Source: Escherichia coli
GTDB taxonomy: Bacteria; Pseudomonadota; Gammaproteobacteria; Enterobacterales; Enterobacteriaceae
Length of the DNA stretch: 64,000 nucleotides
Strand: one strand, 5' to 3'
NCBI RefSeq assembly: GCF_016903815.1
Contig: NZ_CP069973.1
In this document: positions 1-64,000 of the stretch, piece by piece
Layout: every line of letters begins with the position of its first letter
How positions within the stretch are numbered: the stretch's first letter is position 1
Notes under the pieces: model-generated
Database searches by the model: none
The model's input: only the letters and a program-made list of their open reading frames with translations
What the model was told of the DNA's origin: nothing
Made by a program: the position numbers and the translations under genes

Positions 1-1087
1 CCCGTGAACTCAGCCTGTATGAATCACAGCTCTACAACTGGCGCAGTAAACAGCAAAATCAGCAGACGTCTTCTGAACGTGAACTGGAGATGTCTACCGA
101 GATTGCACGTCTCAAACGCCAGCTGGCAGAACGGGATGAAGAGCTGGCTATCCTCCAAAAGGCCGCGACATACTTCGCGAAGCGCCTGAAATGAAGTATG
201 TCTTTATTGAAAAACATCAGGCTGAGTTCAGCATCAAAGCAATGTGCCGCGTGCTCCGGGTGGCCCGCAGCGGCTGGTATACGTGGTGTCAGCGGCGGAC
301 AAGGATAAGCACGCGTCAGCAGTTCCGCCAACACTGCGACAGCGTTGTCCTCGCGGCTTTTACCCGGTCAAAACAGCGTTACGGTGCCCCACGCCTGACG
401 GATGAACTGCGTGCTCAGGGTTACCCCTTTAACGTAAAAACCGTGGCGGCAAGCCTGCGCCGTCAGGGACTGAGGGCAAAGGCCTCCCGGAAGTTCAGCC
501 CGGTCAGCTACCGCGCACACGGCCTGCCTGTGTCAGAAAATCTGTTGGAGCAGGATTTTTACGCCAGTGGCCCGAACCAGAAGTGGGCAGGAGACATCAC
601 GTACTTACGTACAGATGAAGGCTGGCTGTATCTGGCAGTGGTCATTGACCTGTGGTCACGTGCCGTTATTGGCTGGTCAATGTCGCCACGCATGACGGCG
701 CAACTGGCCTGCGATGCCCTGCAGATGGCGCTGTGGCGGCGTAAGAGGCCCCGGAACGTTATCGTTCACACGGACCGTGGAGGCCAGTACTGTTCAGCAG
801 ATTATCAGGCGCAACTGAAGCGGCATAATCTGCGTGGAAGTATGAGCGCAAAAGGTTGCTGCTACGATAATGCCTGCGTGGAAAGCTTCTTTCATTCGCT
901 GAAAGTGGAATGTATCCATGGAGAACACTTTATCAGCCGGGAAATAATGCGGGCAACGGTGTTTAATTATATCGAATGTGATTACAATCGGTGGCGGCGG
1001 CACAGTTGGTGTGGCGGCCTCAGTCCGGAACAATTTGAAAACCAGAACCTCGCTTATGCCTGTGTCCATATTACGTGGGTAGGATCA
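1..1087 (+). mobile_element. IS3: IS3 insertion sequence, 5' part cut by window edge; right inverted repeat ends ...CCATATTACGTGGGTAGGATCA at 1087
   Basis: orfA/orfB protein and DNA match recalled IS3 (InsE/InsF); terminal IR recognised at 1066-1087; window starts about 170 bp inside the element. Confidence 0.85.
3..194 (+). CDS. insE: IS3 OrfA (InsE) transposase N-terminal subunit, 5'-truncated by window start
   Basis: Frame 3 reads [63 protein letters not shown] then TGA at 192-194; overlaps orfB start as expected for the -1 frameshift arrangement. Confidence 0.8.
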
Positions 1088-1117
1088 GAACTCCATCCAG
1101 TCGTTTGGGGTTGCTAA
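191..1117 (+). CDS. insF: IS3 OrfB (InsF) DDE transposase; the recalled native stop position (1055-1057) reads TAT here, so the ORF runs 20 codons further, through the IS end into flanking DNA
   Basis: 308-aa [35 protein letters not shown]... identical over the recalled 288 aa of InsF apart from one K/Q difference; DDE integrase core ([18 protein letters not shown]). Confidence 0.85.
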
Positions 1118-1664
1118 TGACGTCCTGCATCCGCTTAATCTGGTCGGGCGTAGACATATAATCCCACAGGGTGAGCAGAACCTTTTTTGCGGCTACACTA
1201 TTTCCCTGATCTGATACTAATGCCATATAGCCCCATAAACTATCCCTCAGCCAGACACCATCATAGTGGGTTTCTGCCGCTGTTTTGTCATCTTCGAAAG
1301 TAGAAGCAAGAATAAATGTTCCCCAGGGTTTCTCCGTCAACGTTAACTTTCGTGTGTTTTCTGTTAATGTTAACAACCCTTGAATTTCGTCTTTGGTATA
1401 GTGGCTCTTTATTTCATTTTTTAATTTGGCTGAGTGAATCAAAAGACGATAATTAGGATACTTATCTGGATTTAACGATAAATAACTTTTATCTGTTGCT
1501 GCCCCCGTGGAATTAAGAATGTTAAATACAGATTCACTCGTCACTTCTGCCCCTGTCGCCTGGCATGTGCCGCACGAAAATATACCAGCGAGCAGAAGAG
1601 TTAATGCAGATTTCCCTTTCATAAAATATTCCATCAATCGTTTGTTAAAAGCGTAGATAACCAC
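1088..1664 (-). pseudogene. Putative secreted/lipoprotein gene (possibly the K-12 ygeQ-like gene of the glyU-adjacent island), C-terminally truncated by the IS3 insertion
   Basis: ORF MKGKSALTLLLAGIFSCGTCQATGAEV... with N-terminal signal peptide; reading frame runs straight into the IS3 right end at 1087, last residues are IS-derived; identity of the family not verified. Confidence 0.5.
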
Positions 1665-1859
1665 TTATTTAACAACTTGAAAATAAGGTGTTTTACCTGG
1701 GTTGTTACAAAAGGATTGCATTGCGTAAATGCTTTTTATTTACAACAAAATGGGGAAGTATTACGGCGATTGCGAAAAGTCTGAAGCGATTGAATTAAGA
1801 TAATATAGAAAATCGGATACAACAAAAATGGCAGGTTGATGAGGTGAAGATAAATTGAT

Positions 1860-1933
1860 TGGAGCGGGCGAAGGGAATCGAACCCTCGTATAGAGCTTGG
1901 GAAGCTCTCGTTCTACCATTGAACTACGCCCGC
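1860..1933 (-). tRNA. glyU: tRNA-Gly (anticodon CCC), glyU
   Basis: Reverse complement reads GCGGGCGTAGTTCAATGGTAGAACGAGAGCTTCCCAAGCTCTATACGAGGGTTCGATTCCCTTCGCCCGCTCCA: cloverleaf, CCC anticodon, encoded CCA. Confidence 0.93.
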
Positions 1934-2011
1934 TTCGAGATGCGTAAGGCATTATAAACCTTACGCTCTCCTTAGCAAGTGCCACGCTGCTGACTGCTGA
2001 TTAATTCGCCA

Positions 2012-2791
2012 TCAGCATTTTGGCTTGCTGCCCTGAGGCGGCAAGTAACGTAGCGGATCAATTGCCGTTGCACGGTAACGAATCTGGAAATGCAGGCGAA
2101 CAGATGCCGCATCCGTGCTCCCCATAGTGGCGATTTTTTGCCCAGTCTTCACGCTTTGCCCATTATTTACCAGCATCGTGTCATTATGGGCGTAAGCCGT
2201 AATGTAATCTTCACTGTGTTTAATCATGATGAGATTACCGTAGCCACGCAGCTGGTTGCCCACATACACCACCTTTCCTGCACCCGCGGCGTAAATAGGT
2301 GTACCCCGTGGAGCTGAGATATCAATCCCTTTATTGCCGCCATCTGCTGTCGAATACGGCATGATAACTTTCCCTGTCGTTGGCCATAACCAACAACGTT
2401 GCCCTACTGGCGGCCAGGATGATTTCGGTACCGCTGATGACGGTGTAACCGATGCGGTTTTGGTCGTTGATTTGGCGGTTGATTTACGTGTAATACTGCT
2501 ACTTTTCGCCCCACCCAGTTTTAGTTTCTGACCAACTTCAATGGTGTAAGGGGGGGAAATGCCGTTCAGTCGCGCCAGTTCTTTTACGCTGGTTCCCGTG
2601 GTGCGCGAAATACGATATAGCGTATCCCCCCGTTTCACGGTGTAAACGGAGCCGGAATACGTTCCTGTATCGGATGATTTGCTACCCGAACAGCCCGCCA
2701 AAAGCAGTCCAACCGATAACAACATCACGATACCCAGAGATTTTTTATTCAGGCGTCCCGCACTCAAAATCTTTCCTCGCTTAAAAAACAA
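2012..2791 (-). CDS. ygeR: LysM-domain M23-family peptidase lipoprotein YgeR (start codon uncertain; K-12 protein is a few residues shorter than the ORF)
   Basis: ORF with lipobox LLAGCSGS, LysM motif (YTVKRGDTLYRISRTTG), C-terminal M23 peptidase domain (GIDISAPRGTPIYAAGAGKVVYVG...HNDTMLV). Confidence 0.85.
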   Translation of the reverse strand: MFFKRGKILSAGRLNKKSLGIVMLLSVGLLLAGCSGSKSSDTGTYSGSVYTVKRGDTLYRISRTTGTSVKELARLNGISPPYTIEVGQKLKLGGAKSSSITRKSTAKSTTKTASVTPSSAVPKSSWPPVGQRCWLWPTTGKVIMPYSTADGGNKGIDISAPRGTPIYAAGAGKVVYVGNQLRGYGNLIMIKHSEDYITAYAHNDTMLVNNGQSVKTGQKIATMGSTDAASVRLHFQIRYRATAIDPLRYLPPQGSKPKC

Positions 2792-2893
2792 GACGCCTTA
2801 TCATAGCAGCCAGCCTCTTGATACCCAATCTCTTGCTTCTGGAAAAACGTGGTAATAGAGAAAGAGGTTAATTTCATTGGTAATGACTCCAAC

Positions 2894-3397
2894 TTATTGA
2901 TAGTGTTTTATGTTCAGATAATGCCCGATGACTTTGTCATGCAGCTCCACCGATTTTGAGAACGACAGCGACTTCCGTCCCAGCCGTGCCAGGTGCTGCC
3001 TCAGATTCAGGTTATGCCGCTCAATTCGCTGCGTATATCGCTTGCTGATTACGTGCAGCTTTCCCTTCAGGCGGGATTCATACAGCGGCCAGCCATCCGT
3101 CATCCATATCACCACGTCAAAGGGTGACAGCAGGCTCATAAGACGCCCCAGCGTCGCCATAGTGCGTTCACCGAATACGTGCGCAACAACCGTCTTCCGG
3201 AGCCTGTCATACGCGTAAAACAGCCAGCGCTGGCGCGATTTAGCCCCGACATAGCCCCACTGTCCGTCCATTTCCGCGCAGACGATGACGTCACTGCCCG
3301 GCTGTATGCGCGAGGTTACCGACTGCGGCCTGAGTTTTTTAAGTGACGTAAAATCGTGTTGAGGCCAACGCCCATAATGCGGGCTGTTGCCCGGCAT
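2894..3397 (-). CDS. insB: IS1 InsB (transposase C-terminal part, expressed as InsAB' by -1 frameshift)
   Basis: 167-aa [29 protein letters not shown]... matching IS1 InsB; A6C slippery motif TTAAAAAACTC on minus strand at 3331-3342. Confidence 0.9.
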
Positions 3398-3591
3398 CCA
3401 ACGCCATTCATGGCCATATCAATGATTTTCTGGTGCGTACCGGGTTGAGAAGCGGTGTAAGTGAACTGCAGTTGCCATGTTTTACGGCAGTGAGAGCAGA
3501 GATAGCGCTGATGTCCGGCGGTGCTTTTGCCGTTACGCACCACCCCGTCAGTAGCTGAACAGGAGGGACAGCTGATAGAAACAGAAGCCAC
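3316..3591 (-). CDS. insA: IS1 InsA (DNA-binding transposition inhibitor / transposase N-terminal part)
   Basis: 91-aa [45 protein letters not shown]... zinc-finger-like CxxC...CxxC, matches IS1 InsA. Confidence 0.9.
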
Positions 3592-3918
3592 TGGAGCACC
3601 TCAAAAACACCATCATACACTAAATCAGTAAGTTGGCAGCATCACCAAGAGCGCTATCCAGATAAAAACGATTAAATGCGAGAGTGCGACATGCCAGAAT
3701 GATTAATGAAATATCAATATGAGAAAATTACAGATAATTTCATTGTCAGGTTCTCTTCTCATTTTCGTGGTTTAACCACGATTATGTGATTGCCTCCGCA
3801 ATTCCTGTCTCTAACTCCCCTTCCTCGCAAAAACTGGCACTCCACGAGCATGTGTTTAGACAGTTTCATTAACGTAAACGGTTGCTTTTTACTCTGGCGG
3901 GCGAAAGGAGAAACACTG

Positions 3919-5367
3919 ATGAGCGCCATAGATTCCCAACTTCCCTCATCTTCTGGGCAAGACCGCCCAACTGATGAGGTTGACCGCATATTATCACCAG
4001 GAAAGCTGATCATACTCGGTCTGCAACACGTCCTTGTCATGTACGCAGGTGCAGTCGCTGTTCCTCTTATGATTGGTGACCGACTGGGCCTCTCAAAAGA
4101 AGCTATTGCGATGCTCATTAGCTCGGATCTCTTTTGCTGCGGGATCGTCACATTATTGCAATGTATCGGTATCGGCCGCTTTATGGGGATCCGCCTGCCG
4201 GTGATTATGTCGGTGACCTTTGCTGCTGTAACACCAATGATAGCCATTGGGATGAACCCGGATATCGGCCTGCTGGGGATATTTGGTGCCACTATCGCCG
4301 CGGGTTTTATCACCACATTATTAGCGCCACTTATCGGTCGCTTGATGCCTTTATTCCCGCCACTGGTTACCGGTGTGGTTATTACTTCTATCGGGCTTAG
4401 CATCATTCAGGTGGGCATTGACTGGGCCGCCGGAGGTAAAGGGAATCCGCAATATGGTAATCCCGTTTATTTAGGTATCTCCTTTGCCGTCTTAATTTTT
4501 ATCTTGCTCATTACTCGCTATGCGAAAGGATTTATGTCCAACGTCGCAGTATTACTGGGGATTGTATTTGGCTTTTTACTTTCGTGGATGATGAATGAAG
4601 TCAATTTATCCGGGCTACATGATGCTTCATGGTTTGCGATTGTTACGCCGATGTCGTTTGGTATGCCGATTTTCGATCCCGTTTCCATTCTGACCATGAC
4701 TGCCGTGTTAATCATCGTGTTTATCGAGTCGATGGGGATGTTCCTGGCACTGGGTGAAATAGTCGGTCGTAAACTCTCTTCGCACGATATTATTCGCGGG
4801 CTGCGTGTCGATGGCGTAGGGACAATGATAGGCGGCACGTTTAACAGCTTCCCCCACACGTCATTTTCACAAAACGTTGGCCTGGTTAGCGTGACGCGCG
4901 TTCATAGCCGCTGGGTGTGTATTTCTTCGGGAATTATATTAATCCTGTTTGGCATGGTGCCAAAAATGGCGGTGCTGGTAGCCTCCATTCCGCAATTTGT
5001 GCTGGGCGGCGCTGGTCTAGTGATGTTCGGCATGGTACTGGCGACAGGGATTCGAATTTTGTCGCGCTGTAACTACACCACCAACCGTTACAACCTCTAT
5101 ATTGTGGCGATCAGTCTCGGCGTTGGCATGACTCCGACGCTCTCTCACGATTTCTTTTCTAAGTTACCGGCCGTACTGCAACCGCTGCTACATAGCGGCA
5201 TTATGCTCGCAACCCTTAGCGCCGTTGTGCTGAACGTCTTCTTTAATGGCTATCAGCATCATGCTGACCTGGTGAAGGAATCCGTCTCTGATAAAGATTT
5301 AAAAGTCAGGACAGTACGTATGTGGCTTCTGATGCGCAAGCTGAAGAAAAATGAGCATGGAGAATAA
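3919..5367 (+). CDS. uacT: NCS2/NAT-family uric acid:H+ symporter UacT (YgfU); true start is the internal Met MSAIDSQLP, not the 525-aa ORF start
   Basis: 482-aa polytopic membrane protein with NAT signature region; matches recalled YgfU; extended ORF N-terminus is non-coding leader. Confidence 0.88.
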   Translation: MSAIDSQLPSSSGQDRPTDEVDRILSPGKLIILGLQHVLVMYAGAVAVPLMIGDRLGLSKEAIAMLISSDLFCCGIVTLLQCIGIGRFMGIRLPVIMSVTFAAVTPMIAIGMNPDIGLLGIFGATIAAGFITTLLAPLIGRLMPLFPPLVTGVVITSIGLSIIQVGIDWAAGGKGNPQYGNPVYLGISFAVLIFILLITRYAKGFMSNVAVLLGIVFGFLLSWMMNEVNLSGLHDASWFAIVTPMSFGMPIFDPVSILTMTAVLIIVFIESMGMFLALGEIVGRKLSSHDIIRGLRVDGVGTMIGGTFNSFPHTSFSQNVGLVSVTRVHSRWVCISSGIILILFGMVPKMAVLVASIPQFVLGGAGLVMFGMVLATGIRILSRCNYTTNRYNLYIVAISLGVGMTPTLSHDFFSKLPAVLQPLLHSGIMLATLSAVVLNVFFNGYQHHADLVKESVSDKDLKVRTVRMWLLMRKLKKNEHGE

Positions 5368-5368
5368 T

Positions 5369-5494
5369 ATGAATTTTTTAATGCGCGCTATATTCAGTCT
5401 GCTGTTGCTTTTTACTCTCTCTATTCCTGTCATTTCTGACTGTGTTGCAATGGCCATTGAAAGTCGCTTCAAATATATGATGCTACTTTTTTAA
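5369..5494 (+). CDS. yqfG: Small hydrophobic protein YqfG (41 aa: MNFLMRAIFSLLLLFTLSIPVISDCVAMAIESRFKYMMLLF)
   Basis: ATG 2 nt after uacT stop with GGAG 7 nt upstream; single predicted TM helix; corresponds to small K-12 ORF recalled between ygfU and idi; below ORF-track size cutoff. Confidence 0.5.
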   Translation: MNFLMRAIFSLLLLFTLSIPVISDCVAMAIESRFKYMMLLF

Positions 5495-5616
5495 ATGGTT
5501 TTTACCTGTCGGCATCCGCTCAAAACGGGCGGTTGTCGATAAACGCTCACTTGGTTAATCATTTCACTCTTCAATTATCTATAATGATGAGTGATCAGAA
5601 TTACATGTGAGAAATT

Positions 5617-6165
5617 ATGCAAACGGAACACGTCATTTTATTGAATGCACAGGGAGTTCCCACGGGTACGCTGGAAAAGTATGCCGCACACACGGCAGAC
5701 ACCCGCTTACATCTCGCGTTCTCCAGTTGGCTGTTTAATGCCAAAGGACAATTATTAGTTACCCGCCGCGCACTGAGCAAAAAAGCGTGGCCTGGCGTGT
5801 GGACTAACTCGGTTTGTGGGCACCCACAACTGGGAGAAAGCAACGAAGACGCGGTGATCCGCCGTTGCCGTTATGAGCTTGGCGTGGAAATTACGCCTCC
5901 TGAATCTATCTATCCTGACTTTCGCTATCGCGCCACCGATCCGAATGGCATTGTGGAAAATGAAGTGTGTCCGGTATTTGCCGCACGCACCACCAGTGCG
6001 TTACAGATCAACGATGATGAAGTGATGGATTATCAATGGTGTGATTTAGCAGATGTATTACACGGTATTGATGCCACACCGTGGGCGTTCAGTCCGTGGA
6101 TGGTGATGCAGGCAGCCAATAGTGAAGCAAGAAAATTGTTGTCTACTTTCGCGCAGCACAATTAA
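5617..6165 (+). CDS. idi: Isopentenyl-diphosphate delta-isomerase (type 1, Nudix fold)
   Basis: 182-aa [44 protein letters not shown]... matches E. coli Idi. Confidence 0.93.
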
Positions 6166-6192
6166 AAAACCCCGACATTTGCCGGGGTTGTG
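6164..6192. terminator. Bidirectional intrinsic terminator between convergent idi and lysS
   Basis: AAAAAACCCCGACATTTGCCGGGGTTGTG: A-run, GC hairpin CCCCGAC/GCCGGGG, T-rich tail. Confidence 0.6.
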
Positions 6193-6207
6193 AGCATAAC
6201 GTAATGC

Positions 6208-7725
6208 TTATTTTACCGGACGCATCGCCGGGAACAGAATAACGTCGCGGATGGTATGGCTGTTGGTGAACAGCATTACCATACGGTCGATGCCAATCCC
6301 CAGACCTGCTGTCGGCGGTAAGCCATGTTCCAGTGCGGTAACGTAATCTTCATCGTAGAACATCGCTTCGTCGTCACCTGCGTCTTTCGCGGCAACCTGA
6401 TCCAGGAAGCGTTGCGCCTGATCTTCCGCGTCATTCAGCTCGCTAAAGCCGTTACCGATTTCACGACCACCGATGAAGAACTCAAAGCGGTCTGTGATTT
6501 CCGGGTTAATGTCGTTACGACGCGCCAGCGGAGAAACTTCTGCCGGATATTCAGTAATGAAGGTCGGCTGAATCAGATGTGCTTCTGCCACTTCTTCGAA
6601 GATCTCGGTAACGATACGGCCCAGACCCCAGCTCTTCTCAACGTGGATACCGATAGATTCAGCAATCGCTTTCGCAGAGTCGAAGTTATCCAGATCCGCC
6701 ATGTCGGTTTCCGGGCGATATTTCTTGATCGCTTCACGCATGGTCAGTTTTTCGAACGGTTTACCGAAGTCCAGCGTCACGTCGCCGTAGGTCACTTCCG
6801 TCTTACCGAGAATATCCTGTGCCAGAGTACGGAACAGCGATTCGGTCAGCTCGATCAGATCTTTGTAATCTGCGTAAGCCATGTAGAGTTCCATCATGGT
6901 GAACTCTGGGTTATGACGTACGGAGATACCTTCGTTACGGAAGTTACGGTTGATTTCGAATACACGCTCGAAGCCACCGACCACCAGACGCTTGAGGTAC
7001 AGTTCCGGCGCGATACGCAGGTACATGTCGAGATCCAGCGCGTTATGGTGGGTGATAAACGGACGCGCAGCGGCACCGCCAGGGATCACCTGCATCATCG
7101 GCGTTTCAACTTCCATAAAGCCGCGGTTCACCATGAACTGGCGAATACCAGAGAGGATCTGCGAGCGCACTTTAAAGGTGTTACGGGATTCATCGTTAGA
7201 GATGAGATCCAGATAACGCTGACGATAGCGCGCTTCCTGATCCTGCAAGCCGTGGAATTTATCCGGCAGCGGACGCAGTGCTTTGGTCAGCAGACGCAGC
7301 TCGGTACAGTGGATAGACAGTTCGCCGGTTTTGGTTTTGAACAGTTTACCTTTCGCGCCGAGGATGTCACCGAGGTCCCATTTTTTGAACTGCTCGTTGT
7401 AAACGCCTTCCGGCAGATCGTCACGGGCAACGTACAGCTGAATGCGGCCACCCACATCCTGCAGGGTAACGAAAGACGCTTTACCCATAATACGGCGGGT
7501 CATCATGCGGCCAGCAACGGCGACTTCGATGTTCAGCGCTTCCAGTTCTTCGTTCTCTTTACCGTCGAATTCTGCGTGCAATTGGTCAGAGGTATGATCG
7601 CGACGGAAATCGTTCGGGAAGGCAATCCCCTGCTCGCGCAGGTTCGCCAGCTTCTCACGACGCGTTTTCAGTTCATTGTTAAGATCGACTACCGCGTCAG
7701 CGCCCTGTGCGTGTTGTTCAGACAT
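6208..7725 (-). CDS. lysS: Lysyl-tRNA synthetase (constitutive, class II)
   Basis: 505-aa [36 protein letters not shown]... class II aaRS motifs; 9 nt downstream of prfB as in the prfB-lysS operon. Confidence 0.95.
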
Positions 7726-7734
7726 GTTGGTTCC

Positions 7735-8833
7735 TCATAACCCTGCTTTCAAACTTGCTTCGATAAATTGATCCAGGCTGCCGTCCAGCACGGCCTGCGT
7801 GTTGCGGGTTTCTACCCCGGTACGCAGATCTTTAATGCGGGAGTCATCAAGGACATAAGAACGAATCTGGCTGCCCCAGCCGATGTCGGATTTGTTATCT
7901 TCCATCGCCTGTTTCTCGGCATTTTTCTTCTGCATCTCCAGTTCATAAAGCTTCGCTTTCATCTGCTTCATGGCCTGGTCTTTGTTCTTGTGCTGGGAAC
8001 GGTCGTTCTGGCATTGGGTCACGATCCCGGTTGGGATGTGGGTAATACGCACCGCAGATTCGGTACGGTTAACGTGCTGACCGCCCGCGCCGGACGCGCG
8101 ATAAACGTCAATGCGCAGATCCGCCGGGTTGATTTCGATATCAATATCATCATCAACTTCCGGGTAAACAAACGCAGAGCTGAACGATGTGTGGCGACGA
8201 CCGCCGGAGTCAAACGGGCTTTTACGCACCAGGCGGTGAACGCCAGTTTCTGTACGCAGCCAGCCGTAAGCGTAATCGCCGGAGATTTTGATCGTCACGG
8301 ATTTAATACCCGCCACTTCACCTTCCGACTCTTCGATGATTTCAGTTTTGAAACCACGCGATTCTGCCCAGCGCAGATACATACGCTCAAGCATGCTCGC
8401 CCAGTCCTGTGCTTCCGTACCGCCAGACCCCGCCTGAATATCGAGGTAGCAGTCGGCGCTGTCATATTCGCCAGAGAACATACGGCGGAACTCAAGCTGC
8501 GCCAGTTTTTCTTCCAGGGCGTCGAGTTCAGCAACGGCTTCGTTAAAGGTTTCTTCGTCGTCAGCTTCTACAGCCAGTTCCAGCAGACCAGAAACATCTT
8601 CCAGCCCCTGTTTCATTTGGTCGAGAGTGTCGACAACGGCTTCGAGGGAGGAACGCTCTTTACCCAGCGCCTGTGCGCGTTCGGGTTCGTTCCAGACATC
8701 CGGCTGTTCCAGCTCGGCGTTTACTTCTTCCAGACGCTCTTTCTTGGCGTCGTAGTCAAAGATACCCCCTAAGAACGTCGGAGCGTTCCGTGAGGTCCTG
8801 AATGCGATTATTTACCGGATTAATTTCAAACAT
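7735..8833 (-). CDS. prfB: Peptide chain release factor 2, expressed via programmed +1 ribosomal frameshift at in-frame UGA codon 26
   Basis: ATG at 8833 gives [25 protein letters not shown] then TGA (8758-8756); +1 frame continues [16 protein letters not shown]... to stop at 7735 (25+340=365 aa); GGQ and SPF motifs present. Confidence 0.93.
8755..8773 (-). promoter_or_regulatory. prfB autoregulatory frameshift window: internal Shine-Dalgarno-like AGGGGG, slippery CUU UGA C
   Basis: Minus-strand sequence CTTAGGGGGTATCTTTGAC read directly; matches the canonical RF2 recoding site. Confidence 0.9.
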
Positions 8834-8923
8834 GGTCTGATTTCTTTTATTGAGCTAGTCAAAATGCGGTGATAAGAGCGGGATTGTACCCAATCCACGC
8901 TCTTTTTTATAGAGAAGATGACG

Positions 8924-10657
8924 CTAAATTGGCCAGATATTGTCGATGATAATTTGCAGGCTGCGGTTGCCGCGAAACTCGTTGATATCGAGCTTGTAAG
9001 CCAGTTGCACTTCGCGCACGCCGTTATCCGGCCAGAGGGCGGTATCGACATTAAAAGCAATACCATCCAGCAGTGGACCGCCGCCGACCGGTTCGACCAT
9101 CACCTTCAAATGACGTTCGCCCACCAGCCGCTGTTGCAGCAGACGGAAATGACCGTCAAACAGCGGCTCCGGGAACATCTGCCCCCACGGGCCAGCATCG
9201 CGCAGCAACTGCGCCACTTCCATGGTCATTTCGGCCGGGCTTAACGGACCGTCTGACACCACTTCGCCTTGCAATAGCGAAGGGTCCAGCCACTCTGTAA
9301 CCAGTTCGCCAAACCGTTGTTGAAAGAGTTCGAATTTATCCTCTTCCAGCGACAAACCCGCCGCCATCGCATGACCGCCAAACTTCAGTATCATGCCAGG
9401 GTAGAGTGTGTCTAATCGCTCCAGTGCATCACGCATATGCAGCCCCTGAATGGAGCGACCTGAACCTTTCAGCGTACCATCACCTGCTGGCGCAAAGGCG
9501 ATAACCGGACGGTGAAAACGCTCTTTGATGCGCGAAGCCAGAATACCGACAACGCCCTGATGCCATTCGGGGTGATACATTGCCAGCCCGCCGGGTAGCG
9601 TGTCGCGACTTCGCTCCAGTTTCTCGCACAGGGTCAGGGCTTCAACTTGCATTCCTTGTTCGATCTCTTTTCGCGTCTGGTTTAGCGCATCGAGTTCATT
9701 TGCCAGCACGCGCGCTTCGCCGATGTTGTCGCACAGCAAGAGCGCCACACCGACGGACATATCGTCCAGTCGTCCGGCAGCATTGAGACGTGGCCCCAGC
9801 GCAAAACCTAAATCGCTGGCGGCGAGTTTTTGTGCATCACGGTTTGCCACTTCCAGCAGCGCTTTAATCCCTGGACGGCACTTTCCGGCACGGATGCGAC
9901 TCATCCCCTGCCAGGTCAGAATGCGATTATTAGCGTCCAGCGGCACGACGTCCGCCACTGTTCCCAGCGCGACCAGATCCAGCAGTTCTGCCAGGTTAGG
10001 AATTGCGATGCCACGCTCATAAAACCAGCCCTGATCGCGCAAAAAGGTGCGCAGCGCCAGCATCAGATAAAACGCCACACCCACGCCTGCCAGTGATTTC
10101 GACGGGAAATTACAGTCGCGCAAGTTAGGGTTAATGATCGCTTCCGCTGCGGGTAATGTTTCGCCCGGCAAATGGTGATCGGTAACAATAACCGGAATGC
10201 CCAACGAGCGAGCGTGTTCAACGCCCGCATGGGAGGAAATACCGTTATCCACCGTGACAATTAACTGCGCGCCACGGGCATGGGCCTGATCGACTACTTC
10301 CGGGCTTAAGCCGTAACCGTCTTCGAAACGGTTTGGTACCAGATAGTCGATATTGCTGCAACCAAGCGAGCGCATCGCCAGCACGCTTAGAGCCGTGCTG
10401 GTCGCGCCGTCGGCATCAAAATCACCAACCACAATAATCCGCGTTCCTTCGCGAAAAGCGTTGTAAAGGATCTCAACGGCCTTTTCGACGCCGCTCAGTT
10501 GCTGCCAGGGCAGCATACCTTTAACACTGCGTTCCAGTTCTTGCGCACTGCGTACTCCCCGGCTGGCGTATAAACGGCGCAGCAAGGGAGGCAATTCAGC
10601 GGGCAAGTCTGCCGTTTCATCGACTTCACGGCGACGAAGTTGTATCTGTTGTTTCAC
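8924..10657 (-). CDS. recJ: Single-stranded-DNA-specific 5'-3' exonuclease RecJ (DHH family)
   Basis: 577-aa ORF; DHH motif (VVGDFDADGATS, VTDHH), matches RecJ. Confidence 0.95.
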   Translation of the reverse strand: MKQQIQLRRREVDETADLPAELPPLLRRLYASRGVRSAQELERSVKGMLPWQQLSGVEKAVEILYNAFREGTRIIVVGDFDADGATSTALSVLAMRSLGCSNIDYLVPNRFEDGYGLSPEVVDQAHARGAQLIVTVDNGISSHAGVEHARSLGIPVIVTDHHLPGETLPAAEAIINPNLRDCNFPSKSLAGVGVAFYLMLALRTFLRDQGWFYERGIAIPNLAELLDLVALGTVADVVPLDANNRILTWQGMSRIRAGKCRPGIKALLEVANRDAQKLAASDLGFALGPRLNAAGRLDDMSVGVALLLCDNIGEARVLANELDALNQTRKEIEQGMQVEALTLCEKLERSRDTLPGGLAMYHPEWHQGVVGILASRIKERFHRPVIAFAPAGDGTLKGSGRSIQGLHMRDALERLDTLYPGMILKFGGHAMAAGLSLEEDKFELFQQRFGELVTEWLDPSLLQGEVVSDGPLSPAEMTMEVAQLLRDAGPWGQMFPEPLFDGHFRLLQQRLVGERHLKVMVEPVGGGPLLDGIAFNVDTALWPDNGVREVQLAYKLDINEFRGNRSLQIIIDNIWPI

Positions 10658-10662
10658 GCGAA

Positions 10663-11373
10663 TTATTTACCGCTGGTCATTTTTTGGTGTTCGTCGAGGA
10701 ATTCTTTCATCTCTTTCGGCGGCTGGTAACCCGGGACAAGTGTGCCATTGCTCAGCACAACTGCCGGAGTACCGCTAACGCCAAGCTGGACGCCAAGTGC
10801 GTAATGGTCGGCAATATCCACGTCGCAACTGGCTGGTGCGACGCTTTTACCTGCAATCACATCATCAAACGCTTTGTTTTTATCTTTCGCACACCAGATA
10901 GCTTTCATTTCTTTCTCTGCATCGCTGTCCAGCCCCTGGCGCGGGAAGGCAAGATAACGCACGGTGATCCCCAGCGCGTTATAGTCTGCCATTTGCTCAT
11001 GCAGTTTGTGGCAGTAACCACAGGTAATATCAGTAAACACGGTGATGACGTGTTTTTCCTGCGGTGCTTTATAAACGATCATCTCTTTTTCAAGCGCATT
11101 CAACTGCTTTAACAGCATCTTATTGGTGACATTGACCGGAGCCGTGCCGCTAACGTCATACATTGGCCCCTGAATGATATGTTTACCGTCATCGGTGATG
11201 TACAACACACCGCTGTTAGTCAGCACAGTCTTCATGCCAGCCACGGGTGCTGGCTGAATATCGCTGCTTTTAATGCCCATTTTGGCTAACGTTTGTTGAA
11301 TTGCCGCGTCATCCGCCTGAACAAAGCCTGAAAACGCCGCCAACAACGTAAATAACATAAAACCTTTCTTCAT
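10663..11373 (-). CDS. dsbC: Periplasmic thiol:disulfide interchange protein DsbC (start at MKKGFMLF rather than the longer ORF)
   Basis: Signal peptide, thioredoxin CGYC active site (ITCGYCHKLH), matches DsbC; 6 nt upstream of recJ. Confidence 0.93.
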   Translation of the reverse strand: MKKGFMLFTLLAAFSGFVQADDAAIQQTLAKMGIKSSDIQPAPVAGMKTVLTNSGVLYITDDGKHIIQGPMYDVSGTAPVNVTNKMLLKQLNALEKEMIVYKAPQEKHVITVFTDITCGYCHKLHEQMADYNALGITVRYLAFPRQGLDSDAEKEMKAIWCAKDKNKAFDDVIAGKSVAPASCDVDIADHYALGVQLGVSGTPAVVLSNGTLVPGYQPPKEMKEFLDEHQKMTSGK

Positions 11374-11396
11374 AAATCGTCCTATTTTCTCAGCAA

Positions 11397-12293
11397 TCAA
11401 GCCCGCGGGTGATGCTGTTGATGAAGTTGACGCAAACGCTCGGTGGCGACATGCGTATAAATTTGGGTGGTGGATAGATCGCTATGACCCAACAACATCT
11501 GCACCACACGTAAATCCGCACCATGATTTAATAAATGAGTGGCAAAAGCGTGACGCAACACATGCGGTGACAGCTTTTCGCTGTCGATACCCGCCAGCAC
11601 GGCATAATGTTTAATGCGGTGCCAGAAGGTCTGTCGCGTCATCTGCTGCGCACGCTGGCTGGGGAACAACACATCAATAGAGACACCGTTCAACAACCAC
11701 GGTCGCCCATGCTCGAGATACGTTTCCAGCCAGTAAACCGCCTCTTCACCTAACGGCACCAGGCGCTCTTTGTTGCCTTTACCAATGACCCGCACTACGC
11801 CCTGACGCAGGCTGATATCACTCATTGTCAGTCCGACCAGTTCAGAGACACGCAGCCCGGTAGCATACAACACTTCAAGCATGGCTTTATCGCGTAGCTC
11901 CAGTGGCTGATCAATTAATGGTGCCTGTAATAAACGTTCGACCTGCGCTTCGCTTAAATCTTTTGGCAAACGCTGTGGCAATTTCGGTGAAGCGAGATGC
12001 GCACTGGGATCGTCTTCACGAAACTTTTCGCGATAAAGATACTGGAACAATCGGCGCACTGCACTCAGCAAACGTGCCGAGCTGGTGGCTTTATACCCGC
12101 CCTCCAGCCTTTCTGCCAGTAATGCCTGCAAATCGTCACTTTGCGCCGTCGCCAGCGTCAACCCGCGGTGATGCAACCACTCCACCATCATTGACAGATC
12201 GCGACGGTAAGCGTTCAACGTATTTTCAGCCAGATTTTTTTCCAGCCACAGAGCATCAAGAAACTGCTCGATGCGTGCCAGATCCTGTTTCAC
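11397..12293 (-). CDS. xerD: Site-specific tyrosine recombinase XerD
   Basis: 298-aa ORF; tyrosine recombinase catalytic residues (R...HxxR...Y: LRHAFATHLLNHGADLRVVQMLLGHSDLSTTQIYTHV). Confidence 0.95.
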   Translation of the reverse strand: MKQDLARIEQFLDALWLEKNLAENTLNAYRRDLSMMVEWLHHRGLTLATAQSDDLQALLAERLEGGYKATSSARLLSAVRRLFQYLYREKFREDDPSAHLASPKLPQRLPKDLSEAQVERLLQAPLIDQPLELRDKAMLEVLYATGLRVSELVGLTMSDISLRQGVVRVIGKGNKERLVPLGEEAVYWLETYLEHGRPWLLNGVSIDVLFPSQRAQQMTRQTFWHRIKHYAVLAGIDSEKLSPHVLRHAFATHLLNHGADLRVVQMLLGHSDLSTTQIYTHVATERLRQLHQQHHPRA

Positions 12294-12404
12294 TTGCGCC
12301 CCTTATGGTCACTCATTTGATCCATTATGCCTTATTGTGCCGTGACTAAAGCGATTCTGATACACTAGCCGCAAAAGCCACAGCAGAATCGAGAAGCTTA
12401 CGTT

Positions 12405-12926
12405 ATGAATATGGGTCTTTTTTACGGTTCCAGCACCTGTTACACCGAAATGGCGGCAGAAAAAATCCGCGATATTATCGGCCCAGAACTGGTGACCTTA
12501 CATAACCTCAAGGACGACTCCCCGAAATTAATGGAGCAGTACGATGTGCTCATTCTGGGTATCCCGACCTGGGATTTTGGTGAAATCCAGGAAGACTGGG
12601 AAGCCGTCTGGGATCAGCTCGACGACCTGAACCTCGAAGGTAAAATTGTTGCGCTGTATGGGCTTGGCGATCAACTGGGATACGGCGAGTGGTTCCTCGA
12701 TGCGCTCGGTATGCTGCATGACAAACTCTCGACCAAAGGCGTGAAGTTCGTCGGCTACTGGCCAACGGAAGGATATGAATTTACCAGCCCGAAACCGGTG
12801 ATTGCTGACGGGCAACTGTTCGTGGGGCTGGCGCTGGACGAAACTAACCAGTATGACCTTAGCGACGAGCGTATTCAGAGCTGGTGTGAACAAATCCTCA
12901 ACGAAATGGCAGAGCATTACGCCTGA
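12405..12926 (+). CDS. fldB: Flavodoxin 2
   Basis: 173-aa [26 protein letters not shown]... long-chain flavodoxin FMN-binding N-terminus. Confidence 0.93.
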
Positions 12927-12959
12927 TGTCACTGACGGCTTAGCGCATATGCTTTGCCG

Positions 12960-13632
<673 letters not shown>

Positions 13633-13862
13633 TCACGAAAATCCAGTACCCCGCTATTGTAACGTGTTTTTCGACTTCTTTTACGGGAATATCAGTAAAC
13701 ACAATCGCGATCGCGAAATTAATTCACAACAATTCAAGGGCTTCATTTTTTTGGAAGTCGCCTCGCAGAAGGCACAGATCGCGTAGTGAAAGCACTTGCA
13801 TTGCCTCATAGCTCTTTTACCATTAGTCATTAATACGCCGTTAAGCAACTCAGGACTCTATT

Positions 13863-14843
13863 ATGGCTTTTACACCTTTTCCTCCCCGTCAGCCTACGGC
13901 TTCTGCCCGTTTACCGCTGACACTGATGACGCTTGATGACTGGGCGCTTGCCACCATTACTGGCGCGGACAGCGAAAAATATATGCAGGGTCAGGTGACA
14001 GCAGACGTCAGCCAGATGACAGAAGATCAGCACCTGCTGGCCGCCCATTGCGACGCCAAAGGTAAAATGTGGAGCAATTTACGTCTGTTCCGCGACGGCG
14101 ATGGCTTTGCGTGGATTGAACGGCGCAGCGTGCGTGAACCGCAGCTGACTGAACTGAAAAAATATGCGGTATTCTCTAAAGTGACCATCGCGCCAGACGA
14201 CGAGCGTGTGCTGCTTGGTGTTGCCGGTTTTCAGGCGCGCGCCGCGCTGGCAAACCTCTTTAGTGTATTACCTTCGAAGGAAAAGCAGGTTATCAGAGAA
14301 GATGCGACTACCCTGCTATGGTTTGAACACCCGGCAGAACGTTTCCTGATCGTAACCGATGAAGCTACTGCCAATATGCTGACCGATAAACTGCGCGGTG
14401 AAGCGGAACTGAACAATAGCCAACAGTGGCTGGCATTAAACATTGAAGCGGGTTTCCCGGTGATTGATGCCGCCAACAGCGGGCAGTTTATTCCACAGGC
14501 GACCAATCTCCAGGCGCTGGGCGGTATCAGCTTTAAGAAAGGCTGCTATACCGGACAAGAGATGGTGGCGCGAGCAAAATTCCGTGGTGCCAACAAACGC
14601 GCGCTCTGGTTGCTGACAGGTAGTGCCAGCCGACTGCCGGAAGCTGGTGAAGATTTAGAGCTGAAAATGGGCGAGAACTGGCGTCGCACCGGTACGGTGC
14701 TGGCTGCGGTAAAACTGGAAGATGGTCAGGTCGTGGTACAGGTCGTCATGAATAACGATATGGAACCGGACAGCATCTTCCGCGTGCGTGACGATGCGAA
14801 TACACTGCATATCGAGCCGCTGCCGTATTCGCTCGAAGAGTAA
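13863..14843 (+). CDS. ygfZ: tRNA-modifying / Fe-S cluster repair folate-binding protein YgfZ
   Basis: 326-aa ORF with GcvT-like fold and conserved KGCYTGQE motif. Confidence 0.9.
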
Positions 14844-14852
14844 ATCTCTGTA

Positions 14853-14907
14853 TCGCATCAGGCATTTATCGCCTGATGCGACGCTGACGCGTCTTATCAT
14901 GCCTACA
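14853..14907. repeat. REP (palindromic unit) element downstream of ygfZ
   Basis: CGCATCAGGC...GCCTGATGCGACGCTGACGCGTCTTATCATGCCTAC matches REP/PU consensus. Confidence 0.75.
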
Positions 14908-14919
14908 AAGGCATACCCA

Positions 14920-15582
<663 letters not shown>

Positions 15583-15742
15583 TTACTCCGGAGAAACGTA
15601 CACGCACATGTATACCTCTCCAGCGTAACTGAGAATAGTTCCAGTGAACACCTGTTAGCTAAAATAAATTCTGATTTGAGACTAATCTCCTAAAAATCAT
15701 GAAATTAAATGCGAAATTTCAACTAACAGGCGTGAGTTCAAT

Positions 15743-16054
15743 TTAAAGACATTTAAATTCAATCACATAAAATTGTGTCTGACCGGGATAGATGTCAGCA
15801 ATGACTTTTTTCAGTTCAGTCAGGGTCATATTTTCCTGCTCTGCATGTTTTTCCGTCAGCGTATCCAGCGTTACGGTTGAGGTTGCGGTGACTTCAATCG
15901 TGCAAAAATAACCGTCATCTTCAAAACGTCCGACACGAAGCACATCACCCGTTTTGAAGTGCGATTCAGACTCGTCGCGGATGGTGATGGTTTTACGCCC
16001 AGCCAGAATGTCATCCTGGAAACGTTGAAAAAAAGTGATGTCGTTTGGCTGCAT
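15743..16054 (-). CDS. yqfB: ASCH-domain protein YqfB (N4-acetylcytidine amidohydrolase)
   Basis: 103-aa [59 protein letters not shown]... Confidence 0.88.
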
Positions 16055-16071
16055 GGTACTATTTCCTGTAA

Positions 16072-17532
<1,461 letters not shown>

Positions 17533-17544
17533 GTCGATGAAGTA

Positions 17545-17570
17545 CCGGATGCAATACTTGTTGCATCCGG
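17545..17570. terminator. Hairpin between convergent bglA and ygfF (putative bidirectional terminator)
   Basis: CCGGATGCAATACTTGTTGCATCCGG perfect 10-bp stem. Confidence 0.5.
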
Positions 17571-17588
17571 TCAGACAACTTCCCTGTT

Positions 17589-18332
17589 TTATTTCCCGCC
17601 CGCCAAATCGATAAAACTTCCCGTGACGTAAGAGGCTTTATCACTTAGTAGCCAGACAATGGCCTGCGCGACCTCTTCTGCCTGTCCACCACGCTGCATG
17701 GGGATGTTCGACTTAACGCGATCGACGCGTCCAGGCTCGCCGCCGCTGGCGTGCATTTCGGTATAAATAAACCCTGGCCGCACGCAGTTAACGCGGATCC
17801 CCTGCGCGGCGACTTCCAGCGATAGTCCGGTGGTTAACGTATCAATCGCCCCTTTCGATGCCGCGTAATCAACATATTCCCCTGGCGAACCCAACCGTGA
17901 GGCCACCGAAGAGACATTGACGATAGCGCCGCCACTGCCACCATTTTTAAGCGCCATGCGTTTTACCGCCTCGCGGCAGCAGAGAAAATATCCCGTCACG
18001 TTGGTGGAAAGTACTCGGTTGATTCGCTCTGCGGTAAGGTTTTCAACGGTGCACTGGGTAAACAAGATCCCGGCGTTATTGACCAGCGCTGCTAGCGGTT
18101 CATCGTGCTGATCGATTGCTGTAAACATCGCAACGACCTGGTTTTCGTCGCTGATATCCGCTTGGAGCACGAATGCTTTGCCACCGGCTTGCGTTATTAA
18201 GTTCATCACTTCCTGCGCCGCGTGGAGGTTTTGCTGATAATTAACCGCCACCGTATACCCTTCTTGCGCCAACAGTAATGCAGTTGCCCGCCCGATGCCG
18301 CGACTGCCACCAGTCACAAGTGCTATAGCCAT
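17589..18332 (-). CDS. ygfF: Short-chain dehydrogenase/reductase YgfF
   Basis: 247-aa ORF; TGGSRGIG Rossmann motif, catalytic YxxxK (YAASKGA), NAG motif. Confidence 0.9.
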   Translation of the reverse strand: MAIALVTGGSRGIGRATALLLAQEGYTVAVNYQQNLHAAQEVMNLITQAGGKAFVLQADISDENQVVAMFTAIDQHDEPLAALVNNAGILFTQCTVENLTAERINRVLSTNVTGYFLCCREAVKRMALKNGGSGGAIVNVSSVASRLGSPGEYVDYAASKGAIDTLTTGLSLEVAAQGIRVNCVRPGFIYTEMHASGGEPGRVDRVKSNIPMQRGGQAEEVAQAIVWLLSDKASYVTGSFIDLAGGK

Positions 18333-18416
18333 TTGTTTTTCCGAGAAAAATTAATTCGTTGACGTATCTTTGAGATTGCTAACAAACTGGCTCAATCTTC
18401 AATGTTGGCACGCTTT

Positions 18417-18520
18417 TCCCCCTCGCCCTTTCAGGGAGAGGGCCGTGGTGAGGGTAAATATTCGCGCCAGTGCCGGCCTGTTCCCCTCACCCTAACCCTC
18501 TCCCCAAAGGGGCGAGGGGA
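18417..18520. repeat. GC-rich nested palindromic extragenic repeat (boxC-like?) downstream of gcvP
   Basis: CCCCTCGCCC-GGGAGAGGG-GGTGAGGGT ... ACCCTCACC-CCCTCTCCC-GGGCGAGGGG: three nested inverted-repeat pairs. Confidence 0.6.
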
Positions 18521-18598
18521 CTGTCTGAGCACTTTTGTACTTTGTCATCTGACTAAAAAGGCGCCGAAGCGCCTTTAGAAAATAGTCGAATCAGTGAA

Positions 18599-21472
18599 TT
18601 ACTGGTATTCGCTAATCGGTACGCAGGAGCAGAACAGGTTACGGTCGCCGTAAACATCATCCAGACGTTTCACTGTCGGCCAGTATTTGTCTGCCACACC
18701 TGCCGGGAATACCGCAACTTCACGGCTGTACGGATGCGCCCACTCGGCGACCAGTTCGCTCTGAATGTGCGGCGCGTTCACCAGCGGGTTATCTTCCAGC
18801 GGCCAGACACCGGCTTTCACCTGGTCAATTTCTGCGCGGATAGCCAGCATCGCGTCGATAAAGCGATCCAGTTCCACTTTGCTTTCAGATTCAGTCGGTT
18901 CAACCATCAGCGTACCCGCCACCGGGAACGACATCGTCGGCGCGTGGAAACCGTAGTCGATCAGGCGCTTGGCAATATCCAGCTCGCTGATGCCGGTTTC
19001 TTCTTTCAGCGGGCGAATATCGAGAATACATTCGTGCGCCACGCGACCGTCGCGACCGGTATACAGCACCGGGAAGGCATCCTGCAGGCGGCTGGCAATA
19101 TAGTTGGCGCTGAGGATTGCCACCTGGCTTGCTTTTTTCAGCCCTTCTGCGCCCATCATGCGGATGTACATCCAGCTGATTGGCAGGATAGAGGCGCTAC
19201 CGAACGGTGCCGCAGAAACCGCGCCCTGACGGGTTAACATGCCTTCGATGTGCACCACGCTATGACCCGGTACAAACGGTGCCAAATGCGCTTTCACGCC
19301 GATCGGTCCCATACCCGGACCACCACCGCCGTGCGGAATGCAGAAAGTTTTATGTAGGTTAAGGTGTGAAACGTCCGCACCAATAAAGCCCGGCGAGGTG
19401 ATGCCAACCTGGGCGTTCATGTTCGCGCCATCAAGGTAAACCTGACCGCCGAACTGATGCACGACTTCACACACTTCACGGATCGTTTCTTCATACACGC
19501 CGTGGGTAGAAGGATAAGTCACCATGATACAGGAGAGGTTATCGCCCGCCTGTTCCGCTTTCGCGCGCAGATCAGTCAGATCGATGTTGCCGTTTTTATC
19601 ACACGCCACAACCACCACCTGCATTCCTGCCATATGTGCAGAAGCGGGGTTAGTTCCGTGCGCAGAAGCCGGGATCAGGCAGATATCGCGATGCCCTTCG
19701 TTGCGGCTTTCATGATAATGACGAATCGCCAGCAGGCCCGCGTATTCGCCCTGTGCGCCAGAGTTCGGCTGCATACAAACGGCGTCGTAACCGGTCAGTT
19801 TCACCAGCCAGTCAGCCAGCTGCGCAATCATCTGCTGATAACCTTCGGCCTGCTCCGGCGGGCAGAACGGGTGCAGTTCGGCAAATTCCGGCCAGGTGAT
19901 TGGGATCATCTCGGCGGCGGCGTTCAGTTTCATGGTGCAGGAACCCAGCGGGATCATCGCCTGATTCAGCGCCAGATCTTTACGCTCCAGCGAGTGCATA
20001 TAGCGCATCATTTCGGTTTCGCTGTGGTAGCGATTAAACACCGGATGGGTGAGGATTTCGTCGTCGCGCAGCATCGCAGGTTGAATAGAGCGGCTGTCGT
20101 GAGCCACGTCTTTGTCCAGCGTGTCGATGTCCAGGCCGTGGTTATCCCCCAGCAGTACGCTGAAAAGCTGCATCACGTTTTCGCGCGTGGTGGTTTCATC
20201 AAGGGTGATCCCAACCGCGTTCAGGATATCGCTACGCAGGTTGATTTCAGCCGCTTCGGCACGCGTCAGTACGCCCGCCTTGTCGGCCACTTCCACACAC
20301 AGAGTGTCGAAATAGTGCGCATGGCGCAGCTTCAGACCTTTTTGTTGCAGGCCTGCCGCCAGGATATCGGTCAGACGGTGAATGCGGTTAGCGATACGTT
20401 TCAGGCCAACCGGGCCGTGATAAACGGCATACAGGCTGGCGATGTTTGCCAGCAGTACCTGGGAAGTACAAATGTTGGAGTTCGCTTTCTCACGACGAAT
20501 ATGTTGCTCGCGAGTCTGCATCGCCATGCGCAGAGCGGTGTTGCCAGCTGCATCTTTCGATACACCGATAATACGGCCCGGCATTGAGCGTTTGTATTCA
20601 TCTTTCGCCGCAAAGAATGCCGCGTGTGGGCCACCGTAGCCCATCGGCACGCCGAAGCGTTGCGCCGAACCAAAAACAATATCCGCGCCCTGTTTACCCG
20701 GCGCAGTTAACAGCACCAGCGCCATAATATCGGCGGCAACGCTGACCACAATTTTGCGTGATTTCAGTTCGCTAATAAGCGCAGTGTAGTCGTGAATTTC
20801 ACCGGTAGTGCCTACCTGCTGTAACAGCACGCCGAAGACGTCCTGATGGTCGAGCACTTTTTGCGCGTCATCGACAATCACTTCAAAACCAAAGGTTTCG
20901 GCACGAGTACGGACCACATCCAGCGTTTGCGGATGCACATCGGAAGCCACGAAGAAGCGGTTGGCATTTTTCAGTTTGCTGACGCGTTTCGCCATCGCCA
21001 TTGCTTCGGCGGCAGCGGTGGCCTCGTCCAGAAGAGAAGCAGAGGCCATATCCAGTCCAGTCAAATCCAGCGTTACCTGCTGGAAGTTGAGCAGTGCTTC
21101 AAGGCGGCCCTGGGAGACTTCAGGTTGATACGGAGTGTACGCGGTATACCAGCCCGGATTTTCCAGCATGTTACGCAGGATAACCGGCGGTAGCTGCACG
21201 GCGGTGTAACCCATGCCGATGTAAGACGTGAAGCGTTTATTGCGACTGGCAATAGCCTTGAGTTCTGCCAGTGCGGCGTATTCGGTCGCCGGTGCGCCAA
21301 CCTGCGGTGGTGTCGCAAGCTGAATATCTTTCGGCACAATCTGGCCGGTCAGCGCGTTTAACGATTGTGCACCAACGGCATTCAGCATTTCTTGCTGTTG
21401 CGCGGCGTCCGGTCCGATATGGCGTTCAATAAAAGCGCCGCTGTTTTCAAGCTGGCTTAACGTCTGTGTCAT
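18599..21472 (-). CDS. gcvP: Glycine dehydrogenase (decarboxylating), glycine cleavage P protein
   Basis: 957-aa ORF matching GcvP; PLP-lysine region; operon with gcvT-gcvH. Confidence 0.96.
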
Positions 21473-21508
21473 GAGCGATGGTTCCTGAAACGTGCAGTGA
21501 ATTGTGAA

Positions 21509-21580
21509 CCTCTCTCCTTACGAAGAGAGTGAGGGTGAGGCATAAATTTTCCTCACCCTGATCCTCTCCCGCAGAAGAGG
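21509..21580. repeat. Second copy of the same GC-rich palindromic repeat family, in gcvH-gcvP intergenic spacer
   Basis: GAGAGTGAGGGTGAGG-loop-CCTCACCCTGATCCTCTCCC shares GAGGGTGAGG/CCTCACCCT/CCTCTCCC modules, same orientation as the 18417-18520 copy. Confidence 0.6.
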
Positions 21581-21590
21581 AATAAAGCCG

Positions 21591-21980
21591 TTACTCGTCT
21601 TCTAACAATGCTTCGTATGCGGTCGCATCCAGCAGTGATTCCAGTTCGCTTTCATCGCTGGCTTTGATTTTAAAGATCCAGCCACCTGCATACGGTTCGC
21701 TGTTCACCAGTTCCGGGGAATCGCTCAGTGCATCGTTTACCGCCACGATTTCACCGCTTACTGGCGCATAAATGTCTGACGCCGCTTTTACTGATTCGGC
21801 AACCGCGCAGTCATCGCCCGCGCTAACCGTTGCGCCCACTTCCGGCAGGTCAACAAACACCATATCGCCTAACAGCTCCTGAGCATGTTCGGTAATACCA
21901 ACGGTGTAAGTGCCGTCGGCTTCTTTACGCAGCCATTCGTGTTCTTTGCTGTATTTCAGTTCTGCTGGTACGTTGCTCAT
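21591..21980 (-). CDS. gcvH: Glycine cleavage system lipoyl carrier H protein
   Basis: 129-aa [34 protein letters not shown]...; lipoyl-lysine motif ESVKAASD. Confidence 0.95.
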
Positions 21981-22003
21981 CAATCAATCTCCAAAAAAGT
22001 AAA

Positions 22004-23098
22004 TCACGCGACGGCTTTGCCGTTACGCACAAAAACAGGTTTTGTCACTTTAACCGGCATTTCACGGTTGCGAATTTGCACAATCGCCGTTTCGCCAATA
22101 CCTTCCGGCACGCGCGCCAGCGCAATGCTGTAACCCAGCGTCGGGGAGAAAGTACCGCTGGTGATAATGCCTTCATGCTGGTTGCCCTGCGCATCGGTAA
22201 AGCGTACCGGCAGTTCATTACGCAGCACGCCTTTTTCGGTCATCACCAGACCAACCAGTTTTTCTGTACCATGCTCACGCTGCACTTCCAGGGCTTCACG
22301 ACCGATAAAGTCACGATCTGCCGGTTCCCAGGCGATAGTCCAGCCCATGTTGGCGGCTAAAGGAGAAATAGTTTCGTCCATCTCCTGACCATAAAGATTC
22401 ATGCCCGCTTCCAGACGCAGCGTGTCACGCGCGCCCAAGCCACATGGCTTAACACCCGCTTCCACCAGCGCACGCCAGAAATCGGCCGCTTTTTCATTGG
22501 GCAGCGCAATTTCATAGCCCGCTTCACCGGTATAACCAGTGGTGGCAATAAACAGATCGCCCGCCTGCACGCCAAAGAACGGTTTCATCCCTTCCACCGC
22601 CTGACGCTGGGCGTCATTAAACAGTGTGGCAGCTTTTGCCTGCGCATTCGGCCCTTGCACGGCAATCATGGAAAGGTCATCACGAACGGTAATTTCGATG
22701 CCGAAAGGTTCAGCGTGTTGGGTAATCCAGGATAGGTCTTTTTCGCGGGTGGCGGAGTTAACAACGAGGCGGAAGAAATCTTCAGTAAAGTAGTAGACGA
22801 TGAGGTCATCTATCACACCGCCAGAGGCATTCAACATCCCCGAGTAAAGGGCTTTGCCGCTTTTGGTGAGCTTCGCCACATCGTTCGCCAGCAGATAACG
22901 CAGAAACTCCCGGGTGCGGCTGCCGCGGAGATCGACGATGGTCATATGTGACACATCAAACATTCCGGCATCGGTACGTACCGCATGATGTTCGTCGATT
23001 TGCGAACCGTAATGCAGCGGCATCATCCAGCCGTGGAAATCCACCATGCGAGCGCCGCAAAGCGTGTGTTGTTCGTACAAAGGAGTCTGTTGTGCCAT
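22004..23098 (-). CDS. gcvT: Aminomethyltransferase, glycine cleavage T protein (start at [11 protein letters not shown]; the longer ORF N-terminus is leader)
   Basis: 364-aa protein matching GcvT. Confidence 0.94.
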
Positions 23099-23470
23099 CT
23101 TGTCCTCATTGAATAAGCGGGGCTGACAACTTTTCATGGTGAAATTATCACCACGAAACCCAGCATCGGAGCCACTCCCGGTCCCCAACGCAATCGTTCT
23201 CTTTTGCCTGAACTTACCACCGAAACAGACTGTTAACCATAAGGTAAAATTGATCATCACATTAGCTTATGGTTAAAAAACGCCAAAATCGCGACAGAAT
23301 AAAAAACCAAAAAACACACCAGTTTCTATATAAAGATGATGCCATTAGAAAGCTAATTTGAATAAGGCAATATTAAGAGCTAAAAAAATGTCAAAAAACA
23401 CTAAATCAAAAAATAATGACATTAGAAAATATAATGCGAAAACGGAGGTGAAATTAGTTTATTTCAAATG
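23099..23470 (-). promoter_or_regulatory. gcvTHP promoter/control region: long AT-rich upstream tract with repeated CATTAG/CTAAT motifs
   Basis: CATTAG at 23343 and 23420, CTAATT at 23353, ATTAG at 23453, embedded in A/T-rich DNA with A-tracts; position upstream of gcvT fits the known GcvA/Lrp-controlled region. Confidence 0.55.
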
Positions 23471-23544
23471 AGGAAAATCTCCCGGCGAAAAAACCGGGAG
23501 ATGAAAGTGTGATGGGTATCAAATAAACAGCAGAAGAGAAATTT

Positions 23545-24747
23545 TTAACGCAGCCATTCAGGCAAATCGTTTAATCCCATTGCCTGGCGGATAAGTTGCG
23601 GCTTAACGCCAGGAAGCGTGTCGGCCAGTTTCAAACCAATATCACGCAGCAGTTTTTTCGCCGGATTGGTACCGGAAAACAGATCGCGGAATCCCTGCAT
23701 ACCAGCCAGCATCAGCGCCGCACTGTGCTTGCGGCTACGCTCATACCGGCGCAGGTAAATGTACTGCCCGATGTCTTTCCCCTGACGATGCAACCGTTTC
23801 AGTTCAGCAATCAGCTCTGCAGCATCCATAAAGCCGAGATTTACTCCCTGCCCCGCCAGCGGGTGAATGGTATGCGCGGCGTCGCCCACCAGCACCAGAC
23901 GGTGCGCGGCAAACTGGCGCGCATAACGCCCCGTCAGTGGGAACACCTGACGCGCGCTCTCAACCTTGCATAAGCCCAGGCGATTATCAAAAGCGATATT
24001 TAACGCGCGATTAAATTCATCTTCACTTGCCTGCTGCATCCGCTGCGCTTCCTCTGGCGACAGTGACCAGACAATTGAGCAAAGATGCGGATCGCTAAGC
24101 GGTAAAAAGGCCAGAATGCCTTCGCCATGGAAAACCTGCCGCGCCACCGCATCATGCGGTTCTTCCGTGCGAATGGTCGCTACCAGCGCGTGATGCTGAT
24201 AATCCCAGAAAGTCAGCGGAATATCTGCTTTGTTGCGCAACCAGGAATTAGCACCGTCCGCGCCAATCACCAGACGCGCCGTTAACATGCTGCCATCTTT
24301 CAGCGTCAGGAAAGTTTCATTTTCTCCCCAGGCGACCTGCTGTAATTCTGCGGGGGCCAACAGAGTGATATCTGACGACTGCTGCGCTTTGTTCCACAGC
24401 GTGTAGTGAATCACTGAGTTTTCAACGATATGCCCAAGATGGCTATAGCCCATGCTTTGATCGTCAAACGAAATGTGACCAAAACTGTCTTTGTCCCACA
24501 CTTCCATACCGTGATAACAACTGGCCCTACGAGAGAGAATGTCCTGCCAGACGCCAAGACGGGTGAGTAATTTTTCGCTGGCGGCATTGATAGCCGAAAC
24601 GCGCAGTTGTGGTGGTGCATCCGCCGCCAGAGGTTCCGGTACGCGCTGCTCCAGTACGGCAACGCGTAAGCCGCTCCCCTGTAAGCCGCAGGCAACCGCC
24701 AGCCCCACCATGCCGCCACCAACAATGGCTACATCAACACTTTGCAT
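23545..24747 (-). CDS. ubiI: FAD-dependent 2-octaprenylphenol hydroxylase UbiI (VisC)
   Basis: 400-aa ORF; N-terminal GxGxxG FAD motif (VAIVGGGMVGLAVA), flavin monooxygenase family. Confidence 0.92.
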   Translation of the reverse strand: MQSVDVAIVGGGMVGLAVACGLQGSGLRVAVLEQRVPEPLAADAPPQLRVSAINAASEKLLTRLGVWQDILSRRASCYHGMEVWDKDSFGHISFDDQSMGYSHLGHIVENSVIHYTLWNKAQQSSDITLLAPAELQQVAWGENETFLTLKDGSMLTARLVIGADGANSWLRNKADIPLTFWDYQHHALVATIRTEEPHDAVARQVFHGEGILAFLPLSDPHLCSIVWSLSPEEAQRMQQASEDEFNRALNIAFDNRLGLCKVESARQVFPLTGRYARQFAAHRLVLVGDAAHTIHPLAGQGVNLGFMDAAELIAELKRLHRQGKDIGQYIYLRRYERSRKHSAALMLAGMQGFRDLFSGTNPAKKLLRDIGLKLADTLPGVKPQLIRQAMGLNDLPEWLR

Positions 24748-24769
24748 TGTTTATTCCTTAAAACCGCCT

Positions 24770-25948
24770 TCAACGCGCCACCCAACCGAGGGTGCGCTGC
24801 GCCAGCACATCGCGTGCCGGGGTGAATAATTCCATCGTCATCAGTCCGATGTTGCGCCCGACAACCAGCGGTGCCCAACGGTTGGCAAAAAGATGTACCA
24901 GGCTGTCCGTGACGCCGATGGTTGCTTCGCGATCGCTCTGTCGACGCTGCTGATAACGGCACAATACGCCGTAATCCCCCATGTCTTCTCCGCGCTCCTG
25001 CGCCTGAGTCAGGGTTTCCGCAAGACTCATCACATCTCGCATACCGAGGTTGAACCCTTGCCCGGCAATCGGGTGCAGGGTTTGCGCCGCATTGCCCACC
25101 AGCACGGTACGATGGGTAATAGCTCTGGCGGCGCGGGTTAACGCCAGCGGATAAGCACTGCGTTTACCGGCGTGGGTAATTTTTCCAAGTCGCCAGCCAA
25201 AGGCCGACTGGAGCTCACGGCAAAACTTCTCGTCACTCCACGACAGCACCTCTTCGCGCCGTTCCAGTGGATGACACCAGACCAGCGAACAGCGTCCGTC
25301 AGACATCGGCAACATCGCCAGCGGGCCATGTTGCGTGAAGCGTTCAAAAGCGCGGCCTTCGTGCGCAACAGAAGTAGCAACGTTGGCAATCACTGCCAGT
25401 TGTTCGTAAGGCTCCTGCTGCCAGTCAACGCCGCACGCGGTGGCTAACGCTGAATGGGTGCCATCAGCGGCTACCAGCACGCGGCCCGTCAGCGTCTCGC
25501 CACTCTCCAGCGTCACTTCAACGTGACTCTGAGTACGGGCAACGTTAGCCACGCGATCAGGGCAATGCAGCGTTACGCCAGGTGCTTTACGCAGCAATGC
25601 AAACAGCCGTTGCCCGACATTGTGCAATTCGACAACCTGTCCCAGCGCCGCCAGTTGGTAATCTTCTGCGGCGAGGGTGACAAATCCAGCGTGACCACGA
25701 TCGCTGACATGCACGGTGGTGATGGCAGTTGCGCAATCCGCCAGAGATTGCCAGACGCCGATGCGCGCCAGTTGCTGACAGGTACCCGCCGCCAGCGCTA
25801 TCGCTCGTCCATCAAAGCCCGGATGAGCATGTGACTCTGGCGCAGTCGCTTCAATCAAATGTACCGGCAGCGCCCCGTGACTTAACCGGGAAATAGCCAG
25901 CGCCAGCGTCGCGCCCGCCATGCCGCCACCGACGATGATTACGCTCAT
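24770..25948 (-). CDS. ubiH: 2-octaprenyl-6-methoxyphenol hydroxylase UbiH
   Basis: 392-aa ORF; MSVIIVGGGMAGATLALA FAD motif; paralog of UbiI immediately upstream. Confidence 0.93.
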   Translation of the reverse strand: MSVIIVGGGMAGATLALAISRLSHGALPVHLIEATAPESHAHPGFDGRAIALAAGTCQQLARIGVWQSLADCATAITTVHVSDRGHAGFVTLAAEDYQLAALGQVVELHNVGQRLFALLRKAPGVTLHCPDRVANVARTQSHVEVTLESGETLTGRVLVAADGTHSALATACGVDWQQEPYEQLAVIANVATSVAHEGRAFERFTQHGPLAMLPMSDGRCSLVWCHPLERREEVLSWSDEKFCRELQSAFGWRLGKITHAGKRSAYPLALTRAARAITHRTVLVGNAAQTLHPIAGQGFNLGMRDVMSLAETLTQAQERGEDMGDYGVLCRYQQRRQSDREATIGVTDSLVHLFANRWAPLVVGRNIGLMTMELFTPARDVLAQRTLGWVAR

Positions 25949-27270
25949 TGCTTTCTCGCAGCAGCCATCAACGCTTCGATTTCTTCCGGCTTTTTCACCA
26001 CGCTGGCGGTGAGGTTTTCGTTACCGGTTTCGGTAATCACAATGTCGTCTTCAATACGAATGCCGATACCGCGATATTGTTCTGGCACATCCGCATCCGG
26101 CGCGATATACAGACCAGGCTCTACGGTCAGTACCATCCCCGGTTCCAGAATGCGCGAGCGATCCTGACCATAAACGCCAACGTCATGGACATCCAGTCCT
26201 AACCAGTGGCTAAGGCCATGCATAAAGAAAGGACGATGGGCGTTCTGAGCGATCAGTTCATCAACATCACCTTTCAGGATGCCGAGTTTTACCAGGCCGC
26301 TAACCATGATGCGCACCACTTCACCAGTGACTTCCAGAATGGAAGTTCCCGGACGATACAGGCGCAGGCTGGTTTCGAGAGACTCCAGCACAATGTCGTA
26401 GATTTCACGCTGGGTCTGGGTGAATTTGCCGTTGACCGGGAAGGTGCGGGTAATATCGCCAGCGTAACCTTTGTATTCGCAACCCGCGTCAATCAACACC
26501 AGGTCGCCGTCGCGCATTTCACACTCGTTTTCGGTGTAGTGCAGAATGCAGCCGTTTTCACCGCTGCCGACAATGGTGTTATAGGACGGATAGCGCGCAC
26601 CGTGGCGGTTAAATTCGTGGTGAATTTCGCCTTCCAGATGGTACTCGAACATTCCCGGACGGCATTTTTCCATCGCCCGGGTATGTGCCATGGCGGTGAT
26701 TTCTCCCGCGCGGCGGAGTACGGCAATCTCTTCTGGCGATTTGAACAGGCGCATTTCATGAACAACAGGACGCCAGTCGATCATCGTTGCCGGTGCGGTG
26801 AGATTTTGCCGCGAACCTTTACGCAGTTTTTCCAGCGCACTGTTCACGATTTCATCAGCATATGCATATTCGCCCTGGGCATGGTAAACCACATCCAGGC
26901 CGTTAAGTAGTTGATAAAGTTGCTGATTGATTTCGCTGAATGCCAGTGCGCGGTCAACGCCCAGTTTCTCTGGCGCGGCATCCTGGCCTAAGCGACGGCC
27001 AAACCAGATCTCCGCCGTCAGGTCGCGAACGCGGTTAAACAGAACGCTGTGGTTATGAGTGTCATCGCTTTTAATCAGCACCAGCACCGCTTCCGGTTCG
27101 TTAAAGCCGGTGAAGTACCAGAAGTCACTGTTCTGACGATAGGGGTATTCGCTGTCGGCGCTACGTGTTACTTCTGGTGCAGCAAAAATCAGCGCGGCGC
27201 TGCCGGGTTGCATTTGCTCCACCAGGGCCTGACGGCGACGCTGAAACTCTTGCCGGGATATCTCACTCAT
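25945..27270 (-). CDS. pepP: Xaa-Pro aminopeptidase (aminopeptidase P II); start at MSEISRQEF
   Basis: 441-aa M24B metallopeptidase with conserved metal ligands (HGLSHWLGLDVHD, EPG). Confidence 0.93.
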   Translation of the reverse strand: MSEISRQEFQRRRQALVEQMQPGSAALIFAAPEVTRSADSEYPYRQNSDFWYFTGFNEPEAVLVLIKSDDTHNHSVLFNRVRDLTAEIWFGRRLGQDAAPEKLGVDRALAFSEINQQLYQLLNGLDVVYHAQGEYAYADEIVNSALEKLRKGSRQNLTAPATMIDWRPVVHEMRLFKSPEEIAVLRRAGEITAMAHTRAMEKCRPGMFEYHLEGEIHHEFNRHGARYPSYNTIVGSGENGCILHYTENECEMRDGDLVLIDAGCEYKGYAGDITRTFPVNGKFTQTQREIYDIVLESLETSLRLYRPGTSILEVTGEVVRIMVSGLVKLGILKGDVDELIAQNAHRPFFMHGLSHWLGLDVHDVGVYGQDRSRILEPGMVLTVEPGLYIAPDADVPEQYRGIGIRIEDDIVITETGNENLTASVVKKPEEIEALMAAARKQ

Positions 27271-27295
27271 AACACTCTCCTTACGTTTTTTGTTT

Positions 27296-27874
27296 TTAGT
27301 GTAGAGTCGGTTTTTGTACTTCTGGCGCGGTCGGTTGCGGATGAGTAAAGGTGTCGTGGCATAACAGCGCGGCAACACGAACGTATTCGATGATCTCTTC
27401 AAGCGACATTTCAAGCTCTTCCTGATCTTCGTCTTCGTCGTAACCCAGTTGCGCAATGTTACGCAGATCGTCGATAGCTTCACCGGTTTCGCCGGTCACT
27501 TTATCCAGCTTCGGTTGCGTAACGCCAAGACCAAGCAGGAAGTGATTGACCCAACCTGCCAATGCATCAGCCCGATCGAAAACGCTGACATCATCGCCAT
27601 CAGGCAGATAAAGCTGAAAAAGGAAGCCGTCATCCTGCAGGGCATCGCTGGTGGCAGAGTGCATTTTACGCAGTGCCTGTGCCAGCTCATGACCGAAAGC
27701 CATGCCTTCGTTCGTCAGGTCGTGAAGTAGCGGTAGCCATGAGCTGTCATCGTTACCGCCACATATCATCCCGCTGATTAAACCATGCATCTCAGCTGGG
27801 GTCAGACCCGTCCCTTGTTGGTTCAGATACTGGTTCATTTCGTTGTAACCAGGCATTTCGTTCTGTATAGACAT
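27296..27874 (-). CDS. ygfB: UPF0149-family protein YgfB
   Basis: 192-aa acidic protein [21 protein letters not shown]...; first gene of ygfB-pepP-ubiH-ubiI cluster. Confidence 0.88.
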
Positions 27875-27975
27875 AAGCATTCGTCGTCAAAGGGAGGAAT
27901 ATTCATGATATGCTACCACTTTGGGCCCTGGTGGACCAGAAAAGGGCTTGTCTCTTCTCATCAGGGTAGCTATAG

Positions 27976-28371
<396 letters not shown>

Positions 28372-28412
28372 CACTTTTCGGTTTACTGTGGTAGAGTAAC
28401 CGTGAAGACAAA

Positions 28413-28596
28413 ATTTCTCTGAGATGTTCGCAAGCGGGCCAGTCCCCTGAGCCGATATTTCATACCACAAGAATGTGGCGCTCCGCGGTTGGTGAGCATG
28501 CTCGGTCCGTCCGAGAAGCCTTAAAACTGCGACGACACATTCACCTTGAACCAAGGGTTCAAGGGTTACAGCCTGCGGCGGCATCTCGGAGATTCC
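28413..28596 (+). ncRNA. ssrS: 6S RNA (SsrS), RNA polymerase sigma70 holoenzyme regulator
   Basis: ATTTCTCTGAGATGTTCGCAAGCGGGCCAGTCCCCTGAGCCGATATTTCATACC...GGCATCTCGGAGATTCCC matches recalled 6S RNA; 3' end +/- 3 nt. Confidence 0.88.
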
Positions 28597-28670
28597 CTTC
28601 TTATCTGGCACCAGCCATGACGCAACTACCAGAACTCCCACTGATATTATCCCGACAAGAAATCCGCAAA

Positions 28671-29219
28671 ATGATTCGGCAACGTCGTCGTGCGTTAACG
28701 CCGGAACAACAGCAGGAAATGGGTCAACAAGCCGCTACCCGGATGATGACTTATCCCCCGGTGGTGATGGCACATACGGTCGCTGTATTCCTCTCTTTTG
28801 ATGGCGAACTCGACACCCAGCCACTCATAGAACAACTCTGGCGCGCCGGTAAGCGCGTATATCTTCCAGTTTTGCATCCCTTTAGTGCCGGTAATTTGCT
28901 GTTCCTGAATTACCATCCGCAAAGCGAACTGGTGATGAACAGGTTGAAGATCCATGAGCCAAAATTGGATGTGCGTGACGTGCTCCCCCTTTCCCGATTA
29001 GACGTCCTGATCACCCCCCTGGTCGCCTTTGATGAGTACGGTCAGCGCCTGGGAATGGGCGGAGGTTTTTATGATCGGACCTTACAAAACTGGCAGCACT
29101 ATAAAATGCAACCGGTGGGTTATGCGCATGATTGTCAGTTGGTGGAAAAACTCCCCGTTGAAGAGTGGGATATCCCACTGCCTGCGGTGGTTACACCGTC
29201 GAAAGTCTGGGAGTGGTAA
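28671..29219 (+). CDS. ygfA: 5-formyltetrahydrofolate cyclo-ligase (YgfA/Fau); start at MIRQRRRALTP, co-transcribed downstream of ssrS
   Basis: 182-aa protein with conserved GMGGGFYDR motif; the 248-aa ORF extension overlaps the 6S RNA gene. Confidence 0.88.
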   Translation: MIRQRRRALTPEQQQEMGQQAATRMMTYPPVVMAHTVAVFLSFDGELDTQPLIEQLWRAGKRVYLPVLHPFSAGNLLFLNYHPQSELVMNRLKIHEPKLDVRDVLPLSRLDVLITPLVAFDEYGQRLGMGGGFYDRTLQNWQHYKMQPVGYAHDCQLVEKLPVEEWDIPLPAVVTPSKVWEW

Positions 29220-29277
29220 GGGCGACACACCTGCATCGCCCTGATTGACATCGTTGATTCTTTGACCTAATTTAGTG

Positions 29278-29418
29278 AGTAAGGGTAAGGGAGGATTGCT
29301 CCTCCCCTGAGACTGACTGTTAATAAGCGCTGAAACTTATGAGTAACAGTACAATCAGTATGATGACAAGTCGCATCATAACCCTTCTCCTTCAAGCCCT
29401 CGCTTCGGTGAGGGCTTT
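29278..29418 (+). ncRNA. sibC: SibC antisense sRNA (type I antitoxin RNA), approximate ends
   Basis: Fully antisense to ibsC; ends in hairpin GCCCTCGCTTCGGTGAGGGC; 5' end estimated from recalled ~140-nt length. Confidence 0.6.
29320..29379 (-). CDS. ibsC: Type I toxin IbsC, 19-aa hydrophobic membrane peptide MMRLVIILIVLLLISFSAY
   Basis: Minus-strand ATGATGCGACTTGTCATCATACTGATTGTACTGTTACTCATAAGTTTCAGCGCTTATTAA; AAGGAG 9 nt upstream; in ygfA-serA spacer. Confidence 0.8.
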   Translation of the reverse strand: MMRLVIILIVLLLISFSAY

Positions 29419-29607
29419 ACCGTTACAGCCCCATGCTGCCCTGCCATCGTAAATCCCCATTAAATAAACACAACGCATTGATCTGACTTTGATTTATTTT
29501 CTGGAGCAGACTCGCAAAGTAGAATGCGCAACGCGGCAACGGTGTGGAGAAGGGATAAAAAAACGGGCAAGTCAGTGACCTGCCCGTTGATTTTCAGAGA
29601 AGGGGAA

Positions 29608-30840
29608 TTAGTACAGCAGACGGGCGCGAATGGTACCCGGAATAGCTTTCATTGCCTGCAGCGCTTTTTCGGCAACGTCTTCGTCGGCTTCAATATCAAT
29701 AACTACATAACCCATCTGGGCGGAAGTTTGCAGATATTGCGCGGCGATGTTGACGCCCTGCTCGGCAAAAATTTTGTTGAGCGCAGTTAGCACGCCCGGA
29801 CGGTTTTCGTGGATGTGCATCAGACGACGCCCACCGTGCAGTGGCAGCGAGACTTCCGGGAAGTTCACCGCAGAGAGCGTTGAGCCATTGTCAGAATACT
29901 TGATCAATTTACCCGCAACTTCCAGGCCGATATTCTCCTGCGCTTCCTGAGTCGAACCGCCAATGTGTGGCGTCAGAAGGACGTTGTCGAATTCACACAG
30001 CGGAGAGGTAAATGGATCGCTATTGGTCGCCGGTTCCGTCGGGAATACGTCGATTGCCGCCCCCGCCAGATGTTTGCTCGCCAGCGCATCACACAGCGCC
30101 GGAATATCCACCACAGTACCGCGCGAAGCATTAATCAGCAGCGAGCCGGGCTTCATTAGTGAAATTTCTTTCGCGCCCATCATATTTTTGGTGGACGGAT
30201 TCTCTGGTACATGCAGACTCACCACATCGCTCATATTCAGCAGGTCAGAAAGATGCTGTACCTGAGTGGCGTTGCCCAGCGGCAGTTTATTTTCAATATC
30301 ATAAAAGTAAACATACATTCCCAGCGATTCAGCCAGAATGCCCAATTGCGTACCAATATGACCGTAGCCGATGATACCCAGCTTTTTGCCGCGCGCTTCA
30401 AAAGAACCCGCCGCCAGTTTGTTCCACACGCCACGGTGCGCTTTAGCATTGGCTTCCGGCACGCCGCGCAATAGCAGCAGCAGTTCGCCAATCACCAGCT
30501 CCGCAACAGAGCGCGTATTTGAGAACGGTGCGTTAAATACCGGGATCCCGCGCTTTGCCGCCGCATCCAGATCAACCTGGTTTGTTCCGATACAGAAACA
30601 GCCAATAGCGACCAGTTTTTCTGCGGCGTTGATCACGTCTTCAGTCAGATGGGTACGGGATCGCAGGCCGATGAAGTGGGCATCGCGGATGGATTCTTTT
30701 AATTGTTCATCATCCAGCGCGCCTTTGTGAAATTCGATGTTGGTGTAACCAGCTGCACGAAGGCTTTCCAGCGCCTTTTGGTGCACGCCTTCTACCAGCA
30801 GAAACTTAATCTTGTCTTTCTCCAGCGATACCTTTGCCAT
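29608..30840 (-). CDS. serA: D-3-phosphoglycerate dehydrogenase
   Basis: 410-aa ORF MAKVSLEKDKIKFLLVEGVHQKALESLRAAGYTNIEFHKGALDDEQL...; NAD Rossmann GYGHIG, C-terminal ACT domain. Confidence 0.96.
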   Translation of the reverse strand: MAKVSLEKDKIKFLLVEGVHQKALESLRAAGYTNIEFHKGALDDEQLKESIRDAHFIGLRSRTHLTEDVINAAEKLVAIGCFCIGTNQVDLDAAAKRGIPVFNAPFSNTRSVAELVIGELLLLLRGVPEANAKAHRGVWNKLAAGSFEARGKKLGIIGYGHIGTQLGILAESLGMYVYFYDIENKLPLGNATQVQHLSDLLNMSDVVSLHVPENPSTKNMMGAKEISLMKPGSLLINASRGTVVDIPALCDALASKHLAGAAIDVFPTEPATNSDPFTSPLCEFDNVLLTPHIGGSTQEAQENIGLEVAGKLIKYSDNGSTLSAVNFPEVSLPLHGGRRLMHIHENRPGVLTALNKIFAEQGVNIAAQYLQTSAQMGYVVIDIEADEDVAEKALQAMKAIPGTIRARLLY

Positions 30841-31095
30841 TTACCCAATCCTGTCTTTTGAAATGTTGTGTGCGGATTTGCGTCCGCCTTTCAACATATC
30901 AAAAAATAATATTGCGGCAATATGAACGTTTGCGTCGCGATGTTGAGGAAATATCACGCAAAGGTAATTCTTGGATGAATATGCTGGTTTAGAAGATTTA
31001 TTTAGAGCAATCGACAATAGCCAGGTAAAAACGTGACACATGTCACCAAATTTAATGAAGAGAATTTTTTTAACGGGGGAGGTTCCCCCGTCAGA

Positions 31096-31755
31096 TCATT
31101 TCACAATGGTTTTGACACCGTCAGGTGTGCCAATCAGCGCAACGTCCGCGCCACGGTTAGCAAACAAGCCAACAGTCACCACGCCAGGAATCGCATTTAT
31201 GGCGTTTTCCATCGCTATCGGGTCAAGGATTTCCATGCCGTGGACGTCGAGGATCACGTTGCCATTATCGGTCACCACGCCCTGACGGTATTCCGGACGA
31301 CCGCCCAGTTTCACCAGCTGGCGCGCCACTGCACTACGTGCCATCGGGATAACTTCTACTGGCAGCGGGAATTTACCCAGAATATCAACCTGCTTGGAAG
31401 CGTCTGCAATACAGATAAATTTTTCTGCAACCGAAGCAATGATTTTTTCACGGGTCAGCGCCGCGCCGCCGCCTTTGATCATTTGCATGTGGCCGTTGAT
31501 TTCATCTGCGCCATCAACGTAGATGCCAAGGCTGTCGACTTCGTTGAGATCAAAAACGTGAATGCCGAGGCTTTTCAGTTTTTCAGTGGAAGCATCTGAA
31601 CTGGAAACGGCCCCTTCAATCTGGCCTTTCATTGTACCGAGCGCGTCAATAAAGTGTGCGGCGGTGGAACCTGTACCTACACCAACAATGGTGCCGGGCT
31701 GAACATACTGAAGTGCCGCCCATCCTACTGCTTTTTTCAATTCATCCTGCGTCAT
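31096..31755 (-). CDS. rpiA: Ribose-5-phosphate isomerase A; start at [12 protein letters not shown]
   Basis: 219-aa protein matching RpiA (GVGTGST motif). Confidence 0.94.
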
Positions 31756-31810
31756 GATCGTTTCGCCTGTGGTATGAAATTTCACACGCATTATATACAA
31801 AAAAAGCGAT

Positions 31811-32041
31811 TCAGACCCCGTTGGCAAGCCGCGTGGTTAACTCATCCATAAAATATCGCGCAATGGCAGGCATCCCCTTTCGCCCCGCAAATAAGGCATG
31901 CAACAATCTGGGTATGCCGCTCCACGGAGCAAACAGGCGCACCAGTTCACCGTTCACAAGCCCCTGTTTACAGGCAAATTGAGGCAATAACGCCACGCCA
32001 TTCAACACAACCAGGGCGCGAACTCGCTGAGCGAAATGCAT
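31811..32041 (-). pseudogene. yqfE: LysR-family regulator C-terminal fragment (yqfE-like remnant)
   Basis: 76-aa ORF resembling only the C-terminal co-inducer domain of a LysR regulator; no HTH domain upstream. Confidence 0.45.
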
Positions 32042-32182
32042 TAGCGCAAATCCCTGATCTTTTAAGCTGCGCGTTTAACCACGAATACAAATGTTACCCG
32101 CCGACGGCTTCGGTATATGCAACCTGACACAAAATTGTGTCATAGTGCAGGAAAAAGCATTTACCAGGAGCAGACAACAGCA

Positions 32183-33076
32183 ATGAAACGCCCGGACTAC
32201 AGAACATTACAGGCACTGGATGCGGTGATACGTGAACGAGGATTTGAGCGCGCGGCACAAAAGCTGTGCATTACACAATCAGCCGTCTCACAGCGCATTA
32301 AGCAACTGGAAAATATGTTCGGGCAGCCGCTGTTGGTGCGTACCGTACCGCCGCGCCCGACGGAACAAGGGCAAAAACTGCTGGCACTGCTGCGCCAGGT
32401 GGAGTTGCTGGAAGAAGAGTGGCTGGGCGATGAACAAACCGGTTCGACTCCGCTGCTGCTTTCACTGGCGGTCAACGCCGACAGTCTGGCGACGTGGTTG
32501 CTTCCTGCACTGGCTCCTGTGTTGGCTGATTCGCCTATCCGCCTCAACTTGCAGGTAGAAGATGAAACCCGCACTCAGGAACGTCTGCGCCGCGGCGAAG
32601 TGGTCGGCGCGGTGAGTATTCAACATCAGGCGCTGCCGAGTTGTCTTGTCGATAAACTTGGTGCGCTCGACTATCTGTTCGTCAGCTCAAAACCCTTTGC
32701 CGAAAAATATTTCCCTAACGGCGTAACGCGTTCGGCATTACTGAAAGCGCCAGTGGTCGCGTTTGACCATCTTGACGATATGCACCAGGCCTTTTTGCAG
32801 CAAAACTTCGATCTGCCTCCAGGCAGCGTGCCCTGCCATATCGTTAATTCTTCAGAAGCGTTCGTACAACTTGCTCGCCAGGGCACCACCTGCTGTATGA
32901 TCCCGCACCTGCAAATCGAGAAAGAGCTGGCCAGCGGTGAACTGATTGACTTAACGCCTGGGCTATTTCAACGACGGATGCTCTACTGGCACCGCTTTGC
33001 TCCTGAAAGCCGCATGATGCGTAAAGTCACTGATGCGTTACTCGATTATGGTCACAAAGTCCTTCGTCAGGATTAA
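32183..33076 (+). CDS. argP: LysR-family transcriptional regulator ArgP (IciA); start at [10 protein letters not shown]
   Basis: 297-aa protein; N-terminal HTH ([35 protein letters not shown]). Confidence 0.93.
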
Positions 33077-33279
33077 TCTATCAAATAATGCCTGATAGCA
33101 CATATCAGGCGTTGTCCTCACTTCTTTTTGTATTCCTTGAATCACATCACAAAATAGACAAATCTCAGGCGGCAAAAAACGACGTCTGAATGCATTTTTT
33201 TTGCTGGCGACAAACCCACGTAAAAAGCTCACCGTAGGCGCAAATACCCTCATTTTGATTGCGTTTTACGGAGCAAATA

Positions 33280-35424
33280 ATGTCTAACGTGCAGGAGTGG
33301 CAACAGCTTGCCAACAAGGAATTGAGCCGTCGGGAGAAAACTGTCGACTCGCTGGTTCATCAAACCGCGGAAGGGATCGCCATCAAGCCGCTGTATACCG
33401 AAGCCGATCTCGATAATCTGGAGGTGACAGGTACCCTTCCTGGTTTGCCGCCCTACGTTCGTGGCCCGCGTGCCACTATGTATACCGCCCAACCGTGGAC
33501 CATCCGTCAGTATGCTGGTTTTTCAACAGCAAAAGAGTCCAACGCTTTTTATCGCCGTAACCTGGCCGCCGGGCAAAAAGGTCTTTCCGTTGCGTTTGAC
33601 CTTGCCACCCACCGTGGCTACGACTCCGATAACCCGCGCGTGGCGGGCGACGTCGGCAAAGCGGGCGTCGCTATCGACACCGTGGAAGATATGAAAGTCC
33701 TGTTCGACCAGATCCCGCTGGATAAAATGTCGGTTTCGATGACCATGAATGGCGCAGTGCTACCAGTACTGGCGTTTTATATCGTCGCCGCAGAAGAGCA
33801 AGGTGTTACACCTGATAAACTGACCGGCACCATTCAAAACGATATTCTCAAAGAGTACCTCTGCCGCAACACCTATATTTACCCACCAAAACCGTCAATG
33901 CGCATTATCGCCGACATCATCGCCTGGTGTTCCGGCAACATGCCGCGATTTAATACCATCAGTATCAGCGGTTACCACATGGGTGAAGCGGGTGCCAACT
34001 GCGTGCAGCAGGTAGCATTTACGCTCGCTGATGGGATTGAGTACATCAAAGCAGCAATCTCTGCCGGACTGAAAATTGATGACTTCGCTCCTCGCCTGTC
34101 GTTCTTCTTCGGCATCGGCATGGATCTGTTTATGAACGTCGCCATGTTGCGTGCGGCACGTTATTTATGGAGCGAAGCGGTCAGTGGATTTGGCGCACAG
34201 GACCCGAAATCACTGGCGCTGCGTACCCACTGCCAGACCTCAGGCTGGAGCCTGACTGAACAGGATCCGTATAACAACGTTATCCGCACCACCATTGAAG
34301 CGCTGGCTGCGACGCTGGGCGGTACTCAGTCACTGCATACCAACGCCTTTGACGAAGCGCTTGGTTTGCCTACCGATTTCTCAGCACGCATTGCCCGCAA
34401 CACCCAGATCATCATCCAGGAAGAATCAGAACTCTGCCGCACCGTCGATCCACTGGCCGGATCCTATTACATTGAGTCGCTGACCGATCAAATCGTCAAA
34501 CAAGCCAGAGCTATTATCCAACAGATCGACGAAGCCGGTGGCATGGCGAAAGCGATCGAAGCAGGTCTGCCAAAACGAATGATCGAAGAGGCCTCAGCGC
34601 GCGAACAGTCGCTGATCGACCAGGGCAAGCGTGTCATCGTTGGTGTCAACAAGTACAAACTGGATCACGAAGACGAAACCGATGTACTTGAGATCGACAA
34701 CGTGATGGTGCGTAACGAGCAAATTGCTTCGCTGGAACGCATTCGCGCCACCCGTGATGATGCCGCCGTAACCGCCGCGTTGAACGCCCTGACTCACGCC
34801 GCACAGCATAACGAAAACCTGCTGGCTGCCGCTGTTAATGCCGCTCGCGTTCGCGCCACCCTGGGTGAAATTTCCGATGCGCTGGAAGTCGCTTTCGACC
34901 GTTATCTGGTGCCAAGCCAGTGTGTTACCGGCGTGATTGCGCAAAGCTATCATCAGTCTGAGAAATCGGCCTCCGAGTTCGATGCCATTGTTGCGCAAAC
35001 GGAGCAGTTCCTTGCCGACAATGGTCGTCGCCCGCGCATTCTGATCGCTAAGATGGGCCAGGATGGACACGATCGCGGCGCGAAAGTGATCGCCAGCGCC
35101 TATTCCGATCTCGGTTTCGACGTAGATTTAAGCCCGATGTTCTCTACACCTGAAGAGATCGCCCGCCTGGCCGTAGAAAACGACGTTCACGTAGTGGGCG
35201 CATCCTCACTGGCTGCCGGTCATAAAACGCTGATCCCGGAACTGGTCGAAGCGCTGAAAAAATGGGGACGCGAAGATATCTGCGTGGTCGCGGGTGGCGT
35301 CATTCCGCCGCAGGATTACGCCTTCCTGCAAGAGCGCGGCGTGGCGGCGATTTATGGTCCAGGTACACCTATGCTCGACAGTGTGCGCGACGTACTGAAT
35401 CTGATAAGCCAGCATCATGATTAA
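33280..35424 (+). CDS. scpA: Coenzyme B12-dependent methylmalonyl-CoA mutase (Sbm/ScpA); start at MSNVQEWQQ
   Basis: 714-aa protein; C-terminal B12-binding DxHxxG motif ([11 protein letters not shown]). Confidence 0.93.
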
Positions 35425-36412
35425 TGAAGCCACGCTGGCAGAAAGTATTCGCCGCTTACGTCAGGGTGAGCGTGCCACACTCGCCCAGGCCATGACGCTG
35501 GTGGAAAGCCGTCACCCGCGTCATCAGGCACTAAGTACGCAGCTGCTTGATGCCATTATGCCGTACTGCGGTAACACCCTGCGACTGGGCGTTACCGGCA
35601 CCCCCGGCGCGGGGAAAAGTACCTTTCTTGAGGCCTTTGGCATGTTGTTGATTCGAGAGGGATTAAAGGTCGCGGTTATTGCGGTCGATCCCAGCAGCCC
35701 GGTCACTGGCGGTAGCATTCTCGGGGATAAAACCCGCATGAATGACCTGGCGCGTGCCGAAGCGGCGTTTATTCGCCCGGTACCATCCTCCGGTCATCTG
35801 GGCGGTGCCAGTCAGCGAGCGCGGGAATTAATGCTGTTATGCGAAGCAGCGGGTTATGACGTAGTGATTGTCGAAACGGTTGGCGTCGGGCAGTCGGAAA
35901 CAGAAGTCGCCCGCATGGTGGACTGTTTTATCTCGTTGCAAATTGCCGGTGGCGGCGATGATCTGCAGGGCATTAAAAAAGGGCTGATGGAAGTGGCTGA
36001 TCTGATCGTTATCAACAAAGACGATGGCGATAACCATACCAATGTTGCCATTGCCCGGCATATGTACGAGAGTGCCCTGCATATTCTGCGACGTAAATAC
36101 GACGAATGGCAGCCACGGGTTCTGACTTGTAGCGCACTGGAAAAACGTGGAATCGATGAGATCTGGCACGCCATCATCGACTTCAAAACCGCGCTAACTG
36201 CCAGTGGTCGTTTACAACAAGTGCGGCAACAACAATCGGTGGAATGGCTGCGTAAGCAGACCGAAGAAGAAGTACTGAATCACCTGTTCGCGAATGAAGA
36301 TTTCGATCGCTATTACCGCCAGACGCTTTTAGCGGTCAAAAACAATACGCTCTCACCGCGCACCGGCCTGCGGCAGCTCAGTGAATTTATCCAGACGCAA
36401 TATTTTGATTAA
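35417..36412 (+). CDS. argK: MeaB/ArgK-type G-protein chaperone for methylmalonyl-CoA mutase
   Basis: 331-aa ORF; P-loop GTPGAGKST; start overlaps scpA stop by 8 nt. Confidence 0.92.
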
Positions 36413-36422
36413 AGGAATTTTT

Positions 36423-37208
36423 ATGTCTTATCAGTATGTTAACGTTGTCACTATCAACAAAGTGGCGGTCATTGAGTTTAACTATGGCCGAAAACTTAAT
36501 GCCTTAAGTAAAGTCTTTATTGATGATCTTATGCAGGCGTTAAGCGATCTCAACCGGCCGGAAATTCGCTGTATCATTTTGCGCGCACCGAGTGGATCCA
36601 AAGTCTTCTCCGCAGGTCACGATATTCACGAACTGCCGTCTGGCGGTCGCGATCCGCTCTCCTATGATGATCCATTGCGTCAAATCACCCGCATGATCCA
36701 AAAATTCCCGAAACCGATCATTTCGATGGTGGAAGGTAGTGTTTGGGGTGGCGCATTTGAAATGATCATGAGTTCCGATCTGATCATCGCCGCCAGTACC
36801 TCAACCTTCTCAATGACGCCTGTAAACCTCGGCGTCCCGTATAACCTGGTCGGCATTCACAACCTGACCCGCGACGCGGGCTTCCACATTGTCAAAGAGC
36901 TGATTTTTACCGCTTCGCCAATCACCGCCCAGCGCGCGCTGGCTGTCGGCATCCTCAACCATGTTGTGGAAGTGGAAGAACTGGAAGATTTCACCTTACA
37001 AATGGCGCACCACATCTCTGAGAAAGCGCCGTTAGCCATTGCCGTTATCAAAGAAGAGCTGCGTGTACTGGGCGAAGCACACACCATGAACTCCGATGAA
37101 TTTGAACGTATTCAGGGGATGCGCCGCGCGGTGTATGACAGCGAAGATTACCAGGAAGGGATGAACGCTTTCCTCGAAAAACGTAAACCTAATTTCGTTG
37201 GTCATTAA
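36423..37208 (+). CDS. scpB: Methylmalonyl-CoA decarboxylase (crotonase fold); start at MSYQYVNVV
   Basis: 261-aa enoyl-CoA hydratase/isomerase family protein. Confidence 0.92.
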   Translation: MSYQYVNVVTINKVAVIEFNYGRKLNALSKVFIDDLMQALSDLNRPEIRCIILRAPSGSKVFSAGHDIHELPSGGRDPLSYDDPLRQITRMIQKFPKPIISMVEGSVWGGAFEMIMSSDLIIAASTSTFSMTPVNLGVPYNLVGIHNLTRDAGFHIVKELIFTASPITAQRALAVGILNHVVEVEELEDFTLQMAHHISEKAPLAIAVIKEELRVLGEAHTMNSDEFERIQGMRRAVYDSEDYQEGMNAFLEKRKPNFVGH

Positions 37209-37231
37209 TCCCTGCGAACGAAGGAGTAAAA

Positions 37232-38710
37232 ATGGAAACTCAGTGGACAAGGATGACCGCCAATGAAGCGGCAGAAATTATCCAGCATAACGACATGGTG
37301 GCATTTAGCGGCTTTACCCCGGCGGGTTCGCCGAAAGCCCTACCCACCGCGATTGCCCGCAGAGCTAACGAACAGCATGAGGCCAAAAAGCCGTATCAAA
37401 TTCGCCTTCTGACGGGTGCGTCAATCAGCGCCGCCGCTGACGATGTACTTTCTGACGCCGATGCTGTTTCCTGGCGTGCGCCATATCAAACATCGTCCGG
37501 TTTACGTAAAAAGATCAATCAGGGCGCGGTGAGTTTCGTTGACCTGCATTTGAGCGAAGTGGCGCAAATGGTCAATTACGGTTTCTTCGGCGACATTGAT
37601 GTTGCCGTCATTGAAGCATCGGCACTGGCACCGGATGGTCGAGTCTGGTTAACCAGCGGGATCGGTAATGCGCCGACCTGGCTGCTGCGGGCGAAGAAAG
37701 TGATCATTGAACTCAATCACTATCACGATCCGCGCGTTGCAGAACTGGCGGATATTGTGATTCCTGGCGCGCCACCGCGGCGCAATAGCGTGTCGATCTT
37801 CCATGCAATGGATCGCGTCGGTACCCGCTATGTGCAAATCGATCCGAAAAAGATTGTCGCCGTCGTGGAAACCAACTTGCCCGACGCCGGTAATATGCTG
37901 GATAAGCAAAATCCCATGTGCCAGCAGATTGCCGATAACGTGGTCACGTTCTTATTGCAGGAAATGGCGCATGGGCGTATTCCGCCGGAATTTCTGCCGC
38001 TGCAAAGTGGCGTGGGCAATATCAATAATGCGGTAATGGCGCGTCTGGGGGAAAACCCGGTAATTCCTCCGTTTATGATGTATTCGGAAGTGCTACAGGA
38101 ATCGGTGGTGCATTTACTGGAAACCGGCAAAATCAGCGGGGCCAGCGCCTCCAGCCTGACAATCTCGGCCGATTCCCTGCGCAAGATTTACGACAATATG
38201 GATTACTTTGCCAGCCGCATTGTGTTGCGTCCGCAGGAGATTTCCAATAACCCGGAAATCATCCGTCGTCTGGGCGTCATCGCTCTGAACGTCGGCCTGG
38301 AGTTTGATATTTACGGGCATGCCAACTCAACACACGTAGCCGGGGTCGATCTGATGAACGGCATCGGCGGCAGCGGTGATTTTGAACGCAACGCGTATCT
38401 GTCGATCTTTATGGCCCCGTCGATTGCTAAAGAAGGCAAGATCTCAACCGTCGTGCCAATGTGCAGCCATGTTGATCACAGCGAACACAGCGTCAAAGTG
38501 ATCATCACCGAACAAGGGATCGCCGATCTGCGCGGTCTTTCCCCGCTTCAACGCGCCCGCACTATCATTGATAATTGTGCACATCCTATGTATCGGGATT
38601 ATCTGCATCGCTATCTGGAAAATGCGCCTGGCGGACATATTCACCACGATCTTAGCCACGTCTTCGACTTACACCGTAATTTAATTGCAACCGGCTCGAT
38701 GCTGGGTTAA
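37232..38710 (+). CDS. scpC: Propionyl-CoA:succinate CoA transferase
   Basis: 492-aa ORF, acetyl-CoA hydrolase/transferase family. Confidence 0.92.
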   Translation: METQWTRMTANEAAEIIQHNDMVAFSGFTPAGSPKALPTAIARRANEQHEAKKPYQIRLLTGASISAAADDVLSDADAVSWRAPYQTSSGLRKKINQGAVSFVDLHLSEVAQMVNYGFFGDIDVAVIEASALAPDGRVWLTSGIGNAPTWLLRAKKVIIELNHYHDPRVAELADIVIPGAPPRRNSVSIFHAMDRVGTRYVQIDPKKIVAVVETNLPDAGNMLDKQNPMCQQIADNVVTFLLQEMAHGRIPPEFLPLQSGVGNINNAVMARLGENPVIPPFMMYSEVLQESVVHLLETGKISGASASSLTISADSLRKIYDNMDYFASRIVLRPQEISNNPEIIRRLGVIALNVGLEFDIYGHANSTHVAGVDLMNGIGGSGDFERNAYLSIFMAPSIAKEGKISTVVPMCSHVDHSEHSVKVIITEQGIADLRGLSPLQRARTIIDNCAHPMYRDYLHRYLENAPGGHIHHDLSHVFDLHRNLIATGSMLG

Positions 38711-39603
38711 TGACTCGTCCCGTCACGATCTTCAGCAATATGCTGAAGCATCGTGGCGGTATAACGATGATTTCTGATTGAATAAAGATATTCCTGCATA
38801 TACATCGGCCTGTGCGGTGCATCAAAATATTTCAGCGTTGCCGGATTCACCAGTCGCCAGGCAAAATGCGGGATCACCGTCAGAAAATGTCCGCGCTCCA
38901 CGGCGCTGATTTTGGCCATAAAACTGTAGGGACGATAAATAATGGTTGGATTGATCCCACAAGGTCGCATATTCGCATCAATCATTGCTTCGAAGTTGGC
39001 CCGGTTCTGAAAGCGCATTTGTAGCCAGGGCAGCTCCTGAAGCAGCTCTTGCTCTTGTCGCTCTTCATAACGGCGAGAAACGAGAAAGCCTAATCGCAGC
39101 GGTGGTAGTTCACTGATAGTCAGGTTTTCCAGTTCCTGAACTCGTGCAGATACATGCTGTGGGGAGATAATAAAATCTAACTGGCGGTCAAAAAGATTAT
39201 CGATAACGCCATTTTCGCTGAACTCAACTGGCTGGGCGGTCACGCCTTCATACTTATCTCCGAGACTAATCAACTGATCGAAAATAATTGTCGGATAAGT
39301 ATTATCTATGCCAATCACAATTTCTCGTGAACGACGTCCTGAGTTATGGATTTCATTATCAATCGCAGAAAGCCGTTGATAAACCGGGAACAGTTTTTGA
39401 TACAGTTCCTGTCCGGCTTTATTGAGGCTGATATTATTATCTTTGCGGGTAAATAGCGTATAGCCAATTTGTTCTTCCAGCGCGGCAATGCTTTTACCAA
39501 ATGGCGAAGCCGTCATATGGATTTTTTCTGCCGCCCGGGCAATATTATTGGTTTGCGCTAATAAAATGAAATTGCGCATCTTTTTCGAAATAAAAATGTC
39601 CAT
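38707..39603 (-). CDS. ygfI: LysR-family transcriptional regulator YgfI; start at MDIFISKKMRNF
   Basis: 298-aa protein with N-terminal HTH; convergent with scpC, 4-nt overlap of stops. Confidence 0.85.
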   Translation of the reverse strand: MDIFISKKMRNFILLAQTNNIARAAEKIHMTASPFGKSIAALEEQIGYTLFTRKDNNISLNKAGQELYQKLFPVYQRLSAIDNEIHNSGRRSREIVIGIDNTYPTIIFDQLISLGDKYEGVTAQPVEFSENGVIDNLFDRQLDFIISPQHVSARVQELENLTISELPPLRLGFLVSRRYEERQEQELLQELPWLQMRFQNRANFEAMIDANMRPCGINPTIIYRPYSFMAKISAVERGHFLTVIPHFAWRLVNPATLKYFDAPHRPMYMQEYLYSIRNHRYTATMLQHIAEDRDGTSH

Positions 39604-39769
39604 CCCCCTCCCCCGCATCCTTGTCCGCTTAACCGTTTCAGTCAGCCTATCCTTGATGAAACCGCGAGCAAAGATAGGTGATTACGTCATGGTTTTACAG
39701 AAAATTACAGAAAAAGGAGGCAATATCGGGTAAAGGCATTAGCCCGACGAATACGTCGGGCTACAAATA

Positions 39770-40510
39770 TTATTGTGCTGCAGGTGTTTTAGCGGGTTGT
39801 TGATCCACAGGTTCTAACTGGAAGACCACATCGACCTGATCATCAAACTGAATAGCGGCCTGCTCGTAAGTTTCCTGGGCGGACACCGGCGCGGCATCGG
39901 CTTTCATCATCCGCACCATTGGGCTGGGCTGATAGTTGGAAACATGGTAGCGCACGCTATATACCGGCCCCAGTTTACGATGAAAGCCGTTCGCCAGTTC
40001 CTGCGCCTGATGAATCGCGTTATCAATCGCTGCCTTACGCGCTTTGTCTTTATAGGCATCCGGCTGCGCCACGCCCAGCGACACAGAACGAATTTCGTTA
40101 AGACCCGCCTTCAGCGCGCCATCCAGCAAGGAATTCAGTTTGTCTAACTGACGGAGCGTGACTTCCACCGTTCTCACAGCGCGGTAGCCTTTAAGGATAC
40201 TTTTACCATCCTGATAATCATAATCTGGCTGGGTGCGTAAGTTTGCTGAGCTGATATCTTTTTTCGCGATCTGATTGAGTTCAAGGAAGGAAATGTATTG
40301 TGCGACGCGCTCATCTGCCTGTTTTTTGGCAGTAGCGGCATCCTTCGCGGCCACGTTAACTTCAATCGCAAGAGTGGCAATGTCTGGCACCGCATCCACG
40401 CTTGCCGTACCGGAGGTGACAATATGCGGTCCATCCGGCAATTCGTTAGCCTGCGCTGCCATCCCGCTAATACCCATTAATGCCGCCAGGGCGATAACTT
40501 TGAACTTCAC
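39770..40510 (-). CDS. yggE: Periplasmic SIMPL/DUF541-family protein YggE
   Basis: 246-aa ORF with signal peptide MKFKVIALAALMGISGMAAQA. Confidence 0.88.
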   Translation of the reverse strand: MKFKVIALAALMGISGMAAQANELPDGPHIVTSGTASVDAVPDIATLAIEVNVAAKDAATAKKQADERVAQYISFLELNQIAKKDISSANLRTQPDYDYQDGKSILKGYRAVRTVEVTLRQLDKLNSLLDGALKAGLNEIRSVSLGVAQPDAYKDKARKAAIDNAIHQAQELANGFHRKLGPVYSVRYHVSNYQPSPMVRMMKADAAPVSAQETYEQAAIQFDDQVDVVFQLEPVDQQPAKTPAAQ

Positions 40511-40602
40511 GTTAGTCTCTCCGTGTTAATTGACTTGCCCAAAATTCAGGACCTCTGGAGGCAAGCTTAGCGCCTCTGTTTTATTTTTCCATCAGATAGC
40601 GC

Positions 40603-41238
40603 CTAACTGAACAAGGCTTGTGCATGAGCAATACCGTCTCTCGCCAGCTGCAAGGCAATAAACCACATAACACATCCCACAACCAGATTGATAATGCGCT
40701 GTGCTTTTGCCGTGCGCAGACGCGGTGCCAGCCAGGCTGCGAGAAGAGCCAGACCAAAGAACCACAGGAAAGAGGCGCTAATTGTCCCGAGTGCAAACCA
40801 GCGTTTTGGTTCCACATCAAGTTGCCCGCCAAGGCTGCCCAGTACAACAAAAGTATCCAGGTAAACATGCGGATTCAGCCAGGTCACTGCCAACATGGTG
40901 GCGATAATTTTCCATCTGCCTTGCTTCATGACTTCGGCGCTGGCTAACTCAATATTACTGCTCATTGCTGTTTTAAAAGCGCCAAAACCATACCACAGCA
41001 AGAAGGCTACGCCGCCCCAGGTGACCAGCGCCAGCAACCACGGCGACTGCATCAATAACGCGCTGCCACCAAAAATCCCGGCGCAAATCAGGACCAAATC
41101 GCTGATAGCACAAAGTAAGGCAATCATAATGTGGTACTGACGACGTATGCCCTGATTCATCACAAAAGCATTTTGTGGACCGAGCGGTAGGATCATAGCC
41201 GCCCCAAGTGCAAGACCTTGAAAGTAATAAGAAAACAC
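40603..41238 (-). CDS. argO: Arginine exporter ArgO (LysE family)
   Basis: 211-aa multi-[41 protein letters not shown]... Confidence 0.92.
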
Positions 41239-41376
41239 GTTGGATATTCCGAATTAAGTATCTGATGCAGAGACTATATCGCGGGATTGTTATTAGCGGA
41301 AATTGATAATATTAATTGGCAATCAGAAAAACTAATAAGAGAGAGGCCAGAGAGTATTATCTGGCCTCAGCGTTGA

Positions 41377-42237
<861 letters not shown>

Positions 42238-42431
42238 TCAATATTCCTTTTCAACTGACTCAAAATGGAGAAATACACTCCGCCGCCTTATGACGGGCAG
42301 TCTGACAAGGGTAAACAATAAAGCATAATTTTGCCAAATAGATCACAGATTTCTCATCTGAATCACCTTGCTTTTGGCGAAAAAATCCCCGCAGAGCGGG
42401 GCTCAGACAGATATCAATGTGCGCTTTGTCA

Positions 42432-42529
42432 TGCCGGATGCGGCGTGAACGCCTTATCCGGCCTACAAAAACCTGCAAATTCAATATATTGCAGGATACG
42501 TGTAGGCCTGATAAGCGTAGCGCATCAGG
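42432..42529. repeat. BIME: two inverted REP units with central spacer, mscS-fbaA intergenic
   Basis: GCCGGATGCGGCGTGAACGCCTTATCCGGCCTAC ... GTAGGCCTGATAAGCGTAGCGCATCAGGC. Confidence 0.8.
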
Positions 42530-42594
42530 CAATTTTGCTTTTGGCGAAAAAAAGACCCGCAGAGCGGGCCTTGAGATAAGCAGAAAGGAATATC

Positions 42595-43674
42595 TTACAG
42601 AACGTCGATCGCGTTCAGTTCCTGGAATGCTTTCTCCAGACGAGCGATCATCGAAGTCTGACCGGCACGCAGCCATACGCGCGGATCGTAGTATTTCTTG
42701 TTCGGCTGATCTTCGCCTTTCGGGTTACCCAGCTGACCCTGCAGATAAGCTTCGTTCGCTTTGTAGTAGTTCAGAACGCCTTCCCAGGTTGCCCATTGGG
42801 TATCGGTATCGATGTTCATTTTTACTACGCCGTAGCTTACGGAGTCTTTGATTTCCTGAGCAGTAGAACCGGAACCACCGTGGAATACGAAGTTCAGGCT
42901 GTTGTGCGGCAGGTTGTGTTTCTTGGAAACATATTCCTGAGAATCACGCAGGATGGTCGGAGTCAGAACCACGTTACCCGGCTTGTAAACACCGTGTACG
43001 TTACCGAAGGACGCTGCGATGGTGAAACGCGGGCTGATTTTGCTCAGTTCGGTGTATGCGTAATCAACGTCTTCCGGCTGGGTGTACAGTGCAGAAGCGT
43101 CCATGTGGCTGTTGTCCACGCCGTCTTCTTCACCACCGGTGCAACCCAGTTCGATTTCCAGAGTCATGCCGATTTTGGACATGCGCTCCAGGTATTTAGA
43201 GCAGATTTCGATGTTCTCTTGCAGAGATTCTTCAGACAGGTCGATCATGTGAGAAGAGAACAGCGGCTTACCGGTAGCTGCGAAGTGTTTTTCACCCGCG
43301 TCCAACAGACCGTCGATCCACGGCAGCAGTTTCTTCGCGCAGTGGTCAGTGTGCAGGATAACCGGAACACCATAATGTTCAGCCATCTGGTGAACGTGAT
43401 GCGCACCAGAGATCGCGCCCAGGATAGCAGCACCCTGCGGAACGTCAGATTTCACGCCTTTACCAGCGATAAAGGAAGCACCACCGTTGGAGAACTGAAC
43501 GATAACCGGCGCTTTAACTTTAGCAGCGGTTTCCAGTACGGCGTTGATGGAGTCAGTACCGACGCAGTTTACTGCTGGCAGTGCGAAGTTGTTTTCTTTT
43601 GCTACCTGGAAAACTTTCTGTACGTCATCACCAGTGATTACGCCAGGTTTTACGAAATCAAAAATCTTAGACAT
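42595..43674 (-). CDS. fbaA: Fructose-bisphosphate aldolase class II; start at MSKIFDFVKPG
   Basis: 359-aa protein matching FbaA; Zn-binding His motifs. Confidence 0.96.
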   Translation of the reverse strand: MSKIFDFVKPGVITGDDVQKVFQVAKENNFALPAVNCVGTDSINAVLETAAKVKAPVIVQFSNGGASFIAGKGVKSDVPQGAAILGAISGAHHVHQMAEHYGVPVILHTDHCAKKLLPWIDGLLDAGEKHFAATGKPLFSSHMIDLSEESLQENIEICSKYLERMSKIGMTLEIELGCTGGEEDGVDNSHMDASALYTQPEDVDYAYTELSKISPRFTIAASFGNVHGVYKPGNVVLTPTILRDSQEYVSKKHNLPHNSLNFVFHGGSGSTAQEIKDSVSYGVVKMNIDTDTQWATWEGVLNYYKANEAYLQGQLGNPKGEDQPNKKYYDPRVWLRAGQTSMIARLEKAFQELNAIDVL

Positions 43675-43700
43675 GTCTCTTGTCCTGTATCGTCGGGCCT

Positions 43701-43786
43701 TATACTCGTCATACTTCAAGTTGCATGTGCTGCGTCTGCGTTCGCTCACCCCAGTCACTTACTTATGTAAGCTCCTGGGGATTCAC
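43701..43786. repeat. ERIC/IRU partial element (about half of the 127-bp consensus) in pgk-fbaA spacer
   Basis: ...GTTCGCTCACCCCAGTCACTTACTTATGTAAGCTCCTGGGGATTCAC matches the conserved ERIC arm. Confidence 0.7.
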
Positions 43787-43888
43787 TCTCTTGTCGCCTT
43801 CCTGCAACTCGAATTATTTAGAGTATGAAAAATTGCGTGCTCTAAAAGCGCGCTGAAACAAGGGCAGGTTTCCCTGCCCTGTGATTTT

Positions 43889-45052
43889 TTACTTCTTAGC
43901 GCGCTCTTCGAGCATCGCTACTGCAGGCAGTACTTTACCTTCCACGAATTCGAGGAATGCGCCGCCGCCAGTGGAGATGTAGGAGATTTTGTCAGCAATG
44001 CCGAACAGGTCGATTGCTGCCAGAGTGTCGCCGCCGCCAGCGATGGAGAACGCTTCGCTGTCTGCGATAGCGTTAGCCACGATTTCAGTACCTTTGCGGA
44101 AGTTCGGGAATTCGAACACGCCAACCGGACCGTTCCACAGAATGGTTTTCGCATTCTTCAGGATTTCAGCCAGTTCCTGAGCGGAAGCATCACCGATATC
44201 CAGGATCTGCTCGTCAGCTTTCACATCGTTAACAGATTTCAGGGTAGCCGGTGCAGTTTCAGAGAACTCGGTTGCTACGCGAACATCAGACGGAACCGGG
44301 ATGTTGCAGGTGGTCAGCAGACGTTTAGCTTCGTCAACCAGGTCAGCTTCGTACAGGGATTTACCCACATCGTGGCCTTGTGCCGCGATAAAGGTGTTAG
44401 CGATACCACCACCAACAATCAGCTGGTCAGCGATTTTAGACAGGGAGTCCAGAACGGTCAGTTTGGTAGATACTTTAGAACCACCAACGATAGCCACCAT
44501 CGGGCGAGCAGGTTCTTTCAGTGCTTTACCCAGCGCGTCCAGTTCAGCTGCCAGCAGCGGGCCTGCGCACGCAACGTCAGCGAATTTACCGATACCGTGA
44601 GTAGAAGCCTGCGCGCGGTGAGCAGTACCGAATGCGTCCATTACGAACACGTCACACAGTGCAGCGTATTTTTTGGACAGGGTTTCGTCGTCTTTCTTCT
44701 CGCCTTTGTTGAAGCGAACGTTTTCCAGAACAACCAGTTCACCTTCAGCAACGTCAACGCCGTCGAGGTAATCTTTAACCAGACGAACCGGGTTAGACAG
44801 TTTGTCTTTCAGGTAGTTAACAACCGGCAGCAGAGAGAATTCTTCGTTGTACTCGCCTTCGGTAGGACGACCCAGGTGGGAAGTTACCATCACTTTTGCG
44901 CCTTGTTTCAGGGCCAGTTCGATGGTCGGCAGAGAAGCACGGATACGCGCGTCGCTGGTTACTTTCCCGTCTTTTACTGGTACGTTCAGATCCGCACGGA
45001 TAAATACACGTTTCCCAGCAAGATCCAGATCGGTCATCTTAATTACAGACAT
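43889..45052 (-). CDS. pgk: Phosphoglycerate kinase; start at [15 protein letters not shown]
   Basis: 387-aa protein matching Pgk. Confidence 0.96.
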
Positions 45053-45101
45053 GGTGAATCCTCTCGTTGATTCTAAAAGTTTTGCAGACGCTGCTTGCGT
45101 C

Positions 45102-46121
45102 TTACCTGAAAGCAACAGTAGCCATAGCTAACGTCGTGTCGAGCATTCGGTTAGCAAAGCCCCATTCGTTATCGCACCAGACCAACGTTTTGATCAGGTG
45201 TGCGCCACTGACCCGGGTTTGGGTGCCATCGACAATGGCACTGTGCGGATCGTGGTTAAAATCTACAGAGACCAACGGCAATTCCGTATAGTCAACTATA
45301 CCATGAAATGCACCTTGTGCTGCTTTTTGCAGCAACAGGTTGACTTCATTGGCTTTTACAGGTTTCTTCACCGTCACGCTTAAATCGATTGCCGTCACAT
45401 TTATGGTTGGCACACGTACCGCAATCGCTTCAAAGCGATCGTTAAATTGCGGAAAAAATCGTGTGATACCGGCGGCCAGTTTAGTATCGACCGGAATGAT
45501 CGACTGGCTGGCTGCCCGGGTGCGACGCAGGTCAGGATGGTATGCATCAATAACCTGTTGATCGTGCATGGCGGAGTGAATTGTGGTCACAGTGCCGGAC
45601 TCAATACCGTACGCATCATCTAACAATTTGATGACGGGAATTATGCAATTCGTGGTACAGGAAGCGTTAGAAACGATGCGGTGTTCCGCACCAAGTTGAT
45701 CCTGATTGACGCCGTAAACAACGGTCGCGTCGAGATCGTTACTGCCAGGATGTGAAAAGAGCACTTTTTTGGCCCCGGCGGCAATATGCGCTTCGCCATG
45801 CTCGCGGGAGCCATATACGCCGGTGCAGTCGAGGACTACATCAACGCCAAGTTCACGCCAGGGGAGCGATTGCAGTGAACGTTCATGCAATACGCGGATG
45901 GCGTCATCACCAACAAAAAGTTGATCGCGTTCCTGTCGTACTTCCCATGCAAAACGGCCATGGCTGGTGTCATATTTCAACAAATGCGCCATGCCCGCAG
46001 CATCCGCCAGTTCGTTGATTGCCACCACGGTAATTTCCGCCCGGCGTCCGGATTCATACAAAGCACGAACCACATTACGCCCGATGCGACCGAAGCCATT
46101 TATCGCTACGCGTACGGTCAT
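45102..46121 (-). CDS. epd: D-erythrose-4-phosphate dehydrogenase; start at [15 protein letters not shown]
   Basis: 339-aa GAPDH-family protein; catalytic SNASCTTNC. Confidence 0.94.
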
Positions 46122-46405
46122 AGATCTCCTGCAAGGTTTTCCCTGAGCAAATTTGCCAGACAGAGTAATCCAGCAAATCGTCCGGGGAAACCTTACCTGT
46201 CGCAAACTGCGACTGATTGGTTAATTGTCGAACATTTAATCGACTGAAACGCTTCAGCTAGGATAAGCGAAACGTGGAATAAAAGGAATGTTTGTCCAGC
46301 CGAAGAAGACATTTATCTGACTCACATCACACTTTTATCCCCTTTTGTGGGAAGCTTTATTCCAGGCTGGCGTAATAATAACCCTACAATAACTGGAATA
46401 AATTG

Positions 46406-47119
46406 TCAGCTTGTGAAGTGATACCGGCCTTCTTCAGTCATCTCTACTATCAGATTGGCCTGACGGCTATTCATCAGCACACGCTCGACATTGGGGCCAT
46501 CGGTGCGGGCATAAAATGCTTCGGCTACTTGCCGCGTTAATCCTCCCGCAATTTTACGACTAATCAAGCGCTCCCGCAGAATTTGAGCAGGTGCATGAAT
46601 AAAAATAGAAAAATCGCAGAAAGATGCCAACTCCAGCCACTTTTCATCATCCAGTAACAACCAGTTTCCTTCGACGATGACGAGTGGTGCGGTAACGTGC
46701 AACGCATCTTCAACAGGATCATGCTTTTGTCGATCGTACTGCGGCCACGTACAATCCCCTTCCACGACCTGGCGCAGATTTTCCGTCAGTTTCGCAACGT
46801 CAAATGTCTCTGGTGCGCCTTTGAAGGGGCGCAATTGATGCGCATCCAGCCAGCTATTGTAATGGTGAAAACCATCCATCGGGAGCGTCTGAATAGCGGG
46901 CAGTTCCGGGTCTTGTTGCGCGAGATATTCCCAGAAGGTGGTTAGGGTTGATTTACCCGTCCCCGGCGGAGCGCAAAGAAAAACCACCGTACGCCGCTGC
47001 GGATTTACCGTCTGTAAGGCCGCCAACATGTGCAGCAACGGTTTATGTACATTTTCAATCTCTTCGTTCTGGTACTGTGCCTGTATCTTCAGCCCATTCA
47101 CCGTTAATTCAATTTTCAC
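46406..47119 (-). CDS. yggC: P-loop kinase-like protein YggC
   Basis: 237-aa ORF; Walker A CAPPGTGKST. Confidence 0.85.
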   Translation of the reverse strand: MKIELTVNGLKIQAQYQNEEIENVHKPLLHMLAALQTVNPQRRTVVFLCAPPGTGKSTLTTFWEYLAQQDPELPAIQTLPMDGFHHYNSWLDAHQLRPFKGAPETFDVAKLTENLRQVVEGDCTWPQYDRQKHDPVEDALHVTAPLVIVEGNWLLLDDEKWLELASFCDFSIFIHAPAQILRERLISRKIAGGLTRQVAEAFYARTDGPNVERVLMNSRQANLIVEMTEEGRYHFTS

Positions 47120-47625
47120 GGCGTTAATTCCTTTAAGGTGGTCGTTACTGCCAGCGTCAGCGCCGTTTTGACCATTCCGCTAAAACGCGCCTCTGACCAG
47201 ACGGCGAAATCGGCGAACTTCATCGCTTTCAACGCGTCATAGAGCGTCGCATTGCAGGTTATGCTATTGACGTTGCTGATAAAATCCCAGGTCATGTCAT
47301 CGGCAAATCCGGGCGTTTCATCCTGTTCGTTCAGGTAATGCCAGAACTGGGAAAAATGCGTGATATCGGCGTACAACCATTTATCCATTTTCCCCAACGC
47401 ATAAATCAAACGCAGTGCAACATCAATATCGTCAAGCGGGCCGCTTTGGGCGAGTAACGGCTTCACTGCATATTCCACGATCTCTTCATCGTTATCGACA
47501 AACAGCGACGGCAGAAACTGGCGTATCCCCTGGAGCAAAATGGTATGCGCAGTTTTCATAAATGAAAATAAATTGTCCTGTGCATCCAGTTGCTCAAGCA
47601 CATCATCTTCTGTCAGCGTCGCCAT
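47116..47625 (-). CDS. yggD: MtlR-like protein YggD
   Basis: 169-aa ORF MATLTEDDVLEQLDAQDNLFSFMKTAHTILLQG...; 4-nt overlap with yggC. Confidence 0.85.
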   Translation of the reverse strand: MATLTEDDVLEQLDAQDNLFSFMKTAHTILLQGIRQFLPSLFVDNDEEIVEYAVKPLLAQSGPLDDIDVALRLIYALGKMDKWLYADITHFSQFWHYLNEQDETPGFADDMTWDFISNVNSITCNATLYDALKAMKFADFAVWSEARFSGMVKTALTLAVTTTLKELTP

Positions 47626-47646
47626 TGGTCTTCCGATAGATCACCA

Positions 47647-48612
47647 TCAATGCAGGGAGTCTATTATATTACACGTTTGGTCCGCGCCGCCGATCAGTAA
47701 TGTCTGCGTCCGCACCCCATTCGCCGTCTGTTGGATACCGTTCACCAGCTCACCGCCCGTCACGCCCGTAGCGCTAAAGAGGATATCGTTCCCCCTCACC
47801 AGTTCATCGAGCGAGTACACACGGTTAACGTCAACGCCCATTGCCTTGCAACGCTTGCGCTCCTGCTCTGCAATCTGCCGATTTTCCGTGTAATCCCCTT
47901 TAGCCTGGCAAAAGTCAATCAGCTCGGCCTGCATATCCCCGCCTAATGCTTTAACGGCACAGGCAGAAATCACGCCTTCTGGCGCACCGCCGATGGTGTA
48001 CATCACATCGTAAGGATTATCCTGCCAGCAGGTCAGCACGCTGGCGGCGACATCGCCATCCGGCAGGGCAAAAACCTTCACGCCCAGCTGTGTTGCTTCC
48101 TCAATCGCGGCACTCAGGCGCGGTTTATCCAGCGTAACCATGCGCAGCTTATCCAGCGGTTTGCCTAACGCTTTCGCCACGTTGCGCAGGTTGTCCGTCA
48201 GAGGCAAAGACAGATCAATCGCGCCCGCCGCCAGCCGATTAACAACCAGCTTTTTCATATACATATCGGGCGCATGTAACAGGCTATCTCGAGGGGCGAA
48301 AGCCATGACCGCCAGCGCATTGCTCTGCCCCATCGCCACCATCCGCGTGCCTTCAATGGGATCAACCGCGATATCGACTTCTGGCCCATCGCCTTTGCCC
48401 ACCTCTTCGCCAATCCACAGCATCGGCGCATGGTCAATTTCTCCTTCGCCGATAACCACTCGTCCACGAAAAGCGACGTCGTTTAATGCCTGGCGCATCG
48501 CGGTGACCGCCAGGCCATCAATTTTATTTTTGTCGCCACATCCGGTTTGCGGCCAGGCAGCCAACGCTGCCTGTTCCGTAACGCGAAATAATGGCCACGC
48601 CAGGGACATCAT
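47647..48612 (-). CDS. yggF: Class II (GlpX-like) fructose-1,6-bisphosphatase YggF
   Basis: 321-aa ORF with GlpX-family motifs (DPIEGT). Confidence 0.88.
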   Translation of the reverse strand: MMSLAWPLFRVTEQAALAAWPQTGCGDKNKIDGLAVTAMRQALNDVAFRGRVVIGEGEIDHAPMLWIGEEVGKGDGPEVDIAVDPIEGTRMVAMGQSNALAVMAFAPRDSLLHAPDMYMKKLVVNRLAAGAIDLSLPLTDNLRNVAKALGKPLDKLRMVTLDKPRLSAAIEEATQLGVKVFALPDGDVAASVLTCWQDNPYDVMYTIGGAPEGVISACAVKALGGDMQAELIDFCQAKGDYTENRQIAEQERKRCKAMGVDVNRVYSLDELVRGNDILFSATGVTGGELVNGIQQTANGVRTQTLLIGGADQTCNIIDSLH

Positions 48613-49886
48613 TGCGCGGCCTCCCCGATATCAACGCCAAATTGTGCCAGCAGATATTTCTCGGCCTGTTCATTCCAGATGCCGTGCGTTTCCTCAACCA
48701 GCCGCGCCAACTCTTTAAACAGCGGATCGGTTTTGCCTTTTTCGGCAAAATCGGCAATGGCAGTGAGCGGCATGGTCACGCCGTTATAAATGAGTTTTTT
48801 ACCGCCAGGGATATCCGGCAGATTGAGCACGGTTTCTGGCACCGCATCCAGGCCACCGATATGGGTCACCATAAACGACGGCTGTAACTGCCCAGTGGCG
48901 CTAAGGGCAATCGCCTCTTTCATGTCGTCCGTTGAACCGCCAGATGTACCGACGACGTGCGTGCTGTTGTAATGGACGTTGTAGAAATTAAACGGCACTT
49001 TGAAGTTTTTATCCGTCGGCCCGGCAAAGAAGTTCAGACAGCCATCTTCCGCCAGTAATTCATCAGCCATCTCAACGACAGCAGGCACCGCCGCATAAAC
49101 AAAAATGTCATCGAACCCGGCATCTCCTGTCAGCGCCCGCAGCATCTGGACAGGATCGCTCATCCCTTTGGTATTCACATACACCAGCTCAATGCCTTTA
49201 CTGGCCGCCAGTTCCACCGGCAGCAGCTTCTGTACCTGCGCCAGACGTTTGTCGTCGATATCGACCACCACCACCCGCGACGGTTGTATGCCGCCGTTAA
49301 TGGCGTAATCGATAGCGCCAATGCCCATCGGACCTGCACACGCCAGCAGTGCAATATTGCCGCCAGGTTTGACGCCCATGCGATGCTCATAAACATATTG
49401 CGTGGTGTGATAATTGGCATGATAAGCACCAATAATGCAGCACATAGGCTCTGCCAGCGACGCCGCAGCAAAATAAGAGCCGTGATACGGTAATACGCAG
49501 CCCAAATTAATGGCGATTTCGGGAATAATCATATAAGTGGCATTGCCGCCAAAATATTCGTAGCTGTAGCCCGCTGAATATCCGCTTGGTAACCCCATCG
49601 CCGGTTGCAATACAAAACGCTGGCCTTTTTTATATTTGCCAGTGAGATTTTTACCCACTTCGACAATAACCCCGGCACATTCATGCCCGGTAATGACCGG
49701 ATGATTTTCTAAATCGTCGGGTACGCGTTTATGTTCACTACCGAGTAACGCCGCTTTCCAGGTCGATAAACAGACGCTGTCAGAAATTACACTCACCAGT
49801 AATTCATTATCGGTAATTTCTGGCAGTTCAAATACGCGCAGACGGACATCCCGCTTGCCATAAATAGCAGCAACTTTGGTTTTCAT
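48609..49886 (-). CDS. yggP: Zn-dependent medium-chain dehydrogenase YggP (putative sugar-phosphate dehydrogenase)
   Basis: 425-aa ORF; MDR-family Zn-binding region (GHECAG), Rossmann motif; 4-nt overlap with yggF. Confidence 0.85.
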   Translation of the reverse strand: MKTKVAAIYGKRDVRLRVFELPEITDNELLVSVISDSVCLSTWKAALLGSEHKRVPDDLENHPVITGHECAGVIVEVGKNLTGKYKKGQRFVLQPAMGLPSGYSAGYSYEYFGGNATYMIIPEIAINLGCVLPYHGSYFAAASLAEPMCCIIGAYHANYHTTQYVYEHRMGVKPGGNIALLACAGPMGIGAIDYAINGGIQPSRVVVVDIDDKRLAQVQKLLPVELAASKGIELVYVNTKGMSDPVQMLRALTGDAGFDDIFVYAAVPAVVEMADELLAEDGCLNFFAGPTDKNFKVPFNFYNVHYNSTHVVGTSGGSTDDMKEAIALSATGQLQPSFMVTHIGGLDAVPETVLNLPDIPGGKKLIYNGVTMPLTAIADFAEKGKTDPLFKELARLVEETHGIWNEQAEKYLLAQFGVDIGEAAQ

Positions 49887-49900
49887 TTTTACCTCTGTAA

Positions 49901-51289
49901 TCAGTGTTTATGTTCGGCGGTTAATTGATTAAATAAAGTGTCGAGTTTTGGATCGCCAATATAGTTATTAATCAATATCAGTGGTTTATCCGTCACACGT
50001 TTCACGCGCCCTTCCAGACTGGCATGAGTAACGACGATATCCGCATCCGCAGGCACGTTTTCTATGGCGTAATGTTTTACTTCAATTGCCAGCCCCGCTT
50101 TTTCCAGGCGTTTACGGAAGGTGGTCGCGCCCATCGCACTGGAGCCCATCCCCGCATCGCAAACAAAGGCGATACGCTTAACCCTGCTTAACGAGAATGC
50201 ACCCTCTTGTTTCATCGCCTTAACCGCATTGGCTGACTGAGCAAACTCATCTTCGCTCTCCGTTTCCACCGTTTTTTCCATCTTCAGTATCAGCGAAGTA
50301 ATAGCAAAGGACACCAGGGTACCTACCGTAACACCGGCAATTGTCGCCAGGAACGAGCCTTTCGGCGTCAGTGCCAGGTAAGCAAAGATAGACCCCGGAC
50401 TTGGGCCAGCCACCAGACCACCGTCCAGTAAGTTAAACATCCAGGTGCCAGACATACCGCCCGCAATCATGGCAATAATGGTCAGCGGCTTCATCAGCAC
50501 ATACGGGAAATACAGTTCGTGGATCCCACCGAGGAAGTGAATAATCATCGCCCCGGGCGCAGAACGTTTACTCATCCCTTTACCAAACAAGGTAAACGCC
50601 AGCAGCAGCCCCAGGCCCGGACCTGGGTTAGAGGCCACCATAAAGAAGATGGATTTACCGTTAACCGAAGCCTGTTGCATTCCCAGCGGATAATAGACGC
50701 CCTGATCGATCGCATTATTGAGGAAAAGCACTTTCGCCGGTTCATTGATGACTGACAACAATGGCAGATAACCCGCATGTACCAGCGCCTCAATACACTC
50801 TTTGACGAAAGTATTGGCAATTAACACCGCCGGGCCGATCACTTCAAAACCCAGCAGACAAAGGAGCATCCCCGCGATACCTAATGAGAAGTTATTGATA
50901 ACCATCTCAAAACCAGCAGGTATGCGTTTTTCCAGTGCCTTATCAACATATTTTATGACCAGCCCACCGAGCGGCCCCATAATCATTGAGCCAAGGAACA
51001 TCGGGATCTCTGCGCCGACGATCACACCAATAGTACCTATTCCGCCCATGACCGCGCCGCGTTTACCGCCGACCAGATGACCACCGGTAGAACCAATCAT
51101 CACGGGCAATAAATAGGTAATCATCGGGCCGACAATTTTGGCGAAATGTTCGTTAGGCAGCCAACCGGTGGGAATAAATAACGCAGTAATAAAACCCCAG
51201 GCAATAAAAGCACCAATATTGGGGATGACCATTGCAGTCAAAAAGCCCCCAAAAGCCAGGACCTTTGCACGAGCAGACTTGTTTTCCAT
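49901..51289 (-). CDS. cmtA: PTS mannitol-family EIICB component CmtA (cryptic)
   Basis: 462-aa polytopic membrane ORF with C-terminal EIIB domain containing conserved Cys (VCDAGMGSS). Confidence 0.9.
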   Translation of the reverse strand: MENKSARAKVLAFGGFLTAMVIPNIGAFIAWGFITALFIPTGWLPNEHFAKIVGPMITYLLPVMIGSTGGHLVGGKRGAVMGGIGTIGVIVGAEIPMFLGSMIMGPLGGLVIKYVDKALEKRIPAGFEMVINNFSLGIAGMLLCLLGFEVIGPAVLIANTFVKECIEALVHAGYLPLLSVINEPAKVLFLNNAIDQGVYYPLGMQQASVNGKSIFFMVASNPGPGLGLLLAFTLFGKGMSKRSAPGAMIIHFLGGIHELYFPYVLMKPLTIIAMIAGGMSGTWMFNLLDGGLVAGPSPGSIFAYLALTPKGSFLATIAGVTVGTLVSFAITSLILKMEKTVETESEDEFAQSANAVKAMKQEGAFSLSRVKRIAFVCDAGMGSSAMGATTFRKRLEKAGLAIEVKHYAIENVPADADIVVTHASLEGRVKRVTDKPLILINNYIGDPKLDTLFNQLTAEHKH

Positions 51290-51316
51290 AATATTATCCT
51301 GTAGAGGAGAGAGTAA

Positions 51317-51760
51317 TTATCCGCGGCTGATAATGTCCGCTAATTGTTTTTCTGATGATGCTGTTAAGAGTTGTTCGAGTATTTCTTCTTCGCACAGTAA
51401 TTCACTTAACGCCTGAATAGCGCCAATGTGCGAATCGGCATCGGCAGCAGAGAGTCCGATGAGTAATTTAATTGGTTCGTCATTCCCCGGAAAATAAACA
51501 CCTTGTTCAAGTAATGTCAAAGACATCCCGGTTTTAAGCGCCCCACATTCCGGTCGCGCATGAGGCATTGCCACGCCTGGTGCGAGAATATAATAAGGGC
51601 CATTGTTAATGGTGGAATCTTTAATTGCCTGAATGTAATTCTCGCTGATATAGTTTTTATCCAGCAATGATACCATCGAGAAATCGATAGCTTCCTGCCA
51701 ATCTTTTGCTGAATGTATAACTGAGATTGATGATTCTGGAAAATAATCACTAAGCCGCAT
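51317..51760 (-). CDS. cmtB: PTS mannitol-family EIIA component CmtB (cryptic)
   Basis: 147-aa ORF with EIIA-Mtl phospho-His region (GVAMPHARP). Confidence 0.9.
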   Translation of the reverse strand: MRLSDYFPESSISVIHSAKDWQEAIDFSMVSLLDKNYISENYIQAIKDSTINNGPYYILAPGVAMPHARPECGALKTGMSLTLLEQGVYFPGNDEPIKLLIGLSAADADSHIGAIQALSELLCEEEILEQLLTASSEKQLADIISRG

Positions 51761-52032
51761 AAATTATCCTTATTTTATTTTTAGGGTACCGTCCGGCGGT
51801 AAAAATAAAATACTCGTGCGGTTTAATGAAAGCAATTGAGCAGGGAAACCGGTGTTTTGAAAACAGTTAATTATTAATTTCTTATATAACATTGAGTTAT
51901 AGTTATAACAACAAATGTCAATACGCATATCGTGATGCATATTACATAATTGATATTTATTGCATATAAATATTTGTGATCTACAACACGCTTTATCTAT
52001 TGCTTGTCCGCAAACGGACATATCAAGGTAAT

Positions 52033-52060
52033 AAAAAAGGTCGCCGAAGCGACCTTTTTA
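52033..52060 (-). terminator. Intrinsic terminator of tktA
   Basis: Minus strand reads hairpin GGTCGCTTCGGCGACC followed by TTTTTTAT. Confidence 0.75.
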
Positions 52061-52073
52061 CCCGAAATGCTAA

Positions 52074-54065
52074 TTACAGCAGTTCTTTTGCTTTCGCAAC
52101 AACGTTATCAACAGTGAAGCCGAACTCTTCAAACAGCAGCTCTGCCGGAGCAGATTCACCGAAGGTGGTCATACCGACGATAGCACCGTTCAGGCCAACA
52201 TACTTGTACCAGTAGTCAGCAATACCCGCTTCTACAGCAACGCGTGCAGTAACCGCTTTCGGCAGTACGGATTCACGGTAAGCAGCATCCTGCTTGTCAA
52301 ATGCGTCGGTAGACGGCATGGACACCACGCGCGCTTTCACGCCTTCGGCAGTCAGTTTTTCGTAGGCAGCAACAGCCAGTTCAACTTCTGAACCGGTAGC
52401 GATGAAAATCAGTTCCGGCTGACCGGCGCAGTCTTTCAGCACATAACCACCGCGCGCGATGTTTGCCAGTTGCTCTTCAGTTCGTTCCTGCTGCGCCAGG
52501 TTCTGACGGGAGAGGATAAGCGCAGTCGGGCCGTCCTGACGCTCAACGCCGTATTTCCACGCGACCGCGGATTCAACCTGGTCACACGGACGCCATGTAG
52601 ACATGTTCGGGGTCACGCGCAGAGAAGCGACCTGCTCAACCGGCTGGTGAGTCGGGCCATCTTCGCCCAGACCGATGGAGTCGTGGGTGTAAACCATCAC
52701 CTGACGCTGTTTCATCAGCGCAGCCATACGTACGGCGTTACGTGCGTATTCCACGAACATCAGGAAGGTGGAGGTGTACGGCAGGAAACCACCGTGCAGG
52801 GAGATACCGTTAGCAATCGCGGTCATACCGAACTCGCGAACACCGTAGTGGATGTAGTTACCTGCAGCATCTTCGTTGATTGCTTTAGAACCAGACCACA
52901 GGGTCAGGTTAGACGGTGCCAGGTCAGCAGAGCCGCCGAGGAATTCAGGCAACAGCGGGCCGAACGCTTCGATAGCATTCTGCGACGCTTTACGGCTGGC
53001 GATTTTCGCCGGATTAGCCTGCAGTTTAGCGATAAACTCTTTCGCTTTGGCGTCGAAGTCAGACGGCATTTCGCCTTTCATACGGCGGGTAAATTCAGCC
53101 GCTTCCTGCGGATAAGCTTTCGCGTAAGCCGCAAACTTCTCATTCCATGCAGATTCTTTCGCCTGGCCTGCTTCTTTCGCATCCCACTGAGCATAGATTT
53201 CAGACGGGATTTCGAACGGCGCGTATTTCCAGCCCAGCTGTTCGCGGGTCAGGGCAATTTCAGCGTCGCCCAGCGGCGCACCGTGGGAGTCGTGGGTACC
53301 GGCTTTGTTCGGGGAACCGAAACCGATGATGGTTTTGCACATCAGCAGGGACGGTTTGTCAGTCACTGCGCGCGCTTCTTCTACTGCGCGTTTGATGGAT
53401 GCCGCGTCATGACCGTCGATGTCGCGAATAACGTGCCAGCCGTAAGCTTCGAAACGCATTGCGGTGTCGTCAGTGAACCAGCCTTCAACGTGACCATCGA
53501 TTGAGATACCGTTGTCATCGTAGAACGCAATCAGTTTACCCAGCTTCAGCGTACCCGCCAGAGAGCAAACTTCGTGGGAGATGCCTTCCATCATGCAGCC
53601 GTCGCCCATGAAGGCGTAGGTGTAGTGGTCGACAATGTCGTGACCTGGACGGTTAAACTGCGCCGCCAGCGTTTTTTCTGCAATCGCCATACCGACTGCG
53701 TTGGCAATACCCTGACCCAGCGGACCGGTGGTGGTTTCCACACCAGCGGTATAACCTACTTCCGGGTGGCCCGGAGTTTTAGAGTGCAGCTGACGGAAGT
53801 TTTTCAGTTCTTCCATCGGCAGATCGTAACCGGTGAGGTGCAGCAGGCTGTAGATCAGCATGGAGCCGTGGCCGTTGGACAGCACGAAGCGGTCACGGTC
53901 AGCCCAGGACGGATTCTGCGGGTTGTGTTTCAGGAAATCACGCCACAGGACTTCGGCAATGTCAGCCATACCCATAGGGGCACCCGGGTGACCGGATTTG
54001 GCTTTCTGTACTGCGTCCATGCTCAGCGCACGAATAGCATTGGCAAGCTCTTTACGTGAGGACAT
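52074..54065 (-). CDS. tktA: Transketolase 1; start at [12 protein letters not shown]
   Basis: 663-aa protein matching TktA; ThDP-binding motif. Confidence 0.96.
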
Positions 54066-54342
54066 TTTGACTCCAGATCGGATGATGAAGGGCACGCCCT
54101 TAACGACTTGACGACAGCGCGTTTTGGGCTACGCCGGAAAATTTGCCAACAATTTACCGCAAGCCGCGCGTCATGTACATGGAACATCCTTTTGCTGCTT
54201 CAGAAATCTCTGGATCATGCTCGCATGTTGCGCAATCTACTCGCCCGTCCGTTGCGCTTTTCCTTATACTGAGACTGAGCGTCGATTCACCTGCAAACGG
54301 CGCATTTTTAGAATAATCCTGACCTTGTGCGGAAGAGAAAAC

Positions 54343-55101
54343 ATGAAAATTCGCGCCTTATTGGTAGCAATGAGCGTGGCAACGGTACTGACCGGTTGCC
54401 AGAATATGGACTCCAACGGACTGCTCTCATCAGGAGCGGAAGCTTTTCAGGCTTACAGTTTGAGTGATGAGCAGGTGAAAACCCTGAGCGATCAGGCATG
54501 TCAGGAGATGGACAGCAAGGCGACGATTGCGCCAGCCAATAGCGAATACGCTAAACGTCTGACAACTATTGCCAATGCGCTAGGCAACAATATCAACGGT
54601 CAGCCGGTAAATTACAAAGTGTATATGGCGAAGGATGTGAACGCCTTTGCAATGGCTAACGGCTGTATCCGTGTCTATAGCGGGCTGATGGATATGATGA
54701 CGGATAACGAAGTCGAAGCGGTGATCGGTCACGAAATGGGGCACGTGGCATTAGGCCATGTGAAAAAAGGAATGCAGGTGGCACTTGGTACAAATGCCGT
54801 GCGAGTAGCTGCGGCCTCTGCGGGCGGGATTGTCGGCAGTTTATCTCAATCACAACTCGGTGATCTGGGCGAGAAATTAGTCAATTCGCAATTCTCCCAG
54901 CGCCAGGAAGCAGAAGCCGATGATTATTCTTACGATCTTCTGCGCCAACGCGGCATCAGCCCGGCAGGTCTTGCCACCAGCTTTGAAAAACTGGCAAAAC
55001 TGGAAGAAGGTCGCCAAAGCTCAATGTTTGACGACCATCCTGCATCCGCCGAACGCGCCCAGCATATTCGCGATCGTATGAGCGCAGATGGGATTAAGTA
55101 A
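54343..55101 (+). CDS. loiP: Outer-membrane M48-family metalloprotease lipoprotein LoiP (YggG); start at MKIRALLVAM
   Basis: 252-aa lipoprotein (LTGCQ lipobox), HEMGH zinc motif. Confidence 0.92.
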   Translation: MKIRALLVAMSVATVLTGCQNMDSNGLLSSGAEAFQAYSLSDEQVKTLSDQACQEMDSKATIAPANSEYAKRLTTIANALGNNINGQPVNYKVYMAKDVNAFAMANGCIRVYSGLMDMMTDNEVEAVIGHEMGHVALGHVKKGMQVALGTNAVRVAAASAGGIVGSLSQSQLGDLGEKLVNSQFSQRQEAEADDYSYDLLRQRGISPAGLATSFEKLAKLEEGRQSSMFDDHPASAERAQHIRDRMSADGIK

Positions 55102-55104
55102 AGC

Positions 55105-55300
<196 letters not shown>

Positions 55301-55306
55301 TGGTGC

Positions 55307-56227
55307 TTACTCGCCCTTTTTCGCCGCCTGAATATAGAGCATCTCCAGCGCCAGCGTCGCCGCAGCCAGAGCGGTGATTTCCGACTGATCGTATGCCGGA
55401 GCCACTTCCACTACGTCCATCCCAACGATGTTGAGATCTTTCAGGCCGCGTACCAGTTTAATGGCGCGATCGGAGGTCAGGCCGCCAATCACTGGCGTAC
55501 CGGTTCCCGGCGCGAAAGCAGGATCCAGGCAGTCGATATCAAAGGTCAGGTAAACCGGCATATCACCCACAATCTGTTTCACTTGGGCGATAACGTCATC
55601 CACGCTGCGATCGTTCACCTGGCAGGCGTCCAGCACGGTAAAACCGTTGTCTTTATCAAACTCGGTACGAATACCAATCTGCACGGAATGATTCGGGTCG
55701 ATCAGACCTTCTTTCGGCGCGGTATAGAACATGGTGCCGTGGTCAAATTCACAACCGTTCGCGTAGGTATCGGTGTGGGCGTCAAAGTGTACCAGCGCCA
55801 TTTTGCCGAAATGCTTCGCATGAGCACGCAGCAGCGGCAGCGTAACAAAGTGGTCACCACCGAAGGAGAGCATACGCTTACCGGCAGCCAGCAGCTTCTC
55901 GGCGTGCGCCTGCAGCTTCTCGCTCATCTCACGGGCATCGCCAAAGGCATATACCAGATCGCCGCAGTCCACGACGTTCAGACGCTCACGCATGTCGAAA
56001 TTCCACGGGAAGCGGTTGTGTTCCCAGGCCAGATTCGTCGAAACCTGACGGATCGCTGCCGGACCGTGGCGACCACCCGCACGGCCAGAGGTGGCCATGT
56101 CGAACGGCACGCCGGTGATCACCCAGTCGGCATCGCTGTCATACGGCTGGAAGTTCATCGGCAGGCGTAAAAAACCAAAGGCGTTGGAAACCAGTGAGTT
56201 ATCGTATTGATGACCTAAGGTGCTCAT
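55307..56227 (-). CDS. speB: Agmatinase (agmatine ureohydrolase)
   Basis: 306-aa [32 protein letters not shown]...; arginase-family Mn ligands ([14 protein letters not shown]). Confidence 0.95.
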
Positions 56228-56261
56228 GGATGGACTCCTATTACAAAGTCGATATAAAAAA

Positions 56262-56296
56262 ACCCTTCCGCGTCGTTAGGCCCGACGAGGAAGGGT
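56262..56296 (-). terminator. Intrinsic terminator after speA
   Basis: Minus strand reads hairpin ACCCTTCCTCGTCGGGCCTAACGACGCGGAAGGGT followed by TTTTTTTA. Confidence 0.7.
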
Positions 56297-56364
56297 TGGA
56301 TTTGTCACAATAAATTGTGGCGGATTATCACCGCTAAATTAAGCGGATTCAAGTAACACAGGAC

Positions 56365-58341
56365 TTACTCATCTTCAAGATAAGTATAACCGTACAAACC
56401 TGCCTCGAACTCTTCAAGGAACTGTTGTTGCAGTTCAGCATCAAGATCGGTTTTCTTCACTTGATCGCGGAACTGGGTTAACAGCGTTTTCGGATCGAGC
56501 TGTACATATTGCAGCATGTCTGCCACGGTATCGCCTTCGTCAGACAGTTCTACTTCTACGCTACCGTCAGGGAACACGAACACGTCAACCGCTTCGGTAT
56601 CACCGAACAGGTTGTGCATATTGCCAAGGATCTCCTGATATGCGCCGACCATAAAGAAACCGAGCATCGGCGGATTCTCTGGATCGTACTCCGGCATTGG
56701 CATTGTCGTGGCAATACCATCACCATCAATATAGTGGTCGATAGCACCGTCAGAGTCACAGGTAATATCCAGCAGCACAGCGCGACGTTCCGGCACTTGA
56801 TCCAGCCCTTCCAGCGGCAGAACCGGGAACAACTGGTCGATCCCCCATGCGTCCGGCATTGACTGGAACAGCGAGAAATTGACGTACATTTTGTCCGCCA
56901 TACGTTCCTGCAGTTCGTCGATTATCGGACGATGCGCACGGTTTTGCGGATCCAGTTGCTTCTGCACTTCATGGCACATGCTCAGATAGAGTTGTTCTGC
57001 CCATGCACGTTCTTGCAGGCTAAAGGTGCCGGAAGAGTAGCCGATATGAATGTCGTGCAGATCCATCTGACTGTCGTGTAACCATTCACGCAGAGAACGG
57101 CGAGTTCCCGGTTCGTGCATCTCCTGCCAGGTTTCCCACATGCTTTGCAGCGCGCGCGGCGCATCTTCTGCAGGCGCGGTCGGCACCGTGTATTCGTTAC
57201 GTTCCACGCCGATGATATTAGACACCAGCACGGTGTGATGCGCAGTCACCGCACGACCCGATTCGGTGATTACCGTCGGATGCGGCAGACCGTTTTCTTC
57301 ACACGCATCACCAATCGCCCAGATGATGTTGTTGGCATATTCATTGAGGCCGTAGTTTACGGAGCAGTCAGACTGCGAACGGGTGCCTTCATAGTCCACG
57401 CCCAGACCGCCGCCGACGTCGAAGCACTGAATATTGACGCCCAGCTTGTGCAGTTCCACATAGAAACGCGCCGATTCACGAACGCCTGTGGCGATATCGC
57501 GAATATTCGCCATCTGCGAACCGAGGTGGAAGTGCAGTAGTTGCAGGCTGTCGAGACGCCCGGCTTCACGCAGGGTTTCAACCAGTTGCAGTACCTGAGT
57601 CGCAGCCAGGCCGAACTTCGATTTTTCCCCGCCGGAGGACTGCCATTTACCCGAGCCCTGCGAAGCCAGACGTGCACGCACGCCCAGACGAGGAACGACA
57701 TTCAGACGTTCTGCTTCATCCAGCACAATGGCGATTTCTGACATCTTCTCAATGACCAGGTAGACCTTGTGGCCCATCTTCTCGCCAATTAATGCCAGGC
57801 GGATATATTCGCGGTCTTTATAACCGTTGCAGACGATGACGCTACGGGTCATGCCAGCATGTGCCAGCACCGCCATCAACTCTGCTTTCGAGCCTGCTTC
57901 CAGTCCCAGCGGTTCGCCCGAATGAATCAGGGACTCAATCACGCGGCGGTGCTGGTTAACTTTGATCGGATAAACAAGGAAGTAATCGCCGTTATAGCCG
58001 TAGGATTCCCGCGCACGTTTGAACGCGGCGTTAATGGAACGCAAACGGTGCTGCAGGATCTGTGGGAAACAGAACAGTGCAGGCAGACGCTGACCCTGTG
58101 CTTCACGAGTTTTCACTAACTGCGCGAGATCGACGCGAGCTTCCGGGACGTCCGGGTCCGGGCACACGCTGATGTGGCCCAGCTCGTTAACGTCATAGTA
58201 GTTATTGCCCCACCAGGCAATATTGTAAGTACGCAGCATCTTGCTGGCTTCCTGGGAGCTCATTGCAACCTCCTGCATGGAGCGTAGTACACCGTGTTCG
58301 CCCGCTGACGAAGGCAAACCCATAGACATGTCGTCAGACAT
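56365..58341 (-). CDS. speA: Biosynthetic arginine decarboxylase; start at [12 protein letters not shown]
   Basis: 658-aa PLP-dependent Orn/Arg/DAP decarboxylase family protein. Confidence 0.95.
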
Positions 58342-58349
58342 AGCGAACC

Positions 58350-58481
58350 TCAAATTATTTTATTAAGTGTAAAACAGTTAACGACTATCGCAGCCTGGAA
58401 CTGCGATAACAACCCATAAGCACATGGATTTTCCAGCAGTGTATGCTGACGCTCCGACTGCGCAACCGGTTTCTTTTTCAT
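58350..58481 (-). CDS. yqgB: Small protein YqgB (43 aa: [43 protein letters not shown])
   Basis: Short ORF immediately upstream of speA on the same strand, found by direct translation; matches recalled K-12 yqgB; below ORF-track cutoff. Confidence 0.55.
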
Positions 58482-58616
58482 AACATTATTAAGCACATAA
58501 CCGAACGTAAGTGTGACAGTTCGGCGAAACCACGAGAAAACTCTTGTTTTTACAAGAGCGCCCTTGTTCAGTCCTCAGTAACTGTAACCAGCTCTTGAAT
58601 CCTGAGAAGCGCCGAG

Positions 58617-58832
58617 ATGGGTATAACATCGGCAGGTATGCAAAGCAGAGATGCAGAGTGCGGGGAACGAATCTTCACCAGAACGGTGAGACAGGTTAAG
58701 CAGCAGACAACGGTTCATTATTTCGTATCACCTCCACGGCCGCCTGTTAAGACGAACCCACAAGCCAAAACTCTGATTTCAACCCGGCTGGAAGTGGCAA
58801 CACGAAAGAAACGTCGTGTGCTTTTTATTTAA
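58617..58832 (+). CDS. yqgC: Hypothetical small ORF (K-12 yqgC-like, 71 aa); coding status doubtful
   Basis: ORF-track entry [24 protein letters not shown]...; basic, low-complexity; positional equivalence to K-12 annotation only. Confidence 0.3.
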
Positions 58833-59095
58833 GCCGCGCGCCGCGTTTTATACCCCACAATGGCAGAAAATTGCAAAAGATAAATACGCAGAATGCCGGC
58901 ATTGTCAGGAAAAATTTCCAGCCACGTTTTTAACAGAATGAGACACGATTCAAAAAAAAGTGGAAATCGGGTGAAGAATTGACCTAAAATAGCCATCCAG
59001 ATGTTAATCCATCCATACCGATTAACACTCAGACTGCCAGTGTTTTTAACCTGCAGAGTCGTGGTAGGATCCGCTACCACAGAAAATCCACACAA
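58829..59095 (-). CDS. yqgD: Hypothetical small ORF (K-12 yqgD-like); coding status doubtful
   Basis: ORF-track entry [23 protein letters not shown]... overlapping the metK upstream region. Confidence 0.3.
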
Positions 59096-59135
59096 CAGTT
59101 TGAGCTAACCAAATTCTCTTTAGGTGATATTAAAT

Positions 59136-60290
59136 ATGGCAAAACACCTTTTTACGTCCGAGTCCGTCTCTGAAGGGCATCCTGACAAAATTGCTGACCA
59201 AATCTCTGATGCCGTTTTAGACGCGATCCTCGAACAGGATCCGAAAGCACGCGTTGCTTGCGAAACCTACGTAAAAACCGGCATGGTTTTAGTTGGCGGC
59301 GAAATCACCACTAGCGCCTGGGTAGACATCGAAGAGATCACCCGTAACACCGTTCGCGAAATTGGCTATGTACATTCCGACATGGGCTTTGACGCTAACT
59401 CCTGTGCGGTTCTGAGTGCTATCGGCAAACAGTCTCCTGACATCAACCAGGGCGTTGACCGTGCCGATCCGCTGGAACAGGGCGCGGGTGACCAGGGTCT
59501 GATGTTTGGCTACGCAACTAATGAAACCGACGTGCTGATGCCAGCACCTATCACCTATGCACACCGTCTGGTACAGCGTCAGGCTGAAGTGCGTAAAAAC
59601 GGTACTCTGCCGTGGCTGCGCCCGGACGCGAAAAGCCAGGTGACTTTCCAGTATGACGACGGCAAAATCGTTGGTATTGATGCTGTCGTGCTTTCCACTC
59701 AGCACTCTGAAGAGATCGACCAGAAATCGCTGCAAGAAGCGGTAATGGAAGAGATCATCAAGCCGATTCTGCCCGCTGAATGGCTGACTTCTGCCACCAA
59801 ATTCTTCATCAACCCGACCGGTCGTTTTGTTATCGGTGGCCCGATGGGTGACTGCGGTCTGACTGGTCGTAAAATTATCGTTGATACCTACGGCGGCATG
59901 GCACGTCACGGTGGCGGAGCATTCTCTGGTAAAGATCCATCAAAAGTGGACCGTTCCGCAGCCTACGCAGCACGTTATGTCGCGAAAAACATCGTTGCTG
60001 CTGGCCTGGCCGATCGTTGTGAAATTCAGGTTTCCTACGCAATCGGCGTGGCTGAACCGACCTCCATCATGGTAGAAACTTTCGGTACTGAGAAAGTGCC
60101 TTCTGAACAACTGACTCTGCTGGTACGTGAGTTCTTCGACCTGCGCCCATACGGTCTGATTCAGATGCTGGATCTGCTGCACCCGATCTACAAAGAAACC
60201 GCAGCATACGGTCACTTTGGTCGTGAACATTTCCCGTGGGAAAAAACCGACAAAGCGCAGCTGCTGCGCGATGCTGCCGGTCTGAAGTAA
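59136..60290 (+). CDS. metK: S-adenosylmethionine synthetase; start at [18 protein letters not shown]
   Basis: 384-aa protein matching MetK (GGGAFSGKD motif). Confidence 0.97.
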
Positions 60291-60310
60291 TCTTTCTTCA
60301 CCTGCTTTCA

Positions 60311-60342
60311 AAGGCCAGCCTCGCGCTGGCCTTTTTCTTTTA
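60311..60342 (+). terminator. Intrinsic terminator of metK
   Basis: AAGGCCAGCCTCGCGCTGGCCTTTTTCTTTT: GC hairpin plus T-run. Confidence 0.8.
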
Positions 60343-60725
60343 CCTCACCGCGGTGGATAGGCATTCACGCCGCATCCGGCAAAAAGCTGCCCGCACAATA
60401 ACATCATTCTTCCTCAACACGTTTTATCGCAAATTATCATCACTACTGAAACCGATTACACCAATAACACCAGCCAAATATTTGTAATATTTTCATATTA
60501 TTATTCAGTTTTCACAGTTGTTACATTTCTTTTCAGTAAAGTCTTAATTGCAGATAACAGCGTTTAATCTATGATGATATAACTCAATTATTTTCATGCA
60601 CTTAAACCATAACTAAGATAAATGTTAGTGTAAGCGATTACACTGATGTGATTTGCTTCACATCTTTTTACGTCGTACTCACCTATCTTAATTCACAATA
60701 AAAAATAACCATATTGGAGGGCATC

Positions 60726-62120
60726 ATGCCTGACGCTAAAAAACAGGGGCGGTCAAACAAGGCAATGACGTTTTTCGTCTGCTTCCTTGCCGCTCTGGCG
60801 GGATTACTCTTTGGCCTGGATATCGGTGTAATTGCTGGCGCACTGCCGTTTATTGCAGATGAATTCCAGATTACTTCGCACACGCAAGAATGGGTCGTAA
60901 GCTCCATGATGTTCGGTGCGGCAGTCGGTGCGGTGGGCAGCGGCTGGCTCTCCTTTAAACTCGGGCGCAAAAAGAGCCTGATGATCGGCGCAATTTTGTT
61001 TGTTGCCGGTTCGCTGTTCTCTGCGGCTGCGCCAAACGTTGAAGTACTGATTCTTTCCCGCGTTCTACTGGGGCTGGCGGTGGGTGTGGCCTCTTATACC
61101 GCACCGCTGTACCTCTCTGAAATTGCGCCGGAAAAAATTCGTGGCAGTATGATCTCGATGTATCAGTTGATGATCACTATCGGGATCCTCGGTGCTTATC
61201 TTTCTGATACAGCCTTCAGCTACACCGGTGCATGGCGCTGGATGCTGGGTGTGATTATCATCCCGGCAATTTTGCTGCTGATTGGTGTCTTCTTCCTGCC
61301 AGACAGCCCACGTTGGTTTGCCGCCAAACGCCGTTTTGTTGATGCCGAACGCGTGCTGCTACGCCTGCGTGACACCAGCGCGGAAGCGAAACGCGAACTG
61401 GATGAAATCCGTGAAAGTTTGCAGGTTAAACAGAGTGGCTGGGCGCTGTTTAAAGAGAACAGCAACTTCCGCCGCGCGGTGTTCCTTGGCGTACTGTTGC
61501 AGGTAATGCAGCAATTCACCGGGATGAACGTCATCATGTATTACGCGCCGAAAATCTTCGAACTGGCGGGTTATACCAACACTACCGAGCAAATGTGGGG
61601 GACCGTGATTGTCGGCCTGACCAACGTACTTGCCACCTTTATCGCAATCGGCCTTGTTGACCGCTGGGGACGTAAACCAACGCTAACGCTGGGCTTCCTG
61701 GTGATGGCTGCTGGCATGGGCGTACTCGGTACAATGATGCATATCGGTATTCACTCTCCGTCGGCGCAGTATTTCGCCATCGCCATGCTGCTGATGTTTA
61801 TTGTCGGTTTTGCCATGAGTGCCGGTCCGCTGATTTGGGTACTGTGCTCCGAAATTCAGCCGCTGAAAGGCCGCGATTTTGGCATCACCTGCTCCACTGC
61901 CACCAACTGGATTGCCAACATGATCGTTGGCGCAACGTTCCTGACCATGCTCAACACGCTGGGTAACGCCAACACCTTCTGGGTGTATGCGGCTCTGAAC
62001 GTACTGTTTATCCTGCTGACATTGTGGCTGGTACCGGAAACCAAACACGTTTCGCTGGAACATATTGAACGTAATCTGATGAAAGGTCGTAAACTGCGCG
62101 AAATAGGCGCTCACGATTAA
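60726..62120 (+). CDS. galP: Galactose:H+ symporter GalP (MFS sugar porter); start at [12 protein letters not shown]
   Basis: 464-aa 12-TM MFS protein with sugar-porter signatures ([16 protein letters not shown]-like PDSPRW). Confidence 0.95.
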
Positions 62121-62129
62121 TCTCCCCAA

Positions 62130-62153
62130 GCTTCCTCCCATCGCGGAGGAAGC
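62130..62153 (+). terminator. Hairpin terminator after galP
   Basis: GCTTCCTCCCATCGCGGAGGAAGC perfect 9-bp stem followed by T-rich tract. Confidence 0.6.
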
Positions 62154-62196
62154 CACCTCTTGCAGTCATCTTTTCTTCGCTCTATCCTCTGCCGCT

Positions 62197-62694
62197 ATGA
62201 AAACATCCCGTCTCCCTATCGCCATCCAACAGGCCGTTATGCGTCGCCTGCGGGAAAAACTCGCCCAGGCCAACCTGAAGCTAGGGCGTAACTACCCGGA
62301 GCCAAAACTCTCTTACACCCAGCGCGGAACCTCCGCCGGAACAGCCTGGCTGGAAAGCTATGAAATTCGCCTCAATCCCGTTTTGCTGTTGGAAAACAGT
62401 GAAGCCTTTATTGAAGAAGTGGTGCCGCACGAACTGGCACATTTGCTGGTATGGAAACATTTCGGCCGCGTAGCGCCACATGGCAAAGAGTGGAAGTGGA
62501 TGATGGAAAACGTGCTGGGTGTTCCCGCCCGTCGTACGCATCAGTTCGAACTGCAATCCGTGCGTCGCAACACCTTCCCCTACCGCTGCAAGTGCCAGGA
62601 GCATCAGCTTACCGTACGCCGCCATAATCGCGTAGTTCGTGGCGAGGCCGTCTATCGCTGTGTTCACTGCGGTGAACAGCTGGTTGCGAAATAA
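62197..62694 (+). CDS. sprT: SprT-like zinc metalloprotease-fold protein (YggI)
   Basis: 165-aa ORF; HELAH zinc motif, C-terminal CxxC...CxxC zinc ribbon. Confidence 0.9.
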
Positions 62695-62788
62695 CCATCT
62701 GAACTATCAGGAACTTTCCTGATCTGGCTGATTGCATACCAAAACAACTTTCGCTACGTTGCTGGCTCGTTTTAACACGGAGTAAGTG

Positions 62789-63496
62789 ATGTACCGTTAT
62801 TTGTCTATTGCTGCGGTGGTACTGAGCGCAGCATTTTCCGGCCCGGCGTTGGCCGAAGGTATCAATAGTTTTTCTCAGGCGAAAGCCGCGGCGGTAAAAG
62901 TCCACGCTGACGCGCCCGGTACGTTTTATTGCGGATGTAAAATTAACTGGCAGGGCAAAAAAGGCGTTGTTGATCTGCAATCGTGCGGCTATCAGGTGCG
63001 CAAAAATGAAAACCGCGCCAGCCGCGTAGAGTGGGAACACGTCGTTCCCGCCTGGCAATTCGGTCACCAGCGCCAGTGCTGGCAGGACGGTGGACGTAAA
63101 AACTGCGCTAAAGATCCGGTCTATCGCAAGATGGAAAGCGATATGCATAACCTGCAGCCGTCAGTCGGTGAGGTGAATGGCGATCGCGGCAACTTTATGT
63201 ACAGCCAGTGGAATGGCGGCGAAGGCCAGTACGGTCAATGCGCCATGAAGGTCGATTTCAAAGAAAAAGCTGCCGAACCACCAGCGCGTGCACGCGGTGC
63301 CATTGCGCGCACCTACTTCTATATGCGCGACCAATACAACCTGACACTCTCTCGCCAGCAAACGCAGCTGTTCAACGCATGGAACAAGATGTATCCGGTT
63401 ACCGACTGGGAGTGCGAGCGCGATGAACGCATCGCGAAGGTGCAGGGCAATCATAACCCGTATGTGCAACGCGCTTGCCAGGCGCGAAAGAGCTAA
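62789..63496 (+). CDS. endA: Periplasmic DNA-specific endonuclease I; start at [14 protein letters not shown]
   Basis: 235-aa secreted protein matching EndA. Confidence 0.94.
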
Positions 63497-63575
63497 CCTA
63501 CACTAGCGGGATTCTTTTTGTTAACCCCTACCCCACGCGTACAACCGCGTGGGGAGACGACGCGGATTTTTAACT

Positions 63576-64000
63576 ATGCGTATCCCCCGCATTTATCATC
63601 CTGAACCACTGACCAGCCATTCTCACATCGCGCTTTGCGAAGATGCCGCCAACCATATCGGGCGCGTACTGCGCATGGGGCCGGGGCAGGCGTTGCAATT
63701 GTTTGACGGTAGCAACCAGGTCTTTGACGCCGAAATTACCAGCGCCAGCAAAAAAAGCGTGGAAGTGAAGGTGCTGGAAGGCCAGCTCGACGATCGCGAA
63801 TCTCCGCTGCATATTCACCTCGGTCAGGTGATGTCGCGTGGTGAAAAAATGGAATTTACGATCCAGAAATCGATCGAACTCGGTGTAAGCCTCATTACGC
63901 CACTTTTTTCTGAGCGCTGCGGCGTTAAACTGGATAGTGAACGTCTGAACAAGAAGCTCCAGCAGTGGCAGAAGATTGCAATTGCTGCCTGTGAGCAGTG
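63576..64000 (+). CDS. rsmE: 16S rRNA m3U1498 methyltransferase RsmE (YggJ), 3'-truncated by window end
   Basis: [54 protein letters not shown]... reading to window edge. Confidence 0.88.

What the first reader, a model, noticed from the sequence alone, without database searches (positions are those of the whole stretch)
28413..29219. 6S RNA gene directly upstream of ygfA, overlapped by a misleading long ORF
Seen: the 6S RNA sequence occupies 28413-28596; the 248-aa ORF-track entry at 28473-29219 runs through it, whereas the real ygfA start is at 28671. Established: ssrS and ygfA are co-transcribed and 6S is processed from the precursor. Automated longest-ORF calling would mask the ncRNA.
Basis: partly seen in the sequence, partly recalled or inferred. 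Interest (0 to 1): 0.25.

Follow-up and report, generated by a model that had tools for sequence, protein, structure and literature searches.

The report
E. coli 6S RNA gene and fau

Summary
The window is E. coli chromosome (100% identical to several strains). The Rfam 6S model matches 28413-28596 full-length at 139.8 bits (cut-off 46.4), exactly the stated coordinates. The 248-aa ORF 28473-29219 exists.

Its 5' part, inside 6S, is not coding:
- In 68 of 75 Enterobacteriaceae sequences that phase has TGA at 28530; only Escherichia has CGA.
- That base pairs with 28485 in a 6S helix, and the change is half of a compensatory A-U to G-C swap.
- The third codon position is the least variable.
- The fau frame falls in all three phases relative to 6S.

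The claim that ygfA starts at 28671 matches the curated K-12 record. It is contradicted by PGAP, which starts at 28617 for 200 aa, and by comparison across species:
- The 28617 ATG aligns in all 77 loci, whereas 28671 is ATG in 11 of 77.
- 28620-28670 shows coding periodicity.
- Pfam/TIGRFAM models and solved homologues begin upstream of 28671.

This is a known locus of low interest; the useful output is the start-codon correction.

The parts
28153..28181 (+). Candidate distal promoter P2 of ssrS (TTGCAA-17 nt-TAGAGT), inside zapA
   Evidence: Read directly from the sequence. It scores 8 of 12 matches, so it fell below the threshold of the scan. It predicts a start near 28189, which is -224 from the mature 5' end. 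That agrees with the P2 start I recall from Kim and Lee 2004; the paper is not held, so this is my own knowledge and unverified here. [quoted passage not shown]
28368..28397 (+). Proximal promoter P1 of ssrS: ATGACA, 18-nt spacer, TG-extended TAGAGT
   Evidence: Found by the promoter scan. The motif TTTGAAT(A/G)ACACTT...TGGTAGAGT is conserved across about 25 genera. It predicts a start near 28404, 9 nt before the mature 5' end, which is consistent with a short leader removed by RNase E/G (PMC12152304; the -9 position is from memory).
28413..28596 (+). ssrS, mature 6S RNA (183-184 nt)
   Evidence: Rfam RF00013 at 139.8 bits, full-length. PGAP and K-12 annotations agree. Identity across 75 Enterobacteriaceae loci is 91-100%. 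The consensus fold has 61 pairs, 5 of them with compensatory double changes.
28437..28456 (+). 6S nt 25-44: template for product RNA (pRNA) synthesis, which starts opposite U44 (28456)
   Evidence: The reverse complement reads AUCGGCUCAGGGGACUGGCC, which is the E. coli pRNA sequence as I recall it (established knowledge, not tested here). These columns are invariant in all 37 distinct sequences. The role of pRNA is described in PMC3299989.
28473..28616 (+). Spurious 5' part of the 248-aa ORF (48 codons; 124 nt inside 6S plus the 20-nt spacer)
   Evidence: TGA at 28530 in 68 of 75 sequences when read in this phase; the frame is open only in Escherichia. Codon-position differences are 0.051/0.044/0.022, so the third position is the least variable. 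The 6S-to-fau phase is 0, 1 or 2 in 28, 24 and 25 loci. There is no Shine-Dalgarno sequence.
28485..28530 (+). Base pair 6S nt 73-118, whose compensatory change opens the ORF in Escherichia
   Evidence: A-U in 67 sequences, G-C in the 7 Escherichia sequences, G-U in 1. The same result comes from fold_alignment: AU 34, GC 2, GU 1 among distinct sequences. At 28530 the change is T to C, turning TGA into CGA.
28597..28616 (+). Spacer between 6S and fau; pyrimidine-rich, with no Shine-Dalgarno sequence
   Evidence: Its length is 15-29 nt in most genera and about 100-125 nt in Klebsiella and Raoultella. Composition is C 42%, T 34%, A 17%, G 8%. Best anti-SD duplex is -1.5 kcal/mol here, with a median of +0.3 across 77 loci.
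28580..28677 (+). C-rich, G-poor stretch (C 32-35%, G 14-17%, C/G above 2); inferred Rho utilisation site
   Evidence: Sliding 78-nt composition. [quoted passage not shown] 2011). Assigning this stretch as the rut site is my inference.
28617..29219 (+). fau (ygfA), 5-formyltetrahydrofolate cyclo-ligase, 200 aa; preferred start at 28617
   Evidence: This is the PGAP start. The ATG aligns in 77 of 77 loci with the N-terminus 'MT..SRQxIR'. PF01812 and TIGR02727 match end to end from residue 13, and NF007661 covers positions 2-198 of 198. Solved homologues align from residues 12-14. Coding periodicity is present in codons 2-18. The start is retained in L067, where 6S has been replaced by other DNA.
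28671..28673 (+). Internal Met19 codon; the curated K-12 and UniProt start (182-aa form)
   Evidence: K-12 record NC_000913.3. This codon is ATG in only 11 of 77 loci and otherwise encodes Leu, Ile, Phe, Gln, Val, His, Thr and others. Starting here removes model positions 1-7 of PF01812 and TIGR02727.

Best explanation
The region is the E. coli ssrS-fau (ygfA) transcription unit.

6S RNA (28413-28596) is transcribed from a conserved extended -10 promoter just upstream (P1, 28368-28397), and probably also from a distal promoter inside zapA. Its 5' leader is trimmed by RNase E/G and its 3' trailer by exonucleases. The mature RNA mimics an open promoter, sequesters the sigma-70 RNA polymerase holoenzyme in stationary phase, and is released when the polymerase copies it into a short product RNA.

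Most transcripts end by Rho-dependent termination shortly after 6S, probably loaded on the C-rich, G-poor stretch at 28580-28677. Read-through transcripts carry fau.

fau most likely starts at the ATG at 28617, only 20 nt after the 6S 3' end and without a Shine-Dalgarno sequence, giving a 200-aa 5-formyltetrahydrofolate cyclo-ligase. It probably does not start at 28671.

The 248-aa ORF from 28473 is an accident confined to Escherichia. A structure-preserving A-U to G-C swap in a 6S helix changed an in-frame TGA to CGA at 28530 and so joined an ATG inside 6S to the fau frame.

Shown here: the identity and boundaries of 6S, the absence of coding signal inside it, the origin of the open frame, and the conservation and coding signature of 28617-28670. 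Taken from the literature: co-transcription, processing, Rho termination, and RNA polymerase binding. Inferred: the rut assignment, the P2 position, and use of 28617 in vivo.
For: 6S RNA:
- Rfam match at 139.8 bits, full-length.
- Annotated ssrS at the same bases.
- 61-pair consensus fold with 5 compensatory pairs.

Spurious ORF:
- The frame is open through 6S only in the Escherichia loci. All other genera have in-frame stops inside 6S, and the 6S-to-fau phases are spread 28/24/25.
- TGA at 28530 in 68 of 75 sequences.
- Pair 28485-28530 is AU 67, GC 7, GU 1.
- Codon-position differences are 0.051/0.044/0.022.

Start at 28617:
- PGAP uses it.
- It is the only in-frame start available in most genera.
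- All N-termini align with it.
- The ATG is present in 77 of 77 loci, against 11 of 77 for 28671.
- Differences by codon position are 0.235/0.119/0.526 in codons 2-18 and 0.230/0.136/0.599 in codons 19-40.
- The distance from the ATG to the RQxIR motif is only 30 or 36 nt, while the spacer varies from 15 to 29 nt.
- PF01812 and TIGR02727 begin at residue 13 of the 200-aa form, and their scores fall from 163.0 to 154.7 and from 179.7 to 171.3 bits for the 182-aa form.
- PDB homologues 1ydm and 1sou align from their residue 3 to query residues 13-14.
- L067 has lost the adjacent 6S but keeps 'MT...SRQQIRQ', with its ATG overlapping the stop of an unrelated upstream ORF.

Transcription and processing: PMC2848244, PMC3299989, PMC12152304, PMC7641849.
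Against: - The curated K-12 record and UniProt 5FCL_ECOLI use 28671 (182 aa). I could not find why, so an experimental basis cannot be excluded.
- No translation-initiation profiling or N-terminal peptide data for fau could be reached.
- Neither start has a Shine-Dalgarno sequence, so sequence context does not discriminate between them.
- Escherichia has a Met at 28671 that most genera lack, so a lineage-specific second start is possible.
[quoted passage not shown] 2011; Lee et al. 2013) are not held. Their details here come second-hand or from memory.
Confidence: 0.85

Rival explanations
1. fau starts at 28671, as in the curated K-12 record (182 aa). On this reading 28617-28670 is untranslated leader in E. 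coli, and the first reader's coordinate is right.
For: NC_000913.3 annotates fau at 3056241-3056789, which is window 28671-29219. The 182-aa form is UniProt 5FCL_ECOLI and is widely deposited. It still passes all family cut-offs.
Against: The 28671 codon is not ATG in 66 of 77 related loci, and those loci have no other start downstream of the conserved ATG. 28620-28670 evolves like coding sequence, and its length changes only in multiples of 3. The 182-aa form removes 7 conserved positions of the family's first helix. PGAP rejects this start.
Confidence: 0.07
2. Both ATGs are used in Escherichia. 28617 gives the ancestral 200-aa enzyme, and the lineage-specific Met19 (28671) gives a shorter second proteoform.
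For: Escherichia and a few Citrobacter and Pseudocitrobacter loci have an ATG at the 28671 position. Both starts lack a Shine-Dalgarno sequence, so neither is clearly favoured. In-frame internal starts are documented genome-wide in E. coli (bioRxiv 10.1101/520783).
Against: There is no direct evidence. Met is one of many hydrophobic residues tolerated at that position, so the ATG may simply be a sense codon. The truncated form would lack part of the conserved N-terminal helix.
Confidence: 0.07
3. The 248-aa ORF is genuinely translated from 28473, so that the 6S sequence is dual-function (both RNA and coding).
For: The ORF is open and starts with ATG in all Escherichia loci. It has been deposited as a protein many times.
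Against: The frame is closed by TGA in 68 of 75 related sequences, and it is opened by a change explained by RNA pairing. The codon-position pattern is the reverse of a coding one. The phase relative to fau is not conserved. There is no Shine-Dalgarno sequence, and the ATG sits within the folded 6S molecule. Residues 1-48 match no family model: in the 248-aa form NF007661 begins at residue 52 and PF01812/TIGR02727 at residue 61.
Confidence: 0.01

Closest known systems
E. coli K-12 ssrS-fau (ygfA) operon, b2911-b2912
   Same: The gene order is the same: ygfB(-), zapA, ssrS, fau, sibC/ibsC, serA(-). The 6S sequence is 100% identical, and the region is 99.2% identical overall. The literature describes co-transcription, two promoters, RNase E/G and exonuclease processing, and Rho-dependent termination within ygfA.
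   Different: Nothing biological differs. The only difference is in annotation: the curated K-12 fau start is 28671 (182 aa), whereas PGAP and the comparative evidence favour 28617 (200 aa). The window strain has Ile10 where K-12 has Thr10 in the 200-aa form.
Rfam RF00013 (6S / SsrS RNA)
   Same: Full-length match far above the gathering score. It has a long closing stem, a central bubble and an internal stem, with covariation.
   Different: None; this is the founding member of the family.
5-formyltetrahydrofolate cyclo-ligase family (PF01812, TIGR02727, NF007661 PRK10333)
   Same: End-to-end matches above the curated cut-offs. The equivalog model NF007661 is 198 positions long, the length of the enterobacterial proteins. 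Solved homologues include 2jcb, 1ydm, 1sou and 3hxt.
   Different: The 182-aa annotation truncates the first 7 model positions, and the 248-aa annotation adds 48 residues that match nothing.
Bacillus subtilis 6S-1 and 6S-2 RNAs
   Same: They have the same function as RNA polymerase-binding RNAs processed from precursors (PMC10578484).
   Different: Processing depends on RNase J1 (PMC10578484). As far as I recall there is no link to a 5-FCL gene (own knowledge). Not examined here.

Membership tests
6S RNA (Rfam RF00013) | Covariance-model score above the curated gathering threshold over the whole model | tested here: met
   139.8 bits against 46.4, model positions 1-187 of 187, E 2.2e-28.
6S RNA (Rfam RF00013) | Extended rod-like secondary structure with a large central bubble, maintained by selection | tested here: met
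   The consensus fold of 37 distinct sequences has 61 pairs, 5 of them with compensatory double changes, and very few broken cells. Pairs 73-118, 74-117 and 78-113 covary.
6S RNA (Rfam RF00013) | Conserved gammaproteobacterial synteny zapA-ssrS-(fau) | tested here: met
   zapA lies at 28042-28371 and fau directly downstream. 6S lies upstream of fau in 78 of the 80 related loci. One exception is truncated (L071) and one is rearranged (L067). The literature agrees.
6S RNA (Rfam RF00013) | Binds the sigma-70 RNA polymerase holoenzyme and templates pRNA synthesis | not testable with these tools
   The sequence is identical to K-12 6S, for which this has been shown (PMC3299989). The template stretch 28437-28456 is invariant.
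5-formyltetrahydrofolate cyclo-ligase (PF01812 / TIGR02727 / NF007661) | Profile scores above the curated cut-offs | tested here: met
   For the 200-aa form: PF01812 163.0 bits (cut-off 27), TIGR02727 179.7 (cut-off 84.9), NF007661 446.2 (cut-off 343).
5-formyltetrahydrofolate cyclo-ligase (PF01812 / TIGR02727 / NF007661) | Complete domain including the N-terminal helix (model position 1 onward) | tested here: met
   Met for the start at 28617: model positions 1-186 of 186 and 1-182 of 182, beginning at residue 13. Not met for the start at 28671, where the models begin at position 8.
5-formyltetrahydrofolate cyclo-ligase (PF01812 / TIGR02727 / NF007661) | ATP-dependent conversion of 5-formyl-THF to 5,10-methenyl-THF | not testable with these tools
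   The activity of E. coli YgfA is reported in the literature (own knowledge; the role is described in PMC7641849).

The most novel reading that the evidence does not exclude
Because the conserved, Shine-Dalgarno-less fau start codon lies only 15-29 nt after the 6S 3' end, 3' trimming of 6S from a Rho-terminated transcript would destroy the fau initiation region. Translation of fau from 28617 would in turn cover the C-rich stretch and block Rho loading. 6S maturation and Fau synthesis could therefore be mutually exclusive fates of one transcript. Ribosome loading at 28617 would act as the switch, and this would be missed by anyone using the 28671 annotation. Escherichia's extra Met19 might add a second, truncated proteoform.
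Probability: 0.12. Interest if true: 0.35.

Novelty: already known. Interest (0 to 1): 0.1.

Why it matters
Biologically, nothing here is new. ssrS-ygfA is one of the oldest characterised bacterial non-coding RNA loci.

The practical value is for annotation:
- It is a clean, documented case of a long ORF swallowing a non-coding RNA gene. The 248-aa protein sits in GenBank under many accessions.
- The ORF exists only because of a compensatory RNA substitution, which makes it a good teaching or benchmark example for gene callers.
- The reference K-12 and UniProt start of fau (182 aa) is probably 18 codons too short. Constructs, knock-outs and reporter fusions designed from it would remove part of the enzyme's first helix, and would misplace the translation start relative to the 6S 3' end and the Rho termination region.

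Tried and rejected
1. **Leader-trailer pairing in the 6S precursor** (purine-rich GAAGA leader against the conserved CUUCUU trailer). The energy gain is only -1.5 kcal/mol, weaker than shuffled leaders and trailers (mean -2.8, sd 2.0), and the pairing is absent from the consensus fold of 56 sequences. Rejected.

2. **Shine-Dalgarno strength as a way to choose between starts.** None of 28473, 28617 or 28671 has one (0.3, -1.5 and -0.7 kcal/mol, against -7.8 for zapA). Uninformative.

3. **Experimental start-site data.** The Ribo-RET preprint does not mention ygfA or fau in its text, and its supplementary tables are not held.

4. **Primary papers on ssrS promoters and termination** (PMC3012964, PMC3887979, PMC534622). 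They are not held, so details such as the -9 and -224 starts and termination about 90 nt downstream rest on my memory and are marked as such.

5. **The intrinsic-terminator-like site at 29046-29061 inside fau**. The number of such sites is within the shuffle expectation and this one lies in coding sequence, so I did not pursue it.

6. **The 106-aa antisense ORF 28321-28641 (-)**, which also covers 6S. It is a mechanical ORF over a conserved RNA gene, and I saw no reason to consider it coding.

Full report
**Identity of the region.** The window is Escherichia coli chromosome. Bases 28000-29450 are 100% identical to several complete genomes and match 5425 of 5426 E. coli assemblies. In those genomes the gene order is ygfB(-), zapA, ssrS, fau, ibsC(-), serA(-). 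The curated K-12 record has the same order and adds sibC.

**Checking the observation.** The Rfam scan of the whole window returns 6S RNA (RF00013) at 28413-28596 on the + strand. The score is 139.8 bits against a gathering score of 46.4, with E 2.2e-28 and the model covered from position 1 to 187. PGAP annotates ssrS at the same bases in an identical genome, and the curated K-12 record gives 183 nt, one base shorter at the 3' end. The ORF list confirms an ATG-initiated ORF of 248 aa at 28473..29219. That frame contains two further ATGs, at 28617 and 28671. That is the curated K-12 start (182 aa), but PGAP uses 28617 (200 aa), both in the identical strain and in a K-12 derivative.

**Is any of 28473-28670 coding?** I fetched 80 loci encoding relatives of Fau from one genome per species. 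All are Enterobacteriaceae, from about 25 genera.

Part one, the stretch inside 6S:
- The fau frame is open back through 6S only in the Escherichia loci. In every other genus an in-frame stop lies inside 6S.
- The distance from the 6S 3' end to the fau ATG varies from 15 to 29 nt (about 100-125 nt in Klebsiella and Raoultella). It falls into the three phases 28, 24 and 25 times, so no reading frame is conserved across the junction.
- Read in the E. coli phase, 68 of 75 6S sequences have TGA at 28530-28532 and only the 7 Escherichia sequences have CGA.
- Base 28530 (6S nt 118) pairs with 28485 (nt 73). The pair is A-U in 67 sequences, G-C in the 7 Escherichia sequences and G-U in one. fold_alignment gives the same picture (AU 34, GC 2, GU 1 among distinct sequences), and finds 61 pairs overall, 5 of them with compensatory double changes. 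The long ORF is therefore a by-product of a structure-preserving substitution in the RNA.
- Differences from E. coli by codon position across 28473-28596 are 0.051/0.044/0.022, so the third position is the least variable, the opposite of a coding pattern.
- Residues 1-48 of the 248-aa product match no protein family: NF007661 begins at residue 52 and PF01812/TIGR02727 at residue 61.

Part two, 28617-28670:
- In most genera the ATG equivalent to 28617 is the only in-frame start between the upstream stop and the conserved domain.
- All 77 N-termini align as MT(Q/L)..(E/D)...SRQxIR(Q/K)xIRQRRR.
- The ATG column is ATG in 77 of 77. The codon at 28671 is ATG in 11 of 77 and otherwise encodes Leu, Ile, Phe, Gln, Val, His, Thr and others.
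- Differences by codon position in codons 2-18 are 0.235/0.119/0.526, indistinguishable from codons 19-40 (0.230/0.136/0.599).
- The distance from the ATG to the RQxIR motif is 30 nt in 69 loci and 36 nt in 8, always a multiple of three, in contrast to the free length variation of the spacer just upstream.
- PF01812 and TIGR02727 align from model position 1 at residue 13 of the 200-aa form. The 182-aa form begins at model position 8 and scores about 8 bits lower. The equivalog model NF007661 is 198 positions long.
- Solved homologues align from query residues 12-14, which correspond to residue 3 of the B. subtilis (1ydm) and Aquifex (1sou) chains. The segment removed by a 28671 start belongs to the family's first helix.
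- A natural experiment points the same way. In Superficieibacter electus (L067) no 6S lies within 1.5 kb upstream. The flank instead holds a transposase-like fragment and an unrelated 325-aa ORF. fau still begins MTLIQPSDTPLSRQQIRQ, and its ATG overlaps the stop of that upstream ORF.

The 6S finding stands, and the start coordinate should be 28617.

**Does longest-ORF calling really mask the RNA?** Yes. Exact-sequence look-up finds the 248-aa protein of this strain and of K-12 in public collections. Accessions include AJE57453.1, CBJ02606.1 and ABV07306.1 (named '5,10-methenyltetrahydrofolate synthetase', E. coli HS), on at least 1000 contigs. The 200-aa and 182-aa forms are there as well. Current PGAP avoids the error.

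**How the locus works.** Just upstream of 6S the scan finds ATGACA, an 18-nt spacer and a TG-extended TAGAGT at 28368-28397. This block is conserved across genera as TTTGAAT(A/G)ACACTT...TGGTAGAGT. It predicts a start near 28404, 9 nt before the mature 5' end.

A weaker TTGCAA-17-TAGAGT lies at 28153-28181 inside zapA and predicts a start near 28189, or -224 (read). These two positions match what I recall of the P1 and P2 starts in Kim and Lee 2004, but that paper is not held, so the match rests on memory.

The held literature states the following:
- 6S is transcribed together with ygfA, and the arrangement is conserved in gammaproteobacteria (PMC2848244; PMC7641849).
- There are two tandem promoters, and maturation removes 5' and 3' extensions by RNase E/G and exonucleases (PMC12152304).
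[quoted passage not shown] 2011).

Consistent with the last point, 28580-28677 is the most C-rich, G-poor stretch of the region (C 32-35%, G 14-17%, C/G above 2), and the spacer across genera is 42% C and 8% G. Assigning it as the rut site is my inference.

None of the candidate start codons has a Shine-Dalgarno sequence, and the conserved ATG lacks one in all 77 loci (median anti-SD duplex +0.3 kcal/mol, against -7.8 for zapA). Fau initiation is therefore probably weak and independent of a Shine-Dalgarno sequence.

**What remains open.** I found no experimental mapping of the Fau N-terminus, and I do not know why the curated K-12 record uses 28671. A second, Escherichia-specific initiation at Met19 cannot be excluded.

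**Verdict.** One coordinate needs correcting (fau starts at 28617, not 28671), and there is now a clear explanation of why the misleading ORF exists only in Escherichia. Interest is low.

Noticed in passing
window 29245-29395 (+), with ibsC at about 29320-29379 (-): A SibC antitoxin RNA (Rfam RF00113, 133.8 bits against 56) lies directly downstream of fau, with the IbsC toxin gene antisense to it. In some E. coli strains the match here splits into two pieces and a second Ibs-family toxin is annotated, so the sib/ibs unit is duplicated in those strains (hits H31-H38).
   Followed up: partly
L038-L040, L043, L046, L052 (Klebsiella, Raoultella, Enterobacter sp. 10-1), between the 6S 3' end and the fau ATG: These loci carry an extra 80-105 nt between 6S and fau, giving a spacer of 99-125 nt instead of 15-29 nt. 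The insert shares the motif TGTATTA(A/C)ACT and has an in-frame stop just before the conserved ATG. It might hold an independent fau promoter or a terminator. This was not tested.
   Followed up: partly
L067 1-1430 (Superficieibacter electus BP-1): This is the only full-length locus without 6S next to fau; Rfam finds nothing there. The upstream DNA holds a transposase-like fragment and a 325-aa ORF whose stop overlaps the fau ATG. The 6S gene must lie elsewhere in that genome or have been lost. A congener (L049) has the normal arrangement.
   Followed up: partly
window 42467-42509 (+): Rfam match to the ES036 (CssrF) sRNA, 47.3 bits against a gathering score of 37.6.
   Followed up: no
window 1863-1933 (-): A tRNA gene, Rfam RF00005 at 71.6 bits. 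Its anticodon was not determined.
   Followed up: no
window 28597-28616 and the equivalent spacer in 77 loci: The fau leader is pyrimidine-rich and always begins C(C)TTCT or CTCTCT directly after the 6S 3' end. It lacks a Shine-Dalgarno sequence in every genus. This is unusual for an enzyme gene and suggests that expression is kept low or coupled to another process.
   Followed up: partly
window 28321-28641 (-): A 106-aa GTG-initiated antisense ORF also spans the whole 6S gene. It is a second mechanical ORF that a naive gene caller could report.
   Followed up: no

Follow-up and report, generated by a model that had tools for sequence, protein, structure and literature searches.

A K-12-identical ibsC/sibC locus in the fau–serA spacer of a 64-kb Escherichia coli sequence

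The spacer between fau (ygfA) and serA in the 64,000-nucleotide stretch of Escherichia coli DNA analysed here, referred to below as the window, almost certainly carries the chromosomal type I toxin-antitoxin module ibsC/sibC of this species. A reading made from the sequence alone had placed this module in the spacer, and the assignment holds: the DNA matches K-12 genes b4446 and b4665 exactly, belongs to the Rfam family SIB_RNA, and is annotated with IbsC in RefSeq. The pair is already known and is represented in both of these resources. It was described in 2008 (Fozo et al. 2008, as cited in PMC2943612 and PMC8309996), and the mechanism of SibC was dissected in 2010 (Han et al. 2010, PMC2943612). 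The present case has no discovery value and serves as a positive control, in which a 19-codon gene and its antisense RNA were recovered from raw sequence (Table 1).

Table 1. Features of the ibsC/sibC locus, in window coordinates
Feature	Position	Strand	Basis
SibC antitoxin small RNA, 141 nt	29281..29421	+	100% identity to K-12 sibC b4446; Rfam RF00113
sibC promoter, putative -35 hexamer TTGACA	29245..29250	+	Inferred from 17-nt spacing to the -10 hexamer; within the Rfam match
sibC promoter, putative -10 hexamer TAATTT, 7 nt before the SibC 5' end	29268..29273	+	Distance to the annotated 5' end
SibC 3' stem-loop P7, terminator hairpin, 10 bp, UUCG loop, then UUUACC	29394..29417	+	Fold; covariation
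SibC TRD1, +46 to +68, P5 loop, pairing within the ibsC ORF	29326..29348	+	Numbering of Han et al. 2010, mapped
SibC TRD2, +99 to +115	29379..29395	+	Numbering of Han et al. 2010, mapped
ibsC CDS, 60 nt, 19 aa + TAA	29320..29379	-	Translation; 100% identity to K-12 b4665
ibsC Shine-Dalgarno AAGGAG	29387..29392	-	Sequence reading
ibsC mRNA, ~159 nt	29281..29439	-	5' end from the literature (Han et al. 2010); 3' end approximate
ibsC promoter, putative: -35 TTGTGT 29473-29468, 16-nt spacer, -10 TACGAT 29451-29446	29446..29473	-	Inferred from sequence

The gene order in K-12 MG1655 is zapA, ssrS, fau, sibC (b4446, 141 nt, plus strand), ibsC (b4665, 60 nt, minus strand), serA and rpiA, and the window carries sibC and ibsC in the fau–serA spacer at the same location. 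SibC, the ibsC coding sequence, the promoter and hairpin sequences and the residue numbering are all identical to those of K-12, and the differences are confined to the flanks. The surrounding 4.5 kb contains 27 SNPs relative to K-12, none of them inside the module; the nearest, at 29226 and 29232, lie downstream of the fau stop codon and ahead of the sibC -35 hexamer. An exact module amid 27 flanking differences identifies the window as DNA of a non-K-12 E. coli with the K-12 module allele. The span first proposed for the locus, 29278–29418, found the right element but sat 3 nt too far to the left of the sequence corresponding to K-12 sibC (29281–29421). By megablast, the region 29150–29650 was found in 5,425 of 5,426 complete E. 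coli genomes, in many of them at 100% identity. PGAP/RefSeq annotates the matching DNA with fau, serA and, between them, ibsC ('type I toxin-antitoxin system toxin IbsC'), and the RefSeq protein WP_010723220.1, 'toxin IbsC', is placed on DNA identical to the ibsC of the window. The sibC ncRNA is annotated in the K-12 record and absent from the PGAP record examined.

A covariance-model search for Sib RNAs, which had been proposed as a check on the locus, gave a clear result. When positions 27000–31000 were compared with all Rfam families, SIB_RNA (RF00113) matched 29245–29395 on the plus strand over the full model (1–147), with 133.8 bits against a gathering score of 56 and an E-value of 1.5e-28. 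This match was the sole one to RF00113, and no second Sib copy was found by the Rfam search in the 64-kb window. The -35 hexamer of the sibC promoter is near-consensus, and its TTGAC is invariant among all five K-12 sib copies and the window; the -10 hexamer agrees with TATAAT at three of six positions (T1, A2 and T6 are kept). A consensus scan for promoters and terminators in 29150–29650 left the sibC promoter, the ibsC promoter and the SibC terminator uncalled, its sole call being the serA terminator at 29588–29562 on the minus strand. The sibC promoter escaped the scan because of its three-position -10 match, and the SibC terminator because of its short T-run, so that these gaps reflect strict scan rules, not absent elements.

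SibC is predicted to fold with a minimum free energy of -55.3 kcal/mol, compared with -33.8 ± 3.9 kcal/mol for dinucleotide shuffles (z = -5.54), and none of the 200 shuffles equalled it. The fold has a closing stem P1 (residues 1–6 paired with 101–106), hairpins at 9–26, 36–70 and 79–100, and a terminal hairpin at 114–137, and it leaves CUCCUUC (107–113) unpaired. It contains P1, P2, P5, P6 and P7 and agrees with the P1, P2, P5, P6, J1/7 and P7 elements of Han et al. 2010. The GC hairpin that had been seen at the end of the plus strand is P7, with GC-rich arms (AAGCCCUCGC-UUCG-GUGAGGGCUU), which is the transcription terminator stem of SibC (Han et al. 2010, PMC2943612). The ends of the Sib RNA are well defined for the K-12 sequence (Han et al. 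2010, PMC2943612), and the published residue numbers for TRD1, TRD2 and the ibsC 5' end fit the window exactly. Thus, G49-C-U51 of TRD1 falls on 29329–29331, which reads GCT as published, and C107UCCUUC113 corresponds to CTCCTTC at 29387–29393, the single-stranded J1/7 segment that is complementary to the ibsC Shine-Dalgarno sequence.

On the minus strand, the ibsC frame (ATG ATG CGA CTT GTC ATC ATA CTG ATT GTA CTG TTA CTC ATA AGT TTC AGC GCT TAT TAA) reads directly as the hydrophobic 19-aa peptide MMRLVIILIVLLLISFSAY* that had been reported from the sequence, TAA included. The start codon occupies 29379–29377. Both this ATG and the upstream AAGGAG had been correctly recognized; the 9 nt given for the distance between them should be 7 nt (AAGGGTT, 29386–29380), which is a good Shine-Dalgarno distance. 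A purine-rich AAGGA/AGGAG block stands upstream of every ibs copy aligned. In its length (18–19 aa in the family), its high hydrophobicity, its MM..VIIL...S..AY motif and its upstream Shine-Dalgarno sequence, the product conforms to the Ibs toxin family. The frame is missing from the six-frame ORF list of the window, since its 19 aa fall below the list floor of 20 aa. Length-thresholded ORF lists miss genes of this class, and the earlier remark that ibsC is easily missed is true of such lists; it is not true of NCBI annotation, in which ibsC was called in every record listed.

The ibsC RNA used by Han et al. 2010 (PMC2943612) was 159 nt long with an 18-nt 5' overhang beyond SibC, and the sole position of its 5' end that fits the numbering of these authors is 29439, 18 nt past 29421. 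Residues G50, G51 and G53 of ibsC pair with C110, C109 and C107 of SibC and are protected by it (Han et al. 2010, PMC2943612); they map to 29390, 29389 and 29387, within AAGGAG. The 3' end was deduced by Han et al. 2010 (PMC2943612) from a transcript of ~160 nt on Northern blots. The putative ibsC promoter has a -10 column (nAnnAT) that aligns across all ibs copies, and conserved promoter elements upstream of the mapped ibsC start are stated by Han et al. 2010 (PMC2943612).

The SibC gene contains the whole ibsC coding sequence and its Shine-Dalgarno sequence on the opposite strand; complementarity of SibC to the ibsC mRNA is an automatic consequence of this cis-antisense arrangement. Sib RNAs of ~140 nt are constitutive repressors of their cognate ibs mRNAs, and Ibs peptides, with 18–19 hydrophobic residues, harm the cell envelope and kill the cell when produced in excess (PMC2943612). 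Overexpression of IbsC depolarised ~50% of cells within minutes, lowered viability and induced pspABCDE; the peptide is alpha-helical, and its toxicity requires residues 6–19 (PMC8309996, a 2021 review). These reports concern an identical sequence and bear out what had been said of membrane depolarisation by Ibs and antisense repression by Sib. Toxicity of chromosomal Ibs/Sib is shown on overexpression only.

By analogy with K-12, both RNAs are probably expressed in the strain of the window. The minus strand would give a weakly transcribed mRNA of ~160 nt, whose Shine-Dalgarno sequence and 19-codon ORF would direct synthesis of IbsC, a single-helix hydrophobic peptide; in excess, IbsC would insert into the inner membrane, depolarise it and stop growth. 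From the plus strand, sibC would give rise to abundant SibC, a structured RNA of 141 nt whose sequence is the complement of the whole ibsC ORF and its ribosome-binding site. First contact would be made by two exposed SibC segments, TRD1 in the P5 loop with the inside of the ORF, and the CUCCUUC of TRD2, between P1 and the terminator stem, with the Shine-Dalgarno sequence. TRD1 and TRD2 act independently as initial contact sites in K-12, after which a partial duplex forms and the ibsC mRNA is degraded (PMC2943612). Pairing would then spread, translation initiation would be blocked and the mRNA degraded, and no toxin would be made.

With a 205-nt query, the sibC locus was found in 5424 of 5426 complete E. 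coli genomes, two genomes being without a match. The query matched 7295 places, never more than two per genome, and one of these was on a record labelled as a plasmid. The ~1870 extra places suggest that roughly a third of E. coli strains have a two-copy fau–serA spacer. In E. coli O157:H7 strain 8368 (L035), two tandem Ibs CDSs lie in this spacer, at 1280–1339 and 1673–1732. Each copy of such a tandem spacer is ~96% identical to the module of the window, which is single-copy like that of K-12, unlike the O157:H7 arrangement with its two Ibs CDSs between fau and serA.

It is very unlikely that the module, intact in sequence, is a silent or decaying relic in the strain of the window. In favour of such a reading, two of the 35 family copies, both in other Enterobacteriaceae, have a broken ibs frame with the Sib side otherwise kept: in L019 (UBA3516; ~435–462) the stop codon is lost through a change of TAA to GAA, and in L026 (Citrobacter sp. 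MGH106; ~6017–6043) there is a 2-nt deletion. Moreover, sibA-deficient cells are viable though they express ibsA (Han et al. 2010, PMC2943612). The copy in the window is nevertheless identical to the ibsC/sibC of K-12, for which expression, toxicity and repression have been demonstrated experimentally, and retention of the locus in all but two of the E. coli genomes also speaks against a relic.

The two strands were also compared across Enterobacteriaceae. An exact-pattern scan of a 100,044-species genome collection with ATGATGANNNGNNNCATCATRACCCTT, a pattern that spans P6 and the start codons, gave 32 matches in 30 loci, distributed among Escherichia, Citrobacter, Salmonella, Pseudocitrobacter, Kluyvera, Phytobacter, a Raoultella MAG and further Enterobacteriaceae. 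Because the pattern itself fixes the P6 and start-codon columns, these say nothing about conservation. An opposite-strand frame of 18–19 codons ending in (A/T)Y-stop is intact in 30 of the 32 matches and in 33 of the 35 family copies, and all intact copies keep MM...(V/I/L)IIL...S..(A/T)Y. Among 29 distinct family peptides, L8, L12, S15 and Y19 are invariant; M1, M2, I6 and I7 are invariant as well, which is not informative, as they were set by the search pattern. Over 30 distinct 60-nt ORFs, including those of the window and K-12, mean column entropy is 0.40, 0.27 and 0.72 for codon positions 1, 2 and 3, the third being the highest. On the RNA side, RNAalifold applied to 32 sequences recovered P1, P6 and P7 together with parts of P2 and of the P4/P5 stem, and compensatory double changes were present in 8 of 29 consensus pairs in these 32 copies. 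They include GC/CG at 16:16 (P4/P5 stem) and AU/GC at 16:13 (P2), as well as CG/UA, UA/CG and CG/GC within P7. Codon-position variation and covariation therefore give each strand its own signature of selection, for coding on the minus strand and for RNA structure on the plus strand.

These data weigh heavily against the proposal that SibC is solely a non-coding small RNA or intergenic 'QUAD' repeat and that the opposite 19-codon ORF is a chance frame that is never translated. Short ORFs are abundant here (71 with 20 aa or more overlap the 4 kb surrounding ibsC), so an ORF of 19 codons could by itself arise by chance, and constraint on RNA structure could by itself conserve the sequence. Yet the frame, the double ATG, the Shine-Dalgarno sequence and the C-terminal (A/T)Y-stop are kept in those 33 copies from several genera, RNA structure alone does not predict that variation should be highest at third codon positions, and toxicity of the peptide depended on its sequence in mutagenesis and overexpression studies (PMC8309996, PMC2943612). 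We consider this proposal scarcely credible. The significance of the ibsC ORF comes from the Rfam match, the exact identity to K-12 sibC and ibsC, and the family-wide conservation. Two other frames overlapping SibC were rejected as genes. The 37-aa ORF at 29339–29452 (plus strand), inside SibC, has ATC in place of its ATG in most family copies and contains indels that are not multiples of three; the 42-aa TTG ORF at 29267–29395 (minus strand) reads the same stretch in another frame and lacks conservation support.

The chance that the hairpins of the spacer are simply terminators of the convergent fau and serA genes, the remainder being neutral spacer, is close to nil. On the plus strand, the scan called nothing terminator-like from the fau stop codon (29219) up to the SibC hairpin, so that P7 could also stop read-through from fau, but transcription of serA meets a separate, strong terminator, the element carries a TTGACA promoter of its own and matches a curated RNA family, and it recurs at unrelated loci, namely yegL–mdtA and yqiK–hldE in K-12 and non-serA contexts in 30 of the 32 copies from other genomes.

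The ibsC/sibC reading is thus retained, and the module can be set beside its relatives. The K-12 paralogues ibsA/sibA, ibsB/sibB, ibsD/sibD and ibsE/sibE have the same architecture at ~80% mean column identity and share with the module of the window the TTGAC -35 element, the P1, P6 and terminator stems, and the MM...IIL...AY peptide. They differ in being at other loci, as tandem pairs, in a 3-nt indel in the Shine-Dalgarno region relative to ibsC, and in TRD1 and TRD2, the segments responsible for cognate specificity. The E. coli type I systems hok/sok, ldr/rdl, tisB/istR-1 and shoB/ohsC likewise combine a small hydrophobic membrane toxin with a repressing antisense RNA; in contrast to these, the Sib antisense RNA covers the entire functional mRNA, ribosome-binding site and ORF included. 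In the exact-pattern search, only the Escherichia copies L014 and L023 have serA or fau as a neighbour and the other 30 matches sit elsewhere, so the fau–serA position is not shown to be conserved outside Escherichia.

Several other features of the window were recorded. Upstream of the locus, the 6S RNA gene ssrS was matched by Rfam at 28413–28596 on the plus strand with 139.8 bits. A mechanical ORF of 248 aa (28473–29219, plus strand) crosses ssrS, and the real fau CDS starts later; PGAP records give this CDS a length of 603 nt, and the K-12 record one of 549 nt. A match to the snoRNA sR32 at 28715–28769 (20.5 bits against a gathering score of 40) was discarded as a chance match inside fau. 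Further away, a tRNA-Gly(CCC) gene at 1860–1933 (minus strand) is the counterpart of K-12 glyU. Approximately 31 kb of K-12 sequence (3,000,002–3,031,095) is absent from the window, which has ~770 bp instead at 2878–3647; the missing stretch runs from xdhA to ygfT, a putative purine/xanthine catabolism cluster, and the gap lies between actS/glyU and uacT. Rfam also matched the ES036 (CssrF) sRNA at 42467–42509 on the plus strand (47.3 bits against a gathering score of 37.6). The ~125 nt at 42419–42543 share 87% identity with K-12 DNA lying between yqeA and yqeB, which makes this site look like a dispersed repeat.

The surroundings of sibC may bear on how the module is supplied with antitoxin. 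On the plus strand, the consensus scan called no terminator-like site between the fau stop codon at 29219 and the sibC -35 hexamer at 29245, so transcription from ssrS (6S RNA) and fau could read through sibC as far as P7. A weak GGGCGA...TCGCCC hairpin without a T-run is found in this interval (29219–29245, plus strand), and it carries both of the SNPs at 29226 and 29232. The dose of plus-strand antisense RNA over ibsC may therefore come not solely from the sibC promoter, and the polymorphism between one-copy and two-copy spacers may reflect selection on a physiological role of Ibs/Sib. These two readings, of ssrS–fau read-through supplying antisense over ibsC and of the copy-number polymorphism arising from such selection, are in our judgement unlikely. 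If the read-through is real, the supply of antitoxin would be coupled to the growth-phase control of the 6S/fau operon.

Follow-up and report, generated by a model that had tools for sequence, protein, structure and literature searches.

An intact sleeping beauty mutase operon, protein-identical to that of K-12, in an Escherichia coli chromosome

Escherichia coli does not make vitamin B12 (PMC3850637), and its operon for a B12-dependent route from succinate to propionate is described as poorly expressed, cryptic or silent, and its promoter as weak or inactive (PMC3850637, PMC5391575). The presence of such an operon in a 64,000-nt stretch of E. coli DNA (contig NZ_CP069973.1, hereafter the window) raises the question of whether its genes are intact, whether they make up a complete pathway and whether they still have a role. 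The locus is almost certainly the chromosomal E. coli "sleeping beauty mutase" operon, intact and identical in its proteins to that of K-12. Its features and neighbours are the following:

argP, 32183-33076, plus strand: LysR-family regulator, annotated in strain 7/2 and in K-12 and matching the NCBIfam ArgP/LysG model (418 bits vs a cutoff of 197)
argP-scpA spacer, 33077-33279, plus strand: 203 nt, with the scpA Shine-Dalgarno sequence GGAG at 33270-33273
hairpin 3′ of argP, 33090-33110, plus strand: 8-bp core stem GCCUGAUA/UAUCAGGC, loop GCACA
scpA (sbm), 33280-35424, plus strand: 714 aa, ATG at 33280
argK (ygfD/meaB), 35417-36412, plus strand: 331 aa, ATG at 35417
scpB (ygfG), 36423-37208, plus strand: 261 aa, Shine-Dalgarno sequence AGGA at 36413-36416
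scpC (ygfH), 37232-38710, plus strand: 492 aa, stop codon at 38708-38710, Shine-Dalgarno sequence AGGAG at 37222-37226
srsR (ygfI), 38707-39603, minus strand: LysR-family regulator by annotation and by the SrsR equivalog NF047842 (635 bits vs a cutoff of 425)

The four open reading frames lie on the plus strand exactly where a preliminary description had placed them, its gene calls being right to the base. The order scpA-argK-scpB-scpC known for the sbm operon was found on one strand, with tight junctions and intact frames. Direct reading of the junctions bore out the 8-nt overlap between scpA and argK (ATGATTAA, with the scpA stop codon TAA at 35422-35424) and the gaps of 10 nt (36413-36422) between argK and scpB and of 23 nt (37209-37231) between scpB and scpC. 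The LysR-type gene said to converge on the operon from downstream is indeed srsR/ygfI; it overlaps scpC by 4 nt, both stop codons lying within TTAA, which leaves no intergenic room for a terminator between the two genes. The upstream side had been misread, since argP was called divergent but is the tandem upstream neighbour of scpA on the same strand, 203 nt away. It is yqfE and rpiA, on the far side of argP, that diverge from it.

Alignment to the proteins of E. coli K-12 MG1655 gave 100% amino acid identity for each of ScpA, ArgK, ScpB, ScpC, ArgP and SrsR/YgfI. All six genes equal their K-12 counterparts in length and, in this comparison, contain neither frameshifts nor internal stops, so that the earlier claim of intactness stands. 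At the DNA level, only 3 nt in 7,421 differ from K-12 MG1655, namely one synonymous base each in argK and srsR and a single spacer base between argP and scpA, argP itself being identical in nucleotides as well as amino acids. The K-12 operon (b2917-b2920; sbm-ygfD-ygfG-ygfH) has the same order, overlap, gaps and flanking genes, argP and srsR/ygfI, and differs in nothing of functional consequence. Furthermore, many E. coli chromosomes annotated with scpA/meaB/scpB/scpC share 100% DNA identity over 6 kb. The operon is thus an ordinary one, already characterised through biochemistry, structures and metabolic engineering. A foreign origin was considered from base composition and rejected, as GC content shows no sharp boundary: it is 0.49-0.58 along the operon and 0.46-0.54 in the flanking DNA, with a modest rise across the 3′ end of scpA and the 5′ end of argK.

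The domain, equivalog-model and catalytic-motif checks all support the gene identities and the operon architecture first proposed, and Pfam and NCBIfam E-values of 6e-47 to 0 with full-length coverage exclude chance. ScpA contains the mutase domain PF01642 (E 8e-235; residues 28-539, model positions 1-511 of 512) and a C-terminal B12-binding domain (PF02310, residues 586-701), and exceeds the cutoff of equivalog NF006944 (1252 bits vs 876). The cobalamin signature DxHxxG...SxL...GG is present as DGHDRG at 595, which aligns with the equivalent motif of human MMUT, and SSL...GG at 642-673. ScpA scores 928 bits against human MMUT and 900 bits against MutB of P. shermanii. Because ScpA is 100% identical to the biochemically characterised K-12 protein, it would act as an adenosylcobalamin-dependent methylmalonyl-CoA mutase interconverting succinyl-CoA and (2R)-methylmalonyl-CoA. 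The human MMUT-MMAA, P. shermanii MutAB and M. extorquens MCM-MeaB systems have the same two-domain mutase, with a TIM barrel and a B12-binding Rossmann domain carrying DxHxxG, and share with ScpA-ArgK a G3E GTPase partner. ScpA resembles the human enzyme in being encoded by one gene; the operon holds no second (β) subunit gene such as MutAB has. Its partners in E. coli are a decarboxylase and a CoA-transferase, not the genes of a propionate-catabolic or Wood-Werkman setting.

ArgK matches PF03308 (E 3e-126; residues 22-294, model positions 1-272 of 273) and NF006958 (494 bits vs a cutoff of 329), aligns end to end with the E. coli structure 2P67 (730 bits), scores 303 bits against M. extorquens MeaB and carries the Walker A motif GTPGAGKS at 61 and NKDD at 200. 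Its gene adjoins and overlaps that of the mutase, and physical interaction of K-12 ArgK with the mutase was reportedly observed by Froese in 2009. Judged by its domain, structural match and motifs, ArgK is the G3E-family GTPase chaperone of the mutase. The 20 nt preceding argK hold no Shine-Dalgarno sequence, whereas scpA, scpB and scpC each have one. Together with the overlap, this suggests that translation of argK is coupled to termination of scpA. The four genes are probably co-transcribed; 13 terminator-like matches occur inside the operon against 8.2 ± 2.6 expected, all of them weak, and none has the canonical form, a G+C-rich stem with a U-run immediately after it.

ScpB matches PF00378, equivalog NF008506 (487 bits vs a cutoff of 257, coverage 1-261 of 261) and, over its full length (1-261), the E. 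coli structures 1EF8/1EF9 and 6N92-6N97. His66 and Tyr140, which we take from the structural literature to be the catalytic residues of the active site, are both present, and ScpB is accordingly annotated here as the predicted biotin-independent, crotonase-fold methylmalonyl-CoA decarboxylase. ScpC combines PF02550 (residues 1-213) with PF13336 (residues 317-461), exceeds the cutoff of the YgfH subfamily model TIGR03458 (752.9 vs 658.7 bits) and scores 553 bits against 2NVV and 439 bits against Acetobacter aceti AarC (4EU3). AarC, a succinyl-CoA:acetate CoA-transferase, and acetyl-CoA hydrolase/transferase relatives in the PDB have the same two-domain class I fold family, whose ...SEV... and GxGGxxDF motifs are kept in ScpC as YSEV at 284 and GIGGSGDF at 377. 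ScpC nevertheless falls in the YgfH subfamily, with propionyl-CoA/succinate as the characterised acyl pair (PMC3850637) instead of the succinyl-CoA/acetate of AarC, and its assignment is that of propionyl-CoA:succinate CoA-transferase.

Work published on these very proteins (PMC3850637, PMC5391575, PMC5512728) has established the mechanism, a cycle. ScpC would transfer CoA from propionyl-CoA to succinate, yielding succinyl-CoA and propionate; ScpA with adenosylcobalamin, bound by the ArgK/MeaB GTPase chaperone, would rearrange succinyl-CoA into methylmalonyl-CoA; and ScpB would close the cycle by decarboxylating methylmalonyl-CoA to propionyl-CoA. The net reaction would be succinate to propionate and CO2. 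The pathway would probably depend on imported B12; the annotation of the K-12-collinear region holds no cob, cbi or btu genes. The Wood-Werkman route of Propionibacterium and the routes of Veillonella and Propionigenium run through the same succinyl-CoA, methylmalonyl-CoA, propionyl-CoA and propionate, with CoA recycled to succinate. ScpB is a soluble, biotin-independent enzyme of the crotonase fold, whereas Propionibacterium uses a transcarboxylase, and Veillonella and Propionigenium a membrane Na+ pump (biotin methylmalonyl-CoA decarboxylase). In addition, these routes use a methylmalonyl-CoA epimerase, while the E. coli operon has no accompanying epimerase gene.

It is on this last point that the pathway, called complete at the outset, needs qualification: all four genes are intact, but completeness itself is contested in the literature (PMC5512728 vs PMC10832534, PMC5391575 and Haller 2000). 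According to PMC5512728, the native operon is incomplete for want of an epimerase, and propionate appeared in glucose minimal medium only when the methylmalonyl-CoA epimerase gene (mce) of P. acidipropionici was added. That study also credits the operon with enhanced breakdown of amino acids and with making isoleucine degradation possible. The operon could thus be intact and the pathway nonetheless incomplete, ScpA giving only (2R)-methylmalonyl-CoA and ScpB needing the (2S) form, such that without an epimerase no propionate would arise from succinate and the enzymes would act on propionyl-CoA or (S)-methylmalonyl-CoA from amino-acid breakdown instead. An epimerase is indeed missing from the operon itself (Pfam, NCBIfam) and from the 68 annotated features of the K-12 region collinear with positions ~3650-64000 of the window. 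On the other side, three studies found ScpA and ScpB to suffice. In P. taiwanensis, where no epimerase is known, scpA and scpB yielded propionyl-CoA in mineral salt medium (PMC10832534), and sbm-ygfD-ygfG alone gave 2.34 g/L propionate in NBS-glucose medium (PMC5391575). In vitro, a coupled assay with ScpA and ScpB also turned succinyl-CoA into propionyl-CoA (Haller 2000, quoted by PMC5512728 and PMC10832534). Acceptance by ScpB of the (2R) enantiomer made by ScpA is hence argued against by PMC5512728 and implied by PMC10832534 and by Haller 2000 in the form quoted. Weighing both sides, incompleteness of the pathway is a possible but rather unlikely reading.

Whether the intact operon is in use is a separate matter. 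The poor expression and the lack of B12 synthesis put forward in the preliminary description agree with the literature (PMC3850637, PMC5391575). No plus-strand match to a σ70 consensus-like promoter was found in the argP-scpA spacer, and the region as a whole has 5 matches against 6.9 ± 2.6 expected, no better than chance, in a crude consensus scan that misses σS or activator-dependent promoters. A search of 32900-39900 at E<=1 gave 0 matches to a cobalamin riboswitch or any other Rfam RNA family. Since neither a consensus-like promoter nor a riboswitch was found, native expression is probably weak. SrsR/YgfI was considered as a regulator of the operon and rejected, because scpA, scpB, scpC, argK and sbm are nowhere mentioned in the SrsR paper (PMC9181523).

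The operon is not universal in the species. The full-length locus is kept in ~79% of 5,425 genomes, from diverse lineages and at 98-100% identity, and the four gene names occur in the PGAP annotation of 31/31 full-coverage matches sampled evenly along the ranking, as judged by gene name. In ~21% of complete E. coli genomes, most of the operon is gone through one shared 4,273-nt deletion, counted from genomes with one place versus two places (1,144 vs 4,280). For a junction-spanning query, a coverage criterion of at least 80% was dropped, as a nearby 63-nt deletion in most carriers brings coverage down to 78%. What remains after the deletion is a ScpA'-'ScpC chimera in frame, and this ORF is still open in 3 of 4 genomes inspected, although two further deletions followed. 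Its dN/dS of 0.13-0.15 relative to the window was set aside as a sign of selection, since the value includes time before the deletion as well as the intact lineage. Carriers include the type strain ATCC 11775 and Seattle 1946 (ATCC 25922), both of which we take to belong to phylogroup B2; a literature search returned nothing linking the operon to that phylogroup. Other lineages show separate IS1-mediated losses.

Its deletion in about a fifth of the genomes indicates that the operon is dispensable. It could then be a cryptic relic without a current physiological role, intact here only for lack of time to decay, as the 4.27-kb deletion, the IS1-mediated losses, the reported silence of a weak or inactive promoter, the lack of a promoter-like site or riboswitch and the inability to make B12 would suggest. 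We consider this unlikely, given the retention of the locus at high identity in most genomes, the intactness of every catalytic motif and the presence of all four gene names throughout the sample. It is quite improbable, in turn, that lineages have or lack the operon through an adaptive polymorphism and not through neutral decay, with the chimeric ORF possibly retained for some function.

The spacer upstream of scpA bears on a further alternative. The hairpin begins 14 nt past the argP stop codon and folds as RNA at -17.9 kcal/mol (z = -4.2 vs shuffles). The nearest T-run (33125-33129) lies 15 nt downstream of it, too far for a canonical intrinsic terminator of plus-strand transcription; the hairpin may serve as an argP terminator or insulator. 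An operon that lacks its own promoter and relies chiefly on read-through transcription from argP, with its expression thereby linked to ArgP autoregulation, would fit the position of argP on the same strand, the spacer without a consensus-like promoter and the hairpin without an adjacent U-run, but is very unlikely, as so stable a hairpin could terminate or pause transcription and the scan could have missed other promoter types.

The intact, K-12-like sbm operon is therefore the reading to retain. Its value as a discovery is small, this being the reference operon, already known. The analysis corrects the orientation of argP, points out that the label "complete" glosses over a dispute on methylmalonyl-CoA stereochemistry and records that about a fifth of E. 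coli genomes have lost the operon. The K-12-identical copy of this strain could be activated for the engineering of propionate, 1-propanol or odd-chain products. Should the presence of the operon prove to be an adaptive polymorphism, carriers of an intact copy could profit in the gut from cross-feeding of succinate and B12.

The four genes at 33280-38710 are the reference sbm operon (scpA-argK-scpB-scpC), a real and correctly identified feature which, being the reference copy, has been described before and holds little interest in itself. The operon and its neighbours are as follows.

32183-33076, + strand, argP, 203 nt upstream of scpA
33280-35424, + strand, scpA, 714 aa
35417-36412, + strand, argK (meaB), 331 aa
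36423-37208, + strand, scpB, 261 aa
37232-38710, + strand, scpC, 492 aa
38707-39603, - strand, srsR (ygfI), LysR-type, convergent on scpC

A list of the ORFs, together with the junctions read from the sequence, placed the four + strand genes exactly where the preliminary description had them, and reproduced the 8-nt overlap in which the argK ATG lies within the final codons of scpA (ATGATTAA), the gaps of 10 nt (argK-scpB) and 23 nt (scpB-scpC), and the convergent LysR-type gene downstream, which is srsR on the - strand. That description is to be corrected in the orientation of argP, given as divergent from scpA but in fact co-directional with it on the + strand, and requires a caveat on the word "complete". 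At the other end, scpC and srsR overlap by 4 nt (38707-38710), their stop codons having TTAA in common, which leaves no intergenic terminator. Because of this convergent overlap, any transcript of scpC must extend antisense into srsR, and any of srsR antisense into scpC; transcriptional interference between the two genes is possible. Between rpiA and argP, and divergent from argP, lies a 231-nt ORF (31811-32041, - strand), which corresponds to the yqfE pseudogene of K-12 and measures 186 nt in strain HH45. In other strains, PGAP names the ORF at this position either a hypothetical protein or a fragment with a LysR substrate-binding domain; it is probably what is left of a LysR-type gene.

The operon was described as intact, and the alignment to K-12 proposed as a check confirms this. 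A position-by-position comparison of both DNA and proteins with MG1655 (NC_000913.3), over the 7,421 nt from argP through srsR, revealed only three base differences: argK and srsR have a synonymous change each, and the third lies in the argP-scpA spacer. The operon is intact because all six genes (argP, scpA, argK, scpB, scpC and srsR) equal those of K-12 in length and in start and stop codons and contain no internal stops; the six proteins are 100% identical to their K-12 counterparts. Likewise, many E. coli chromosomes on which scpA, meaB, scpB, scpC and srsR are annotated match a 6-kb query around the operon at 100% identity. The argP-to-srsR block, at 99.96% identity, also resembles K-12 noticeably more than the DNA around it does: identity to K-12 is 99.33% across the collinear 49 kb (14871-64000) and 98.0% across 3647-14901.

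At its left end (1-3920), the window is not collinear with K-12 and contains the following features.

1-1054, IS3 transposase fragment
1089-1634, - strand, ygeQ fragment
1860-1933, - strand, tRNA-Gly
2012-2767, - strand, actS (ygeR)
2894-3591, - strand, IS1A, directly abutting uacT
from 3919, uacT

In K-12, ygeR and uacT are presumably separated by a long gene block running from xdhABC through ygfT/ghxQ, of which only ghxQ, ygfS and ygfT were confirmed in the annotation just upstream of uacT. The arrangement of the window, found in only 36 of 5,426 genomes, looks like an IS1-bounded deletion.

The gene identities of the preliminary description are upheld by family models and signature motifs in all four proteins. 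Each matches its Pfam and NCBIfam models end to end, with scores over the curated cutoffs.

Family assignments of the four proteins
ScpA: PF01642 and PF02310; NF006944, 1252 bits (cutoff 876)
ArgK: PF03308; NF006958, 494 bits (cutoff 329)
ScpB: PF00378; NF008506, 487 bits (cutoff 257)
ScpC: PF02550 and PF13336; TIGR03458, 753 bits (cutoff 659)

ArgK and ScpB match solved E. coli structures over their full length (2P67 for ArgK; 1EF8/1EF9 and 6N92-6N97 for ScpB), while ScpA is similar to human MMUT (928 bits) and P. shermanii MutB (900 bits), and ScpC to 2NVV (553 bits) and A. aceti AarC (439 bits). The motifs found were DGHDRG at 595 and SxL...GG in ScpA, GTPGAGKS at 61 and NKDD at 200 in ArgK, both His66 and Tyr140 in ScpB, and YSEV at 284 and GIGGSGDF at 377 in ScpC.

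According to the literature on these proteins (PMC5512728, PMC3850637, PMC5391575), ScpC passes CoA from propionyl-CoA to succinate, ScpA with adenosylcobalamin converts succinyl-CoA into methylmalonyl-CoA, and ScpB decarboxylates the latter to propionyl-CoA, ArgK acting as the GTPase partner of the mutase. Whether this cycle is "complete" is the only substantive problem with the earlier interpretation. Gonzalez-Garcia et al. (PMC5512728) argued that ScpA yields (2R)-methylmalonyl-CoA, yet methylmalonyl-CoA decarboxylases use the (2S) form. The annotation of the collinear K-12 region lists neither an epimerase nor cobalamin genes. On the other side, a coupled ScpA and ScpB assay was successful in vitro (Haller et al. 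2000, as quoted in PMC10832534), scpA and scpB supported propionyl-CoA formation in P. taiwanensis in mineral medium without a known epimerase (PMC10832534), and in NBS-glucose medium sbm-ygfD-ygfG alone led to a propionate titre of 2.34 g/L (PMC5391575). With literature for and against, and no epimerase annotated in the collinear region, completeness of the four-gene pathway is therefore graded as probable.

The operon was reported to be silent, cryptic or hardly expressed, possibly through a weak promoter, in an organism which does not synthesise cobalamin (PMC3850637, PMC5391575), in agreement with the preliminary description. A consensus scan of the argP-scpA spacer detected no promoter-like site on the + strand, and Rfam no riboswitch or other RNA family; the sequence thus fits weak or silent expression, short of proof. 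The spacer contains a very stable hairpin (33090-33110, within 33085-33115; -17.9 kcal/mol, z = -4.2) located 14 nt past the argP stop and lacking an adjacent U-run, so that the operon may be transcribed by read-through from argP. Because the + strand T-run is 15 nt away, it was flagged as terminator-like on the - strand only; it may terminate argP, insulate scpA or work in both directions. A Shine-Dalgarno core precedes the start codon by 5-6 nt in scpA, scpB and scpC, and none was found for argK. This, together with the overlap with scpA, suggests that argK is likely translated by termination-reinitiation coupling.

The 6-kb query was matched in 5,425 of 5,426 complete E. coli genomes, and at least 80% of the operon is covered in only 4,275 of the 5,425. 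The remainder mostly keep about 20%, consisting of the first ~1 kb of scpA fused to the final 154 nt of scpC. The four genomes examined, HH45, Z0117EC0117, the type strain ATCC 11775 and 09-02E, carry an identical 4,273-nt deletion flanked by the imperfect 15-nt direct repeats CCGCACCACCATTGA (34284-34298) and CCGCACTATCATTGA (38557-38571). A junction-spanning query was found at one contiguous place in about 1,144 genomes, versus 4,280 with the halves far apart. The remnants were located in four loci taken from other E. coli genomes.

L003, 3001-4056, operon remnant
L007, 1501-2658, operon remnant
L008, 1501-2595, operon remnant
L009, 1501-2557, operon remnant

Since scpC is read in frame +1 with respect to scpA, the deletion joins the two in frame as a ScpA'-'ScpC chimera. 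Three of the four genomes retain it as an open ORF (386 codons in HH45, 365 in Z0117EC0117 and 352 in ATCC 11775), and in 09-02E it is frameshifted; the shorter ORFs have lost a further 63 and 39 nt in frame, and the four genomes form a nested series. PGAP calls the remnant two pseudogene fragments, and its dN/dS against the window, 0.13-0.15, is compatible with either selection or decay. Strain MB51 (locus L010, 4001-5507) lost the operon independently, by an IS1-mediated deletion from scpA into srsR: only scpA nt 1-576 remain, 100% identical to the window, followed by IS1A and a helix-turn-helix gene fragment, presumably the srsR 5′ end. Some genomes at 100% operon coverage depart from the 5,431-nt length (H31, 5,430 nt; H38, 5,449 nt; H42, 5,430 nt; H46, 5,421 nt), which points to small indels, whether genuine frameshifts or errors of assembly. 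A single common deletion of 4,273 nt has removed the greater part of the operon from about 21% of complete E. coli genomes and, since the off-length copies suggest indels, a truly intact operon is present in somewhat less than 79%.

What the first reader, a model, noticed from the sequence alone, without database searches (positions are those of the whole stretch)
42365..42585. BIME in the fbaA-mscS spacer flanked by a duplicated about 33-bp terminator-like module
Seen: TGCTTTTGGCGAAAAAA(TC)CCCGCAGAGCGGGG at about 42365-42400 and TTGCTTTTGGCGAAAAAAAGACCCGCAGAGCGGGCC at about 42535-42570 are direct repeats, each forming (on the minus strand) a GC hairpin followed by a T-run, and they flank two inverted REP units (42432-42529). 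The copy next to fbaA is its likely terminator; the second is a tandem back-up or a footprint of REP-associated duplication. The REP spacer contains an AT-rich TTCAATATATTG tract resembling an IHF-site, suggesting a RIP-type BIME.
Basis: seen in the sequence. Interest (0 to 1): 0.3.

Follow-up and report, generated by a model that had tools for sequence, protein, structure and literature searches.

The report
BIME-1 repeat that duplicated fbaA's terminator
A known 150-bp E. coli repeat element (BIME-1) sits inside the transcription terminator of the glycolysis gene fbaA and copied that terminator when it inserted, so the element is bracketed by two working terminators; the same footprint at other sites hints at how these elements spread.

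Summary
Window 42368-42403 and 42535-42571 are direct repeats: 33 of 37 columns match and the first 18 nt are exact. On the minus strand each is a GC hairpin followed by a U-tract. They bracket a BIME-1: Y REP, L linker with an IHF-like site, and Z1 REP.

Comparative data explain the structure. About 50 other enterobacterial species have one terminator and no BIME here. In 5,426 E. coli genomes, 3,724 carry the K-12 form. About 1,700 carry a form exactly 167 bp shorter, with one terminator and no BIME. One strain carries two units. The repeat is therefore a target duplication made by BIME-1 insertion, and it now drives loss and amplification of the unit.

Published Term-seq maps RNA 3' ends in MG1655 to both U-tracts.

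The pattern is general. Eleven of 34 sampled BIME-1 sites have the same locus-specific terminator hairpin abutting both ends. Four loci with occupied and empty forms, this one included, have a single hairpin in the empty form.

I found this stated in no paper I could read. The key 1990s papers were not available. Yersinia YPAL elements are a known analogue.

The locus is ordinary. The general footprint is moderately interesting.

The parts
42595..43674 (-). fbaA coding sequence (class II fructose-bisphosphate aldolase); stop codon at 42595-42597.
   Evidence: ORF list. RefSeq annotation of identical sequence.
42535..42571 (-). Module B, the fbaA-proximal intrinsic terminator. Stem-loop about 42552-42572, U7 tract 42547-42553, followed by CGCCAAAAGCAA. 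This is the copy retained in the short (BIME-less) allele.
   Evidence: Term-seq 3' end at window 42548/42549 in three conditions. Identical to the single module of short alleles.
42502..42531 (+). Z1-type REP (GTAGGCCTGATAAGCGTAGCGCATCAGGCA), with GTAG first on the + strand. The next 3 nt (42532-42534, ATT) are all that remains of the canonical Z1-side arm.
   Evidence: Inverted repeat I1. Alignment with other BIME-1 copies.
42467..42501 (.). L linker of the BIME-1. It carries the IHF-like site ATTCAATATATTG at 42479-42491 (+).
   Evidence: Unique in the window. Rfam ES036 47.3 bits against a gathering score of 37.6. Conserved across copies. PMC3333891 says the L linker often carries an IHF site.
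42432..42466 (-). Y-type REP (TGCCGGATGCGGCGTGAACGCCTTATCCGGCCTAC on the + strand), with GTAG first on the minus strand.
   Evidence: Inverted repeats I1 and I2. Alignments.
42404..42431 (.). Y-side outer arm of the BIME-1 (CAGACAGATATCAATGTGCGCTTTGTCA). It is a diverged copy of the consensus terminal arm CAGATTGTTGACAAAGTGCGCTTTGTTCA.
   Evidence: Alignments with paralogous BIME-1 copies.
42368..42403 (-). Module A, the mscS-proximal duplicate terminator. Stem-loop 42387-42401, U6 tract 42380-42385, followed by CGCCAAAAGCAA.
   Evidence: Term-seq 3' end at window 42380 in LB OD 2.0. Absent from short alleles and from all outgroup genera.
42368..42534 (.). The 167-bp unit (one module plus the BIME-1). 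It is present 0, 1 or 2 times in natural Escherichia genomes.
42238..42367 (-). Conserved mscS upstream region, unchanged between long and short alleles. The mscS coding sequence is 41377-42237.

Best explanation
What it is, as shown here:
- The fbaA-mscS spacer of E. coli K-12 holds one BIME-1. This is a roughly 150-bp repeat element made of an outer arm, a Y REP, an L linker with an IHF-like site, a Z1 REP and a second outer arm.
- It is inserted into the intrinsic terminator of fbaA.
- The ancestral spacer was about 190 nt with one terminator about 22 nt after the stop codon.
- The terminator is present on both sides of the element, as a target-site duplication would leave it.
- At other BIME-1 sites only the 16-26-nt hairpin is duplicated. 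Here the repeat is 36/37 nt: hairpin, U-tract and CGCCAAAAGCAA. Both copies therefore kept the form of a complete terminator.

How the 36-nt repeat arose is inferred and unresolved. One route is a hairpin-only duplication followed by a short conversion that overwrote the Z1-side arm with the sequence next to copy A. The other route is a single step that joined a truncated arm to the target at the TTGC.TTTG microhomology.

How it works now:
- Shown: RNA polymerase leaving fbaA mostly stops at module B.
- Shown: a second 3' end lies at module A.
- Inferred: transcripts ending at module A are read-through products carrying the BIME-1 as a 3' extension. Module A also shields mscS.
- Shown: the two modules act as recombination substrates, so the 167-bp unit is lost precisely or amplified.

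How the element inserts is inferred. BIME-1 integrates at the feet of an extruded terminator hairpin, either a cruciform or single-stranded DNA at a replication fork. One cut at the 3' foot on each strand, followed by fill-in, would duplicate exactly the palindrome, whatever its length. A hairpin-foot nuclease such as the REP-associated Y1 transposase (RAYT/TnpA_REP) is the obvious candidate. No enzyme was tested.
For: Anatomy and repeat statistics.

The single-terminator state is ancestral:
- About 50 species of Citrobacter, Klebsiella, Enterobacter, Kluyvera, Kosakonia and others have spacers of about 175-195 nt with a single GGCCCGC...GCGGGCC hairpin and T-run.

The BIME and one module behave as one unit:
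- 3,724 of 5,426 E. coli genomes have the long form. The rest have a form exactly 167 bp shorter, with one module identical to copy B.
- E. whittamii has the long form. Escherichia sp. E1V33 and E. coli SW070917 have three modules and two BIME-1.
- Long and short forms both occur on each of three flank haplotypes, GGTGAT[T/A/G]CAG. This points to recurrent loss or gain.

Generality:
- At satP-mog, ccmH-narP and tsx-yajD the empty allele has one hairpin. The intact occupied allele has that hairpin on both sides of the BIME-1.
- Among 34 distinct BIME-1 sites from metagenome contigs, 11 have flank-to-flank direct repeats scoring 11-22. Mismatched flank pairs gave a mean of 5.8, a 99th percentile of 10 and a maximum of 11 (n = 1122).
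- Nine of the 14 copies with both arms intact show the repeat.
- The repeats are 16-26-nt GC hairpins lying 0-3 nt from the element ends in all but one case (6 nt on one side at L111). A-runs and T-runs stay outside them.

Function: Term-seq 3' ends fall in both U-tracts (PMC7815308).

Element identity: a 153-nt consensus with imperfect terminal inverted repeats.
Against: - No enzyme, intermediate or new insertion event was observed. The hairpin-foot model rests on footprints only.
- IS200/IS605-type Y1 transposases, the relatives of RAYT, make no target duplications (PMC3333891). A RAYT-based model therefore needs action on both strands.
- About two thirds of sampled sites (23 of 34) show no clear duplication. 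This may be decay or truncation, as at tsx-yajD in most E. coli, but it could also mean more than one route of insertion.
- The sample was taken with a pattern that requires an intact Y end and L motif. The species of origin of the metagenome contigs were not determined.
- At this locus the repeat is longer than elsewhere and the Z1-side arm is missing, so the locus is not a clean example of the rule.
- The direction of change inside E. coli is not resolved for each lineage: secondary loss or an ancestral empty site.
- The 3' end at module A could be a processing or stability product rather than termination.
Confidence: 0.85

Rival explanations
1. Terminator first, BIME second. The terminator was tandemly duplicated for its own sake, as a fail-safe double terminator protecting mscS. 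A BIME-1 later landed between the two copies by chance.
For: Both copies are competent terminators and both coincide with RNA 3' ends. One compensatory double change (G.U in copy B, C-G in copy A) keeps copy A's stem. That would fit selection on copy A.
Against: The 40 rows sampled evenly down the ranking of 5,426 E. coli genomes included no allele with two modules and no BIME. No such allele occurred in any outgroup either. Only the 0-, 1- and 2-unit states were seen, always with the BIME and a module together. At least ten other BIME-1 sites have their own local hairpin on both sides. Independent prior duplications cannot explain that.
Confidence: 0.06
2. The module belongs to the mobile element. 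The inserted unit was a BIME-1 carrying its own terminator-like hairpin from a donor locus, and its resemblance to the resident terminator reflects a related donor or later homogenisation.
For: The unit that comes and goes is BIME plus module. The start of the module (TTGCTTTTGGC) resembles the canonical BIME-1 arm (TTGCGTTTGTC).
Against: The module sequence occurs nowhere else in the window. Flanking hairpins at other BIME-1 sites are all different and match their own empty sites. The TTG...TGGC tail is also present in Citrobacter, which has no BIME here.
Confidence: 0.03
3. The long form is ancestral for E. coli and every short allele is a secondary deletion. On this view the repeat tells us only about deletion, not about insertion.
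For: E. whittamii and Escherichia sp. E1V33 share the same junctions. Long and short forms share flank haplotypes. An 18-nt exact repeat 167 bp apart is a good substrate for slipped-strand or RecA-independent deletion.
Against: This is compatible with the main explanation rather than opposed to it. Outside Escherichia the single-terminator state is universal, so an insertion with duplication must still have happened once. It changes only how the E. coli short alleles are read.
Confidence: 0.5

Closest known systems
BIME-1 (also called RIP or RIB elements) of E. coli: Y REP, L linker with IHF site, Z1 REP
   Same: Same composition, order and size. PMC1187871 gives about 140 bp; the consensus built here is 153 nt. 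Same extragenic position at the 3' end of a transcription unit. Single copy per site. Present or absent among isolates, as reported for BIME-1 loci by Bachellier et al. 1997 according to PMC1187871.
   Different: The Z1-side outer arm is replaced by a second copy of the host U-tract region, so the flanking repeat is 36/37 nt rather than hairpin-only. Rare genomes carry two tandem units, although BIME-1 is described as single-copy. The papers I could read do not mention a target duplication for BIME-1.
YPAL / RU-2 elements of Yersinia (De Gregorio et al. 2006, as summarised in PMC2229807)
   Same: A roughly 168-bp intergenic palindromic element. Target-site duplications vary from 3 to 26 bp. 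Targets span or adjoin regions of dyad symmetry. The footprint seen here is the same: 16-26 nt, hairpin-shaped.
   Different: Different genus, and no sequence comparison was made here. The primary paper was not available. I did not test whether YPAL is related to REP/BIME or uses the same enzyme.
IS200/IS605 elements and the REP-associated Y1 transposase (RAYT/TnpA_REP)
   Same: These enzymes recognise hairpins and cut at their feet on single-stranded DNA. TnpA_REP cuts 5' or 3' of REP structures in vitro. That activity could explain a duplication delimited by a hairpin.
   Different: IS200/IS605 transposition makes no target duplication. No in vivo BIME mobilisation has been shown. A 2026 preprint still calls the REP insertion mechanism not established.
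Insertion with long target duplication (Nobusato et al. 2000, cited in PMC1643837)
   Same: An insertion polymorphism flanked by an unusually long direct duplication of target sequence, recognised by comparing occupied and empty sites.
   Different: It was described for restriction-modification genes in Helicobacter pylori. It has no link to hairpins or to REP elements.
Tandem (fail-safe) intrinsic terminators
   Same: Two hairpin and U-tract terminators in series after one gene, both marked by RNA 3' ends.
   Different: Here the pair is a by-product of a repeat-element insertion, sits 167 bp apart, and is absent from a third of E. coli genomes.

Membership tests
BIME-1 / RIP / RIB | One Y REP and one Z1 REP in inverted orientation. 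| tested here: met
   42432-42466 and 42502-42531. The arms are complementary. Both align nearly base for base with 14 other Y-L-Z1 copies. The Y/Z1 naming follows PMC3333891 and my recollection of the consensus sequences.
BIME-1 / RIP / RIB | A long L linker carrying an IHF consensus site. | tested here: met
   The 35-nt linker contains ATTCAATATATTG, which matches 8 of 9 specified positions of WATCAANNNNTTR. The linker hits Rfam ES036 above threshold.
BIME-1 / RIP / RIB | IHF actually binds the element. | not testable with these tools
   This needs a gel shift or ChIP at this locus.
BIME-1 / RIP / RIB | Extragenic, at the 3' end of a transcription unit, single copy, present or absent among isolates. 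| tested here: met
   It lies downstream of fbaA. 3,724 genomes are occupied and about 1,700 are empty. Exceptions with two units.
Intrinsic (Rho-independent) terminator, both modules | A GC-rich hairpin directly followed by a U-tract on the transcribed strand. | tested here: met
Intrinsic (Rho-independent) terminator, both modules | RNA 3' ends in the U-tract in vivo. | tested here: met
   From published Term-seq, not my own data. Module B in three conditions; module A in LB OD 2.0 only (PMC7815308).
MITE-like transposable element | Terminal inverted repeats. | tested here: met
   In the consensus, the arms CAGATTGTTGACAAA and GAGACTGATGACAAA match at 13 of 16 positions by eye from the consensus printed. 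The script's own end-to-end comparison, without the 2-nt offset, gave 5 of 30. At this locus one arm is diverged and the other is missing.
MITE-like transposable element | Target-site duplication shown by comparing occupied and empty sites. | tested here: met
   Four loci. Statistics over 34 sites. The length is variable and set by the hairpin, unlike the fixed stagger of DDE transposases.
MITE-like transposable element | A cognate transposase that mobilises it. | not tested
   No enzyme was examined. RAYT is a candidate from the literature only.
YPAL-type hairpin-targeting repeats | Sequence relatedness to YPAL. | not tested

The most novel reading that the evidence does not exclude
BIME-1 is a discrete 153-bp transposable unit with terminal inverted repeats. 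It integrates specifically at extruded intrinsic-terminator hairpins. Cuts at the two hairpin feet duplicate the whole palindrome. The direct-repeat hairpins now flanking many BIME-1 copies would then be the first genomic footprint of how REP/BIME elements insert in E. coli, and terminators would be their target. The claim also requires that this has not been described before.
Probability: 0.3. Interest if true: 0.65.

Novelty: new member of a known kind. Interest (0 to 1): 0.42.

Why it matters
For this locus alone the stakes are small. It is a well-behaved BIME-1 and two terminators in a housekeeping spacer, and a third of E. coli genomes do without it.

The wider pattern matters more. How REP/BIME elements reach new sites has been open for about 40 years. 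Recent papers still describe the insertion mechanism as unknown or 'semi-random'.

If the hairpin-sized target duplications seen here are the general footprint of BIME-1 insertion, three things follow:
- They name the target: intrinsic terminators.
- They constrain the chemistry: cuts defined by DNA structure, not by a fixed stagger.
- They make the question testable, using terminator-bearing trap plasmids and purified RAYT.

The pattern also explains why BIME-1 elements sit at the 3' ends of genes. It shows too that each insertion rewires termination. Usually only the copy beyond the element, in the direction of transcription, keeps its U-tract, which places the element inside the 3' UTR. At fbaA both copies keep it.

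Tried and rejected
- Tandem Repeats Finder on the window found nothing, because there are only 1.2 copies of the unit. It did find the 2.2-copy arrays in L006 and L217.
- Apart from ES036, the permissive Rfam hits (naRNA4, GcvB, isrO and several eukaryotic miRNA and snoRNA families) were all below their gathering scores. I treated them as chance matches or REP cross-matches.
- The promoter scan gave only a plus-strand hit at 42302-42329, with no excess over shuffles. I did not pursue it.
- The MscS-based scan of reference genomes did not return E. albertii, E. fergusonii or Salmonella. Polarity therefore rests on more distant genera plus E. whittamii and E1V33.
- Bachellier et al. 1997 (PMC1207841), Gilson et al. 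1991 (PMC333889), Boccard and Prentki 1993 (PMC413762) and De Gregorio et al. 2006 (PMC1636318) are not held. I cannot exclude that the hairpin duplication was already described there.
- General literature searches for 'excision' or 'direct repeat' returned mostly irrelevant papers.
- I looked for an empty site for L136, which has a perfect 23-nt duplication, in E. coli genomes. The flanks are not E. coli.
- I considered and rejected a DDE-type fixed-stagger duplication, because lengths vary from 16 to 26 nt with the hairpin.
- I considered and rejected inverted rather than direct duplication, because loop sequences keep the same orientation in both copies.
- RefSeq MG1655 annotates no repeat feature here.

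Full report
**Setting.** The window is E. coli K-12 sequence; positions 42200-42640 are 100% identical to K-12 derivatives. fbaA is 42595-43674 and mscS is 41377-42237, both on the minus strand. The finding lies in the 357-nt spacer between them. Window coordinate equals MG1655 coordinate minus 3,027,570.

**The observation.**
- Copy A is 42368-42403 and copy B is 42535-42571. They are direct repeats with an exact 18-mer followed by a 24-mer at 88%.
- Aligned together they give 33 matches, 3 mismatches and one single-base indel.
- The 18-mer occurs only at these two places in 64 kb. No shuffle out of 100 gave two hits.
- On the minus strand both are called terminator-like.
- As RNA, copy B forms a 9-bp stem plus U7 at -14.1 kcal/mol. 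Copy A forms a 6-bp stem plus U6 at -11.6 kcal/mol.
- One stem position differs by a change on both sides: G.U in B and C-G in A.
- Between the copies lie a Y REP (42432-42466), a 35-nt linker with ATTCAATATATTG (42479-42491) and an inverted Z1 REP (42502-42531). The 131-nt segment between the copies (42404-42534) folds at -51.6 kcal/mol, z = -5.
- The linker is unique in the window. It is the only part of the region that matches an Rfam family above threshold: ES036, 47.3 bits against 37.6.

**What other genomes show.**
- Of 5,426 complete E. coli genomes, 3,724 carry the full-length spacer. The rest match over a locus 167 bp shorter.
- Alignment shows the short allele has one module, identical to copy B, and lacks copy A and the whole BIME.
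- A scan of reference genomes with MscS gave 80 loci. In 55 of these the fbaA end was also found.
- About 50 of those, from Citrobacter, Klebsiella, Enterobacter, Kluyvera, Kosakonia, Buttiauxella and others, have spacers of about 175-195 nt. Each has one GGCCCGC-loop-GCGGGCC hairpin and a T-run about 22 nt after the stop codon. One terminator is therefore the ancestral state.
- Within Escherichia, E. whittamii has the long form with a decayed second module. Escherichia sp. E1V33 has three modules and two BIME-1, a 169-bp unit repeated 2.2 times.
- One E. coli strain, SW070917, has the same 2.2-copy array built from K-12-like units.
- The single-base polymorphism just beyond the module, GGTGAT[T/A/G]CAG, occurs in all three states with both long and short alleles. 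The unit has therefore been lost or gained repeatedly, or shuffled by recombination.
- The repeat is thus both the scar of an insertion and the substrate for later precise deletion and unequal crossing-over.

**The element is larger than two REPs.** In genomes lacking this BIME, the best matches to it are paralogous BIME-1 copies at satP-mog, fepA-entD and ccmH-narP. Aligning them shows conserved outer arms: CAGATTGTTGACAAAGTGCGCTTTGTTCAT before the Y REP, and AGTTTTGCGTTTGTCATCAGTCTCA after the Z1 REP. Fourteen intact copies give a 153-nt consensus whose ends are imperfect inverted repeats. At fbaA-mscS the Y-side arm is present but diverged (42404-42431). The Z1-side arm is replaced after GGCAATT by the start of module B.

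**The duplication is general.**
- At satP-mog the empty allele has one hairpin, TCCCCCCGCTCGGGGGGAT, followed by T7. The occupied allele has that hairpin on both sides of the BIME-1.
- At ccmH-narP the empty allele has one bidirectional terminator, GCCCGATGGTGATGCCATCGGGC. The occupied allele has it on both sides, with the A-run kept on the left and the T-run on the right.
- At tsx-yajD the pattern is the same. Most E. coli have since lost the right-hand copy and part of the arm.
- To sample more sites I scanned metagenome contigs with a Y-end plus L-motif pattern. This gave 120 loci and 34 distinct sites.
- I compared the 40 nt outside one end of each element with the 40 nt outside the other end. 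Eleven sites scored 11-22. Mismatched pairs averaged 5.8, with a 99th percentile of 10 and a maximum of 11 (n = 1122).
- Among the 14 copies with both arms intact, nine show the repeat.
- The repeated segments are 16-26 nt and fold as GC hairpins. They lie within 0-3 nt of the element ends in all but one case (6 nt on one side at L111). Their loops have the same orientation in both copies, so they are direct duplications. A-runs and T-runs are excluded.
- One non-E. coli copy (L136) has a perfect 23-nt duplication, which suggests a recent event.

**How this locus differs.** Elsewhere only the hairpin is duplicated, so only one copy keeps the U-tract. Here the repeat also covers the U-tract and CGCCAAAAGCAA.
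- The segment from GGCA to the hairpin is 28 nt both here and in the consensus, with 18 of 28 positions identical.
- The target's TTGCTTTTGG resembles the arm's TTGCGTTTGT.
- That target sequence is ancestral, because Citrobacter has TTG...TGGC at the same place.
- Route one: the insertion was canonical and a short conversion from copy A's flank later overwrote the arm, restoring a U-tract to the fbaA-proximal hairpin.
- Route two: the original joint formed at this microhomology.
- I cannot separate the two routes. E. whittamii and E1V33 already have the present arrangement.

**Function.** Term-seq of MG1655 (Adams et al. 2021, PMC7815308, supplementary file 1) lists these 3' ends:

| MG1655 position | Window position | Module | Condition | Average reads | Class |
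|---|---|---|---|---|---|
| 3070119(-) | 42549 | B, fifth U of U7 | LB OD 0.4 | 160,555 | primary fbaA |
| 3070119(-) | 42549 | B, fifth U of U7 | M63 OD 0.4 | 120,854 | primary fbaA |
| 3070118(-) | 42548 | B | LB OD 2.0 | 54,607 | primary fbaA |
| 3069950(-) | 42380 | A, last U of U6 | LB OD 2.0 | 44,902 | orphan |

- Module B is the working fbaA terminator.
- In stationary phase a comparable amount of RNA ends at module A. The most likely source is read-through transcripts that carry the BIME-1. This is inferred; a separate origin or differential stability is not excluded.
- IHF binding to the linker is expected from the literature on BIME-1 but was not tested.

**Mechanism (inferred).** A duplication whose length equals a palindrome of variable size is not what a fixed-stagger transposase makes. 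It is what results if each strand is cut at the 3' foot of its own hairpin, in a cruciform or on single-stranded DNA, the element is joined there, and the gaps are filled. Hairpin-foot cleavage is the known activity of Y1 HUH enzymes, including TnpA_REP on REPs in vitro. Those enzymes are not known to leave duplications. No enzyme was tested here.

**Literature.**
- BIME-1 composition, size of about 140 bp, IHF site, and presence or absence among isolates are known.
- None of the papers I could read mentions a target duplication or terminator targeting for BIME-1.
- A 2011 review says REPs lack MITE signatures. A 2026 preprint calls the insertion mechanism not established and proposes semi-random insertion.
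- The nearest precedent is Yersinia YPAL/RU-2, which has duplications of 3-26 bp at targets with dyad symmetry.
- REP families 'inserted within small palindromes' are noted in other phyla.
- The primary 1990s BIME papers and the YPAL paper were not available, so prior description cannot be ruled out.

**Verdict.** The locus is an ordinary member of a known family, with an atypically long flanking duplication that leaves two working terminators. The general footprint, BIME-1 flanked by a duplicated target terminator hairpin, is the part worth following up.

Noticed in passing
window 43700-43835 (minus strand), pgk-fbaA spacer: This looks like an ERIC/IRU-type repeat (..GTGAATCCCCAGGAGCTTACATAAGTAAGTGACTGGGGTGAGCG..) lying between pgk and fbaA; the identification rests on recalled consensus sequence. 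Term-seq lists an 'orphan' 3' end inside it at MG1655 3071314(-), which is window 43744, in all three conditions.
   Followed up: partly
window 42300-42352: The segment upstream of mscS (minus strand ..TGTGATCTATTTGGCAAAATTATGCTTTATTGTTTACCCTTGTCAG..) is strongly conserved from Escherichia to Klebsiella and Enterobacter, while the rest of the spacer is not. It is probably the mscS promoter or an operator. The only promoter-scan hit here is on the opposite strand.
   Followed up: no
window 42280-42296 (minus strand): A third, weak terminator-like hairpin (CCGTCATAAGGCGGCGG) lies in the mscS leader. B2-type alleles carry a C at one stem position (CCCGCCATAAGG).
   Followed up: no
window 42467-42509: Rfam family ES036 (CssrF 'sRNA') matches what is simply the L linker of BIME-1, a DNA repeat present many times per genome. 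The family may describe the repeat rather than a dedicated sRNA gene.
   Followed up: partly
L217 (E. coli SW070917) 304-671; L006 (Escherichia sp. E1V33) 997-1370: These are tandem arrays of 2.2 copies of the 167/169-bp 'terminator plus BIME-1' unit, although BIME-1 is described as single-copy per site.
   Followed up: yes
L136 (metagenome contig OLIF01000049.1): This BIME-1 has a perfect 23-nt hairpin duplication (AAACGCCGGAGCAATCCGGCGTT). Its flanks match no E. coli genome, so it is a probably recent insertion in another enterobacterial species.
   Followed up: partly
L219 (E. coli L73) 100-320, tsx-yajD spacer: In most E. coli the tsx-yajD BIME-1 has lost its right-hand hairpin copy and part of its arm. 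This shows how the duplication footprint decays and why many sites score negative.
   Followed up: partly
L028 (Intestinirhabdus alba) and L037 (Entomohabitans teleogrylli), fbaA-mscS spacers of 405 and 494 nt: Both carry independent insertions in the same spacer in other genera. The I. alba insert contains an ERIC-like core (CCCCGGGAGCTTAC..GTAAGTGACCGGGG).
   Followed up: no
L134 (metagenome contig OLIF01000062.1) 1266-1439: Two pattern matches lie 134 bp apart on one strand. This is an atypical tandem BIME with different REP variants.
   Followed up: no
window 28413-28596, 29245-29395, 1863-1933: 6S RNA (ssrS), a Sib antitoxin RNA and a tRNA gene were found by the whole-window Rfam scan. 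These are expected K-12 features.
   Followed up: no

Follow-up and report, generated by a model that had tools for sequence, protein, structure and literature searches.

The 214-nt spacer between pgk and fbaA (positions 43675-43888) of this E. coli sequence contains a complete, ordinary ERIC copy, and the hairpin formed by the core of that copy coincides with an abundant RNA 3' end. The kind of element is already known; modest novelty lies in the finding that ERIC core hairpins coincide with two 3' ends left unexplained in a published Term-seq survey, this one and another in the aceF-lpd spacer. We regard it as probable that the element arose by insertion at a TA, is co-transcribed with its neighbours, and through its core hairpin marks an RNA 3' end or exonuclease barrier with a small net effect. 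ERICs are in daily use for strain typing, and the biology of those in E. coli is ill defined. The pgk-fbaA copy belongs to one of the most thoroughly studied glycolytic operons, the three enzymes of which are produced in very different amounts; a literature search for an ERIC at pgk/fbaA (fda) returned nothing relevant. Positions refer to the window, the whole 64-kb stretch of DNA analysed. The 2.9 kb checked around the locus are identical to E. coli K-12 MG1655 (NC_000913.3), and adding 3,027,570 to a window coordinate gives the MG1655 coordinate. The features of the locus are as follows.

42595-43674, minus strand: fbaA coding sequence.
43675-43700, minus strand: conserved fbaA leader AGGCCCGACGAUACAGGACAAGAGAC, found in all Enterobacteriaceae spacers examined.
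43683-43686, minus strand: fbaA Shine-Dalgarno sequence AGGA, within the leader.
43701-43827, minus strand: complete ERIC, 127 nt (nhmmer, consensus identity, V_AS5 alignment).
43701-43702, minus strand: TA flanking dinucleotide, right target-site copy; the left copy (43826-43827) reads CA.
43702-43725, minus strand: 3' outer arm, terminal inverted repeat, pairing with the arm at 43803-43826.
43743-43786, minus strand: ERIC central core, made up of the primer sites ERIC1R and ERIC2 (44 of 44 positions match, with no chance match expected).
43744 (MG1655 3071314), minus strand: Term-seq 'orphan' RNA 3' end (Adams et al. 2021, Supplementary file 1).
43749-43780, minus strand: core stem-loop CCCCAG..GCUUAC-AUAA-GUAAGU..CUGGGG (inverted repeat I4; pairs kept across the family).
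43803-43826, minus strand: 5' outer arm, terminal inverted repeat (inverted repeat I1; paired in the MFE structure, with compensatory changes in the family).
43835-43853, minus strand: second small hairpin GCGCGCUUUUAGAGCACGC of the ancestral spacer (fold, inverted repeat I2), also present in ERIC-less spacers of relatives.
43861-43880, minus strand: pgk-proximal hairpin GGGCAGG-GAAA-CCUGCCC followed by UUGUU, a leaky intrinsic terminator (inverted repeat I7, terminator scan).
43889-45052, minus strand: pgk coding sequence.
45102-46121, minus strand: epd.

A sequence-only reading of this DNA had placed a half-ERIC at 43701-43786, quoting the 43-mer GCTCACCCCAGTCACTTACTTATGTAAGCTCCTGGGGATTCAC as the conserved ERIC arm. 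The 43-mer is exact on the plus strand at 43744-43786, and the reading was right that the epd-pgk-fbaA transcription unit contains an ERIC, placed after the pgk hairpin and before fbaA. What it quoted is the central inverted-repeat core rather than an arm. On the minus strand the 44-mer GTGAATCCCCAGGAGCTTACATAAGTAAGTGACTGGGGTGAGCG at 43743-43786 consists of the reverse complement of the ERIC-PCR primer ERIC1R joined to primer ERIC2, with 0 mismatches; it occurs once in the window and gave 0 matches in 100 shuffles. The two primer sequences co-occur in 233 papers, according to a literature check.

The whole element measures 127 nt (43701-43827) and lies on the minus strand, the sense of the pgk-fbaA mRNA, ending 26 nt before the fbaA ATG. 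An nhmmer model built from 35 distinct-locus ERIC copies (alignment A1) matched 43827-43701 on the minus strand over model positions 2-128 (E=8.7e-39), the sole ERIC in the window. Compared with the consensus of 62 copies, the pgk-fbaA copy is identical at 118 of 126 positions, end to end; in that alignment its length is 126 nt, which is also the modal ERIC length. The full collection comprised 122 copies in 47 distinct genomic contexts, drawn from a metagenome scan with the core 17-mer and from loci already retrieved, and conservation across the family drops to background beyond ATAC...GTATA. Like other ERICs, the copy is an imperfect palindrome of about 127 bp with a central inverted repeat. 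Its outer inverted arms (43702-43725 and 43803-43826; 24 nt, 79% complementary) flank the core as terminal inverted repeats, and the terminal pairs ATAC(C/T/A)C and G(G/A/T)GTAT co-vary among ERIC copies. A truncated copy can therefore be set aside with near certainty: the proposal of a half element came from recognition of the core alone by eye, and the full-length alignment includes both outer arms. The check that had been named for it, alignment to ERIC beyond the 44-bp arm, gives a good match over the full length, so that the ERIC stands and the 'half' falls. The interval first assigned covers only the fbaA-proximal two thirds of an element that extends to 43827, and the pgk hairpin, which had been put at 43852-43876, is located at 43861-43880.

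Within the family, the copy belongs to an E. coli-specific subtype, ATACTC...GACGCAGCAC...GAGTAT, which it has in common with the copy at cusC-cusF. Rfam holds no ERIC family, and its closest model is V_AS5 (RF02818) of Vibrio; this aligns over its full 129 positions at 43709-43828, at 38.9 bits against a gathering threshold of 96, so the element is not a member. The 3' half of the ERIC is open in frame with fbaA and gives a spurious 387-aa ORF, which can mislead gene callers.

The distribution of the element is that of a mobile sequence. Most Enterobacteriaceae examined have spacers of 66-109 nt without an ERIC, in a scan for FbaA, one genome per species, that covered 80 of 596 candidate loci, with Salmonella and E. 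fergusonii outside it. ERIC-less spacers are 88 nt long in C. werkmanii, 87 in Kluyvera, 92 in E. cloacae, 97 in Pseudocitrobacter, 83 in Phytobacter, and 97 in K. pneumoniae. These empty spacers share the pgk hairpin, the second small hairpin, and the leader AGGCCGAAGATACAGGAC; the pgk hairpin shows compensatory changes across genera (GGGCAGG/CCTGCCC versus AGGCGGG/CCCGCCT). At the insertion point the empty sites have a single TA, for example TTTTT-TA-AGGCCCGACG in Phytobacter and TTTTC-TA-ACGGCC in E. cloacae. Family copies mostly read T-ATAC...GTAT-A, and the E. coli copy has an intact TA on the right and CA on the left, flanks that would fit a TA target-site duplication followed by one substitution. 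Copies are dispersed through the genome (median of 6 megablast places per E. coli genome), and other K-12 or E. coli copies include those at cusC-cusF (99% identical), aceF-lpd, and ahpC-ahpF.

Within E. coli the ERIC at pgk-fbaA is essentially near-fixed: the spacer was found at a coverage of at least 80% in 5417 of 5426 complete genomes. Variation of the spacer within this population is too sparse for an analysis of structure-preserving substitutions. In three strains of E. albertii the spacer is 142 nt long and contains the same element minus its central 72 nt, with the outer stem kept; the insertion is therefore older than the split of these two species. Between them, 4 of 58 positions in the retained arms differ, counted by eye, and third codon positions of fbaA are 91.7% identical. 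Divergence of the retained arms is thus about that of the third codon positions and, on this comparison, looks neutral. The loss of the whole core hairpin in E. albertii indicates that the core is dispensable in the sister species, an observation that counts against a strong role.

Two further lineages have a full ERIC at the equivalent pgk-fbaA position in the same orientation: Citrobacter sp. FP75 (L003, 3848-3974) and a metagenome-assembled genome of a soil Enterobacteriaceae (L013, 3849-3971; E=4.5e-12). The FP75 copy is 76% identical to the E. coli copy and 83-86% identical to copies at other loci, and for the E. coli copy the identity with ERICs elsewhere in E. coli, such as the one at cusC-cusF, is 98-99%. 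Each is nearer to copies from elsewhere than to the other, and independent insertions or concerted evolution are therefore favoured. A single old insertion is still compatible with the divergence, because third positions of fbaA are only 78.6% identical between E. coli and FP75. The flanking dinucleotides of the FP75 and soil copies are degraded, which suggests that these insertions are old. Another candidate pgk-fbaA ERIC (L162), put forward on ORF geometry, was rejected: its downstream ORF starts MNLHEYQAKQLFARYG, and its neighbours match neither Pgk nor FbaA. The locus is probably sucB-sucC. A tblastn search with AhpC among the retrieved loci gave no match.

The mRNA-sense strand of the pgk-fbaA ERIC folds at -48.9 kcal/mol (z=-6.05), compared with -40.9 for its complement, and the core alone at -20.9 kcal/mol (z=-5.2). 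For the full 214-nt spacer the predicted energy is -77.1 kcal/mol (z=-7.3), and within that fold the ERIC forms a module of its own. RNAalifold on alignment A1 returned a consensus hairpin of 30 pairs, 19 of which have compensatory changes. Paired positions across the family (columns fixed by the search pattern excluded) contain 56 G.U cells versus 8 A.C cells; the consensus-sense strand therefore pairs better, and at this locus that strand is the sense of the mRNA running from pgk to fbaA. For the ancestral hairpin at 43835-43853, an alternative pairing is predicted in which it joins the 3'-terminal part of the pgk coding sequence. Predicted accessibility of the fbaA ribosome-binding site is nearly the same with the ERIC (mean unpaired probability 0.543) as without it (0.538).

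Published data place the element inside a transcribed region. Using 5' RACE with fbaA primers, Olvera et al. (2009) found no promoter in the 214-nt spacer and described fbaA as dependent on upstream promoters; our promoter scan likewise found no sigma-70-like site in the spacer. Because the spacer shows no promoter of its own, the ERIC is most likely transcribed as part of the pgk-fbaA mRNA. The original reading had asked where fbaA transcripts start relative to the element; 5' RACE detected no start site within the spacer, and Term-seq 3' ends fall inside the element. Levels of pgk and fbaA RNA shift in parallel.

The Term-seq survey of MG1655 by Adams et al. (2021), conducted under three conditions, lists a 'primary' pgk 3' end at 3071427, or window position 43857, which corresponds to the pgk hairpin plus UUGUU. 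This end was represented by 46,373 reads in LB at OD 0.4 and 45,215 reads in M63 (Adams et al. 2021). The same survey lists an 'orphan' 3' end at 3071314, with 24,316, 48,771, and 35,983 reads in LB at OD 0.4, LB at OD 2.0, and M63, respectively; these counts are comparable to those of the pgk terminator end, and the assignment to 43744 relies on the authors' uniquely aligned reads among ERIC copies that share 98-99% identity. The end falls on the C of ...CUGGGGUGAGC, 5 nt past the last CUGGGG pair of the core stem, and this position forms the closing pair in the centroid fold. The core is thus a stable stem-loop with a reproducible RNA 3' end at its 3' foot, as in a REP-like barrier. No U tract follows the core stem (the downstream sequence is UGAGCGAACGCAGAC), the terminator scan of the locus returned only the pgk hairpin at 43861-43880, and the Adams et al. 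(2021) listing has no Rho termination region near 43744. We considered the core as an intrinsic (Rho-independent) terminator and rejected it; a GC-rich hairpin with a U tract is not what the core presents.

A second sense-oriented ERIC, with its end 30 nt upstream of the lpd ATG, occupies the aceF-lpd spacer. An analogous 3' end at this ERIC, at 127845, was scored as Rho-independent by Adams et al. (2021). All six Term-seq entries that carry an ERIC core carry it in the sense orientation (0 antisense). ERIC is not mentioned by Adams et al. (2021), and the link of the 3071314 and 127845 ends to ERICs is not drawn there.

Intercistronic stem-loops of the REP/BIME type can shield an upstream cistron from 3' exonucleases, and the steps by which the pgk-fbaA ERIC might do likewise can be set out in order. 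In the ancestor of E. coli and E. albertii, the spacer, then about 88-97 nt long, received an ERIC at a TA. Polymerases passing the leaky pgk terminator would then transcribe it within the pgk-fbaA mRNA, in its best-folding orientation, producing a long, self-contained imperfect hairpin. After an endonucleolytic cut further downstream, 3'-to-5' exonuclease trimming would most probably stall at the core stem, and the element would serve to halt exonucleases or to divide the message into a pgk part and an fbaA part. Judging from predicted accessibility, the fbaA ribosome-binding site would be left untouched. A regulatory role of this sort is plausible and would be modest; any net change in the pgk:fbaA expression ratio would probably be small. 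The earlier suggestion that the ERIC acts through RNA structure is plausible and gains partial support from the 3' end at the foot of the core hairpin; the differential effect on pgk and fbaA that went with it is hypothetical. The end at 43744 could also be a passing decay intermediate.

Alternatively, the element would be a neutral passenger, a selfish insertion that became fixed with no consequence for expression, and its 3' end a by-product of decay pausing at a stable hairpin. We think this somewhat doubtful and nevertheless a serious possibility: E. albertii tolerates deletion of the core, divergence of the retained arms looks neutral, predicted access to the ribosome-binding site is unchanged, and most related species have no element at all. 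Against it are near-fixation in 5417 of 5426 E. coli genomes, a 3' end as abundant as that of the pgk terminator in three conditions, and the same site and orientation in three lineages, none of which is proof of selection. A further position is that ERIC core hairpins are domesticated modules that form 3' ends or stabilise message segments before very highly expressed genes (fbaA, lpd), and that selection explains why three subtypes in three lineages occupy one TA, all in one orientation. We hold this to be unlikely; alternatively, an integration hot spot or chance would account for occupation of the same site, and we treat the three lineages as a curiosity.

Other readings give the element an active part in transcription or decay. 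Non-canonical termination or pausing at the ERIC hairpin, limiting read-through into fbaA, would be in keeping with the position of the 3' end, at the base of a hairpin of -21 kcal/mol, and with the lack of a listed Rho region. Such attenuation is improbable nonetheless: the stem has no U tract and is followed by GAACGCAGAC, and fbaA has no promoter of its own, yet its 3' end tops the read counts at the locus, so read-through must be efficient. Still less likely, to the point of being very improbable, is destabilisation of pgk mRNA of the kind ascribed to Yersinia ERICs, in which ribosomes finishing pgk would block folding of an ERIC in B orientation and expose an RNase E site in its right-hand arm. 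The destabilising Yersinia copies reportedly have the B (opposite) orientation and touch or overlap the stop codon of the gene before them; a literature search on B-oriented ERICs gave only noise. The pgk-fbaA copy differs on both counts: it is in the sense orientation, which we take to correspond to the A type, and it starts 61 or, in another count, 62 nt past the pgk stop codon, behind two hairpins and beyond the reach of a terminating ribosome. Of the ERIC copies found no more than 2 nt from a stop codon, 5 are antisense and 1 is sense, and the K-12 copy at ahpC-ahpF abuts its stop codon in antisense. What speaks for the Yersinia mechanism is that co-transcribed ERICs there reportedly lower upstream transcripts in an orientation-dependent manner (De Gregorio et al. 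2005, as reviewed by others). An internal fbaA promoter at the ERIC junction is the weakest of these candidates and can be given hardly any credence. The insertion did form a TATAAG hexamer at the junction of ERIC and flank (43699-43704), against which the promoter scan found none, the best -35 at 17-nt spacing matches 2 of 6 positions, and 5' RACE with fbaA primers detected no start in the spacer.

We therefore retain, as the probable reading, a co-transcribed ERIC whose core hairpin marks an RNA 3' end or exonuclease barrier. If a stable 3' end and segmentation of the message are confirmed, the locus would show in nature how a mobile repeat can set the proportions of central-metabolism enzymes, and ERIC cores would account for two 3' ends that a public transcriptome resource leaves unannotated.

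Among known systems, the closest is the ERIC / IRU / RU-1 family itself (Sharples & Lloyd 1990; Hulton et al. 1991; Wilson & Sharp 2006), of which the pgk-fbaA copy is a member with no essential difference. It shares with the family the 127-nt imperfect palindrome, the exact conserved core, the terminal inverted repeats, and, on the right side, the TA flank, as well as a transcribed intergenic site, many copies, and presence or absence among related species; the one departure is that the left flanking TA reads CA. The Vibrio antisense RNA AS5 (Rfam RF02818, V_AS5) has the same hairpin layout as the pgk-fbaA ERIC, and this resemblance suggests that the V_AS5 family is itself ERIC-like. The Yersinia ERICs (De Gregorio et al. 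2005) are reportedly likewise co-transcribed between the genes of operons, form an RNA hairpin, and act in a manner in which orientation matters. The Correia/NEMIS elements of Neisseria are also mobile repeats with terminal inverted repeats and TA flanks that are co-transcribed and form a long hairpin; they differ from ERIC in having an unrelated sequence. They are reported to be RNase III substrates (De Gregorio et al. 2002), and the pgk-fbaA ERIC is not known to be cleaved by RNase III. A published RNase III site at ahpC-ahpF was considered as a case of ERIC cleavage and rejected, lying 62 nt outside the ERIC at that locus. For the proposed role the nearest parallel is that of the REP/BIME elements (Higgins et al. 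1982), in which a repeat-derived stem-loop inside an operon is likewise a place where RNA 3' ends accumulate; the pgk-fbaA ERIC differs from them in belonging to another repeat family and in forming a far longer composite hairpin.

Within window 43675-43758 (minus strand), the 3' half of the pgk-fbaA ERIC is an open reading frame continuous with fbaA. Because this half is open in frame, the mechanical fbaA ORF starts at GTG 43758 and runs to 387 residues, as compared with 359; a 399-residue 'aldolase' from the protein cluster (P0125) may be a similar over-extension. Two further features were noted.

Window 43835-43914, minus strand: an extended stem that would enclose the stop codon of pgk, from an inverted repeat and fold prediction.
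Window 42370-42575, minus strand: fbaA terminator GGCCCGCTCTGCGGGTCTTTTTTTCGCCAAAAGCAA, two REP-type palindromes and near-duplicate terminator GAGCCCCGCTCTGCGGGGATTTTTTCGCCAAAAGCAA, in that order, 3' of fbaA.

In the predicted extended stem, the final pgk codons (GCUCGAAGAGCGCGCU) are able to pair with AGCGCGCUUUUAGAGC, located 3' of the terminator hairpin; on this fold model, a terminating ribosome would open the stem. Both this terminator hairpin of pgk and the small hairpin are kept across genera, with compensatory changes. Downstream of fbaA, the near-duplicate terminators form a direct repeat of ~35 nt that brackets the REP pair. Rfam returned an ES036/CssrF match above threshold (47.3 bits) and a partial naRNA4 match within the same region, and both terminators have Term-seq 3' ends, at MG1655 3070119 and 3069950 (Adams et al. 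2021).

ERICs were also located in other intergenic spacers, including the K-12 ahpC-ahpF spacer.

Locus L206 (MG1655 638500-640800), positions 1009-1134, minus strand: ERIC in the ahpC-ahpF spacer.

This copy directly abuts the ahpC stop codon (TAA followed by ATTTCC...) and its orientation is the reverse of the pgk-fbaA copy; the reported RNase III site at MG1655 639695 is 62 nt outside the ERIC. The ERIC in the E. coli aceF-lpd spacer (L083, a metagenome locus) is of a different subtype from the pgk-fbaA copy and ends 30 nt upstream of the lpd ATG. Since lpd is transcribed from a promoter of its own, 5' of the repeat, we take this ERIC to lie within the lpd 5' UTR. It also has its own Term-seq 3' end, scored as Rho-independent, at MG1655 127845, 67 nt upstream of lpd (Adams et al. 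2021).

Further intergenic ERICs inside operons were observed in E. coli cusC-cusF (L084) and in a metagenome locus (L162) whose gene pair we read as sucB-sucC. The cusC-cusF and pgk-fbaA elements are 99% identical, although the pgk-fbaA ERIC is older than the split between E. coli and E. albertii. Such identity suggests that copying or gene conversion has taken place recently among E. coli ERICs.

Structural variants of the element were found at eight loci, all from metagenomes (L089, L093, L114, L145, L176; L091, L132, L192). Some have an additional internal block 3' of the core, GACAAATCTG...GAACGCTGCT.GCAGCGGC, and others have a GC-rich sequence, GCGCTGGCCCCGAAGGGGCGAGGCC..., in place of the 5' arm; we assume these to be the long-insertion and hybrid forms of the literature. 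Likeness to a described RNA family was found in Rfam, where V_AS5 ('Vibrio RNA AS5'; gathering score 96 bits) aligned over its full length to the E. coli ERIC at window 43709-43828, minus strand (38.9 bits, E ~1e-6), an alignment that suggests the V_AS5 family was built on a Vibrio ERIC-like repeat.
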